A stretch of 64,000 nucleotides of DNA. Origin: Sphyrna mokarran. Lineage: Eukaryota. The position numbers and the translations under genes are program-made. The notes beneath the pieces were generated by a model. That model was not told the origin of the DNA. It saw nothing but the letters and a program-made list of their open reading frames with translations, and did not search any database. Within the stretch, counting starts at the first letter, position 1, and each line of letters opens with the position of its first letter. The DNA lies in contig JAGIQG010000003.1 in the NCBI GenBank assembly GCA_024679065.1, positions 106,516,001 through 106,580,000 of the forward strand, given 5' to 3'. Of this stretch, positions 1 to 64,000 are shown one piece after another.

Positions 1-392
1 AACATTGTTAGTACCCAATTTATAATACATCTCACTGGCTCACCTTCACTAGGTCCATAATTAGTTTTTTTAATTTGAGACGTGTGCTTTAAGTAATTAA
101 CCCAAGATCTGCTCGGTAATATATCTTGAAAAATTATTTAAATAATCACATTTTCTAATGCATCATATTCCAGGGTAGGTATCCTCCACAGCTTCCTTTA
201 CTACTGAGTTTCAGATACTCAAGTCAGAATCTGAGGGATGCGCTTGATTACCCTTTAACAATATTCCATAGTCAAAGAGCTAAGCCAGAAATCGATCCAT
301 AGTGGGAAAAGAAAATATGTTTCAAAATGTACAGAAATATTTTGTTTATCAGTTAAGCCAAAATTATGTGAATCCAGAGCATTTTGCCATAC

Positions 393-539
393 CTGGGTTG
401 CCTCCAGGATGAAATCATGGATAATAACTTGCTCTTCATTCGAGAGGCACAGTATGTCTTTGCTGATAAGGGTTACAGTAAAGGCTTCGCAATTCATAGA
501 TTCTTCACGGCTTGGCCAGTAGACAGATTCATCCTCTGC
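393..539 (-). CDS. PTPRG: PTPRG exon: [49 protein letters not shown]
   Basis: 147 nt; ctaacAG / GTatgg; overlaps ORF 255..497. Confidence 0.94.
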
Positions 540-885
540 CTGTTAGCAAAGAATCATAAATTTTAGCCATTTTGCAACTGTAGTTAGAGCTCAGTTCAAT
601 TGTCAGGAACAGACTTTGCATGTAGAGGGGCCGCAGTTCAATTTTTTTCTCATTCAAGAGGCAGATGAGCAATTTCAGAAAGTTAAGATTTGGCATAACA
701 TTAAACTTAAAGTTAAAAAGTAGAACTAAGATACAAAAAGAAATAGGTTGCTGAGCAAAAAAAAAGACGAATTAATTAAACTGATGAATTTAAAAATGAA
801 TAACAATCAGAGTGGATGAGAATGCATGTTAGTAGGTGGGGGTAAGAGTGAATTTGAATCCTAAGATTAGGAGTCAGCCAAATGC

Positions 886-1118
886 ACTCACTCTCCTTTC
901 TCTCGCAAACATTCCTTCCCTATTTTCTCCCACACTCCTTCCTCTTCCTCACATCCATTCTCCATTCTCCCCCTCATGCCTGCTCTCCTTCCTTCCCCTC
1001 ACGCCCACTCTACTTTCTCCTCCTCACACCCACTTTCCTTACTCCCCCTCACACCTGCTCTCCTTCCTTCCTTTCATGCTTGCCTCCCTCATCTCACACA
1101 TACACACTCTTTTCTCCT
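886..1118. repeat. CT-rich low-complexity tract with imperfect internal repeats
   Basis: Strongly pyrimidine-rich on + strand; motif cccctcaYRcctgctctccttccttcc occurs twice. Confidence 0.8.
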
Positions 1119-3344
1119 GGAGACTAAGTTCAAGGTGAACTGTACAAAGGCTATAATTTCATAAGATGGAGAAGTGAATTATACAGCAACAAATGTTCAT
1201 CCTGCAAACCTCCATGAAGAGATACCTCATTGTTCTTTGATTCAGAACTTGGACATACATGAAACAATAATTATTTTTTTCTGTGATCTTTGCCCTGTAA
1301 GTCTTTCTTTCTCTATATTTTTCTTCATGAATGAAGAGGAAGCAACATTCTTACGCTTCTCTTGTGTTTGAGTATATGCAAATAAACTAATCCTTTGAAT
1401 TTATCCCACACTCCTCCCACATTTTGATATGCACAAAAAAACTAACCCTCTGAGTATATCCTATCTTGAGTTTGCTGTGGAGTTATTAACAGAAAATTAC
1501 ATCACACTAGAATTGAGGAGTAGGGAAAATGCCATCCCTTACAAAGAAGAATGCAAATCAAGACACCTTTCCACTTACGGACGGGTGTATGACAAGATGT
1601 AAATCAGGGCTATTTAAATTAATCTCCCCTGCTGTCTATAATATATAATTTTTGGAAGACAGATTGTCACTCCACTGAAGAATGTGTTATGGGCTTTAAC
1701 AGATTGTATAAAAAATTGACAAAATTCAATTTGTACATCCCTGGATGGGAGGCTAATGGAAGAGATTAGTTAGAAGTTTGAAATCTATAAAAAATATCAA
1801 AGGATGTCACCACATCCTATTGTAAGCCTTTTATTGGCATGTAACTTTAACAGGTAACTACAATGAATCTAAAGGAATGAGACAAAGACAGAAATATTTT
1901 CATTCTACATTGTGTAAACCTGGAAATCAGATTTAGTCTTTCTACAATAATACCAAGGTAAGGACAAAGTTTTTGTAATAGATAAAATAATGGAGCAATG
2001 GATAGCGATCTGACTTGGGACACAATAAAGTTTCTGACGTTATGAAATTTGAGTGAAATTTGCCATTGCCAAATTCAGAGACATGTGAAAACGCCATCAT
2101 GGTCATGAATGCCACAGCAATGGACTCTGTAAGTCATGCATTGACTGATGAAATACTGCATCAAATTTTAGTTGATTATCTTGACTGCAGGTTGAAAATC
2201 AACCTGGCATGGGCAGTTCATGCAAAGTATCCAGCTAGCTGGAAACTATTTATTGTTCCTTTTAATTAGTCTGTGGACAAAATCCTAACTTGCTTTCTGT
2301 GATGTGTGCAAGTTCTTCTGTGCTAGAACATACTACAGTTAGTTCAATCTTTTTGGCATATTTCAATGCTTTATGTGAAGGCAGACAGGCTTTCAACAAG
2401 ATTGAGGTTGTGGATAAAATTCAGATAACACTGAGGCATTGTACAAAGGCTATCTGAAACAGAATCTGATTCAGGAAATTTGATTTATTGTAAGAGAAGG
2501 TCAGAGTGAATGGGTATTAGGTTATGATGGTAGGAAAGTACTTATCAAAATGGCAATCAAACTGCAAAGATTCATTCCTCATGATTAATTGGAATGGGTT
2601 ACAATATCGCAATCTGAGCAGCTAACAGAATTAAATGAGGCACCTTGTACCTCAAATGCTTATTGTTTTGTGATGAAAGTCCTAAGACGTGGAATAGCAT
2701 AGATAAAGGGCTTCTTAGTGGTAATGTTAGTTAATAAGGTGCACAGGATACAGCTATCACATTTAAAACTTAATTGTCCAGTGTGGGTATTCAGGTCACA
2801 TTTGTTACAGAGGGATCAAGTGAGAGGAAAAGCTACTGACAACTTAAAATATTGGTTGCATGTTCAGGATGATGGTCAAGAAGCAAAGACCATGGACTTG
2901 CAGAATGGGGTGAAAGTGTGGAGAGTACAAAAGCACACACTATTAATGGTGGATAGTGGGTCTAGAAGTGAACTATGTCAGAAAATAGGCATGTGCTGTG
3001 GAATGTCCCTCTGATAGTGCACGAAGGACATCCCAAAGTAGTAGCCTAATGGACAGAAAAGTCCAAATAGAGGCTATTGTGTGAATAGAATATACAATGA
3101 AACAAAGTTTCAGAACAGGACCAGAAGCAGAACTCCTCATGATTGTGAAGTATTGATGGCTGCCAATAAACTTGAGGATAAACTAATAAAAGAGGTAAAA
3201 CAAAGGGAATTAGACAGATGGTGAGAGGTATCAAAGAAGGGACAATCTTTTTTACATAGATGGGTTTGTACTGAAAAAATACTTTGCTGATAGAACTTAA
3301 AAGACTAAAACAACACCACTAATCAGTGATTTTAAAGAGCCAGT

Positions 3345-3790
3345 CGGCATCTTATATGTTTCAATAAGATCACCCTCTCATTCTTCTAAACTCCAAAGGT
3401 ATTCAATGTATTCAACTTTTCTTCATCAAATAAGCCCTTCATCACAGAAAGTAATCAAATGAACTTCCCCTATACTGTTTCAAATACAGTTATATCCTTT
3501 TTTAATTAAGGAGATCTAATATGTATACAGCAATTCAGATATGGTCACACTAAGGCTCTGTACAGCTGCAGTTAAACTTCCCTACTTTTATATTCCATTC
3601 CCTTTGCAACAAACACCAACATTTGATTTGCTGTCTTAATTATTTGCTGTACATGCATACTAAGTTTTTTGAGATTCCTCTGTGCCTTCAGGTTCTGCAA
3701 TCTTTCTCCATTTAAATAGTATACTGCTTTTCTATTCTTCTTGCCAACATGCACAAGTTCACATTTTTCCATATTATACTGCTGCACTGC
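3345..3790 (-). mobile_element. Degenerate CR1-type LINE ORF2 3' fragment
   Basis: ORF 3572..3862 reads EKCELVHVGKKNRKAVYYLNGERLQ...ANQML...GMEYKSREV, typical of the CR1 RT C-terminus. Confidence 0.75.
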
Positions 3791-5325
3791 TAGCAGCTGA
3801 TACTGCTGTCTGCCACGGGGAATCAACATAAGGCTGTGAAACACCACTTGGAAGTGATGCAAAAATAATTAATTTTTTTCCCCATTGAATATAAGCCATG
3901 TGTTCCTTTAAACGGAGTTGAGAGAATGAAAAGCTGAGTCATACGATATCACTTTTACACATTTCCTACCATGAGCTGGCAGAAAATGATATAAACACAA
4001 GAGGACTTAGACATGTGAAATCATGTAACATTACTAAAAACAAGTGAAGAGGGTACTCCATAAAGCATGTATCTCTGCCACACTATGTTAACTCAGTGAT
4101 ACTGCAGTTATACAGTTCTTCCTTGAGGATTTACCCTGTCTGGTTGATGCTCTATAAACTACAAAGCTGAACAAGGAAATCTTTTTATTAAGAGCTTCCA
4201 TCTCATTGAGGAGTCTTCATGCGAAACCACATCCAACAATCTGCTCTGAAAACTCTGACCATAATTTGGCAGCTATTAAAAATTCTACCAGCGTGGCTCA
4301 GAAAATCCATAACATTCTAACAAGAAAACGCCTATGGATCCCATTTCCTCAAAAGGGTTAAAATCAGTTTGGTTAAAAATTATGAAACTCTGAGCTCCTA
4401 GCTGTGAAGAAACACTCAAGGACAAAGCTGCAACTTGTTAGTTATCAGGTATGGACATCACAGGAGTTCCTCTTAAAGAGTGTAAGAACAATATAGAATT
4501 GCTTTACCATTTGCTCTGATACCAAATGGTCTGGAAATAATGGCAAGAAGCAATAAGACTTCTGGTTTCCACATAGAGTTTGTTTGTCAATTGAATATCC
4601 TTACTTTGAAATAATTCATTAGACACCAGGGTTACCAGACGAGGGAGGATAATTGATATAAAGAAGCCAGACATAAGTTTGTTTGGTAAGGACAAATTGT
4701 AGCTGAATTAAGCTAGATAGCATGCATGTGCTTTACATTCATTGGACATTATAATCAAGGAGATGCGCATATGTTATAATTGTTTAATTGTATTCATATG
4801 CTATACATGATGTAAAACTAATCAATAGTCATGATTAGGCATAAATAATAACACACGTACACTTTTGATTTGAATATGCTAATTTCTTGTAATCAAACCT
4901 GAAAATATAGATGTCTGTGTAATCTTTGGATCAAGGTTCTCTAGTGTATCACCCCAGCTGAGGCACAAGATCACTTGCTATAGCTCATAATAAAGGCTGT
5001 TTTAAACACTTAAAAAAATATTTACTTGTTCACTCTTTATAGATGAAGATCAAAGAATAGCTGAGTGGTTATCATCAGCCCCAGATTCACCACAACACTC
5101 CCAATGTTAACAGATCCTTAAAAATTCCAAAATCCGAATATCTTCACCTTCGCCTAAAACTAGTCAATTCCTCTTTGGGCCACAACCTGTGCACAAAGTT
5201 TCTTCGAAATCCTTCCATTAGCCATCTTCAACGGTGAGGCAATTAGCATATAGGAAAATTAAGCCTTTCCAAAACCATCCCAGCTCATTTCAATTTAAAC
5301 CAACTTGCAATTTTACTACAACTGT

Positions 5326-5491
5326 TATTTTCAATAAGAAGTCTCACAACACCAGGTTAAAATCCAACAAGTTTACCTGGAATCACGAGCTTTCGGAACA
5401 CTGCTCCTTCATTAGGCACATCTGGTGTTGTGAGACTTCTTATTGTGCCCACCCTAGTATAATGCCAGCATCTCCACGATCATATTTTCAA
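5326..5491. mobile_element. Penelope-like inverted pLTR insertion with degenerate hammerhead core; 9-bp TSD TATTTTCAA
   Basis: Arms caataagaagtctcacaacaccag / ctggtgttgtgagacttcttattg; 37-nt tail; TSD at 5326-5334 and 5483-5491. Confidence 0.75.
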
Positions 5492-5784
5492 GGCAATTCT
5501 TGTTAGTCACAAATTTGCAACTAAGGATTGCAAATTTGAGGATATGGGCATATCATTTATTTGAATACCTTAGAAGTATGTATTTTCAGACAGTTTAATG
5601 GCATATGCGCATTTATGGTTTATCTTCCTTTGTCAATAGGTTGGATAATCAAGCTGCTCCTAGGCTTTCATAAATGCTACTTTAAAACTCCACGGAAATT
5701 TGCCTCAATAGTCTGACTATTTTTTCTTTTAACTATGAGAGGTACCTGGCCTTTACTTGGCATCTGTCCTTAACAACAATACAT

Positions 5785-6172
5785 CACAGCAAACATTACT
5801 CTAGTGCCTTTCGCATTGCAATGTTTCAAAAAGCTTCACATAATAAATTACTTTTGAAATGCAGTGACAGTTATTAATGTCAGTAAACATAGCAAACATT
5901 TTGCACCACAAATGCTCCATAAATATTAAGATGAATGATTTTGTTTCTCTCAGGAAGGAACTTTGGCTAGGTCACACGAAAACTCCTGTTCAATAGCGGC
6001 AAATAAGATCCATCTACTCAAGCAGACATGACATTAGTTAATTATTTCATCCTGGACTTCTGGAACAAACATATTGGACTTTGTTTTAATAAGAATATTG
6101 CAGTGCAATTTACAGGACTGACCCCACAACCTTCTGGCTTAAGAGGTGACAGCATTTCCAACAGAGCCAAGT
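5785..6172 (-). mobile_element. Degenerate Deu-domain SINE (SacSINE1-like)
   Basis: Reverse-complement similarity to the copy at 35575-36140 (ttacttttgaa..gtgac..tgt block; tRNA-like head at right end). Confidence 0.55.
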
Positions 6173-7489
6173 TTGACAAGCCAATTTAGGGATCAGTATG
6201 GATGATCATGGGAGTGAACTCTCCAATCACCCATTCTTTGTAGCAGCACAAAGCGGATGCAACATTGTGTGACACTTGTCAGCAGCAATATCTGATGTTA
6301 TAACTACGCCCTTTGGCTGAGTGCACAACCATGGCTTCTTACCATGGTTGTAAATCAATCACTAGTGTGTGCGTATAATGTTACTGTGACTTTGCAACAA
6401 TAACAGAACTGCTGTAAATGAACTTTACACTCTGCGCAATCTTCAATCCATCTTCATTTATCTGATATCCAGAATTTAAATTCCAGGGATCAACCAGGGA
6501 ATCCTTACTGTACTCTGCTTACTGGAAATTGCCAGCTGCTATGATTTTTTTTTGAATGATGGCCAGAATATACTCTAATAAGCTGATTCAATTTTAATAT
6601 TAATCTTCAAACACTTAAGAATGGGATTTTGTAGGAAGGGTTAAAATATCAGCTGTGTGGTGTTCTCTGCACACTTATCTGGTGCCACTTTAGGCAGTAT
6701 GTGAGAGCCTTGCCTCAGTAGACAAGAATTTCGGATATCACATTTGAGCTTCACCAGTTGGGGTTTTATGATGTCAATGACACCTGATGCTACTTTAATT
6801 ATGATGCAGAAATCCAGGTTGTTTCTCCACTGATGATGTCTGACCTGGTAAATATTTCCTGCTTTCCCTATTCTTGTTTTCAGAATTATAGCATTCGCAG
6901 GATTTTTCACTTTTCTTCACTGAGTAAAGACAACTCATTGCCCAGCTGGAAAAAACCTCAGATAAATGCCCACAGAAAATATAATGCTGAATCCCTCGAA
7001 GGCCACTAAAAAGGACTGCTCTTCTCACCATTACAACGTGGTTAATTATTCTTTGTAGGGTTGGGAAAGGGTTGTGCAGGAGGATGGTGGTGGAGACGGT
7101 GCCAAACACACAGGGAATGGATGGCTGTGGGGGAGGGGGAAGGGGGTCTCCTTGCTCTGAATGGAGTTTCTTTTTGACCCATACCCTGAGCAACAAGGAG
7201 CAGAACTATCAACTTGAAAGACTGACTTCTAAAAAACATTGCAACCTTCAGGCTGAGTTTCAATTTTGTTTTACAGTTGGTTTGTGTGTGTGTCAGTTTC
7301 ATTGTGTTGCAGCAACTGCTGCTTCTGACCTACAGGCAGCTTTGTGGCTTTGATTCTTTTTTGCAAAGTCTGGCAGAAAAAGCATGGAATTGTCTGAAGG
7401 TCAGAAATAACTGCCAGCAACTAAGAAAGTTCTTGGTTGCAAAATGGTTTGTCAAATTTCTATTTTAGAACAAAGTGGATGCTGAGGTG

Positions 7490-7770
7490 GGAAATGGTCT
7501 GAGGAGAATTGGTGTTGGAGAAATGGAGAAGGTTGGGGCTAGCTTGGGAGGTGTTGGAAGCATGGGAGGTAAGTTGGAGGGGTTGAGGGCATTGGTGCAT
7601 TTGGGTTAGGTTTAGGACTGGTTAGATGGTGTTGGAGGGATATTTTGTAGGATCTTGAGGGGTTTGGGGAGATTGGTGGCTGTTAGAGAGATGGAAGGTT
7701 AGGCTGGGAGCTCTGAAGGTTGGGGAAGGTTATGGAGCTGTTGATGGGGTTGGGTGAAAGGAGAGGCATG
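7490..7770. repeat. G-rich low-complexity tract (ggttgg/gagg motifs)
   Basis: Strong G skew with many GG/GGG runs on + strand. Confidence 0.65.
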
Positions 7771-10700
7771 ATATGGATGCTGTCAATCTCTTTTTGCTGT
7801 TGGAATTTCTTTTTGAATTTTAGGCTGTAAGTTCAGTGTATGAGAGTTTCTGAGGGAAGTGGAAACAATCCAGTTCTTGAGCTGAATTTATGTACCTTGT
7901 AGCATTCTTCCCTGAAAAAGTTAGCTCAACAATTCAGTGTATTGTTAATTTTTCCTAAGCTACTGGTAGATATCTAACTGGCAAAACCTGGTGAATGTGT
8001 CATTAGCATGTTAGGAGGAGATGACTCTTAAAGTATATTGTGGGTTCCGCCAGAGAAGTCAGAATGGTAAGGTTGTAATAGCTAGAGAGTTGAATTGTTC
8101 TGTAAATGTATTCACTTTCGAACAATCAGTTGATTGCTCGGTGATTAATTATTTTTAAAGAATCAGCACTGGGACTCCAATTTCCACCACTGCCGTGGTA
8201 ATGAAAGAAAGCCAACATTTACATTTTGTACAATACCTCTTCCAATTTGTCAAAATAATTTACAACCAATTAGATAGTTTTGGGTTGTAGTCACTGATGT
8301 AATGTAGGCAATGTTATTAAAAGGTGGAGCAGGCTGGAGGGGCTGAATGTCTTATTCCTGCTCCTAATTTATATGTTCATTTGTTACTCTGGAATGAATG
8401 AGATAAACTGAGTTAGATGATCTTTGTCATCTATAATTATTTTGTGAACAGGGAGTGAAGTCATAGATGGAATTCTTTTTTTTGCTAATGGAAGTTTACT
8501 GCGAACAGGCTTTGACAGCAGAGATTGACATTATAGGAATATGAATCAGTAACTGGTTTTGTGCTGTACACGATTCTCAAGAGTCTTTTTCCAGTGACCT
8601 CAATATTGTCCCTTTGTCTACTTATTTATTATCTCATTCCATCTTGGTACTTTATCTGATATTTGCAGCATAGAATATCAGTATAAAGTTGTGTTGCATA
8701 GTAGATATTGAAAATATGTTGCAATGAGAAGCAGCAGAGTCTTCAGACTTAATAATTAAGAAAACAATCAAATAAAATTGTTAATCACTCAGTCTTTATT
8801 TGTGAGCTACTGAAAAATTGCAGCATACAGAGGCACCTGAGGGCTCCATCCAGTGTTTCTCACTAAGAGTGAAAACCAATGTTGCTCAATCATTCCATTT
8901 TTTTCCTTAGAATTTATTTGATCTTATTGCCCTGTGAGATTACTGATAAAACAGAATCCAATTACACGCCTTCTATAAAATATTATATTGAATAATATCT
9001 TGCACCCAGGCAGGAGAAAGTCTTCTAATTCTTTATAGAATGGAAAAGATCTTGTGCAGTTTATCCAAGTTGCAAGTATTGAATCTTTCCTCAAATATGA
9101 ATTTACTGTCACTGTGTCCATGTAGTGCAATGTGCAGAACATGTTAATGAAGGCTAAGGGAGTCGCCAAAATCAGTGTTATTGTCTACATGGTGTTATAA
9201 ACAACAGGATATTTTCCTGTCAAATTAATATTGCATGAGTCCTATAAAGTAAAATGTGTACTTTCTTGTTTGTTAATACTTCTTACTGAAAGGGCATACA
9301 CAAACTAATACTACATTATATGAACGACTTATGTTGTATAGATAGCAAACAATACTTGTAACCAGATGCTAACAGTGATCGTTAACATTTTACTAGTACA
9401 TTTTTGTAATTGGTAAATTGATTGATTGGTGAATCTTGAAAGGGGAAAGAACATAATGCATGATTGAGGGAGAGAGAGTTAAGTGAGACATTGAGGGAGC
9501 AGTATGTGTGGGATGGTGAACAAGGGGCCCAGAAATAGGAGGAGCACTGGGGCTCATCATCTCTATCCCTGGCCTTGATTCTTTGAGGATAGCCTAAATG
9601 AACATGATTTATCATGACAGTTCTGATCTTTTAAACAATTTATACTTCAAACCTCTCGGAACTCATCTTTAAATTATCAATTTGCATGGGCTAAGAAACT
9701 TGTAACCATTCTCACTTCTCTAAGCTAATGGAATGGAAATTCATCTCAGCTTACTCATTTAACACACTGTGCTTTTCTTCATCAAAAGACAATTGGGCTG
9801 CCAACTCACTATCTCCCATTTTGCACAACCAAGACAAATTTCTTTTCCAACATTTGTTTTCTTTGAAACGTATTCCATCATTTGTACAATTTTAAGTTTT
9901 CAACCCCCCTCACTGTTAAATGCAATACAGAACTCAAAGCCTCAACATGGGGGGAAACTGGACATGAATCTTGACTCCTTTATTTGCAGTCCCACTTAAG
10001 TGGTTATTGGTAGAATTACTGGGTTATTGGTAGAAGTTTTCTTTTAATGGGATTGGATGGGCTTGGATTGAGAATATCACTGCAGCATAGTAAGTTGATT
10101 GTGGAGGTGGGGGTGTGGAGAGAGGGAGAGAGAGAGAAAGAAAGAACGAACATGCATAGGGACTCTAGCCACCGAGGAGTGTGTAGTACAGAAGCTGGGG
10201 CCAGAACAAATATTTTTCCAATTTTGTGGGATTGAGGGACAGTGATGAGCTTTCTGATTTGCCAGGCTGTCGTTCCTAGTTTTGTGACTCTGCCTTGGTG
10301 CAAGGAGAGTGGGCACTGCAGCAGGTCAAAAGAGAAATGGTATTTTGCCAGTTGGATGAATCCCAGTAAGAGGTTTTCCAACCTTTGGGGGTAGACTGAG
10401 ATTAATTGAAAAGTTTGGAGGAGGCTTTTTCAGCTTCATTATATGTGGGTCAAGTTTAATGAAAGGAGATTATTCCAGGTGTGCTTCCTTCAGTGTGATG
10501 CTTTTTCTTTTAGGACATTGCATTAATTTTCCTTTATTACTGACATTTGATTTAAATTGGCAGGAACTTACCTGCTGTGCGTGCCAGTGAGATTTTCCAG
10601 TTCCATCAACGGTACACTCCTGCTATGGGCTTCACAGTGCTGAGGGTTGCATTCAACGAGAAACTCTGTTGACAATGGTAGGATGAAAAGATCCAAACTG

Positions 10701-12519
10701 GCCAATGGCAGGCCACTTCTGCTAGCACAAAATGTGCCATGGGCTGGGCAGAAAATCTCACCCGAAAGCTTCTTTCCCCTTTCGTGTGTGCTTTTAAAGG
10801 TGCATTATTTATTTTTGCCTAAGGTAGTTATGCCATATGATACTACAGCATGTCCTGTCACAATACTACCTGCAGTCCTTTGATTATGCCCTATGTTAAT
10901 ATTTAGTAGTATACATATAAAAACTTAGTAAAATATAGCACAAGGCTATATTGCCTACATTTAGGTTGAAGTTCTAATTTTTCTTTAATCTGCAGAATTA
11001 AATTTTAAAAACTAAATTAAATGAGGGAGAGGAAGTCCCAAGCACTTTTCAAACAGGCATTTATACAATCTGTGATCATCATCTTCAATCATTCAAGAGA
11101 CCTTCATAAATATTTTTTAACAAATTTCATGAAAAATCTCCCCAAAAAACTGGTTAATTTTCTTTTGCACAAGTACTACATAAAACCATTGTAAAATCTA
11201 CTCCACAATACTTCAGGGAACCAGAAAGTTGGAATAAACATTTTGTACTTCAGCAGCTTTGACTATTATTGTTAATTTTGACATCTTTTTGGCTTCTGTT
11301 CCAGGACTCAGCAAGTAAATAATTGCCTTGTTTAGAATTGAGATGGCCATTAACTGCATGCATAATATTAACAATGAACTTTGCCTCTAAATAAGTGAAA
11401 ATTTGACATTTGTTTAGTCAAGCACAGCAAGTATAAAGCATACAATGGCAAGTCAGATTCACTGAAGAAAATAAGACACTCCATGTTAAGTAAAGGTCAG
11501 GTTCCATTTATGATCATAAATTACAGGACTAACTCTCAAGTAATACACTGCTATTGAAGTAGTTCTTTACTAGATTCCTTGCTGTTTATGTTCAGTGGGA
11601 AGAGGCATTTATATTAAATCTCTTCATTCCATAAATAAACTTGACTCTATTCTATAAATTTATGTGTCTTCTTAGATTATTTTGATATGCTACCTCTAGT
11701 AACTATTTGAAGATAATAGGCTGGAAGTTGGTTTGGAACAAGGGAAGACCATTCAATGTCTTGAGCCTGTTCTACCGAATTGTTACCCCATGTGTTGTAA
11801 GAGGTGGTCTCCTTATTAGCACGTTTAATGGGCCTAATGCTCATTTATGGTTGGCACAAGGAATGCCTCTACAGCTCCTAAAATTGTTGTAGGAAACACT
11901 TGTGATGCTGTTCAGGCACCAGAATCACCATTTTAACAAAATTAAGTACTGTCATTGAATTTAGTGGTAGTTCATAATGTACTGATGCTGAGATTTCTTC
12001 AGGACCAAAATTAATAATCCAACAATAATACTTTTTTTTGTAACCTCTTGTCAATATATGACATGGCAAAGCAATTGAGTACAGCAGAACTGAATATTAA
12101 CTCAGTTATAGGCTGGAGTCCACTCAGATCAGTTCCTCTAAGTAGTGGGATGGGGAGGAAGTGCGGCAAATAAGACAATGCAGGGAAATATTAGAGGAGA
12201 GAATCACAGTCAGTGGTCCCATATAAAGCTATAGTAATTAGGAGTTTCTGAAATATTTTTCCACAATTGTAATTTATGCTTTTTTGTTTTTCTTAATTTT
12301 TAAAAAATTAACTTGTTCTTAATTGTGTTTATGCTTCTATCAATTTGGCACATCTGGCTTTGTTTGCAATGCTATAAAGGAAATGGGTTGTATAACCCAT
12401 AATAAGTCTTTTTAAAATAAGTCTTTTTAAAATAAATGGACTTATCTGAATAAATTTGGCTGCAACATCTGAAGATTCAAATTATTGATATTTTCTAAAG
12501 CTTGCACGGATTTATGACA

Positions 12520-12802
12520 AAGTCACAAGTTGGCTTACATTAATATTGCAAAGAAGTTATTGTGAAAATCTCCAAGTCGCCATAGTTCGGCATCTGTTCA
12601 GGTACACTGAGGAAGAATTTAGCATGGCCAATCCACCTAAACAGCACGTCTTTTGAACTGTGGGAGGAAACTGGAGCACAGAGGAAACCTACACAGACAT
12701 AGGGAGAATGTGCAGTCTCTGCACAGACAGTGGTCCAAGCCAGGAATTCAATCTGGGTCTGTGGTGCTGTGAGGCAGCAGTACTAACCACAGTGCCACTG
12801 TG
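12520..12802 (-). mobile_element. tRNA-derived V-SINE (HE1-like head) with non-CR1-type tail
   Basis: Reverse complement has A-box gtggttagtactgctgcctcacag, B-box-like ttgaattcc, core gtttcctcccacagt, tail taatgtaagccaacttgtgac. Confidence 0.8.
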
Positions 12803-13237
12803 AGCAAGTCAGAAAGTAAGTACACATTTTACTCTTTTTTTCTGACTACGGAACATAGCGAGTACCAGCAGTGATCCATTTGAATTTCTCACCAGAAAAA
12901 TGTTTGAATTTAAGAAAGGGATAAGCATTACCAGTGAAAACGAAATTTAGTATTCTTATAATATGGCAAAATAATTAGAATAACTCGTCAGTCACGCAGA
13001 GAATTGCAAACCTGTCAGATCTGAATATTTATAAACTCAATTAAATGAAAAATTCATTTGCTATTAAATAATCAAATTCCTCAGCATCAAACCTATTGCA
13101 AATGGTTTGCATTAATCTGATAAGATGTACATGATTTATATTTTACAATGGAATATTCAGAAGACAAGATTAAGAATTCAATGAAAAGAAAACAATAGCT
13201 GAAATAACAAAATTACATAGAAAACTTTGACACTCAC

Positions 13238-13366
13238 TAGTCCATGGTTGTCTGGTAACATGACAATTATTTGTGCATTGTGGTCCCAAATCATTCGCCA
13301 AAAGTCCTTTGTGGTGTGTGGCAAAGGATGCTGGGTAATAATAAATTCATTGCTTCTGTAATATCC
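13238..13366 (-). CDS. PTPRG: PTPRG exon: [43 protein letters not shown]
   Basis: 129 nt; ttatAG / GTgagt; D2 FIITQHP and DFWRMIWD motifs. Confidence 0.95.
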
Positions 13367-14199
13367 CTATAACAATTGAACAGACGTTTTAATTATTATC
13401 TGCATGATGCGTAGAAACACATAAGGTACATTTCTCCAAGCTCTTCTGAGAAATCAGAACTTCTCTTTTCAAATTAATATATTTAAAAAATATTTCTCTC
13501 CTGGCTTTTAAGAAAAATATAATGTAGAGACACTAAGTAAAATCTGTTTAGTATGTTATGGTGTATATTCATAGAATCTTACAGCAGAGACCATTCAGTC
13601 TATAGTGCCAGTGTTCATTCTCTGAGAGTTCTCTAATTAGTTGTGCTCCCCTGCTCTTTCCTCAGCTCTGCAAATTTCTCTTTTTCAAGTAGATATCAAA
13701 TTCCCTTTGAAAGTTATTATTCAATGCACAGAACAAGAATTTAGTTCGTGACAGGAAATTATATATACATGAAAGAAAAGAACCTGTACTTTTATAATTC
13801 CTTTCATTTCTTCAAGACATCCTTGAGCACTTCAAATCAGTTAAATTCTTCTGAAGTATAGTCGCTATTGCAATGCAGAAAATTGAAGCAGCTAACTACA
13901 GATCCCACAGACAGAATAAAATAAATGCCCTGAAAACATTCAACAGTGTTGACTGAAGGATAAATTAAAGAAGCATAAAGTCTTATAATTCAGCATGAGC
14001 ATTCTGCCCATCATATGAGACATGTGGGGAGTTGGCGGTAGCCATGCAGCTGCTAAACAATTCTTATTAATAAAGCCTTTTTGCGTACATTAACAAAGTC
14101 TGTGAGAGTTAGCAAAATCATGATGGGCAAATGGCTTCCTGCTGAACTGTCAGGTTCTATGCGTCCAAAAAGTTCCTTTACCTAAGAGAGCTCCACCCC

Positions 14200-15830
14200 G
14201 AGGGTGATTCCCCACTCTGAGTCCTAATTGATACCCAGGCCAGGTCACACTTAATCTGTTATGCTGCCCTTAAAGATATAATTACCACACAGATCTTTTA
14301 GAGAACTAAATAGTTTAATTCCATATTTTTTTCCACAACTCTGAAAATTAGACCTAATATGTCCAATTGCATTTTGAGAGTTCCAATGGAATCTGCTGCC
14401 AGCAATCATTCATTCAAAATTTTAATAATGCTTTTGATGATGGGTGATGGGATACTGTCTATCAAGGTCAGCACCCAGATTGGCAATAAGTTTATAGTCT
14501 CCACGATGTTGGATCAACTTATCGGCTTAAGGACAGGAACAACAGATGTAGCCCACTCCGTGAACTGTACGGGTCTTATTGTGCCCAGCTTTTCCTGGTA
14601 TTCCAGTTCTAACTCCACTTTTTCCAGAAAGGAAGATGGAACTAATATCTCTCTAAAATATTTAGGCATAGCATCAGGGGATCTTAGCTTCAGCTCCCTT
14701 ATTTTTCAAACTCCTTCTTGGAAGACTTTGGGACACTTATTGATGAGTTCATACAGTCCCTCCCCCCACCCCACACACAGCCTGAAGATATCCAATCATT
14801 TCATTTTGATGTGTTGGAGCCAGTTTCTTCCCATAAGACTAGGTCTTATCCCCATTCAATGATGAGTTGAAGTTGAGCTGACTGCTACCTATAAGTCACT
14901 AGAAATGCTGTGCTGCATTCTGCAATGCCCACCCCACCCACCCGTGAAGGTTGGCCATTCTAAGTTCAGGAGATGAATACCAACCCAAAGGCTGCTTCCT
15001 AATAACAGAGACTGCAGCCTCCATATCCACTTGGGTGACCATTTTCTAACACCTCCACCATTATGGGGGCAACCTTTATTATGGAGACATGATTTAATTA
15101 CTTTGCCTTCCTGGTTGTAGGCCAACCTACAAGTAATGATCCAACACTAACCCTGGCCTGTTTTTGAAACAGCATGTGTTTTGACTGTTCCTATAGTTTA
15201 ATCTTAGTTGTGGTCTTCTGCAGCATTTGCAATTGTCCATCATCCGGCATCTACAACATTTTCCTATGCTACCTAGATGTATGAAGGCTAGCCGTGACAT
15301 TCCTTGACTGCCCAGTGATGTGATTTGGAATCCACTATTGTAGGGTATTATGAGATATTTTACAATACCATTGCTGTTAGTTGAGGGATGGACATTGCAT
15401 GAGACCTGCCCGTCCTATCAAAGAACAATGCTATCTGACATCCCCTATAGTTCCTGAACTCCTTTTGCTATGTTCTCCAACGATAGAGCTAGCTCAATGC
15501 CCTTTTTTAGATTCAAATTGGGTTCTGCCAATAATATTTTTTGGGCTGTTACATTGTTAATTTCACAGACCAATCTATCTTGAAACATGTCATTCAGGAG
15601 TGGCCCAAATTCACAGTGCTCTATCAATTTTTGTAACCTGATCAGAAATTCAGTGGCAGATTCCTAAGAAGTTCACCTGCCATGTTAATGTGGTATCACT
15701 GGAGTATTTTGGAAAGTTTTGTATCACAGTAACCTTTAACAAAGCCTACTAATTCACTAAAGGTTTTGGAGTCAGGGGCATATAAAAATATGCTTTTTTC
15801 AATTGGGAAATAATGTTGTTCTTATGGACA
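14200..15830 (-). mobile_element. Degenerate Gypsy LTR retrotransposon (gag, protease, start of RT)
   Basis: ORF 15445..15627 (EHCEFGPLLNDMFQDRLVCEI...QKILLAEPNLNL) is gag-like; minus frames near 14550-14830 give GRNWLQHI and VQFTEWATSVVPVLKP (WAxPxVPVxK RT start). Confidence 0.75.
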
Positions 15831-16029
15831 ATGGTCTTTAGTGGCTTTTCCCATCACTAACATTGGACTGATTGGCTTGCAATTATCAGATTTATTCCTC
15901 TTTTGTTTTGAATAGGGGTGCAATATATGCAATCCTTCAATTCAATTTGATCACTCCCACAACTAAGGAGATTTGAAAGATTGTTGTTAGAATTTCAGTT
16001 ATCTCCTCTTTAGCTTTCCTCAGCACTGC

Positions 16030-16345
16030 AATAACGCTCTAAAACCTCTTTGACAGCACCTCTCAATCCAACTAGAAAGGCAAGGGTAGCAAATGCATGG
16101 GATTGCTACTTCTATGTTCCCTGCCAAGTCACACACCACTCTGACATGCAAACATATTACCATTACTTCATTGTGACTGGTTTAGAATCCTGGAACTCCG
16201 AAACTAACAACATTGTGGTAATAGCTTTTGCTACATAGATAGTAATAGTTCACGCAGGTGGCTCAACACCACCTTCTCAACGCTAAGTAGGGATTGCCAA
16301 TAAATGCTGGCCTAGCCAGTGATGACCACATCCCATGAAATAATA
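16030..16345 (+). mobile_element. 3' end of a non-LTR LINE family; same family as minus-strand copies at 51.1-51.9 and 62.0-63.0 kb
   Basis: Ends caccaccttctcaa...aataaatgctggcctagccagtgatgaccacatcccatgaa, the reverse complement of the left ends of those copies. Confidence 0.65.
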
Positions 16346-16359
16346 CATTTAAAAAAATG

Positions 16360-16590
16360 TTGGCCAAGGAAAATTCCATCACTCTTCATACAATACTATC
16401 AAATTTTTTAATATCTATCTAACACAGCAGATGATTTAAGATCATGTTCAAAAGATAGCACTCCTACAATGCAATGCACACTTAGTACTGTGTCAGCCTA
16501 GATTATTGGCTTAAGTCTTTGGAGTGGAACTTGAACCCAAGATCTTCTGATTTGGAGTGGGAGTGCTACTACATGTTTAAAGCCAACAAA
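16360..16590 (-). mobile_element. Deu-domain SINE 5' part
   Basis: ggagtggaacttgaacccaagatcttctga (reverse B-box) and cagcactcc..gtcagcctagat match the 35.6 kb copy. Confidence 0.6.
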
Positions 16591-17039
16591 GCCATATTGC
16601 ACAAAGTTAGAATCATTTTGCATTTACAACAAAAGTTAACCAATTCAACTCGATATCTAAATGCAAGGACACTTGATTACTCTCAGGAAATCACTGTGAC
16701 TATATAAAATCAATGAGAGCAAAATAGCTGATCAATCATCTCTACAAGTGAAAGGAATGGGAAAAACAAACTTCTTCGGGACTAAACATTCCAGATTAAG
16801 CATATTAATTATCTAAAACATAAAATGGGTAACATCTGTCTTGTTTAAATGTTCATGATGGTTTGTAGTTTGTAGGTTATGCATCCATTAATTAAATTAT
16901 TCAAAATGTGTAATCAAACAGACTGCTATTTGGTATAAGAATCGTAACAGGCTACCTAAGAGGCTCTGCATATTTGATGATTGCATTTGATGATTGCAAT
17001 CTTGTTTTTTGATTATAACTTTACATTTTTATAAAATCA

Positions 17040-17765
17040 TCTTGGAACTACAAGTGTGGATGTAGTTTGGCTGGTTGTTGAGGAAGACTCTCCCTGTCAG
17101 CCCTATCTACATACCTGGAATCTCAACTATTTGCACATTTTGCGGTGAGGAAGTGACAGTTGAGCATCCTTTTGTTGAATGTGCCTTTGCAAAGAAGGTT
17201 TGGAAAGAGATATGGTGGTTTTTGTCAAGATGCATCCTAAGCGGTTCTGAGATGTTGGACTCTATGCGTTTTTGACTGTTTCCAGAGCCACACAAAACAA
17301 ACATCAACTGCAGCTGGGGGAATCATCATTTTGGTGAAAGATACTCTTGGTCTGCTCAGAACCTGTTGGTCTTCCAATGTGAAGAGTTGTCCTTGACTGA
17401 CAATCCAGGACAGAAAATCCAGGATTATATGCTTGGGGAAACTGTTGCCGAGGCACAATGAAGAAAAGTACTGTCTAAGATCTTTCAGCTATAGTGCAAT
17501 GAATGACATTGACTGTACGCAGTGAATATTACACATATTGAAGCACTTCAGGGTGGAACATGATCTAAGTAGGCAACTTAAATATCATTGTTCTTTCTGT
17601 AATGACCGTTTTGAAATGCTGTAAATGTTCCTTTTATTGTATTAAAGCACCTCAGAGTGCAAAATGACCTATGTAGAAAACTTGAATATTATTGCACTGT
17701 GATGGTCATTTTGGTTGGCGTGTTCTTTCAGACATTTTATAAATGAAGTATGTTTGCAAAAAAAT
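17040..17765 (+). mobile_element. L1/Tx1-clade LINE 3' end with zf-RVT motif and A-tail
   Basis: ORF 17075..17275 has CTFCGEEVTVEHPFVECAFAKKVW (CxxC..E..EH...C..A..VW); ends ataaatgaagtatgtttgcaaaaaaa. Confidence 0.7.
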
Positions 17766-17797
17766 TGTTAAAAATACAATTCTTAGTTATAGCTTAC

Positions 17798-17874
17798 CAT
17801 AATGTAGGAGGCATTAATATAGTCAGTTCCCTTTGTTCCAGGTAACGGTGCAAGGCCTACCCGAGCTCGTTCAG
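17798..17874 (-). CDS. PTPRG: PTPRG exon: (S)[25 protein letters not shown]
   Basis: 77 nt; ttttcAG / GTaagc; DYINAS motif. Confidence 0.94.
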
Positions 17875-17982
17875 CTGAAAAATAGGATAAGTTCACAACT
17901 GTTTCAGGTAAGAATGTTGGTTCAAAAATAATTACATTGCACTCAAGCGTATGGTACCCTCTCCCAAATAAAAATGTTAAAG

Positions 17983-18612
17983 ATCCAGAATTTTACAGGT
18001 TCCCAGGAGAGGGTGAAAAATCAGGTGAGGTGGCTGGAGAAGGCATTTTACAAGTGCCAGGCAAGATAGTGGGTAAATGGTTCTCCCAACCTTAGCTTCA
18101 ATAAGGCCCTTAAATGGCAAGTTAAGTATTTTACCAGTGTTGGGTGGGTATTTCACTATATGGAGAGACTACTAGGTATAATTTTGCAATTTCCTTGCAG
18201 TCTTCTGGTTGGGGAACCTTCTGTACTGTGTCCCATGGAGTTTCTCCTTCTCCCCCACACCTAGGCAAGGGCCATCACCTCCTGCTGCAACCCCTGCTTA
18301 CCCTCACAAATAACGCACATCCACCCTGCTGGGGCCAACTTAATGTGATTCAGGATTTCGCCCGTTGATGCTGCTGGTTGATTCATTGTCTGTGGCCATT
18401 GCTCCCAGTGGCACTGCTGGGATAGAAGTCTGCTGACCATCCAATTGGCTTATAGTCCACGGGGATGGAACCTTGTCCCTTAAAAGGGAAACCTGATTGC
18501 AGGTAATTAAATGTACATTTTATGTAAAATTGGGTCGGATCCTATAACTGGCTGAAGCAGGATTACTCCCCAACTTTCAGACAGTAGGCTGGTTCACTGT
18601 AAAATCCTGGCC
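17983..18612. mobile_element. Non-autonomous DNA transposon / MITE (probably PIF-Harbinger)
   Basis: Terminal inverted repeats ccagaattttacag (17985) and ctgtaaaatcctgg (18597); GC-richer interior resembles 56.1-56.7 kb. Confidence 0.55.
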
Positions 18613-18963
18613 AGGATGCTGTTCAATAAACTAAAATTTCATCTTGAAAACGTTTGGTCACAGCCTTGCTGATTTCAAAATTAATTTTACAACATGGTTA
18701 TATAGCAGTATTTGTAAAAACAATGTGAATTTTATAGCTACTTTAACCACATAAATCAGACTTGTATGCTTAGCATAACTGAAGAGGTCAAAAATGCGTA
18801 AAGAATAAATTTTTAAAATAATGTTTTTCACTTTCCAATCAATAATTGTGAAGTCTTACTGCCAAGGTACTTAAGGCTCTTACAATTAATCTTCAAATAT
18901 GAAAAATACTGAGTTATAAATATGTCACTTTCTCACTAATCCCCAAAGCAGAGGTTATCTTAC

Positions 18964-19057
18964 ATGGCACAACTGAGGAGTTTCTGTTCTTCTCTTTATT
19001 GCATTCTTTCTGGGCACTGAAGCACTCTATAAATTTTGCATTACACTGAGTTACCAA
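18964..19057 (-). CDS. PTPRG: PTPRG exon, D2 start: [31 protein letters not shown](S)
   Basis: 94 nt; tttacAG / GTaaga; missed by the ORF track. Confidence 0.93.
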
Positions 19058-21521
19058 CTGTAAAAAAGATAGAGTTTAAGGGAAATCAGTGCAGAGTCAA
19101 TATTGATAATTCAGTAGCAGATCTCTCAAATAGGAAAAATTGATAAAAACCATTTATGATATCACAATATTCTACCAATACTTTGCTTGTTGAAATATAA
19201 CCCAAATGAGAAACATAAACTGAAATTAGCACTAAGACCACTTATCATTTCTATCCTAAAATGAGAAATATTTAATGCTAAAAGAAATCCCAATATCCAG
19301 GAGAAGAAAATATAAAGGCATATTTAACAATTTGGATACACAATAGACAGAGGCAATTTTTCCCCCACGACTGTTTAAGAGTCAATTGTTCAGCATTCCC
19401 AAATAACAAAACCAAATTTACCATGAAATTTTCAGGTCTTATCTTTGACTTGTCCCAGTTTTGGTTGGTAATCAGCAGAAATCCAATATTAACGTGAAGT
19501 GAGTTATATTAGACAGTTGAATCCTTAGGATAAATTGAGTATCCACATTTTAAAAGGAATGCTGGGTGAGCAATTTATTTCACGTGGCACTGCTTCAAGT
19601 GTAGGCAGCTTTCTGAACTGCCTATGTGACCTGCGTCATGTTCTTCATTAATGTCATTGAAGAATGCCATGCAGGTAGTTACTGCCCCTTGGGAAATCAA
19701 TATAGTCTGTGTATCACCACTACAAACACTGCTTTGCAAATGAATTTCTACTCCCCTAATCATAGCAGCCACAAGTGTAGTGGTGCATCTGAACATAATT
19801 GACACTGTTCAGTTGTCCAAACAAAGTTAGCAAAACACTTGTGAAAACTGCACTTCTTTAATTGTGTTGAGCAGAAACAAAACTCATGAAATATAATCTC
19901 AATGAAGCTTGTATTTGAAGCAAAAATGGATGATAAATGATCCAATATCACTGCAGTGTGCCAAGAATTACTAATAGCTTGAAGGCGATGAGGTTGCCCT
20001 TATGCATAAGGACAAAGAAGATGGAAACTAGCAAGAGATATGTAGGCCAGATCAAAGAAGTGTGTGCACCATTTCTTAGACATCAGTGCCTTAAATATCC
20101 CAGTAAATGACGTTTTATTTTTGTCAATAAAAAATATTGAAAAAAAGATTGCAAAGTGGTCTGTTTCAAGGTAGCTTTCAAAAGGAATATTAAATGCAAG
20201 ACATTGACCACATGCCCAGACCAATTGGAACAAGATATTGTTTGAATAGACTGACTTCCTATTTATCAATCAAAACTAGGTTCATCCGAAATGGACCATG
20301 TTTCACATTGAAGAACACCACATCATTTTAATCTTTCAGGTCTCTGCCTTCTATGAAGTTGTATCCTCTCTTTGCCTGCATAGAGGGAATGTAGAAAATT
20401 ATGGGTGTGAAACATGGCTTGTGTGGATAGGAAGAAAAACATTTGTGATGTGAGGCATTACTGGAAGAGGGCAATAGCTTGAAGGTATTCAGATGGGGAT
20501 GGAAGGTGCTTGGTAACAGAGAAATAAATGCTATTGCAAATTATGTTGATTTGAGGAATCTGTGCAGAAGAACGGGAAATGTAGAGTGCAGCTTAGCTCC
20601 TGAAAGCGTTATGCCAATCATCTTCCCTGCCCTCCAAAGGTCCAATGTCTCCAGAATGGAGGAATTACGGTTTTGTTGCCAGCTTCTTTGATCGCTTTCA
20701 TTCACAACTTTTTATTTACTATTCATTCATTAATGGGATGTGGCGATTGGTGGCAAGCCCAGTATTTGTTGTCCATCATTAATTGCCATTCGTTTGAGAC
20801 GTTATTCCACTCCTGTCCTTGGCAAACATCACTTCACTTCAATCCCTCCGATTCCAAAACAAAATCTCCAAGTAAGGATAAGAGACCCGAAAGATTAGCC
20901 ATCCCAACAGATTCCTGATCCTATAAATGGTGCCATCGTTTTGGCAGAGTCTGCCTTTGACAGAGAAATTTCTGCTCCATGATTCTAAGGCAAGTTTTGA
21001 GACTACCAAACAATTTTAGCACTTCATGCCCAATTTAATACCTTAGTCATATGCAGGTTTCATGCAGGCAAAGCAGATTTACTGATCAGTAGGTTTGTTA
21101 AAACTTTTTGATATCCAAATTTAAACATCAACAGTCCATCACCATTTAGCAAAGCGAAGATGAAGCATCTCAATCTCAGTGAAGTTTAAGGCACAGAAGC
21201 ATGGTTTGTGAAACCTCTATCTTGGAGATTTATATTTATTTCTTAGTTATCTACTTCAAGTGTTTCTATCAGTTGAGTTAACCCATTCATCTGGGAATCA
21301 GTGCTTGATGCTATCACATACAAAGGATACAACAAAACATAATTTAACATTGCACATTTGTTAACAGAAAGGAAACTGGTCAAACACTTGTGAAGACTGA
21401 ACCAGTCTAGGAGGTGAAATGGAGAAGTGCTGACAGCACTGAACTACTAGTTATCTATGTGGAGAAGACCTTTTAGTGGTAACCACAAGCTGCCCAAAAC
21501 ATATATGTAGCTACAGCCATG

Positions 21522-23803
21522 AATCATAGAACATAGAACAATACAGCACAGAACAGGCCCTTCGGCCTTCGATGTTGTGCCGACCAAAATAAAAAGCAAA
21601 GCCCCTCCAAACTAAACCATTCCCTTCTCTTCCATATACTTATCAATTAACCTCTTAAACGCCACCAAACTTGGCGCATCTACAACAGCTGCAGGCAGGG
21701 CATTCCACTCCCTAATCACTCTTTGAGTAAAGAACCTACCTCTGATATCCGTCCTATAACTCATACCCCTTAATTTAAAGCTGTGTCCCCTCGTGCTAGC
21801 TTTCTCCATCCTAGGAAAAAGGCTATCACTGTCCACCCTATCTAAACCTCTAATCATCTTATATGCTTCAATAAGATCCCCTCTTAGCCGCCTCCTTTCT
21901 AACGAAAACAACCTCAAATCCTTCAACCTCTCTTCATATGACCTGCCCTCCATACCAGGCAACATCCTGGTAAACCTCCTCTGTACCCTCTCCAATGCTC
22001 CACATCTTTCTTATAATGTGGCGACCAGAACTGCACACAATACTCCAAGTGCGGCCGCACTAGAGTTTTGTACAGTTGCAACATGATGCTGCGGCTCCTA
22101 AATTCAATCCCCCTACCAATAAAAGCTAAGACTCCATATGCCTTCTTAACAACTTTATCCACTTGACTGCCTACTTTCAGGGATCTATTGACACATACAC
22201 CAAGATCCTTCTGTTCCTCAACACTATTAAGAGCCCTACCATTAGCCCTATACTCTACACATTTATTGTTCCTGCCAAAGTGCATTACCTCACACTTTTC
22301 CACATTAAACTCCATTTGCCACCTCTCGGCCCAGCTCTGCAACTTGTCCAAGTCACTCTGTAAACTATAACACCCCTCTTCACTATCTACCACTCCACCG
22401 ACTTTAGTGTCATCTGCAAATTTACTGATCCATCCCTCAATACCCTCATCCAGATCATTTATAAAAATTACAAACAGCAGGGGCCCCAAAACAGACCCCT
22501 GAGGCACACCACTCGTCACCGAACTCCACGATGAATATCTCCCATCAACCACCACCCTCTGTCTTCTATCTGCCAGCCAATTCCTAATCCAATAGCTAAA
22601 TCACCCTCTATTCCACACATCTGCATTTTCTGTAGAAGTCTTCCATGGGCCACCTTATCAAACGCCTTACTAAAGTCCATATATACTACATCAACCGCCT
22701 TACCCCCATCCACCTCTCTGGTCACTTTCTCAAAAAACTCAATGAGGTTAGTAAGGCATGACCTACCCTTCACGAAACCATGCTGACTATCCCCAATCAA
22801 TTCATTTCTCTCTAAATAACTATAAATCCTATCCCTAATAATTCTCTCCAATACCTTGCCCACAACAGAAGTAAGACTCACTGGCCTATAATTCCCAGGA
22901 AGGTCTCTCTTCCCCTTCTTAAACAATGGGACCACATTCGCCATCCTCCAGTCCTCCGGAACCACACCCGTAACCAACGAGGACCTGAAGATCAGAGCCA
23001 GAGGCTCTGCAATCTCCTCTCTTGCCTCCCAGAGAATCCTAGGGTAAATCCCGTCCGGCCCAGGGGACTTATCCAACTTCAAACCCTCGAGAATTTCTAA
23101 CACATCCTCCCTATCTACTACAATACTTCCCAATTTGCAACCCTGTACCTCAGTGCTCTCCACAGCTACATTTCCAGCACTCTGCGTGAATACCGAAGAG
23201 AAATATTTATTCAGTGCCTCACCAATCTCTTCAGGCTCCACGCACAACTTCCCACTGCTGTCTATGACTGGCCCTAATCTTGCCCTAACCAATCTTCTAT
23301 TCTTAACATATCGAAAGAAAGCTTTAGGATTCTCCTTAATCCTATCAGCCAACATCTTCTCGTGTCCCCTCTTAGCTCTCCTCAATTCACTTTTTACCTC
23401 CTTCCTGGCTAATCTATAGCTATCCATTGCACTAACTGAGCCTTCAAGCCTCATCCTAACATAAGCCTCCTTTTTCTTCTTAACCAGCAAATCAACTTTT
23501 TTCGTACACCAAGGCTCTCTTACTCGTCCATTTCCTCCCTGCCTGACAGGGACATACTTATCAAGGACGCGCAGCAGCTGCTCCTTGAATAAGCACCACA
23601 TTCCAGATGTTCCCAGTCCCTGTAGTTTCCTAGTCCAATCTATGCACCCTAATTCTCTCCTGATGGCCTCATAATTACCCTTCCCCCAGCTATAACTACT
23701 GCCCCCAGCTTCATGCCTATCCCTGTCCATCACTAAGGTGAACGTAACCGAATTGTGGTCACTATCACCAAAATGTTCACTAACTTCCAAGCCTAACACC
23801 TGG
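21522..23803 (-). mobile_element. Young 5'-truncated CR1 LINE (ORF2 endonuclease end + RT), two frameshifts
   Basis: ORFs 22516..23799, 21923..22555 and 21612..21995 carry SDHN, KSPGPDG, NYRPVSLTS, QHGF, DFSKAFD, GVPQGSVLGP and FADD; 3' stem-loop plus (ttctatg)n tail. Confidence 0.95.
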
Positions 23804-23810
23804 ATCCTCA

Positions 23811-24999
23811 GATGGATATTAAGAATGAAGCAGATACAATCGGTGAATCTTGTCCCCCCTCACCTACTCCGGAGAGTTTGGTGATGGGGAGAGAGGGGAG
23901 GCACTTATTTGGCAGGAGAGTGGCAAGTGGGGAACCTGCTACTTGCCTACCTCCACCCCAATTAAGTCTGTGGTAAGAAATCTTGTGGATGACCTTCCCA
24001 ACCACTTGGCAGTATTTGTTTATTGCACCGGAACAAATTGAACATGGCACAGGCTTCCTGGTTGGGAATGGGGGGGTGGGATCTGCTTGTGCCCCCAGAG
24101 TTGCCAACTGAGGCCCTTCACAATGGTAATTATTGCTCAAACTTGTCCTCAACTGAACTATTCAACTTCAGTCCTCAACTGAACTATTCAGCAGCAAATC
24201 TGACTGAATACTATAGCTCACTTGGGATATTAAGAGGGAATCCGTCCTGTTCACTTCAGACAGTAAAGCAGAAAGCGAAGCAGAGCAGTAAACCCGATGA
24301 TGGAGAGACACAACAGTCCTGAACACATCTTCTGCAAAACCAAATGTTGCTGGCCGCCAGTATGATTGGCTGATTGTGCCAAAGCATCTCATTTGTGTTA
24401 GCTGATGTTCAGCCATCAGTATCAATGCAGAATATACAGTGTACAGCAGATGAAATATTGGTACACCATGATATGCTAAATCTAGAATAGGTGCTGTATT
24501 CAGCTTCACAAAATCTATAACTTAGCTACTGACACCTCATGTAAAATTCCTCTAAATTATATTGCCAGGAAGCAACAGAAGACACATGTCCTCTACACCA
24601 ATCCCTATTGTTATTTAATAACACATGAATGAAATAGCTAAATGTATCACCTATTTTTCCACCACTGAAGTTGGAGAATGGTATTAAAAATGAAGCAAAT
24701 AGGTGAATCTTGTCCCCCCTCCCACCCTGCCACTGGAGAGTTTGGTGACAAGGAGAGAGGGGAGGCACTTAATTGGGCAGGACAGTGGCCTCTTGGCTAC
24801 CTCCACCCCAATTAAGTCTGTGATAGGAAATCTTGTGGACAACCTTTCCAACCACTTGACAGTACTTGTCTGTTGCACGGAACAAATTGAACATGGCACA
24901 GGCTTCCTGGTCAGGGGTGAGAGGTGGGATCTACGATCTGCTTGTGCCCCCAGAGTTGCCAACTGAGGCCGTTTACATGGATAATTATTCTTCAAACTT
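23811..24999. repeat. Diverged direct repeat of about 330 bp (23811-24143 and about 24677-24999)
   Basis: Shared blocks ggtgaatcttgtccccc, ctacctccaccccaattaagtctgtg, ggaacaaattgaacatggcacaggcttcctgg, gatctgcttgtgcccccagagttgccaactgaggcc. Confidence 0.9.
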
Positions 25000-25642
25000 C
25001 ACCTAATTTCAGCGGTTAATCCAGAGGGGAGTGGGGGAGACGCACCATGTGAAAAGTGTGATTAGCAAATCCTGGCATGTTTGCTTGTAGTTTCTTTTGG
25101 AGTCTGTTTTCAAACGCATTCAAAGTCTGGTGAGAGGACTTCGCATCAAAAGAAGGGGTCACCATTGGAAGCCATTCCCTTTCATTTGTTATACACAAAT
25201 CTTAATTAAAACCTAATCAGACTCAGATTGGCTTGAATTTTGTATCCAAGTTTGTTTTTGACCATATTGTCACAATGACAAATTCAATCTATTTGGTTTT
25301 GATGTTCATTTCAATAGGAACCGATTAAATACACTAAGGCAACTCAACTTAAGATTTGACCTGGTTCATGACACACTATAACTTAAGATGGATTTAAAGA
25401 AAACATATTGCATGGGAAAGGTCACAGATTTTCACAACATAACATAGCACAACTACATTGCTAATAAAAATATACCTGAATGTAAAAATATTTTAACATT
25501 TACATGGAGGAAGAACAAATCAAAACTTATTTGATCATTCATAGTTTTAAACTTGCTGACTGGTGAAGGTTAGAATCTAATAGATCATGAGGCCTGAGAA
25601 TCTGCTTTTCCTCTAGTCGCTGCAGGTCCCCTGGTGACAAGG

Positions 25643-25899
25643 AGCAGCACAGTGGTATAGTGGTTAGCACTGCTGCCTCACAGAGCCAGAGATCCAGATT
25701 CGATTCCTGGCTTGGGTCATTGTTTGTGTGATATTTGCATGTTTTCTACATGTCTGCATAGGTTTCCTCTGACAAACTGAAAGATATGCTGGTTAGGTGC
25801 ACTGACCTGAACTCTAGGCACTGGAGTGTGGTGGCTAGGGGAGCTCACAATAACTTTATTGCAATGTTAAGCCTTACTTGTGACTAATAAATAAACTTT
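25643..25899 (+). mobile_element. tRNA-derived V-SINE (HE1-like head)
   Basis: A-box gtggttagcactgctgcctcacag, B-box-like gattcgattcc, tail cttacttgtgactaataaataaacttt. Confidence 0.8.
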
Positions 25900-27774
25900 G
25901 TTTTGTATGCAGAATATCCTGGGGCAAGTCTCAGTGCCAGGTTTCCCCAAGCAACTCTCCATTTGGTCACAGCCCACACAAATGGAGAATGTCTCATCCC
26001 TCTGTATCTTACATTAAGTCTATACATTGCGACAACAGATTTATTGCTGAACTGGACAAATCCTTCAGGAACAAAGCCAAGAGGACTGAGACCTCTGCCT
26101 CTGAGGACTGAGGCAGCAAGTATCTTTCCCAATTTATTTTTCATTAGAGTGGGCATAGTAGTAATACAATATTGGGAAGTCAATTGGCTGGTTTGTTAGT
26201 TTCCCCAAAATCATGGGTTCAATTTAAGTACTGGCTAAGGTTATTCACATCTTCTCAACCTTGCCTCTTGTCTGAGTGTGGTAATTCTCAGGTTAAATCA
26301 CCAGCACTCAGTTATCCCCTTCAAAGAGGAGAATAGTCTATGGTCATCTGGGACAATGCTGACTTTAATGTAACATTGAACTGCAGGTAGTTTGGACATG
26401 TACAATTTAACACATAAAGACTGAATTGTATTAGCTTGAGTATGTAAGAACATAGCAAGGTACTGGATATGTTTAGTAGTTAATGAAGTGATGATCATCA
26501 GATATTGTGGCTGAAAAAGCTGGATTTATGCAAATTGCTTCCAAGAGAACAATAAGCAGAGGTAGTACAGATTCTTCATTCTATTGATCATGCTACACAG
26601 GACTGAATGACGTAAAGTGTGGCTTTATTGTTCTCTTGGATCAAGAGACAAGACTGGTTTTTACTTTTCATTTTCTCGAAAGATGATGTAAGCACAACTG
26701 TGTTTTTCTAAAATAAACATAAAAACAATTAATTCCAAGAAAGCTCAAAGCCACTGTCAAGGTGCAAAATTTAATCTGTTTTTAATATTCACATCACTCA
26801 GAATGCTGAAAAGGTTTCAGATTGATCTCAACACAATGGTTTTATAAAGTAAGGTCAGAACCGTAGACAAAGAATTTAATTTACTGCAAAATTCAACAAA
26901 AGCAAAATCTTCCCATGTGGATCAGTGAAGTGGGAATTCCATTGCCAATCCATTTATAAGTCTGCTTTCAGCAAATGTGGAAACCATTTAGTTTTAAATT
27001 GAATTTAAAACCAATGATTGTTGTTATAACTGAAAAAGTTACGTAAATACTGCTGTCATCACCATTAACTAACAGAAGAATTCAAAATTATCAAACGTAT
27101 CTTCTTAGGAAGCATTTTTTAAAAATAAATTTTATTATAAGCAGTTACTATTTAATGAAGCTTTAGTAGGTGCAACAAAAATTGCCGCACCAGTATGATA
27201 GCATGCAGATTTTTGTATGAAATCCTTAGAAAGTTGTGCAGCTGAGTATACTATATCACTGAAGACAAGGCACTTTCCAGATTTAAGGTCACATTTTAAA
27301 AAGACACACAAAAATAGCATGTTTAGAAATGTTCTAATAAAAGCAATGCAAAAGCAATACAAAAATACTTTTGTAGAATTTCAGACCAAAAATTAATTTT
27401 TGATCCAAAACTCAAAATTTAAATAAAATATACATTCTGAAAAATAGTGTCAGCTGGTATAAGGATTCCTTGCCCACCTTTACCTAATCTTCGAATGATT
27501 GTAAATAAATCGGCTTGGTATTAATTCATTTCTAACCTCATTGGGGAATTACACTGGAAAATATGCACATTTTAAAATTAAGTTCAAAGTCAATAAATAG
27601 CTATTAAGTATAAAAATAATAACATTTGCATAGTTCCATTCAGATCTTAATATATTCAGATTTCTATGGGAAATAGTTGAGAGAAGGCAGAAAAAGGATC
27701 AAAGCAACTAACCATCAAGAAAAACAAGCACGTTACCACAGAGTGGAAATATTGCTCTATTTGTAGTAACTGAC

Positions 27775-27921
27775 CTTAAACTGTTTTTCAAGCCTCATCT
27801 TCCCAGATATTCCTGGAATTAAAATGTTGTTGACATAACTGTGTAGTTGAGTAGCAGGTACTTCTGTCTCTTTCCCATGTATTGCTTCACGCAAGGCTTC
27901 ATGGATAAAAATGTACTGTTC
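27775..27921 (-). CDS. PTPRG: PTPRG exon, D1 end and linker: [49 protein letters not shown]
   Basis: 147 nt; ttttaAG / GTcagt. Confidence 0.95.
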
Positions 27922-28689
27922 CTTAAAAGCAAAGAACATACATGGGGTTGTTTATTTATGTTGTTACACTCACTGCATGTACAGTCTAATTTTAATATGA
28001 AAGGATCAGATGTTATTATTTTTCAGTGTTATGATTAAAAAGTTATCAACCTGAGATGTTAACACTGTTCTCTCTCCACAGACGCTGCCAAATTGTGGAT
28101 ATTCAGGCAATGTTTTCCCTGGGACACAGCTGTTTTAACACTTCTAATAGGTATTTGGGCTCTCAGCCCAAGTATACATAAATATGGGTTGGCAGAGAGC
28201 CCAGACATCTTGTATCTTGGAGAGAGTATCGATTGATTGACAACTCTGGCTCTCTGATTTCTGCCGTTAATTACACAAGGTTAAGTGGTTTCAAGAGTTT
28301 GGGGTTTTTGTTTTTGATAATGCAAAGGATCTGGACTATTGACAGTTCTATTGACTTGCAGTGAAATGACTTTCATTCAACATAGTAGAAAGTTATGAAT
28401 AAACTACTTCTATAAAGCTTTTTTCTTTATATGTACTTACATTACCACAAGCATTATGTCTTTTAGGGATAGCAGCCAGCATGTTATCATGAGATGGTGT
28501 GTCATTTAATCCCATTTCAATTTCACAATGCCAGCATTTACAAAAAGAATTGATGAAAGATTCTCTACTACAGAAACTGTAGAAAACCATCACTGAAAAA
28601 TACCTGATTCATCACGTCCGCAAACACATGAGACTATTTTGGCCTTACCAGGACATCTCCTGGGAAATCATTTTTTAAGGCAGGCAGGT

Positions 28690-30235
28690 CATTACATTGG
28701 AATCTTTGCGACCTATATTCTTCAACAACTTCAGCACTCACATGTGAGCATAGATTGGGTGAGAAGACTCACAAGAGAAACAATCTATTGGTCAGGTATG
28801 AAGAATGACATTGAAATCATCAATATGTGTGAGGCATAGCAAGAACAAATGCCAAATCAACATACAGAACCACTGATTCCATGTTTCTACTCATCCTTAG
28901 TCCAAAATCGCATCTGACCTCTTTCATTTCCATGGTTTCGATTTCATCATCATTATTGACTATATACTAAGTACTCCATTATTTACAATTGCACGATACA
29001 TCAAGCATAACTGTCATGTACATTCTAAGTGCTACTTTGGTGTGTCTGGAGAGTTCATTATGGATAATGATCTGCAAATTTATTAGTAAACCATTTCAGG
29101 ATTTGTGCAAGAGGTAGAATATTGATCACACTACTCCTCATTACTCTGGATCTAACAGCCGAGATAAATAAATGATTTGCATAGTGAAATCCCTAATTCT
29201 CAAATGCAGGCAGACGTAACAAGATCTATATGTTGTAATGTTACATCTGAGAGCAACACCTTTAAGTGAAATTATTCCATCACTGGCAGAGTTCTTGAGA
29301 ACAGTGCATATCTCTTTACCCACTCTTACCCTTTCTATTTTCTCAGACAGTAGAGAGTGACTTTTAAAGCTACAAAGAACATACCAACATCTACTATAAA
29401 AATGCAGGTACAGAATTGCCAAGCTTACAGTTGGTACAAAAGTTCCTATTCAAGATTTCAGAGAAAGTACATGGTAGCAAATGAAAATAACAATGATTTA
29501 TTCAGAATCAAGGTCCTATGAAGTAATTACACAGAAAGATGAAATAGAACATAGAACATTACAGCGCAGAACTGGCCCTTCGGCCTTCGATGTTGCGCCG
29601 ACCAATTATGATAAAAGCAATGACCCTCCAAACTAAACCATTCCCTTCTCTTCCATAAACTTATCAACTAACCTCTTAAACGCTACCAAACTTGGCGCAT
29701 CTCCAACTGCCACAGGCAGGGCATTCCACTCCCTAACCACCCTCTGGGTAAAGAACCTACCTCTGATATCCATCCCATAACTATCACCACTTAATTTAAA
29801 GCTGTGTCCCCTCGTGCTAGCTTTCTCCATCCTAGGAAAAAGACTATCACTGTCCACCCTATCTAAACCTCTAATCATCTTATATGTTTCGATAAGGTCC
29901 CCTCTTAGCCGCCTCCTTTCTAACGAAAACAACCTCAAATCCCTCAGCATCTCTTCATAAGACCTGCCCTCCATACCAGGCAACGTCCTGGTAAACCTCC
30001 TCTGTACCCTCTCCAATGCCTCCACATCTTTCGTATAATGTGGGGACCAGAACTGCACACAATACTCCAAGTGCGGCCGCACTAGAGTTTTGTACAGTTG
30101 CAACATGACGTTGCGGCTCTGAAATTCAATCCCCCTACCAATAAAAGCTAAGACTCCGTATGTCTTCTTAACAACCTTATCGACTTGACTGCCTAATAGT
30201 AATGTATAACTGAGGACAAATCAGATTAGATATTC
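28690..30235 (+). mobile_element. Degenerate Gypsy integrase region, interrupted by a CR1 copy
   Basis: ILQQLQHSH...TRETIYWSGMKNDIE...MCEA (HHCC zinc domain), SKIASDLFHFHG...IIDY, and RSYEV...GQIR across the CR1. Confidence 0.75.
29544..30195 (-). mobile_element. Young 5'-truncated CR1 copy, same subfamily as 21522-23803
   Basis: ORF 29633..30106 is nearly identical to the C-terminus of the larger copy; same 3' UTR. Confidence 0.95.
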
Positions 30236-31113
30236 TTATAGATCCAAAACAAACTTTAAAAAAATAGCCAGGGACTTCATCCTGGATAATATACCAGAGA
30301 CTGAAACTTATAAGCAACTTATTGATTGCAAATTCATCTCACAAATTTTGAATATGCAATATCAACTCATCAAGATACAAGGTCCATTAATATGAACCTA
30401 CAAGCAGCAGGTTATCCAGAGATTCACCCAGACAACTTCAGATGGACTACTGAATTGGAACTAGAGATGCTAAAGATTAAAGACAATCTAAACTTTAAAG
30501 TACTTTTTAAAGTCAAAAATAGCTGCCGAACAAATATGCAAACCAAATCCTCAAGATGTTTGTATTTGAATTGATGACTTGCTATCTTTCTTGGATACTT
30601 GATAAAGTCAGCACAATACTTGCATTAATGTAATGCCTTTCTCATAGAAGACATCAGGAACAACAGTGCATCAGCAGGGGTTGCCCCACTTTCTATGAAT
30701 GATCCTATCTTTTAATTCCATGTGCACGGTGACAGAAACACAAGAGATAGGAGCATGAAAAAATTATTTATTTTTATCGCTACCATTAACTTACCAACTC
30801 ATGTGTTTCATCTATTTTGAGCTATAAATTAGGGGTGTTTCATTTTTGTGGAACCAGTAGTGCATCATTACTCTTGACACCATATTCTAAATATAAACTC
30901 TCTCAACCCACACAGGAAGAGAATTTAAATTCTGCTAATACATACCAGCCAGACGCCAGGCTTTGAGTCTAAATATCACATCTATTTGTTGAAACCGACC
31001 CTGGAGGTGCAAACCAGTATTTGTTAAATTGTGTCAAGCCTTATCTTGGTAACTCTGCCCCATTTTAGCCTGAAATCAGTACAGACTCTATGCCACTTAT
31101 AATTAATATTTAC

Positions 31114-31249
31114 CTCTGTCTGGACGAGATAGTTCCTTTGAGTCCTGATGTGTTTAAGAAAGCCGAGGACATTAACTGTGTTTTTATCTTTTATTTGTTT
31201 CAGCATGCTATCGAGCACAATATATGTTCCAGTTCTGCCAACACCAGCA
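31114..31249 (-). CDS. PTPRG: PTPRG exon: (S)[45 protein letters not shown]
   Basis: 136 nt; ctatctAG / GTaaat; completes P-loop HCSAGVGR, Q-loop. Confidence 0.96.
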
Positions 31250-32836
31250 CTAGATAGGGAATAAAGGGAATAAGGAATTAGCATACTATACACAAGCACA
31301 GCACGAACAGTGTAAAAATGTGATCTATCTGCAAGATCAAATGATAATTATGTTGATTAAATTACTATGCTTGCACTATTAAAGGCTTTTTGTTAATTCG
31401 ATGGAAACACTTCATTATATGACTGCTCCCTATATTCATTAATAAATGGTTCAATATATGGTATTTAATTGAATACACAAGTGTAATTATTAACAAGAGC
31501 AATCTTGGCTTCAGAAGCGTTATGTTTAGTCAGAAATGATTAACATACACACAGCTGCATGGCCAAACTACTTATCTTGGTTACTTCTCCCAAGATACGC
31601 TATCATTTTTCCCATTTTCTTTCTGTTCCATTTTCCCCTATGACATCAGGCCTGGTAAATAGGTTCCTCTAATCCCTCTGTCACTGATATTCTTGAGTTG
31701 GTTCTTGATAACAACTGAGAATTTCTAAGTGATAAATGGGTCGCCAATACCCGTTCCAATATTCTCCCCATCCTCTACTGCTCCCACCTTTGTGGAAACT
31801 CTTGCCACCACTCTGAAGGGCAAACAAAATCATCAACTCAACAAAGTGGGGATTGAAACAATGTCCCAAGATTCAGTTACTCAATGCATTTGACCACCAT
31901 CTGCATTACCCACCTTCGATTTTCTGGAATTGCCTTCAATAAACACACTGCCTGGAGTTTTTGCTCATGGTACAATTGGGAAAAATCTGCCTATAATGCT
32001 ACATACACAGAACTGAATCTGCCACAGAAAACTCATGCCAAATTTGCACTCAAACTCATTTGCAAGCCTGAACGTAAAATCTCCCAAGTATCAGGACAGT
32101 GAAGTAATATTTTTGATTGTAATTGATTATTGACTCAAACAACAGGGCCTCAAGATTATTAAATTAAATTAATTTTTGAAAGTTTGTTCACGCAATGCCC
32201 GCATCTGAAGACATATGACACCCAGTGATTTCAACTGCCTGCAGGTCATAGGTCTTATGTACCAAGGACAGACCAAACTACGGAACTTTGACTAATTTAA
32301 AATGAATTTTAAGCATTCTAATATAGCAACAGTATGTGGCGCAGACCTAATTGAGGCTTCAATTAACTGCTGATCACTGCAGCTGCACATCATTAATGTA
32401 GGATTAATGTGACCAAAGATGCCCTTGCAATCAAACTTCTAAATGCAATAAGAAGAATCTGGATCAGACGCAACTGACAGAAATTCACCATGATAACATG
32501 GGAACATGGATCGTTTTCTGAACAAGAGTTACTTCAGCCAAACTGACTTTTGAACTCAATGCAAAAGATCATGAAAGCTCAAGGGTAGGTGGTTCCAGGC
32601 ATAATTCAAAAATGTTTTAAATTCCACAATCCTTTGCATTATTTTAGTCAATTCTGCCTGGATTCTGTGATAATTCGGTGGAAACCATAAACTCCAGCAC
32701 ATTGTTGTTGCAACCAGAAGGATGAATGATCCTTAACATGAAAACTAATTGCACCCAAGGAGCTGAATCCAATGCAGTGTCATGCACAATTACATTTCTC
32801 TCAAACATTTGAGGAAAAATTAATATTTCTATATAC

Positions 32837-33009
32837 CTGCAATGTACTACTACTGGTCCCATGTCTGGTATCTGAGCTGCAGATGACTTTCTTACGAAGG
32901 TGAGTACAGGAAGTGCATATTCTGGTACCCCCATATCAGGCCATTGTGTATAGTGATATTGGATAACCATCCGTTCATTCTGACGACCCTTGGGGTTTCC
33001 CTTTTGTCC
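32837..33009 (-). CDS. PTPRG: PTPRG exon: [57 protein letters not shown](S)
   Basis: 173 nt; ttacAG / GTatat; WPD loop and catalytic Cys; within ORF 32644..33261. Confidence 0.96.
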
Positions 33010-33120
33010 CTGTAACAACAGTTTGTCAGCATCAATGAATATATAAAATATGTGAATATGTAGCACTTTTATCTGGAGGATGGAGGTGAATCTAAAACTG
33101 TGCCAACCAGGACATCTTGT

Positions 33121-33427
33121 GGGTGGCACGGTGGATAGCACTGCTGTCTCATGGCTCCAGGAACCTGGGTTCAATTCCAGTCTCTGTGGAGTTTGCACAT
33201 TCTCCTTTTGTCTAAATTCAGTGTTGTCCGGGTGCTCTGGTTTCCTCCCACAGTCCAACAATGTGTGGATTAAATTGATTGGCCATGCTAAGTTGACCCT
33301 AACATCAGGCAGATTAGCAGGATAAACGTATGGGGTTACAGAAATAGAGCCTGGATGGGATTGTGATTGGTATAGACTCGACGGACCAAATAGCTTCTTC
33401 TATATTATAGGAATTCTATGATTTTAT
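33121..33427 (+). mobile_element. HE1-like SINE with CR1/HER1-type tail
   Basis: gggtggcacggtgg..agcactgctg head, gggttcaattcc B-box, gggtgctctggtttcctcccacagtcca V core, tail ending ttctatgatttt. Confidence 0.8.
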
Positions 33428-34164
33428 CACAACTAGACCCAACGCTCAAGTGTAATATTTATTTCTGCAATTTGGATTGAAACATGCAATTATAAGACAA
33501 AAAAAGCGAACATTTTGAATATCTTCTGAAAAGTATAATAAATCCAATACAATCAGAATTAAACCAGCTAATGCTGATTTATACTTTAAATGGTTAACAT
33601 CAAGAAAAAATGATCGCAATACAAATTCACTTATTTATTAGGTGCAATTCAGAACTGAATGGTGATGAAATCAATGCCATTTTTATTCCAAATTGCTCTT
33701 ATGTTGTAACGCCTGTAAACAGACAAAATTTTGATTATCTTAAATTTTTACATTTTTACATTTTACATTTTACATCTTACATTTTCGTAACCTCCCTTCC
33801 TAAGGTCTTCCTAGATGAAATAGCATTCTCTGATCGGAAAAAAGAGGTGAGCAGAAGAGTCAAGCAACTAATCAGTGATCACTCCTCTAAAAATGTTTGA
33901 AAACTAAACTCCCAATTGATTTATTTGACTTTTACAAGTGTGAATATTGCTCTGCACCCATTGTCAGAAAGCTATTTTCTTCTGGTTCTAAATTAGTGAA
34001 TCATTGCTTCAGCACAGTTCATGTTCCCCAGTCAAAGCAAGTTTTAAAAGAAAAATATATACTTAGGAGAAAAATGAAAAATCAGCATGTTCAACTTGTT
34101 AATATTATCCATGGTACAAAGAAACAAAATTTACATCTCTGAAAATTAAAGATGGACAGCCACT

Positions 34165-34390
34165 GTATGCTGACATACTCTCTTCCACCTTCTTCTGTCA
34201 AGAAAATGATACAAAAGTGTAAGGTCACGTATCAACCAACTCAACAACAGCTTCTTCCCCGCTGTCATCAGACTTTTGTTTGGACTTATCATATATCTTT
34301 CTCTACACTCTAGCTCTGAGTGTAACACTACATTCTGCATTCTCTCCTTTCCTTCTCCTTTCTGTACTCCATTAACAGTATGTTTTGGCT
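34165..34390 (+). mobile_element. Rex1/Babar-like (L2-group) LINE 3' fragment
   Basis: Translates roughly HTLFHLLLS.K.YKSVRSRINQLNNSFFPAVIRLL; related minus-strand copy at 53830-54410. Confidence 0.55.
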
Positions 34391-34811
34391 GTGAGGTTCT
34401 AAAGGATGGAATTTGGACTGATTCGGGGTCTGAGGGAGAAATGTGCTGAGGGGGACAGGGCTGTGCAGTTGGTTGAGTAGTGGGTCTGTGAGGGAAGGAG
34501 GCTGAGTGAGGTCTGAGGGGCTGAGTGAGACTCTGATGAGGGATGAGGCTGAGTGAGAGTCTGAACGGGAGGGGGGATGGGCCTTAGTGGGATGTCTGAG
34601 GAGGAAGTATGAGGGGAGAAGGTCAAGTCGGGTAACCCTCATGCCTGCATGATGTGGGTGGATGTAACCTGTTAATTGAGTGGTGATGGTGAGGATGCCC
34701 CTCTTTGCTGAGGGGTTGATGGTGCTGCCCAGGATCTTTGAGCCCAGCTGGTACATTTCCTGCTGAAAAAGGCTGGTGAATGGCGGACGATGTGTTTTAA
34801 AGTTTTTAAAA

Positions 34812-35100
34812 TTCATTTATTAGTCAGAAGCAGATTTACAATAACATTGCAATGACGTTACTTGAAAATCCCTGTGTGTCGCCACACTCCGGCACTTATT
34901 AGGGTACTCTTGAGAGAGAATTTAGCACAGTCAATGCACCTAACCAGCACATCTTTCAGATTGTAGGAGGAAACATGAACACCCAGAGGAAATCCAAACA
35001 GGCACAGGGAAAACGTGCAAACTCTGCACAGACGTGACTTAATCTGGGAATTGAGCCCGGATCCTTAGCGCTGTGAGGCAGCACTGTAACCATTGTGCCA
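34812..35100 (-). mobile_element. tRNA-derived V-SINE (HE1-like head)
   Basis: Aligns with the 12520-12802 and 25643-25899 copies. Confidence 0.8.
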
Positions 35101-35358
35101 ATATGGTCTGGTGAATGGGCCATCAATCCCACTAACTATATTACAATTAGCAGGTTTGCATAATTATTAAGTTGCCACCTGTATGAATCCAACCGGATGG
35201 GTGAATCCTGATAGCCCTCATGCCCGGTGGGAATCCTGATTTTTAGGAGACAATTGGGAATTGGGATTCCTGCCACCCATCTGACAAGAACAGTGAATGC
35301 CCTCCTCCACTTGTGTCTGTTTAAGTATAAGAAGACACATTTATATTTCTACACTTAC

Positions 35359-35493
35359 CTTTTTAACTTTGGTGTTCCTTATAGTGAAGCGGCGTACAGT
35401 GCAACATGCCCGTACTTTTGTACTCTTCAAGGTAACAATAATATTGCCGTACTCTTCGTTGTTCTCACTTGGCCAGTACTGATCACATTTTCG
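35359..35493 (-). CDS. PTPRG: PTPRG exon: [45 protein letters not shown]
   Basis: 135 nt; poly-T tract + AG / GTaagt; KCxQYWP motif. Confidence 0.95.
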
Positions 35494-35574
35494 CTAAAAA
35501 AAAAGACATAGAGAAGTTTAATTCTATTCAGAAAGTGCCACAACAAAATATCAAAATTACAGTACATTTTGTGC

Positions 35575-36140
35575 TAGCTATGGCTCCATTCATAGCACAC
35601 TTTCTTCTGAGTGAGTAGCTTGTAAGTTCAAGTCCTACTTCAAGACTTGAGCACAAAAATCAAGTTGACATTGCAGTATTGAAGGAGTGCTGCACTGTTA
35701 GGAGTACTATCCTTGGATGAAGTGTTGAAATGATCGTGCCCTCTCAGGTGAATGTAAAAAACCCCACAATTTCTTCTCTAAAACAATGGGGGAGCAATGC
35801 TCAGTGTTATATTCAATATTTAACAGTCACAAAACAGATTATCTGAACATTATCATATTGCTTGTGGAAGCCTACTCTGTGCAAATCACTGTAGCATTTT
35901 CCATTTACAACAGTGACTACACTTCAGAAGTATTGCATTGGTACTTAGCCCCTTAGTGTCAAGGAGATTATCAGGGTAAATAAGTGGAGTTACGGAGAAT
36001 AGGCCTGGGTAGGATTGTTGTCCGTGCAGACTCAATGGACTGAATGGCCTTTTTCAGCACTGTAGGGATTCTATAATTAGCTGAAGCCACTTTGGGACAT
36101 CCTGTGGCCATAAAAGCTGCTGTAAAAAGGCAAATCCTTT
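35575..36140 (+). mobile_element. Deu-domain SINE (SacSINE1-like) with a nested HE1 3' fragment at about 35947-36076
   Basis: tRNA-like head (gttcaagtcc), Deu-like core ctctcaggtgaatgtaaaa..acagtgactacacttc; the inserted block resembles the tail of 33121-33427. Confidence 0.65.
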
Positions 36141-36263
36141 TTTCTTTTCAATGCAATTAACAGGCTGTGACAGTTGTATTTGAACTTCCAACTCTCATTT
36201 AATGTTAATTACTGGGCTGATGGGCTGACGACACTTTGGTTTCTTCATAGCATGAATTATTTA

Positions 36264-36476
<213 letters not shown>

Positions 36477-37045
36477 TCAAGGGGAAAAAGGGGAGGAAAA
36501 AAAACATTAAAAAGAAGCATTGATGTGCAACCCAAAAATTCAAACACTGAAAACGAAAATTTCATCATAACCTCTTCAAGCTGTGAAGGCTCTGACATCC
36601 TGGTAACATAAAACTCACTTTCATTTCTTCGGCAGAATCTTAACTAAAAATTAGTGTAACTTCTCTGCACTAATGTAAAAATTCAATTATTCAAAAATCA
36701 CACAATTTATATCCATATAATTCTCAAGATTTTTCTTTACTCCGTATCTTCTATTCTGCTGGAACAAAAAATTCTGCTTTAAAAATACAATTTTATGCAA
36801 GCACAGGAACTGGACTGAAGATTGAAACTAATTTTATTTATATTTTATCACAAAAAAAGTGAGAGAAAAAAGAATATTAGCTTATTCATCTCTGCCTGAG
36901 CTAGAGTTAAACCTAGAACTTTGAAACCAAACAATATTTACAAATAGTGTTTGAATCCATGATACACCTAGTCCCTAATTCAATTCTAGAATTCTTTAAA
37001 TTGAATGAGCATGACAAATAGAGTAAATATAAAATAATGGCTTAC

Positions 37046-37128
37046 ATCAACATAATTGGCATTGATGTAGTCACTGTGCTTTGAATCCTTTCCTGGTATT
37101 GGCCTTAGCTTAACTCTGCTGTGATCAT
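37046..37128 (-). CDS. PTPRG: PTPRG exon: (Y)[27 protein letters not shown]
   Basis: 83 nt; ctgcAG / GTaagc; DxxRVxL and DYINAN PTP motifs. Confidence 0.95.
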
Positions 37129-37708
37129 CTGCAGAAGGAGAATATTAATCCACAAGAATAAATCAGTTTGCTCTTCATGTATATTTCAAATATTACTTCA
37201 CAAATTATAGGCCATGACAGATATTTAACAAATAAGACAGTACACTAATGAGTGAGGCCTGTCTGCTCAGTTGGCATGTTCAGAATAGTGCCTACATTAT
37301 GGATACAACTTCCATTCGAATTCAGATCTGCTTCCTAACCCTGTCTGAGAGTGAATGGCAGACTTTCTATCCACTCTCAGATAAGTATTAGAATGAAGTA
37401 TTAGCAGGCAAGGTGGCAAATAAAGACCTGTCTTTGGGAAGAGTGCACTTAAGTGAATGAATGAACACTGTAAACACAAAACAAGGACAATCAATGCCAT
37501 TGAAATAATTTACAACTGCTATTTAGGGCTAAATAATAATTTTTAGAAGCATTTTTAATCATTATAGTCTTGAGTGAACAACCCCAACAAGCTCAATGTT
37601 TTGTATACATGCTGCACTCCTTCACCACCCAATTCAGGAAAATTTCAGTGCAATATATTTGAAAGAGTGATTCAGATATTAATATATTTGTATCCAGCAT
37701 AGTCTTAC

Positions 37709-37805
37709 ATGCAACAATGTTGATGTATCGGTTTTTGTGCTTGTTATCTGGATGGTTGGAATGTTCTGATGTGATGTTCATATCAGTTGTACAGCGCTGC
37801 ACTTC
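37709..37805 (-). CDS. PTPRG: PTPRG exon, D1 start: [32 protein letters not shown](Y)
   Basis: 97 nt; ttttAG / GTaaga; KNRY pTyr-recognition motif. Confidence 0.95.
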
Positions 37806-39639
37806 CTAAAATTGAAAAAGGGAGAAGGAATATTTCATTGATTTCATGTTTCAGAGCATTTACATCCAATAGTTGGAAACACTACACATTCATTTTATGT
37901 ACACAGATTATCATATACAAGTGAATACGTAGCAACAGAAATATATATTTTAGACTTTTTAAAGATGGAGACATTTCATCTGAAATATTGGACGAATTAT
38001 GTGGTATTTAATTATGATTCAAAATGAAAATTGAATTCCCATGAAAACTGAATGCATTTACCTAGTCAGTAGTTAAGCCATACAGAATTAAGACATTGTA
38101 GCATGGACACTGAGCTTGCACTGTGTCCTTTCCACATCTTGGGCAGCAGATAAAACGCTGCAATTGGCCTACATGCTATTGGATTTGGGCAAGGAAAATA
38201 GTTTTTGCTTTTATTCCTGTCTAGCACTTCCTTTTGGAAGTCTGATCCAGGATTATTTGGGTTAATTGTAAATTCCATTGCTTTTGAGAAGTATATCCTT
38301 TAGATGGGGCACAAGAGGGTGCAGAACTTGAACAAAAACCTATACTTTTAACAGAGAAAGCAATTAAAATGTTTCAAAGAATGAAAGAGCAATGAAATGC
38401 TCTTCCTCGACAAGAAAAGTACCATCAAAAAGGTTGGAAATGGTAGTTAAATTTATATAAATTTAAAAGGCTGGTAGTTCCAGTTTTTGAGTTTAGTCAT
38501 TGCTTGTAAATATGATGGGATAGGCTTTCATTTTCCTGCCTCAGCATTAAGCATTGTGAGAGAGGAGGACAGAACAGAAAATCTGACTGGGGGAAGGGGG
38601 AGAATCATACTTTCCCATTAGTCGATCCTTCTTGCAGACCTTTCTTTTGTGCATCAAGCAGGCAATGCTTAATGTCCATGTTGTAAAGCTAAACATTTGT
38701 CTGAATGTATGTATACATTTTGGCAATTGATTGTATCAATATCAGTTTTTACATTTTTGATATGATTCAATTCAAAATATTATTTAGTGAATTCTGTGCA
38801 TAATGAATGAACAAACTGAAACTCCATTTGGATTTGCTTTTGAAATGTGATGAACATTTCAACATCATGGGAGGCTTTTGGGGAAAACTTGTGAGAACAC
38901 TCTAGAGATTGCTGTAGTGTGAGAAGGTAGAGTTGTGGTTGAAGATTAGCCATGATTTTGTTAAATAATACAGGTTCCAAAGACCAAATGGTCTATTCCT
39001 GTTCTAGTTCTTACATTCACCTGATATTTATTGAAGCCAAGAGACCAGAGAAATTCTTTTGTTTAAGTTCATTGAAATGCCAATAAAACATTTTCAAGTT
39101 AATGAGATACAGTGTTGAAGGACAAATCAGTTATAAACACTTAGCAAATGTCTGGAAAGTTCCTAGATTATCTAGCTAGGTTAGACTACCTGGCTAGACT
39201 AGTTAGGTTATCAGGAAAACTCATCATGGTTTACAGCTGATTGACTGAAATGTTCAGTATAAAATGCCTGTTTTCTTAAAGAGACCAGGCCTGATGAAAG
39301 GAAAGAGACTGAAAATTTAAACAAAACCAACTTAATGTTATTAGAATCAACAGTAAATATTGATTTCTGGCAACTCAGCTTAACAAATTATTCTCTTTTA
39401 CCACACAGTGAATTGAAATAATGAAAAGGTATGCAGTTACTTTATAGCTAGACTTAGATCTGATAGTGCTTCAGTGAAATTCAAGACAAGTACAAATCAC
39501 TTACAAAGAAATGTTGTGCTTGTAAAAAGACTATAGACCTAGAGCAGATGGGAATGATTCATTAAGTTGTATGCAAAAAGTAGGATTAATCTCAGAACAA
39601 ATATATATTTCTCCAGGTTCTTTTCTCTCTGTTTCCTTT

Positions 39640-40085
39640 CCTCTGACTCATGCACCCAGATGACAATGAGTGGCTAGACATTGGCGGTTTGTTAGCTTTT
39701 TAACTTGTAAGGAACACCATATCGGAGCCCATGCCTTTGCTGACATCTACGCACAGACTTTCCAATAGGGGTTATAGGATAACAATTGGGAGTGGGAGTG
39801 CGAGCTAATTTTTCCCTTATATGAGAAGCTATTTATTGTGAGCTCTGATAGCAAGTGACAGACAGTTATTTTACAACAGGTTACAAATACATCCAAGCCT
39901 GATCTTACCCTCTTTCAATATTCACATGTACACTCGCACCAGGGGTGATTAAACACTTATCAGGAACAGGAAAAAAAGCTAGATGATCTTCCACCTCTTG
40001 GCCCAGAGTACTGAGCTCAACTGTAGCATCCCTACCACCAAATCAGCACAGGTTAGGAATCCCAACTGAAACCTTCCCTATTTGA
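39640..40085 (-). mobile_element. Possible ancient LF-SINE-like remnant
   Basis: Recalled similarity only (aggggt..gat..caggaacagg; ctgag..caactgtagcatcccta..tcagcacagg..aaccttcc). Confidence 0.3.
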
Positions 40086-40249
40086 CCACAATCTTTCAAA
40101 CTTAGATTAGGAGGTTGTGCTGAGGATTGAAGGTTGCCATTTTAATACCTCAGACCAAAATATGGGAAAGGGATGAACAGAAAACCATAGACCAGACATC
40201 CGAATATCAGAAACAGGTAAGCTATATGAGTACTTCAAATGGATAAATC

Positions 40250-41145
40250 AATTCACACTTAGAAAGACATTTGATAAAAGTTCCATAAAAAATATTATGG
40301 GTAAAAATTAATCCAAGATACCAACATTATAACATCGGATCAACGTAGGATGAAAGAGCTCAGTTTTGATTGGGCTGATACATTCCAGCGATCTAGACTG
40401 GGCCTCAGTTTTTTTACAATGTCTATTAATGACCTTAGTGAAGGAATACAGAATTGTATATATAAGCTTGTAGCTGACACTAAGTTAGAAAGCAATAATA
40501 ATTCATGAGAATGGGAACAGAAAATTACAAACTGACATAGATTAAATGAAGTGCAGAAAATAGCAAATAGAGTTTAAAATGGGAAAGTGTAAGGTAGTCC
40601 ACATTGTATCTGAGAAAGACCATTCAGAATATTTTCCTATTGCTGCGAGGAGCTGTGAAAAAACCAAAGGGATATAGATGTGCGTGTATATGAATCACCA
40701 AAAAGTACTGCACAAGCAGAAAAAAACTCAATAGGGCCAATGAAATTTTGGCCTTTATCTCAGTGGGTTGGAATTCTAAAGTGAGACAAAAATGCTCGAG
40801 TTGTATAGAACCTCAAGGCCTTCATTGGGAGTAATGTATTTAGTTTGCAGCACCAAATCTCTTGAAAGATACAGGAAGTAACAATACAAATTAACCAGAA
40901 CGATGCTATGGTGTAAAAAAAACAAATTGCAGAATTGGTTTTTATTTCATTGATTTTAGAAAGAGTGATCTAGTTGAAGTGTTTAGAACAATACAGGGAT
41001 TTGAATGGGTGGTTAAAAATAAGTTATTTATTTTTAAGGAAAAATCCAGAACAAGAGGACAGAAAGCATTTTTTCTCTCAAAAAAATCTGGAACTCATTT
41101 CCCCTGAAGGATATGGATGCTTGATCAATTTAAATTTTCAACAAT
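40250..41145 (+). mobile_element. Old, heavily mutated CR1 RT fragment
   Basis: Residual FDKVP, ADTKL and FKMGKCKVVH-like words in broken frames. Confidence 0.6.
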
Positions 41146-44100
41146 GATTTAGTAGCACTGGAGTTGAATCCCAAGGACAAGTCAAGGTTTCAGGGTGTGA
41201 TGGGTGATAGAACGAAAATTAGAGGAAGACTCAAATTAACGACTAGGGTATGGAGGAACACTGGACTGGTGGAAACTTGGTTTAATACTCTAGGGGAAGA
41301 CATGGATACAGTAGACACATCCAAGTGGATGATCTGCATCTTGGGGTGACAAAGAAGTCCATGCATTTGCACATCTGTTATGGAGCAAGGTTAGAGAGGC
41401 AGGAAACAGAGCTTTAAGAAAATGGATCATAATGAAGAAGCGAAGCTAGGGATTATCTAGATTATCTTTGTATTCTAGAATGAACAAATATAATCACAAG
41501 TTTTCATAAACAACTAAATTTCCACCCAATTTATGAAGAAGTATTTGAGAATTCCACACCAGGCAATATCAGATGCAACAGAACCAAATGTAATCAGGTT
41601 CAGAGTTAGATGTATCAAAACAACAAAAATCGAATGTTGCTAGGAGTCTTAATGAATTTATGCTCGATATATTACATTCACATCACTATCACTGCAAGTG
41701 CTACATAATAATCCAAGTATAGACCTGCCAGCAAAATCTTGTTCTTCAAGGTCTCGGGAAAATCAAGACCTCTATAATGTGATTATCTTGCAGTGATTAA
41801 TGTTCTGTCAGCTCTAGTTGAACAGGAAGCACCAGCACATGCTTCAGAAGTGGATCCCTACATGAATTACTTCCTTTCTCAGCTGAGGAGCATCACACTG
41901 TTGTTTGAAAGAAGAGGTAGAAAGGAAAAGGTGCAGTATTTTTAAATGACAGGAAAGACAAATGCAAGGAAATGCTTCTGTTTTTAAGCTATTATTCCTG
42001 TCATCAGCAGAGCTAAAGCAATCCACTTAAAACATACTTTATGCAATCTGTAAAAATTATGTGTCACATTAAGCATAACTAACAAATGTTCCTTTTCTGG
42101 AATGGAGCATTTCATTGTATTTAATATACCAATTTCATCTGTGGAGTTGCTTAGTGATTGTGTGTTACTATATTGACATAAAACATACTACAATACAAAT
42201 AGAAAAAAAAATTAACAATGTTGGATGGTCAAATAATAGTTCTTTTACATGCAGATTTGCATGCAGTTGATAGCATGCTAAAACGATTATGTTTTAGCAC
42301 GCTCGAGTTTCAATAGTCCAATTTTTTTGGTGAAAATAAGCTCTGCTCATCATTCTTAAAGAGCAAATCGAACAGTGACTTCCAACAACTGTATATGTTG
42401 GAATATGAAAATCACATGGTTGCTGTCCATGTTTCCCTGTTTCTCCATGACCTTCACTACACCAAGAGACTCAGCAATGAAATATATAGAACAGCATACA
42501 ATTGGCGTACATAGATGATACATACCCCACTATACACTATAAAGAAAGCTAGCAGTTGCTCATTCCAGTAGAAGATACATTTTTAACAATGCAGTACGTC
42601 TTAATTCTGGCATAGAAAATTGATCTTTTACAAGTGAACAATGTCATTCCTTCAGATTTTAATTATTGTTATAGATTCATAAAACCAAAAACATGCAAAT
42701 AGCTTTATTTTTACTTTCTCTTTGTCTGTTTTGCAAATAATTTTGTTCTTACATTTTTGTCCGCTTTTCTACCTCATACATATAAATGCACAGAAGAAAA
42801 CAAATTCGTGTAGATGTCACCTTCAGATTTATTTTGTGGGAAAGATCTGGGAAAATAATTACTGCTATCAGATCTCACAATGAAATAATATAGTACTGAC
42901 ATCTACACATACTAAGGGAAAGCATATTGTAGAAGAATTTATGTTATAAGCTGATCGATTGCTAAGTATGAAACTTGGTTGTTTTTGAAGTGATGATATT
43001 ATTCAAACAGTTACTTCTTTGAGATGGATGATGTCATAACAAATACCTGATTGACTTGCTTGCACTTTTAGAAGAAAAAATATATTACAGCTTGCGATAA
43101 GTATCACTCTAATTTACCTCCAATTGAAAATTAATTGTTTTCAAATAAGCTTTTGGTGCACTAAATGTAATATGATCTTGACTTCTAATATGTCCTGCAC
43201 CATCTGTGGAATTTCTGTCCTATTCGTTTCTCCTGCCCCTCATGCTCTGCAGTTTACTTAGGGAATTATAGAGACTGTTCTCATCAAATTATATAAAAAG
43301 ACAGGTTATTTTGAGAACAGTGTATTAATCTTTATTTTTCTAACACAAACTTCAGATGTTGAAGAACATGGTACATGACTGTATGTAAACATTTGTGTGA
43401 TTTTCTATGCAATATCACATAAACTGCAGAATTTGACGTATACACATTTCAAATTCTGCATTTTACTGCATAGAAAATCACATTGTTTCACCAGATATTA
43501 GAATTGCAATAACAAACCTAGTAAAACAGAGCAAATTTTAGTGAACAAGAAAGTTAACAACATCATATTCCCATATTCATGTTAAAACACTTGGCAAAAG
43601 AAATGTATAAAGCTTCAGACATAATGTAATGCTCTATTTGGATCAAATAATCCTTTCTAAAAATCTTAATTTACTTATACAAATATTAACTGAAAAAAAA
43701 CAATAGACTGCAAATCTCAGATACTGCAGTGTAAAGATGGTCCATTTTCACACTACAAAGTTAGATTAAAATCTCAGAATAAAGCACTTTCTTGTTAACA
43801 ACAGCACTGACCTTTAGACTGATTAAGAATATTTTTATGAAGCAGCCTGAAGAAAATAGCTTTTTGAAGAATTAGATCAAGAGATGCAGTTTACAGCCCA
43901 GCAACACACTGAGTTGTTGAACTGAAATTTTACAGACTCAGGGAAAATAAGGCAGGACTGCAACCAGAATTCTTCAGCATGGCAAATTCCCAATTTCAAA
44001 TGATTCTTCAGGAGGTAGGTAACCAGGCAATAGAAAGAGGGGAACAAGAAATTCAGTCAGTGATTCACTTTGGGTCTCTATGGCTACCTTCCCAGCTCAA

Positions 44101-46143
44101 CAAATGTTTGTGGTGGATCTAAAGTGACTTTGGTTGGTAAAGGTGGGTAGGTAAGACAAGGAAAGAAATAAACCTGAAAATCAATAAATCCTAAAGTATT
44201 TGGATTTAACTGACTTAATTAGCTTGCCAACAAATCTCATTGCAAATATGACTGCACACTACACATACAGTACATTATTCTGCAGTAAGTGCACCACTTT
44301 GACATTTGGCTATTTGCAACAAAAGCAGAAGTGTGCAGTTAGGTAGTTACTGGCATTGACAAACCATCAGCTAAATGATTGAGTAGAGATAAAAGCCTTT
44401 AACTATGTTGACAGTACATAGGACAAACATTTGCCCCAAGAGAATTGCTTCTGATCAAGATGATCTAATTCAAATCAGTCAAAATCTATTATTCATGATC
44501 TGGCAGACCACTGCTATTAATCACATCTGTTTGTTACACCATTAAACATACTGTGGAATAATTTCATCTAATAAACAAATCAAGATGTGTGATGAAAAAT
44601 GAATTAATTAATCCAAATGACTGTTGTGCTCCATCACCTTTTAATCTTCTGATCTCTAATTCAGCCATATTCAAATTTATAGCAGTGTGCATTGTTTATG
44701 AAAGAGCTAGGAGCACATTTAAGGACTCATTAAGGATTGTGTTTATGATTTGTGAAAAAAATGTATTTCACATTGACTTTTTTTTAAATGAGATTCTGCA
44801 ATTTTACATTATTACAGAATATAACAAAACCAATTATTAGCAATTGTCAAAAAGCCCCCATTTACAGGACTTTCTAAATTTAAAATTCCAATTTTCTAAT
44901 ACCATGAGTGAAACAGGATAAATGCGGCAGTTTAGCATTCAATTGAAAGCACTAAACAGTATAAGTTTAATGACAAAGAACAGGAATGTTTCTGAATTGT
45001 ATGCCAATATTAATGGTGCACAACAAGAATGAAGAGATTTCTGAAAGCACTGTTAGTACTATGCCCCAGAATATGGGCATATGGTTAGCAAATGCAGAAA
45101 GGAAAAACAGAATGTCAGGATCACTATACCTAAAGGTGACAGTGCCCAAGGGGACCTTAGCCCAGCTCAGCTGCTTCAGCTCTGCTAGTTCAGTTAGAGA
45201 AGGGAAGAAAGGTAAAATAATCTTGTATTTGAGAAGGGCTCTTTCTTTGAACCATGCCTCCTTGCAAATTAACCAAGAGCTGCTACTGTTGGGAGTTCAC
45301 GGACCAATCCAGGTCTGGATTGTCCGGCTGTTCAAAAAAGGTTTGCGTGGTCTTGGAAGTTTACATTAAGGCTCAAGAGGTTAAAAAAATTAAAATATGG
45401 GGATTTTTTTTTTACAAGGTACACAAACAGTCAATGAAGCACAGCAGCTGGAAGAGATCACATCGCAGAATGCAGGAAGTGGATATCATGAGGCTCTCTG
45501 AATCTTGAAAGGGATGACATGCAGGAGAACAAGCAGCACTCCAATCCAAATTTCAGCAACAGTTCTTCATGAGAGTGCTCCAAGATGCAGACATATGCTG
45601 TGCTTAAACCAGTGTAGTATTTTCCAGCCCTAGAGCAGGAAATGCAAAAACTGTGCAGTCACAGACAGTTGACAGCAAGGAACACTAAAGTGCCTTTTGA
45701 ACCAAATCCAAACTATAGTTTCCCATTTAAAAAAAAATCTACACTCTCCATCCAGTATACTTGTCCTTATACACATGGAAGGATCCAAGATTCTTTTCTG
45801 TAATTTCCACATAATTTTAAGAGTCCAAAGTGAAATTATAGAATTTCAAGGAAAGACACACTGTTTAATTAATCCCATGAATTACTGAGGGACAAGTAAC
45901 AAACTGATAGAACAGGAAGGGATAAAATATTACAACTGACAAATAAGTTAAAATGGAAGTACTGGACTTGTATTTTTTTTGTAATTTTAGCCATTCGCTT
46001 CCATTGCACAATTTCATTTAAATGGCATTACACAATCAACTAGTACAGAATAGTGAAATCTTTGATTTACCCAACAATCATCACAGAGACAAAAAGGGAG
46101 CCCATTCCTAATAAATTTAGGAACTATTGCAACAGTAACTTAC

Positions 46144-46235
46144 CTCAAATTCTTCAGAGAATCCATGTTGATTATTGGTATATAGTTCATTGATGTGCTT
46201 TACAAATTGCTTGACTGGAATGGCCTCCATATCAT
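46144..46235 (-). CDS. PTPRG: PTPRG exon: (D)[30 protein letters not shown]
   Basis: 92 nt; ccctttAG / GTaagt; within ORF 46117..46311. Confidence 0.94.
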
Positions 46236-48789
46236 CTAAAAGGGAAAGAACAAACAAAGATGTTGCTGGGCAACTAACACAATTACAGCAGAATGCATGA
46301 GCTGGGTGCAATTAATATACTTTTTGCAAAAAGCTGAGCTGGTGTTACTTGTATGCAAGTCTCAAAAAATGCTTCAGACTTAATTGATGTACACAAATCA
46401 GCTTTGAAGAAAACTAATCAAAATGCAACACACATGGCAAACCAGAATTACTTTGGGATTACAATTTAACAAATGCATTTGGGTAGGAATGGAGAGCTTT
46501 AATTATTTATTTAATATATTGAGACCAAAAGCACACCTGAGCTCAACATGAGATAATAAACCCAATATTGGCTTTGTTTCCTTAGTGACAAAATAAATAT
46601 TTTTTGTATATTCTAAATAATTCAACACTGTGCTCTGATTTTAGAAGCAGAGAATTACATTTAGTGCAATTAGCAAAAGTACAACAGAAGTATGAACTAA
46701 AGTTACTGGATATAAAGGATACCAACACAAATGAAAAAATAAGCAAAAAATGCAGTTTAACACCATTTTCTATCTTCATTTTTTCCATTTTATTGTGTCA
46801 GCAGCAAAAGCAAACTGAGGGAAAAACTGGATTTACAAGGAGATAAATGCAATGATTTGGCATTAAATGTTAAATAAAATCTTCGTAGAAAATGTACTGT
46901 AAGATATTAAAAAGAGGAATTAGAGATAAAAAAATTTCCCATTTGGCTTTCTGCAAAGGTTAAAGCCAAATTAACATTTCGAAACATCAAGGTTTTGTGA
47001 GCATTGGAATGATAGGGTAAGATCAGGATGTTGGAAACAGAAAGGAAAATAACAATATAAATTAAACTCTGAGCAGCAGGGTCCACAATCGCCAGTGCTG
47101 ACAGATTTGAAAACATTATGGGATGAATTTTATGTTTCATACCATTATTACTGGGGGGGCGGTATTATTGAGCAGCAGCAGGTAAGAGTTTGTTATTAAA
47201 TTTATCAGAACTCACCTTAACATTGTCTCAATCAGGACACTTTCCAGGTAGGAACTAACATTAAACATACATGTCCCACTCTCCTTTTGAATAAGTGTTT
47301 AAAAAAAGACACAAATCCTATCCTTTAGCTCCCTTTGTTTCTCCATAAAGGCTAAAAGGCTACCACATGGCAGAGAACACAGCTTTGGCCCAAACCAAGA
47401 ATGGTCCCGTAGTTTGATGATGACTGCTTCCAGGCTGTGTGCAATTGATGGGAGATCCTCAAGCCTGCCGACCTCCCAGCAAGACAAAATTTAAGTCAAG
47501 GCATAGGCAACATCCAAATAACTTAGTTATAGTGCTGTTCAAGGTCCAGTCACCTTTTCTGATTTGCCAGGATGAATGTGTAACCATTTCAGAGATAGAT
47601 CTATACGGAAGGGTATGAGGATGTGACATTTGTCAAGAGAGGGATTGCCTTGTGTCATGGCCAAAGACACAACATGGCATACAGCACACAACAACTCTCC
47701 ACGGCACTGGGGGATTCAGGGTATGTATAGGGGGAAGGCGGAGAGAGATTATAACTAAATCATCTGTTAGTTAGCAAGGAGCATTGAGAAATGTCAATCT
47801 CCAACAAAGAACATATTGACCATACATTAGATTTTAGCAAGCATATTCATTACATTGTCCCTTTTTATTTGCAGAATATGAAGGAACATAATGCTAGAGG
47901 GCTAGGCCTGGAGATGGTCAAGCCAACATGACCATTTTCATCCTGATAAAGCAGGAAGTTCTGCAGCTAGCAGCAGAGCACTGAATCACATTACTGGACT
48001 TAAGTGAAATTGGAGGATGGTCTCAGGGTGATGAGATTTTAAAGACTGAATAACTCTCTTCTGGAAACAGTGCTGAAAAAGAGGTGGTTGAGACAGGAAA
48101 CTGGAAAAGATAGTGGGGAGGTAGAATTGATGGCTTTTGATTTTGTGGATTGCAGAATTTGAGAAGGAATATATATCTCAATGTTGAAGAGTATAAAATT
48201 CAAATCCTGGTTTCCATCTCCCAATGTTAAGTGTGTATTTATAGGAAATGAGTCTCTCTGAAGTAATCGCAAATGATGATGATGTCCCTCATTCTTGTTT
48301 GTTTCCTGCACAACTGAACTGGGAGCTGGAGGGAGAGCAAGAGGAGGAGGAAAAAGCAGGAGGAAGTCAGAAGTGTGCACCATCACATTCTTGCTTCCCA
48401 TTTGGCATCAGCTTACCATAACAACAGCTGAGCTTCCTACCTCTGAATAGGAGGTTCTCATCACCCCAAAGGCTCACTACCTCTGGCAACCAAAGGATGC
48501 CTGCCAATGTCATCCCATGCAAAGGGGCATACAGGTCAGCTGGCGGATGGAGGTGAGGAAATACTAATGGCACAGCATCAATGAACAATTTACCAAAACA
48601 CCACATTAGTCACATATGGGTTCACACAATTGATGGTTCAGTTTTGAGAGTTATGAAAATTGTTTTTATGTAATTATTCTTTTCACATGATATTCCAGCT
48701 GCATTATTATTTCATGCATTTGATTTTCATTTGGGTTGAACGCATGGTGTTAAGGGAATTTGTATTCATGTAGGTTCCTCTGATTTCAA

Positions 48790-49677
48790 ATTTCAAATCT
48801 TGCGATGATACAAAACTTGAAAACATTGTGAACTGTGAGGAGGGTGTAGTGTAGAACTTCAAAGGCTCATAGACGAGTTAGTGGAATGGACAGACAAGTG
48901 GCAGATTAAGTTTAATGTGGAGAAATATGAACTGATTAATTTTGATAAGAAACACATGGAATGCCAATATAAAATAAAGGATACAACTCTAAAGGGGTTG
49001 CAGGAGCAGACAGACCTGGGTGCACATGTACATAAATCACTGAGGGGCAGGTTGACGGAGCAGTTAATAAAGCATACAGGATATTGGGCCTTATTAATAG
49101 AGGAAAAGAGGACAAGAGCAGCACTGTTATGTTGAATTTGTACAAGTCACTAGTTCAGCCTCTGCTGTAGTTTAGTACCTAGTTTTGGATGGTGCATTTC
49201 AAGAAAGATGTGAAGACTTGAGAGATGCTGCAGAACAGATTCACAAGAACGATCCCATGGATAAAGAATTTTATTCTGAAGATAGATTGGAGAAGTTGGG
49301 ACTACTTTCCTTAGACAAAAGATAACAGATCAGATTTGATAGATGTATTCAAATTCATGACGGCCCCAGACAGAGTAGATAGGGAGAAATTATTCCCATT
49401 GTGAAATGCTCAAGGACGAGAGAGCGTGAATTTAAAGTAATCAGCAAAAGAGATATGGGGAGGAACTTTTTTATGTAGCTAGTAGTTAGGAGGTTGGAAT
49501 ATACTTCCCAGGAGTGAGGTGGAGGCAGTTTTAATTGAAGCATTCAGAAAGGAATTAGACTGTTTTCTGAAAAGGATGTGTAGGATTATCGGGAGAGTGG
49601 CACCAAGTGGGTTGCTTATTTGGAGAGCAGGTGTAGGCATGATACACCAAATGGCCCCCTCTACCAGTAACAATTCT
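48790..49677 (+). mobile_element. CR1 LINE 3' fragment
   Basis: DDTKL...EWTDKWQIKFNVEKYE (ORF 48881..49135); CR1-type 3' UTR ending ccagtaacaattct. Confidence 0.8.
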
Positions 49678-50500
49678 GGAATGATGCAGAACTGAAAAAA
49701 TTCAAAGCCACTGTTACCAGATGACTAGCATTATAATTGGAAGCAATCTCCCCAGTCAGCATGTCAGACAGGAATGTGACTGACTCCCTCGAGAGATACA
49801 GTCTTCCGAGGCACTGGCATTCGGACATCTGGAGACATGTCATCCTCACCCTGTATATATGGCTTCCAAGGCAATGCTCTCACTTACCTCTGCCTATCTG
49901 ATGTTGCTGTTTGTCCTCCACAGCCCCTTGCTCTGTGGCAAGTTGTGCAGCTTGCTTGACCTCTCCTGGCTAATTGTCCTCCTCCTCCTCCTCACTGGAG
50001 GAATCACCACCTACAGAATGTACCATTCCCATGGGGTACAGCAATTTAAAGGTTTACAGTGCAGCGTGCAAACTTATTTAAAGCACTTTCTAGATGCCCC
50101 CTTCCCTAGGAAAATGACCAAATGCAGGCTGAAAACTATAGTCAATCAAAATTAAACCACAGTGAAACACTTCAGTAACAGAATCTTCTGCTGAATGCAG
50201 CCACAGTCCTTCACTAAACTTCACATCCACCTTTGCAATACATCCACTTTACCTGATGTCAGTCCAAACATCTTTCAAATGCATCCAGTGAAAAATGAGC
50301 AACATAAAATTCAAGTTCAATGCACTGTTAACGAGCTTAATAGCTTGTTAATTAGCTTTTATTTTCAAAATGTCAGACAGGCTGCCGATTTCGATGACCA
50401 TCCACTTCTAATATTATGGTGACCATCATCAGCATGCCAGATTTTAAACATGCATGTGGAGGAGAGCAGCACTCCTGAGTTCAAAATGTAAAATTCACCC
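49678..50500 (-). mobile_element. PIF/Harbinger transposon remnant (N-terminal transposase + terminal repeat)
   Basis: ORF 49661..49849: QCLGRLYLSRESV...VTVALNFFSSASFQ resembles HARBI1-type xxAALxFxxSGSFQ; ends gtaaaattcaccc. Confidence 0.6.
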
Positions 50501-51109
50501 CTATGTTTTGCGCAGAAGTTTCTCTCAAGGTTACCTACAAATTCAAATCACTACACAAAATATTATTTATTAGCATTTGAGCAGCATATTACATGTGAAA
50601 AAAGATTATAATTCAATATTTCAAAGTGATCAGTGTCATCACACCAAATTAAATTTAAAAAGTGCTGGAAACGAAAACAAAATAGAAATTGCTGGAATGT
50701 GTATCTCTGTCAATATTTAAAAGCCAATAACGTTTCAGGTGAAGTCCTTTATTAGAATGTAGGACCCTTTATCAGAGATCTCAAGCAAATTCTAATCTTA
50801 TTTCTCTTGAGATGCAGCTGTTCTGGTTTGTGGTTCCATTCTGTCTTCTTTTATACTAGGCTTGTTTAGTTTAATTACCCCCAATATTTAGTTCACTATG
50901 AAAGGTTATATGTTTGCTCTAAAAGTTGGATAAAGAACTTATTTATTTAATATTAAACTGTCCTTATTTGAGGAAACTGGATTTCTTGGGAGTAATACAT
51001 ATGAAAATAACACAACTGTGACGATGAAACAAGTAAATTCAATTCTGAACAGGATATTTTTATGGCAATATAATGGAATTATAGTTAAATTGCTATTAAA
51101 GCATTTTTA

Positions 51110-51870
51110 AAAATTCATTCATAGGATGTGAGTATCAATGGCAAAGTCAGCATTTCTTTTACATCCCTTGTCAATTCTTTATCAATTGTGTTTAACTATG
51201 GAGGTAGAGAGCATGAATTGGGGTTTCACTTCAACAAATATGAAGAAACTGAAGCTGTGGTATGTTTGAATTAGGGGGTGTATGCTTGTAATGTTTCACT
51301 CTGAATAAACATAAGACTGAATTGAGATTGGATCCATTACTATCCTTCACCCTTTCTGTGATGTAACATCCCCAACTGCCCTCAAGAAGATAGTGATGAG
51401 CTGCTTTTGAACAGTTATAGTCCATGTGGCAAAAGACTACCACAGTACAGTTAGATAAGAATTTCCAGGTCCCAACAACAATGAAGAAATGGCAAAAATT
51501 TGCAAATAAATTTCGGCTGGAACTCGACCACCTCACCTGCCATGGAATTGGCGCAGGCGAGGATCGAACAACATAAATCTCTGTTGATCTCATTGCCTTG
51601 TTGAGCAAGGCCTAAAAATCCCACCCATAATGTGCAAATTGGAGGGGAACTTGCAGATGATGTTGTCCCCATCTTTATTCTTCTTTGCAATAGAGTTGGA
51701 GGGTTAGAAGGTGTTGTTAAAGAAATTGTAACAAGTTGCTGCAGTACATTTGATTGATGGTACTCAGTGCAGATACCATGCACTAGTGGTAGAGGGAGTG
51801 AATGTTTCAGGTGCTGGATGAGATGCCAATCAAGTGGGCTGTTTTGTTCTGCATGATGGTTGCACTTTTG
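51110..51870 (-). mobile_element. Non-LTR LINE 3' fragment with internal insertions
   Basis: attcattcataggatgtgagtatc..ggcaaagtcagcattt start; matches 62040-62990. Confidence 0.55.
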
Positions 51871-53545
51871 TCCATCAGCAACTTATTCATATAATGAGAA
51901 AATAAGAATAATTTTGGTTTTTCACAAATGGCATAAGAATATGCTTAGCAGAGAACAAATAGAACACATGTAAGATCCATTAAATTGCATCACTGAATGT
52001 ACTGTGAGGTTGATTCAAGTCATGTGAGAAGATTGGGGCAATGAGGCTATGGAAAGTTTTGACCAAGGAAGCTTGATTAGTTAACTGGCAGCCTAGGTAA
52101 GATAGATACATCTACTAACAGTTACACTAAAGAAAATGTTGGGTGGAATTTTCCCAAAACAGTTTTAAGGCGTTGAACTTATGAACCCGTGCCACCCAGC
52201 TTTCAGCGAGGTGAGATGGTAAAGTCTGGTGGGAGATGAAAAGATTAAGCTCGAGCCTGGCATTGCGTTTCCCTGATCGTACCGGCATTGTTTTGCCAGC
52301 AACAGCGATCCAATTCATGCCCACCGCAACTTGGATTTTTCTCCTCATAGGCTATCTTTCCGGCTTGATACGCTGGCCTATCGACAAGTCTTTCTCATGC
52401 ATGTTCCCCAGAATCAGTGGCAAGCTGAGCTGTTGCCCATATTACCAAGGGATTTTGTGCACAAGTACTTAGACAGAGATTGTCCTGTAGCTCCAGAAAA
52501 TAACTTATCACAATTTTTCTGCTCAGTTTCAGCAGCCATTACAGTTAGAGGTAAGTATTGTAGATCAGTTGCTGGAGAAAACCATCAATGAAATCCTTGT
52601 CTAAAATGTAGCCCAGGATTCCTTTAGTTTAAATAATGTAGCTGTACTGTCCATCCCAACTGTTGCTATCAATAATTTGAGAGCAAATTTTAGCATGAGT
52701 TCAATTGTCAGAAGGGCCCTTAATCAGGCACAGGGTGTCATTTATATTTATTTATTAGGCTCTTGCTGCTTTCAGTGTTTGCTCTAGGTCATTAAGAAGT
52801 TAGCTCAGCTAATATGGCATCTGGCATACTTTTGGTCCAGATTGGGCACAGCCGATCACAACATGAAACTTCGAGACCTAATGCCTATCGGACATAGGAA
52901 AATGGGAGAGGAGCTCATGTTGAATTCTTGCCCCCACTGTGTGCATTTTAAAATCCTTTCTATGCAATTCTTATCCTGGTGATAGCTGATGCAATGTATT
53001 GTTAAATTCATCTAGCATCCCTATTATGATTCTCTAGAAACTAATCATTGCAGCTGCACCTGGCATCTGGAACTCACAATTTTATTGAAGGCACATTTGG
53101 ATTATGAAGCTCCCAGATAGGGGAAATAATTATGGTTGCACATGTGAATCAATTAACAGCACAATGTTACAAATTACCCATGGAATACTCTGAGAATGGA
53201 TCTATAGACACATACTCAGGCATTCCAACTGGAGTCATAAATTTGATGGAATCATAAAATTTTACAGCAGATGTAAGCCATTTGGCCCATGACACCTGTG
53301 CCAACTCTTTGAATGAATGCTATTTAGACCCTTTTTTCTTCTTTTTCAAGTATTCATAATTTTAAAAGGCATCACAACTGTTTCTGGCAGGATGTTCCAT
53401 GTGCTTACATTCGTCTGCATAAAAAATTTCCCTTCATTCCTACATTTCTTCATTTCTTTCATTTCATTTCAAATTACTGGCTCAATAATCATAGTAAGAA
53501 TCTGGCAACACCAATTTTAAATCCAACCAATTTATTTGATAGTAA

Positions 53546-53583
53546 ATCTGCGAGCTTTCGACTTTCGTCTTCGTCAGGTAAAT
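53546..53583 (-). ncRNA. Putative minimal hammerhead ribozyme (mirror copy, PTPRG-sense strand)
   Basis: AUUUAC-CUGACGA-A-GAC(GAAA)GUC-GAAA-GCUC-GCAGAU; one A-C mismatch in stem I. Confidence 0.6.
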
Positions 53584-53618
53584 GCAGTGTTCTGGTCCAT
53601 ACCAGACCAGAACACTGC

Positions 53619-53656
53619 ATTTGCCTGATGACGACGAAAGTCGAAAGCTTGCAGAT
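53619..53656 (+). ncRNA. Putative minimal type-I hammerhead ribozyme
   Basis: AUUUGC-CUGAUGA-C-GAC(GAAA)GUC-GAAA-GCUU-GCAGAU: stem I, core boxes, stem II, palindromic AGCU stem III. Confidence 0.65.
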
Positions 53657-53829
53657 TCACTATCAAATAAATCGGTTGGATTTAAAATTGGTGTTGCCAG
53701 ATTCTTACTGATTTACCTCAGTCCAACGCCGGCATCTCTACATCATCAATAATCATACACAGGCTTCCATCTGTCAACAGGATTGTCTGCTGAAATAATA
53801 GTTTTGGTAGATTCCTAAATCATCATTTA

Positions 53830-54410
53830 ATTTGATTTGATTTATTATTGTCACATGTATTAGTAAACAGTGAATATCATTGTTTCTTGCACATTACACA
53901 GACAAAACATACCACATATAGGGAAAAAAAGCAGAAAGTGTAGAATGTAATGTTATAGTCATAGCTAGAGAAAGACCAACTTAATGTGAGGTAGGTCCAT
54001 TCAAAATCTGATGGCAACAGAGAAGAAGTTGTTTTTGAGTCAGTTGATATGTGCTTTCAGACTTCTGTATCTTTTTCCTAATAGAAGAAGGTGAAGAGTA
54101 TGTCTGGAGTATATGAGACGTTTGATAATGCCGGCTGTTTTTCCAAAGCAGGGGGAAATGTAGACAGTGTCAAAGGATGGAGGAAGCCAGTTTGAGTAAT
54201 GGACTGGACTTCATTCAAGGCCCTTTGTAGTTTTTTGGGTTCTTGGACAGGGCAGGGATTATACCAAGCTGTGATACAAACAGAAAGAATGCTTCCTATG
54301 TGTATCTGTAGAAGGTGGTAAAAACATCTGCAAGGAGGGACCAGGACAGGTTGTTGATGATCTGGACACCTAAAATCTCTCGACCATTTCTACTTTATTC
54401 CCATTGATGT
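53830..54410 (-). mobile_element. Rex1/Babar-like LINE 3' fragment
   Basis: (atttg)n tail at left; reverse-complement match to 34165-34390. Confidence 0.55.
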
Positions 54411-57024
54411 AGATAAGGTAAATAAGGCAGATGAAGTTAATTTTTTTAATTACAGATAACTATATGATTTAATTTTGACCAAAGATGTTTTAAAATTAAT
54501 ACATTTGTACTTTACATTTCTAGTTTTAAGTGATTCATTATCTGAATGGACCTCTGCAAGATCTGCTGTGTGGTAAGAAGCATAGTGCAATCAAGAGCAA
54601 GCCCAGAGCTCCAGCTCCATTACTTTTTACATTCTAAATAAATATATCCAAATGCAGTAAGACATTCTATCTCAGTTCCCTACTTTCCTGACCATTCGTC
54701 CATCCACTTAATGGCAAGTACCAGGACCATTTCTTTGAGACCCCAGCAGCAGCCTCTTTGCCGCCCAAAATCTTGCTGCAGCTAGTTAATGCTTTCCAAC
54801 AGCTTTGGACATGAATTTTATGGTGGCTGTGCAGATGAAGCTCGGGTATTGAAGTCTCCTGTGCCTAAGACTGAAGAGGGTCATACAGTTGATCATCCAC
54901 CTCGACTCCTCACCCACATGGCTTTCAATTGACTCCTCGCCTGCACAGCTTTCAGTGAGAGTTGCAATCAGGACTATAGTACTGAATTAGATTGGGTGCA
55001 AGTTCTATGAGTATAGTGGCTTCTTGCTTTCTTTTATACTATGACTATATTAAAGAATCAAGCTGCTAGCTAACATTAGACGCATTTTTGTCACATTCAC
55101 ATTTCTTTGAAACCCATTGAAGCACTTCATAGATATTGAATTACTTTAAGGCCCATTGCCTGCTGTTATATAGACAAACACTCCATAATATATTGTATTA
55201 ATACATCTGCTGAGAAAGATCGGTTAATGGAATCCGGAGACTAGTCAAAACAGGAGGATCCTCTTAAATGTTGAAGAGCTTTTGGCTGTTAGGTTTGTAG
55301 TTTTCTCTGCAAATTGTAGTTGCAATGTCCTCACTTGCAATAAATTTACTGGCCGACTCTTCACAGCCTTTTACACAAGGAGGAGTCTCTTAAGAGCACA
55401 ATGGCGAAAGACAAGGAAGTATCTTTGGCCGACATTGTAAAGTTCCAATTTATTGTAATTCTTCCAACAGCAAGTTAAGTTCTTGTATGAGAAAAATCAG
55501 AAGCACTAAATTTCAGAAGCAGAGAAGGACAACTAAGGAATAGGCAAGTACACATTCATGTGTTGGACCCATTAAAACTGAACTATATGGTGCTATTTGA
55601 AACAAAATGATTAATATTTCTGATAGGTTTAGGAATTTTGATCTACTAATGTTCAAAGGTCCCTGACAAATATTTTGCCATGTTTGCTGAATTGCTCCCT
55701 CCAAACAGTCCTGAAGCTGGATGTGCTTCATTATAGGTGTATGCATAGCAAGATAATTTATCAGGTTATAAAAATACAGAGAATATTGCAAACTGAACTA
55801 TTTATTGGCTAAAACTTAATGTTGGATTTGTATCCTACTGACTCTAAGGTTGTCAGGTAATTAAGCATGCTGTAGCTTTGAAAATGTGACTGTTGTTGCC
55901 AGTGTCTAAATGCATCTCCCTTGAGCTGACAATGTTACCATGTGCTGCTTGGTTGTTTTCTTATTAGGAATGCTGCATTGCTTCATTTGATAAACTGTTT
56001 ATACAAAGACATCAGCATAATAGTGGAAGTTCCCTTTATCAACAGATTGGCAGGATGTGGTTTTGTTTTTATACTTCCCACATTTCAGATGGAATTTAAT
56101 TGCATCGCCCTTGGCAAGTTAGGTACCAGGGGTTATTTAATCAGGTGGGAGGGTGGCCTCCTTCTTTCTAATTAAGTCTATGGCGGAAGAGTCCAGTGGT
56201 AGCCACCCTGTCCTGTCACCTTTTGAGGCTCTCAAGTGGGCAATTAATGCTTAGTTAAGGGCCTCACTGCCAGCGATGCTACTAATTCAGCTACTAAGGC
56301 AGTTCGGGAACTAGGCATGTGAGGGACTTGACAAATCCATTGCAGGCTCCCAGAGTGTCCCACTTTCAAAGGCTCTGATTGAAGGACCTGACATCAGCAC
56401 GGAGGTGGAACTGCCGACAGCTACTTACGTGGTCTTGATGCTGACCCTCCTCGTCCACAACTCCAAATTGCAAACTCCTTCCTGCCATCAGTCATCTGTG
56501 ACCTAAGTTCCAGCGATGATACTAGGGCTCAGGTGGATGTTATGTTAGAAACAGGCACCACCAACTAAACAATTTGATTAATTGACAGATCTTGGCCAGC
56601 AGGATCACTGTTCCTATATTCTAGTTCCTAGGGGCGATCCCCCACTGTCCAGTTAAGTGTCTGAGTGGTACTTAATCCTGTGAGAAGTTCCCTAAAATAG
56701 ACAACTTTGTTCCAATTTCAAGTGCAATGCTGTGTAGAAGAAGCCAAGGTCAGTCCCCAGAAAAGAAGTGAAAAATTTGAAAGGTGACCACCCTGTACTT
56801 CTTTCAGGTATTCTCTCTGGTATTGATCGAGGCTGAGGAGCAATCTCCAGTTCATCCTCTTACGGGACAATCTCCATAATATAACAAAAAAAGGTACGAC
56901 CATCTCCACCAAAGCAAACTTTGGTTAAAACAACTCATTAAAAAAAAGAATAGGCATTAAACTTGTGTCTGTAGATTAGAATGGACATCCAGTTATATTC
57001 AAGGTTCTGTGTTACTTTCTTCGT

Positions 57025-57776
57025 TTGTGGATGACACCAAAATTGGTGGTGTAGTGGACAGTGAAGAAGGGTTATCTCAGATTACAATGGGATCTTGATC
57101 AACTGGGCCAGTGGGCTGAGGAATGGCAGATAGAGTTTAATTCAGATAAATGCGACGTGTTGCATTTTTGTAAGATCAACCAGGGCAGAGTTTGCACAGT
57201 TAATGGTAGGTACTGGGGGAGTGTTGTCGAACAGAGCTGCAGGTACATAGTTCCTTGAAAGTGACATCACAGGTAGACAGGGTGGTGAAGAAGGCATTTG
57301 AAACACTTGCCTTCACTGCCTACAGGAGTTGGCACTTATGTTACAACTGTAGGTGACATTGGTAAGACCATGCTTGGAGTGCTGCATACAGTTCTGGTTG
57401 CCCTGCTATAGAAAAATGTTATTAAACTGGGAAGGGTGCAAAAAAGATTTACAAGAATGTTATCAGAACTTGAAGGTTTGATTGTGAGAGGCTGGATAAG
57501 CTGGGACTTTTTTCCCCTTGAGCTTAGGAGATTGAGGGGAGGCCTTATAGAAATTTACAAAATCATGAGGGGTATAGATAAGGTGACTAGCCAAGATCTT
57601 TTCTTCAGTGAAGCAGAGTCCAACACTAGACGGCATATGTTTAAGTGATAGGGGAAAGATATGAAAGGGATCTGTAGGGTGTCAAATGGGATTAATTCAG
57701 TTTAGGAAACCTGCTTGGCATGGACAAGTTGGATCTAAGGGTCTGTTTCTGTGCTGTATATCTCTATGATTCTATG
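57025..57776 (+). mobile_element. CR1 LINE 3' fragment
   Basis: FVDDTKIGGVVDSEEG, LQWDLDQLGQWAEEWQIEFNSDKC, QKRFTRML; tail ctatgattctatg. Confidence 0.85.
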
Positions 57777-58325
57777 AGTGTTGTCTGCCAACAGCCCTCA
57801 ATGTAGTAAATCTTCTTTACTGCTAACTTCAAATTCAAATAATCATGAAGATGCAAAGATTTGTAAATGGAGCAGTAGATGTCTGAATTTCAGACAGAAA
57901 GTCTGAGTTAGCTTTTAAATAAATTTGCAAATTCTACGACAGGCCAGTAAAACACTTTAGAACATGGTGCAAGGAAAGTTATTTTGAAATAAGAAAATCT
58001 AAGGTTAAGCACAACTAGATTTTAAGGGGTCATTGAATAATCAAGAATGAAGATAATAATCAACACAAGAACATTGTGTTTTTTAAGTAATGTCAAAAAG
58101 ATATTCAAGAATGAAAAATGAAAAATAATGATAAATGTCTTTTCTAAACAGTGATGTAGAGGAAACTATAATAATGGATGAATACAGCACAGGAATAAGT
58201 TGTTTGGTAATGATAGTCAATGTTTCCTTCAAAAGTGTCCAAATGTAATCCAACTTTCCTCTCTTGTTCAAGCTATTAATTTACTCTTTCTTAAATACAA
58301 GGGTTCTGCTTCAAGAATAGTTTAA

Positions 58326-58451
58326 GGGTTGAATTTTCCTCTACTGCCTGCCACGGGAATCATAGCAAGTGGGACAGCACCATGCAAAAGTCCACTGGCC
58401 TCAAGCTGGATTTTCTGGTCTTGGGGTGAGCGTGGCTAGAAAATCCTGCCC
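58326..58451. mobile_element. Short Harbinger-type MITE
   Basis: TIR-like ends gggttgaattttc / gaaaatcctgccc, flanked by taa and tat. Confidence 0.5.
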
Positions 58452-60793
58452 TATGGCAAAGAATTCCACATTTTAATCACCTTTTGTGTGAAGAAGCACC
58501 TCCTGTTTAATTCTTTTTGACAAGTGTCTTATTTTTGGATCCTCCCCTTGTGAACTGATGAAAAGAAATCTACAACTATTTACCTCTGCATAATCTTTTA
58601 TAAACCTGAAGATCTCACTATTGCATCACCCTCTTAACTTTTACAGCTGTAGTGAAAGAAAGCTTTGATTTCTTGAGCCAGTTATTGTAACTGAAATGCA
58701 TCACTTCAGATGCAAAATAATTCAACACAAACTCAAATTCTGTGCCCATTTTGATAACGAGGCCCAGGTGTGCATCAGACCTATACATTCCGGTGCAGGG
58801 ACCATTCCCTGCACACCCAATTTTTGACATAAATATAAATTTTACATGGAAGTTAAACTGAATATTAAAACTACCAAGAATCAAAACTTCTTTTGAAATT
58901 TATAAGCCTGCATTCTGCATTTTGCCAACGAGAACAGATTTTATGATCCCTCTGCCAATTCTATCATACACCTAGACAAACTAACTATTTCCCTACGTCA
59001 GAGTAAAAACTATCTGTTTGGTGTTCAGTGCTTTGTTACAGTATGTCATCAAGATTGTCCGTGAACTGTGTGGCCAGATGAATCAAAAGTAGGAAATAGC
59101 TGTCTCAGCAACATTAAGCAACATTCTAGCTGCCAGTGTTTTGGTAGCTGTTTGGTTAGTATGAAGTGGAAGAATATTGTGATTCACAAGGCTGAAGGCA
59201 TCATGGTGGTGTGGGGCAGGCTGAATGGACCATCTCGTCTTCTCCTAACATCATTTTTGTATGCTCATGTGTTTGTAAGCCCTTTGCTTCACTATCATTA
59301 AATCTTGAGAATCAGCTGAAGGAAACGCACAATTTCTGCTTCCTTATAAAAGGTGGATACATCTCATGATCAGGAGAGCACTAAAATAATTATGTAGGAA
59401 ACTAAAAACAAAATTTAAAAAATTGCAGCAATATGAGGTTCTATTGTCCAATGAGGCTCTGTTGTCAAAGTGAACCTAATGTTCATCTGCAATCTGCTTC
59501 TCAGGGCCTGATGTGTACACTTGTCAACAGACAGACAGGGACAATTATTCAAAGTGAATGAACAGAAGACAGTGATCAACAGCACCCAGTGAAAACCTGT
59601 GACAGGAGGTCGATGAAGATAATTTATCCAGGCAAGCCTGTTTAACTACTGCACAGAAGAATAAAACATGAAGGATTCACCTCTGCTACAGTGGCACTGC
59701 AAATAAAATCATAAAAAAGTAGATTATTTAAATTTAGGTGCTCAATAGAATTCTAGTAGATCTTAACAGACAGTGTGCAACTAACCAACTGGGGAAACAT
59801 TTGATTCCTTATCTAAGGATTAACAGATACAGGTCTTTAACCTTAATGCTCCTGGCATTATGGTGAAAGGGCACTGATGAAAGCAAAGTGTAACTGCATG
59901 ACAAATGTATGCATGCATTCTTACTGCCTGGTATCAAATCAATGTTTTGTGACATGGTCTTATCATTCCTGTCAACAGATATTTGACAGACAAGTAAATT
60001 AGCAACATTTAGGTTCTCAGCATTTGAGAGTCAGGTAATAAGAACTAGATAAAACTTGAATCAAGTGAAATATAATTTAATGACTGAAAGCTTTGCATAT
60101 TATGCACTAGTAACATTTTAGACCAAAAACAGTAGTATTTTCAAATTCCTCTATGGAAAACACTGTAACAGTCTATCCAGTGGTTTCTGTGACAATCTTC
60201 TTGCCAAGAATATAATAATCTTACTTTTTATGTCCTATATATCCATTCATTTAAATACACACATCGTCCTTGCATTCTGTGTGGGTCAAATGTAAGCAAA
60301 ATCTGTCATATATCTCTGGAATCAACTGCCTCCCCACCACCCCCTACTCTCTCTAGACCAAGCAGGTTAAAAATGCAGTTATAAATCATTAGGATTTCAG
60401 ACTAAAACTTTGTATGAATCAACGATGCTGTGTTTTTTGCAGGGTCACAAATCACGCACTTGAGGCAAGACCAATATAGCAACTAAACATTTAATCAAAA
60501 TGTGATATTTTCAGTACAAGGCATGAAAGCCATTCCATCTTACCCATGTTTTGAGTTAGTAAAAATTACAATAAATTCCTAAGTTTATTATTACATTGCA
60601 AAATATAAACATGCCATTGACTGATTCGTCAATAAAGGACTTGGGCAATCATAGATTAAGGACTAACTTGAAAGGATATTTTTATTATATACTGCTTAAG
60701 TTGTATAAATATGAACCCGAACAAAATGGCATTCAAAAATTGTGTTGCAATATTTACAAAAAGTATCTCGAGAAAAAGGAATAACTGACTTAC

Positions 60794-60885
60794 CTGGAAT
60801 CGGGATAATGGGAATGCTTTCATTAGGAACCACACGTGGTGAACTGCTATCTTCCACATAGAAGTGTGCTGTCTGAAAACACTTT
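60794..60885 (-). CDS. PTPRG: PTPRG exon, juxtamembrane: (R)[30 protein letters not shown](D)
   Basis: 92 nt; acceptor ttctcctcAG, donor GTaagt; missed by the ORF track. Confidence 0.93.
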
Positions 60886-62039
60886 CTGAGGAGAAAATAA
60901 ACAATGTACTTATTCTCTGAAAAACTGTCTGAATGGACCAGAATTTAAGTTTTTGATACAGTGGGCGCTTGTAAATAAATCCCTGGGACATTGCCATTAT
61001 TTGAATTTATAGTTGATTGTTAATCATTCTAAGATTTCTGATGAATCAAAGAACTAAAATGAATATTAATCTAAATTCTTTCTCTTTCCTTGAAGTGCTG
61101 CAACAGCAATATCCACTAGTTTTAAAACCTATCATAGTTACCCAACTATCCTATTTTAACGTAAAGTTTTATAAAACATTATAAGCCCTCTGTCTTTTAT
61201 TCTGAGGCCATATGGAACAATAATACAAAACTGAACTACAGCTGCTGAGAAAGAGAAATCAATAGATATGCTCCTAAATGGTCTGAAAAGCAGCCTGGGG
61301 CCCAAGGAGAATGAAAATATCACATTACAAAGGAGGATTCAAACAAAACAGTTTCTGCCAGTAAAAGATGTGTGGCATCACAAACCTCCCAATATTTTAC
61401 CTGTACTTGATGCAAAGTAACGAGCACAAATTGGTCATCATTGAGAAAGCACGGACAAGAAAATCACACAGAGCTGTGAACAGCCTTTGCATGGTGATGT
61501 TGACTGAAGCTGGACTCTAAAACTCCAGCGTCATTGCTCATCTGATTTAATGACTTTCCTTGGGCTGGAACTGAATATCAAATGAGCCTCCCTGTGCGCT
61601 TGTGACAGGAGGAGGGACTTCTATGTTCATCAGGGGCTTTTAACAAAAGGATTATTATGCTGCAATGATGCTCTTAATAAACCGTTTGGGAGCACCAGCA
61701 TGCAGCCTTAACGTTGCTGATTCCTGATTCATGTAAATTTACTGGTCTCACCCTGAAAAGAAGAAATGTCCTTAATGTTTTTCCAATGCAGTGTTCTGTT
61801 ATACACAGGGATCTCACACTGTATAATTGCTGAGCAGTAATTACTGTCTGCTAATTAAGGCACTCACCATAACTCAACTACAGCTAAAGGCGTTGATTAT
61901 TCGTGGGTGTCTTATTTGGTTTTATCATGCAGAATATTAAAATACTTGGTTATCAGTGTACGTAGGAATAAATAATACCAATTCCAAATATGCTTGTGAC
62001 TGTAGTGTTCTAAAAACTGTATAGATTCAATTGTTTTTT

Positions 62040-62990
62040 TTAATTATTCGTTCATAGAGTGCAGACAATGCGGGTAATGTCCACATTTATTGTCCATCCC
62101 TAAATGTCCTTGAGAAGGAGATGACGTGAACCTCCATCTTGATTTGCTCCAGTCTGTATGAAGTTCTGTTAGAAAGGGAATTCCAGGATTTTGACAATGA
62201 AGATGATATTTCCAAGAAAGGATGGCCTGTAATTTGAAGAGGAAGTTGGAGACGATGATCTACCTACTATATTTGTTCATCCAGATTCTTCTAGGCAGTA
62301 GACTTTGCAAGTTTGGGAATTGCTGTTGAAGAAGTCTTGGGGAGTCACTACAGTGTCCTTTGCAGATGGGTACGCATTAGCCAGGCTGCACCCTGTGGCA
62401 AAAGCAAATGTTTCAGCTAGTGGACAGTGTACCAATCAAATGGGCTGCTTTGTTCTTGCATGTTGCTGAGTTTTTTGTGTTGTTGGAGTTGCACTCATTC
62501 AGATAAGTGAGAAACAGCCATATCCTGATTGTGCCTGGTAGATGCTGGAAAGGTTGTAGGCAGGCAGTCTGGAGATCAGTCATCTACTACGGAATTCCCA
62601 ATCACTAATCCACTCCTATAGTGACAGCTGACCCAGTTATGTTTCTGGCTGATGACAACCCCCAGGATGTTGATGGTGGGGGATTCAATGATGATAATAA
62701 TGTTGACGTCAAGGGAAACTGGTTAAACTCTCTCCTGGTAAGCACGTTCATTGTCTGTCTGGTCATCAGCAGAAAGCCAAGTGATGTTCAAGTCTTGCTG
62801 CATGTGGGGAAAAGGCTGTTTTATATATCTGAAATGTGAATGGTATGTAGCACTGTATAGTCATCAGCTAACATCCCCACTTCTGACCGTCTGTTGGATG
62901 GAAGGTCATTGTTGAATAGCTGATGATGGTTGGGCCTAGGACACTGCCCTGAGGAACGCTTGCAGTGATGATTGATTCAGCATAGGCTGA
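62040..62990 (-). mobile_element. Non-LTR LINE RT/3' fragment
   Basis: ORF 62868..63077 ITASVPQGSVLGPTI; 3' end matches 16030-16345. Confidence 0.7.
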
Positions 62991-63673
62991 TACGACAGTA
63001 ATTAGCCAGATTGGATTTGTTCTGTAACATTTAAATTTATTCTGACTTTTAGTTGAAAAAAAAAGCAAATGTAGCATTTATTTTCATTTAAATAAAGCAT
63101 TTGAATTATGAACTTTTACAGGCTGATTATCAAATTAATTATGGCAATTATAATGTATTTAGTTATTTTCTAAGATTGCATTAGAAATTGGAAATATTAA
63201 AAGTGACTATTAATGCAAATTGTAACAGAAATCTAAGTGAATTAGGATGTATTAGTAAAATTACATTCATTAATACTCGACTAGTTTTAAAAGCCAATTA
63301 AGTTTCAATCACAACAGATTTAGGTTTCAGCTAAAGAACTGGCTTTAAACAATTGGTATAGGTTTATAATAAGGTCTGTTAAGAGTGCAAGAAAGTCCTC
63401 CAAATGTAAGGCATCAATTTTAACCCAGCCTGCTTGCTATGGAAGGGGCAGCTGAATGATTAAAGTATCAAAAATCGACACGTTACTGCTTGGGGCAGTT
63501 AACTGTCATTTTTATTGGTTAACTGGAAATGCACCAAAGGCATCATCCTAGAACAAGTAAGTGCCTCATAAAGAATTACAAATCAACGTTACTGGGATCC
63601 TGATGCTATGTTAATTGGACAGGACAGCTGATCTGCCATCCTGAGTAAGACTGTGCAGGCTTCGTCTCAGAAA

Positions 63674-63906
63674 CTGACTGATATGACTGGTTATGAGGTG
63701 GCGTTGGACTGGGGTAAACACAGTAAGAAGTCTCACAACACTAAATTAAAGTCCAACAAGTTTATTTGGTAGTAAATGCCACTAGCATTCAAACTCCTCA
63801 CTCACCTGAGAAAGGAGCAGCACTCCAAAAGCTAGTGGCATTAACTACCAAATAAATCTGTTGGACTTTAACCTGGTGTTGTGAAATTTCTGACTGACAT
63901 GACTAG
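63674..63906. mobile_element. Penelope-like inverted pLTR insertion with decayed hammerhead core
   Basis: Tail gcgttggactggggtaaaca, arms about 63721-63786 and 63831-63896; flanking direct repeat ctgactgaYatgactRg. Confidence 0.75.
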
Positions 63907-64000
63907 AAACAGACTTTAAAGGTGCACTCACTGCAGGCATTCAGATCTGTAGAATCATGCATTATTGTCATTCATGAATTATAAAGATGAGCTTAGCAAC

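What the first reader, a model, noticed from the sequence alone, without database searches (positions are those of the whole stretch)
53482..53757. Palindromic retro-insertion carrying two back-to-back hammerhead ribozyme cores inside a PTPRG intron
Seen: a 105-bp inverted repeat (6 mismatches, 7-nt loop), a 36-nt unpaired tail and a perfect 12-bp TSD. Each arm has CUGANGA / GAC-GAAA-GUC / GAAA-GCUH, closed on + by stem I AUUUGC:GCAGAU, so transcripts of either strand contain a core. Known: Penelope-like elements carry minimal type-I hammerheads in their pLTRs, with a palindromic stem III that needs dimerisation, and they leave inverted pLTRs with a 34-37 nt tail. Inference: this is a young, ORF-less, ribozyme-bearing element with a variant core (AGCU stem III, CUH cleavage triplet, extra base after A9). 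In PTPRG pre-mRNA it would either form about 105 bp of dsRNA that masks the ribozyme, or cleave the intron.
Basis: partly seen in the sequence, partly recalled or inferred. Interest (0 to 1): 0.8.

Follow-up and report, generated by a model that had tools for sequence, protein, structure and literature searches.

The report
Inverted Penelope remnant in shark intron
This is an ordinary remnant of a Penelope-type retrotransposon in a shark gene intron; it carries two mirror-image copies of a known miniature ribozyme motif that most likely stay zipped into a hairpin and do not cut the gene's RNA.

Summary
The anatomy is real: 105-bp arms (99/105), 7-nt loop, 36-nt tail, perfect 12-bp TSD, one minimal hammerhead core per strand, mid-way in a 14.6-kb intron of an elasmobranch PTPRG transcribed from the minus strand. 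It is a head-to-head pair of short Penelope-like pLTR ends. Two older sisters with the same TSD/inverted/tail layout and broken cores lie in the same window. The 'variant core' is not a variant: the extra base, G10.1-C11.1 and palindromic 15.2-16.2 define the published PLE min-HHR, and 5 of 56 published examples, one from turtle, have the same GAAA-GC-U core. Only the 3-bp stem II is uncommon. Intron cleavage is unlikely. On either strand the antisense arm is transcribed first, the hairpin beats the ribozyme fold by 52-56 kcal/mol, and the core on the pre-mRNA strand has a stem I mismatch and no intact dimer partner in the window. 'Young' is not shown. No link to a PLE ORF could be tested genome-wide. 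One lead remains: the arm differences hit all three free core positions, a weak hint that the arms came from two RNA templates.

The parts
53482..53493 (.). Target-site duplication, left copy (12 bp, 83% AT)
53494..53597 (-). Left arm: tail-less pLTR 3' end, element-sense on the minus strand, i.e. the PTPRG-sense strand (pairing extends 1 nt into the TSD, to 53493)
53546..53583 (-). min-HHR motif on the pre-mRNA strand: C3 at 53577, extra A, 3-bp stem II, GAAA-GC-UC, H17 at 53552; stem I pair 2 is an A-C mismatch (53579)
   Evidence: P(stem I) about 0.001 or less even as a lone arm
53531..53536 (-). AATAAA downstream of the minus-strand core, in PTPRG-sense orientation, paired inside the hairpin
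53598..53604 (.). 7-nt loop at the head-to-head junction
53605..53709 (+). Right arm: pLTR 3' end, element-sense on plus (antisense to PTPRG)
53619..53656 (+). min-HHR motif, 38 nt: stem I 53619-53624 with 53651-53656 (6 pairs), CUGAUGA 53625-53631, extra C 53632, stem II 53633-53642, GAAA 53643-53646, GC 53647-53648, U16.1 53649, U17 53650
53675..53727 (+). Possible 8-bp stem between pLTR (53675-53682) and tail (53720-53727), also present in sister B; candidate RT-initiation structure (inference)
   Evidence: 8 of 8 pairs in both of the 2 sequences that have a tail; MFE shows it for B but not for A
53710..53745 (+). 36-nt unpaired tail, homologous to the tails of sisters B and C
53746..53757 (.). 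Target-site duplication, right copy
46236..60793 (-). Host intron of PTPRG (14,558 nt, GT-AG) between two cytoplasmic juxtamembrane-region exons; insert lies 7.0 kb from the donor and 7.2 kb from the acceptor
63674..63904 (.). Sister copy B: 15-bp TSD (1 mismatch), tail on the left, inverted arms 85.5% identical, core with G8 and G12 altered
5326..5491 (.). Sister copy C: 9-bp TSD, minus-strand arm with core (G5 altered), short 24-bp inverted arm plus tail

Best explanation
A dead-on-arrival insertion of an endonuclease-bearing Penelope-like element (PLE) of sharks: two short pLTR 3' ends joined head-to-head between a 12-bp target duplication, one end with the family's tail and one without. 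How it arose (inferred): a PLE RT/GIY-YIG protein encoded elsewhere made staggered nicks in AT-rich DNA; reverse transcription started at the family's two start sites, which bound the tail, and both cDNAs stopped just 5' of the ribozyme. What the ribozyme is for (inferred from literature): in the source element the min-HHR processes multimeric PLE RNA, only as a dimer through the AGCU palindrome and probably with protein help. What it does here (computed): on either strand the antisense arm is made before the core, so a 105-bp hairpin forms and the cores never fold. The likely effect in PTPRG pre-mRNA is a passive intronic dsRNA, a probable ADAR substrate, with no cleavage.
For: Shown: anatomy. 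Two sisters with TSD + inverted arm + one tail, and tail-less ends at about the same element position. Family motif found 5 times, 0 in 100 shuffles. Two-sided changes between subfamilies in 2 of 4 stem I and 2 of 3 stem II pairs, slid controls 0. Hairpin -173 vs -117 (+) and -121 (-) kcal/mol for the forced HHR fold. P(stem II) at most 2e-8 in 16 of 16 nascent prefixes. Sister cores broken at invariant positions. Literature: min-HHR hallmarks, no monomer cleavage, low dimer cleavage, opposite-strand pairs 100-700 bp apart (PMC4209133); inverted pLTRs, tails and 8-10 bp TSDs (PMC3846280; PMC8557442); two RT start sites bounding the tail, both strands nicked and extended, HHR protein-assisted and dispensable for insertion (PMC11167929); PLEs expanded in whale-shark introns (10.1101/443036); lizard Penelope heavily A-to-I edited (PMC5625713).
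Against: No PLE ORF was linked: 0 of 132 frames of at least 70 aa in the window hit GIY-YIG, and the 2 RT hits lie 30 kb away and look like a CR1-type LINE by recall. PLE identity thus rests on non-coding anatomy. The turtle motif with the same core was not marked as PLE-ORF-associated in its paper. Covariation rests on 3 loci, and shuffles reached the observed score in 18 of 500. None of 13 invariant core positions differs between arms, though that has P=0.44 by chance. Folding is an equilibrium calculation without proteins or editing.
Confidence: 0.85

Rival explanations
1. Same family, different birth: one cDNA folded back on itself at a short natural hairpin and copied itself (self-priming), so the arms were identical at insertion and all 6 differences are later decay.
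For: The arms end at exactly mirror positions around a 7-nt loop. 3 of 6 differences are CpG-type transitions. Self-priming was proposed for PLE inverted junctions (PMC3846280).
Against: It does not by itself explain why the second arm stops about one tail-length short in all 3 copies. Sisters B and C have unequal arms. It implies about 1e7-2e8 generations of age. This rival concerns only the joining step; family identity is unaffected.
Confidence: 0.45
2. A distinct non-autonomous palindromic element that is transcribed and mobilised whole, with its short stem II as a family trait.
For: Both arms share the 3-bp stem II and are only 69-78% identical to sisters B and C, so copy A comes from its own subfamily. 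Non-autonomous PLE derivatives are known.
Against: The three copies have three different junctions and arm lengths, as expected if the inversion is made afresh at each insertion. Only 1 copy of this subfamily lies in 64 kb.
Confidence: 0.12
3. A live intronic ribozyme that cuts PTPRG pre-mRNA (or an antisense RNA) when editing, a helicase or a PLE protein opens the hairpin.
For: All 13 invariant core positions are intact in both arms. The lone plus arm folds stems I and II with P about 0.55 and 0.78. The Anolis PLE HHR is protein-assisted.
Against: 52-56 kcal/mol penalty. Antisense arm transcribed first. Pre-mRNA-strand core has P(stem I) about 0.001 or less. The two cores are on opposite strands, so they cannot be each other's dimer partner, and no other intact core exists in the window. 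Plus core has an extra C that can pair with G12; A10C was strongly detrimental in the CChMVd hammerhead (PMC3705267), though 11 of 56 PLE motifs carry C there. 8 of 9 Xenopus retrozyme dimers did not cleave.
Confidence: 0.03
4. A DNA-transposon foldback or MITE, or a microRNA hairpin, with chance hammerhead-like words.
For: Long inverted repeat plus TSD. Rfam miRNA models score up to 46.8 bits.
Against: All miRNA scores are far below gathering (46.8 vs 90). The repeat does not abut both TSDs (36-nt tail). Sisters have unequal arms. Descriptor 0 hits in 12.8 Mb of shuffles. Stems covary.
Confidence: 0.02

Closest known systems
Minimal type-I hammerheads (min-HHR) of metazoan Penelope-like elements (Cervera and de la Pena 2014, PMC4209133), closest row Chrysemys picta bellii in Fig. 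S3
   Same: CUGANGA + extra base, G10.1-C11.1, GAAA, palindromic 15.2-16.2 with no loop 3, NUH, short stem I. The turtle row has the same GAAA-GC-UU core followed by a CAAAUAAAUC flank, which also follows the plus core here. Opposite-strand pairs close together were reported there.
   Different: Stem II is 3 bp with a GAAA tetraloop (3-bp stem II in 1 of 56 rows). No shark row in that table. Here both cores sit in one near-perfect symmetric hairpin.
Inverted-pLTR insertions of EN+ PLEs (Adineta vaga Penelope, PMC3846280; general scheme in PMC8557442)
   Same: Head-to-head inverted pLTRs, a 30-40 bp tail at one end only, short TSD (8-10 bp there; 12, 15 and 9 bp here).
   Different: No ORF between the repeats; both halves are only about 105 bp. 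Clade (Neptune or Poseidon) not determined.
Poseidon element PAc of Anolis carolinensis (PMC11167929)
   Same: HHR in the pLTR, tail, AT-rich target; its two RT start sites and two-strand extension would produce this layout.
   Different: No sequence comparison was made; PAc is autonomous and tandem.
Animal non-LTR retrozymes (bioRxiv 10.64898/2026.07.22.740005)
   Same: ORF-less, type-I HHR, PLE-pLTR-related; reported in one chondrichthyan; 42-44% of Xenopus copies are intronic.
   Different: Defined by head-to-tail tandem units that can form dimer ribozymes; this is a single inverted pair with tail and TSD.

Membership tests
PLE min-HHR (PMC4209133) | Core CUGANGA ... GAAA ... UH | tested here: met
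   13 of 13 invariant positions in both arms
PLE min-HHR (PMC4209133) | Extra nucleotide between 9 and 10.1; G10.1-C11.1 pair | tested here: met
   C on +, A on -; G-C pair in both
PLE min-HHR (PMC4209133) | Palindromic 15.2-16.2, no stable stem III | tested here: met
   AGCU; self-duplex -2.5 kcal/mol; same GC in 5 of 56 published rows
PLE min-HHR (PMC4209133) | Helix I closing the core | tested here: inconclusive
   6 of 6 pairs on +; 5 of 6 on - with the mismatch at pair 2
PLE min-HHR (PMC4209133) | Helix II of usual length (4 bp or more) | tested here: inconclusive
   3 bp here; 1 of 56 published rows has 3 bp; sisters have 4 bp
PLE min-HHR (PMC4209133) | Self-cleavage as a dimer | not testable with these tools
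   needs in vitro assay
Rfam hammerhead families | Covariance-model match | tested here: not met
   no hammerhead family among 12 and 4 matches up to E=10; expected if the models need a stem III (recalled)
EN+ Penelope-like element insertion | Head-to-head inverted pLTR ends | tested here: met
   3 of 3 family loci in the window
EN+ Penelope-like element insertion | 30-40 bp tail at one end only | tested here: met
   36 nt in A; about 34 and 37 nt in B and C
EN+ Penelope-like element insertion | Short TSD at an AT-rich site | tested here: met
   12, 15 and 9 bp; 83%, 60% and 89% AT
EN+ Penelope-like element insertion | RT + GIY-YIG ORF attached, within the window | tested here: not met
   0 of 132 frames of at least 70 aa hit GIY-YIG; normal for truncated copies, so this is not an autonomous copy
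EN+ Penelope-like element insertion | Family linked to an RT + GIY-YIG ORF elsewhere in the genome; clade assignment | not testable with these tools
   no eukaryote genome collection; the one prokaryote-genome scan gave 0 hits
Non-LTR retrozyme | Head-to-tail tandem units each with a type-I HHR | tested here: not met
   no tandem array at the locus; cores on opposite strands
MITE / foldback DNA transposon | Terminal inverted repeats abutting both TSD copies, constant ends | tested here: not met
   36-nt tail between arm and TSD; unequal arms in B and C
microRNA precursor (Rfam) | Score at or above gathering threshold | tested here: not met
   best 46.8 vs 90 bits

The most novel reading that the evidence does not exclude
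The two arms were copied from two different, each functional, RNA templates by a dimeric PLE ribonucleoprotein that primed reverse transcription from both target nicks, one at each of the two start sites. Shark head-to-head insertions, which may be very numerous (3 in this 64 kb), would then be a genomic record that can settle how PLE inverted pLTRs and one-sided tails are made. This subfamily would also carry one of the smallest natural hammerheads (38 nt, 3-bp GAAA-capped stem II). The hint: the 6 arm differences hit all 3 free core positions (N7, extra base, H17) and 0 of 13 invariant ones; P is about 1e-4 uniform, 0.013 with CpG weighted tenfold, 0.002 on an ancestral-CpG model, all post hoc.
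Probability: 0.22. Interest if true: 0.5.

Novelty: new member of a known kind. Interest (0 to 1): 0.2.

Why it matters
As a locus it matters little. It is one of three family copies inside this gene's 64 kb, and intronic PLE fragments are common in sharks. It adds an elasmobranch example of the PLE min-HHR with an unusually short stem II; a search for 'hammerhead ribozyme' with 'elasmobranch' found 0 papers, though one chondrichthyan was sampled in a 2026 preprint. The family as a whole could be useful: many short, slowly decaying head-to-head insertions allow a direct test of two-template priming against fold-back, a step of PLE integration that PMC11167929 leaves unvalidated. They may also be a sizeable source of intronic dsRNA for ADAR in sharks.

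Tried and rejected
Rfam scans: no hammerhead model hit; miRNA and snoRNA hits all below gathering, rejected as generic hairpin or chance. GTDB scan with the family's degenerate motif: 0 hits; uninformative for a vertebrate repeat. Sigma-70 promoter/terminator scan: not applicable to a eukaryote, at chance level. Pfam on the 127-aa frame across the element and on 132 window frames: no GIY-YIG; 64 shorter frames (40-69 aa) near the three copies were listed but not scanned. Test for selection on the core between arms: 0 of 6 differences in 13 invariant sites is not significant (P=0.44); enrichment of differences in the HHR region is not significant (P=0.12). 'Extra C kills the plus core' was considered and weakened, since 11 of 56 published PLE motifs carry it. 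Species assignment: named shark PTPRG proteins score almost equally, so only 'elasmobranch, probably shark' is claimed. De la Pena and Flores 2001 and Lunse et al. 2017 are not held; their content is taken from reviews. Supplements of the two bioRxiv preprints were not seen; the retrozyme preprint's tables may list this family for its one chondrichthyan.

Full report
Observation. The sequence holds an inverted repeat at 53493-53597 / 53605-53709, 99 of 105 positions complementary, with a 7-nt loop, a 36-nt unpaired tail (53710-53745) and a perfect 12-bp direct repeat at 53482-53493 / 53746-53757. Such a match at the junctions has a chance of about 6e-6. A minimal-hammerhead descriptor finds exactly 2 sites in the window, one in each arm, and none in 200 shuffles (12.8 Mb). 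On plus, C3 is 53625, the extra base 53632, stem II 53633-53642, H17 53650, and stem I closes 6 of 6 pairs. On minus, C3 is 53577, H17 53552, and stem I has an A-C mismatch at its second pair. Rfam gave no hammerhead match up to E=10 on the region (12 matches) or on the single arm (4 matches); the miRNA matches are far below gathering.

Host context. An exon at 32836-33003 (minus) matches PTPRG best among solved structures (107.7 bits vs 79.8 for PTP zeta) and is 100% identical to named Carcharodon and Stegostoma PTPRG proteins. tblastn with 10 named cartilaginous-fish proteins placed the exons on the minus strand from 60905 down to 393; sharks score almost equally and the chimaera lowest, so the host is an elasmobranch, probably a shark, species not determined. 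The insert lies in a 14,558-nt GT-AG intron (46236-60793), 7.0 and 7.2 kb from its ends; no further exon was found in it with 4 proteins tested. The pre-mRNA therefore carries the minus-strand core.

Family. The element is not alone. blastn, a profile search and a motif search found two sisters (motif 5 hits, 0 in 100 shuffles). B (63674-63904) has a 15-bp TSD with 1 mismatch, a tail on the left and arms 85.5% identical. C (5326-5491) has a 9-bp TSD, one long arm and a 24-bp inverted arm with tail. A is 69-78% identical to them. In all 3 loci both TSD junctions are element 3' ends, one tailed and one not; the tail-less end falls within about 6 nt of the same position and shows 1, about 7 and 3 nt of similarity to the target. 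B and C keep hammerhead remnants with a 4-bp stem II but with changes at invariant positions (G8 and G12 in B, G5 in C). Between subfamilies, 2 of 4 stem I pairs and 2 of 3 stem II pairs change on both sides; slid controls show none, while shuffles reach the covariation score in 18 of 500. With 3 loci this is modest, but it fits a ribozyme selected in the source elements and decaying in the copies.

Is the core a variant? No. PMC4209133 (main text parts 1-3 of 4 and supplement parts 1-2 of 3 read) lists the nucleotide between 9 and 10.1, the G10.1-C11.1 pair and palindromic 15.2-16.2 as hallmarks of the PLE min-HHR. By my hand count of its Fig. S3 (56 rows; the PDF text lost its columns, so the GAAA column was placed by the consensus row), 54 of 56 have the extra base, 11 of 56 have C there, 5 of 56 have GC at 15.2-16.2 (2 of these 5 marked as PLE-ORF-associated), and 1 of 56 has a 3-bp stem II. 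The turtle row has the same GAAA-GC-UU core followed by CAAAUAAAUC, as here. The paper also reports pairs of min-HHRs 100-700 bp apart on opposite strands. Only the 3-bp GAAA-capped stem II is uncommon.

Insertion anatomy in the literature. Inverted head-to-head pLTRs, a one-sided tail and 8-10 bp TSDs are described in PMC3846280 (passages) and PMC8557442 (passages: tail 30-40 bp); PMC8969392 says the same in brief (passages). PMC11167929 (parts 1-2 of 4 and passages) shows that the Anolis PLE protein nicks and extends both strands at AT-rich sites, starts reverse transcription at two sites that bound the tail, has an HHR that cleaves only with protein, and does not need cleavage for insertion. 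Two target-primed events meeting in the middle would give the layout seen at all 3 loci; that step is my inference. Fold-back self-priming is the rival and fits the exact symmetry of A. A search for 'twin priming' with 'Penelope' listed 3 papers, none on PLE mechanism by title (listing only). PLEs are reported in all vertebrates sampled (PMC4350176, passages) and as expanded in whale-shark introns, 30% intronic (10.1101/443036, passages). No GIY-YIG frame was found among 132 window frames of at least 70 aa, and no eukaryote genome collection was available, so the link to a PLE ORF is untested.

Does it cut? The full insert folds at -173 kcal/mol on both strands; forcing the hammerhead fold gives -117 (+) and -121 (-). 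In a head-to-head pair the complement of the core is transcribed before the core on either strand, and in 16 of 16 nascent prefixes P(stem II) was at most 2e-8. As a lone arm, plus folds stems I and II (P about 0.55 and 0.78), but minus does not form stem I (about 0.001 or less). min-HHRs show no monomer and low dimer cleavage (review passages PMC6765202), and 8 of 9 Xenopus retrozyme dimers did not cleave (bioRxiv 10.64898/2026.07.22.740005, parts 1 and 3 of 5 and passages). The two cores are on opposite strands and cannot partner each other, and the window holds no other intact core. The plus core's extra C can pair with G12; A10C was detrimental in the CChMVd hammerhead (review passage PMC3705267; PMC1636495 passages, mention only A10), though it is common in PLE motifs. 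The expected effect on PTPRG is a passive 105-bp dsRNA. Lizard Penelope and palindromic frog repeats are heavily A-to-I edited (PMC5625713, passages), so editing is plausible here; that is inference, not data.

Age. A is less diverged than B. If its arms began identical, 6/105 differences give about 4e7 generations (2e7 without the 3 CpG-type transitions; range 1e7-2e8) at 7e-10 per generation (PMC10587355, passages). A perfect 12-bp TSD has P=0.49 at that divergence. 'Young' holds only if the arms differed at birth.

The one lead. The 6 differences fall on N7, the extra base, H17, stem I position 2.2 and two flank sites. None touches the 13 invariant positions (P=0.44), but all 3 free core positions are hit: P about 1e-4 if uniform, 0.013 with CpG sites weighted tenfold (a definition that counts sites CpG in either arm), 0.002 on an ancestral-CpG model. 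The test is post hoc, N7 and H17 are CpG transitions, and the stem I change is damaging, so this is a hint only. It would fit two different functional templates.

Verdict. Real, well described, and a new member of a known kind: a truncated inverted PLE insertion with standard min-HHRs, most likely silent as a ribozyme. Searches for prior shark reports: 'hammerhead ribozyme' + 'elasmobranch' 0 papers; 'shark' + 'Penelope' + 'genome' + 'transposable' 19 papers (listing; 3 searched for passages); 'Penelope' + 'palindromic' + 'non-autonomous' + 'hairpin' + 'insertion' 3 reviews (listing). Repeat libraries such as Repbase or Dfam could not be searched and may already hold the family. Interest 0.2.

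Noticed in passing
window 63674-63904: Sister insertion B of the same family: 15-bp TSD whose first 7 nt resemble the element's own tail-less end, suggesting homology-assisted priming.
   Followed up: partly
window 5326-5491: Sister insertion C: long arm with a broken core plus a 24-bp perfectly inverted arm and tail, 9-bp TSD, 3-nt end microhomology.
   Followed up: partly
window 21519-23859 (-) and 29539-30220 (-): LINE with Pfam RVT_1 hits in two frames (frameshifted), CR1-type by recall; a second 3' fragment is 92.4% identical over 659 bp.
   Followed up: no
window 53531-53536 (-): AATAAA in PTPRG-sense orientation inside the left arm; could act as a cryptic intronic poly(A) signal but is paired in the hairpin.
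   Followed up: no
window 53675-53682 with 53720-53727 (+); also copy B: 8-bp complementarity between pLTR body and tail, kept in both tailed copies aligned, with one G-U/G-C change; candidate RT-initiation stem.
   Followed up: partly
window 12521-12802, 25648-25806, 33123-33294, 34822-35100; also 34172-34365 with 53914-54104, and 23812-24144 with 24678-24999: Other dispersed repeat families at 68-80% identity, one starting about 160 bp right of the element; not identified.
   Followed up: no
window 929-1071: C/T-rich tandem array, 25-nt unit, 5.5 copies, in the intron before the last exon mapped.
   Followed up: no
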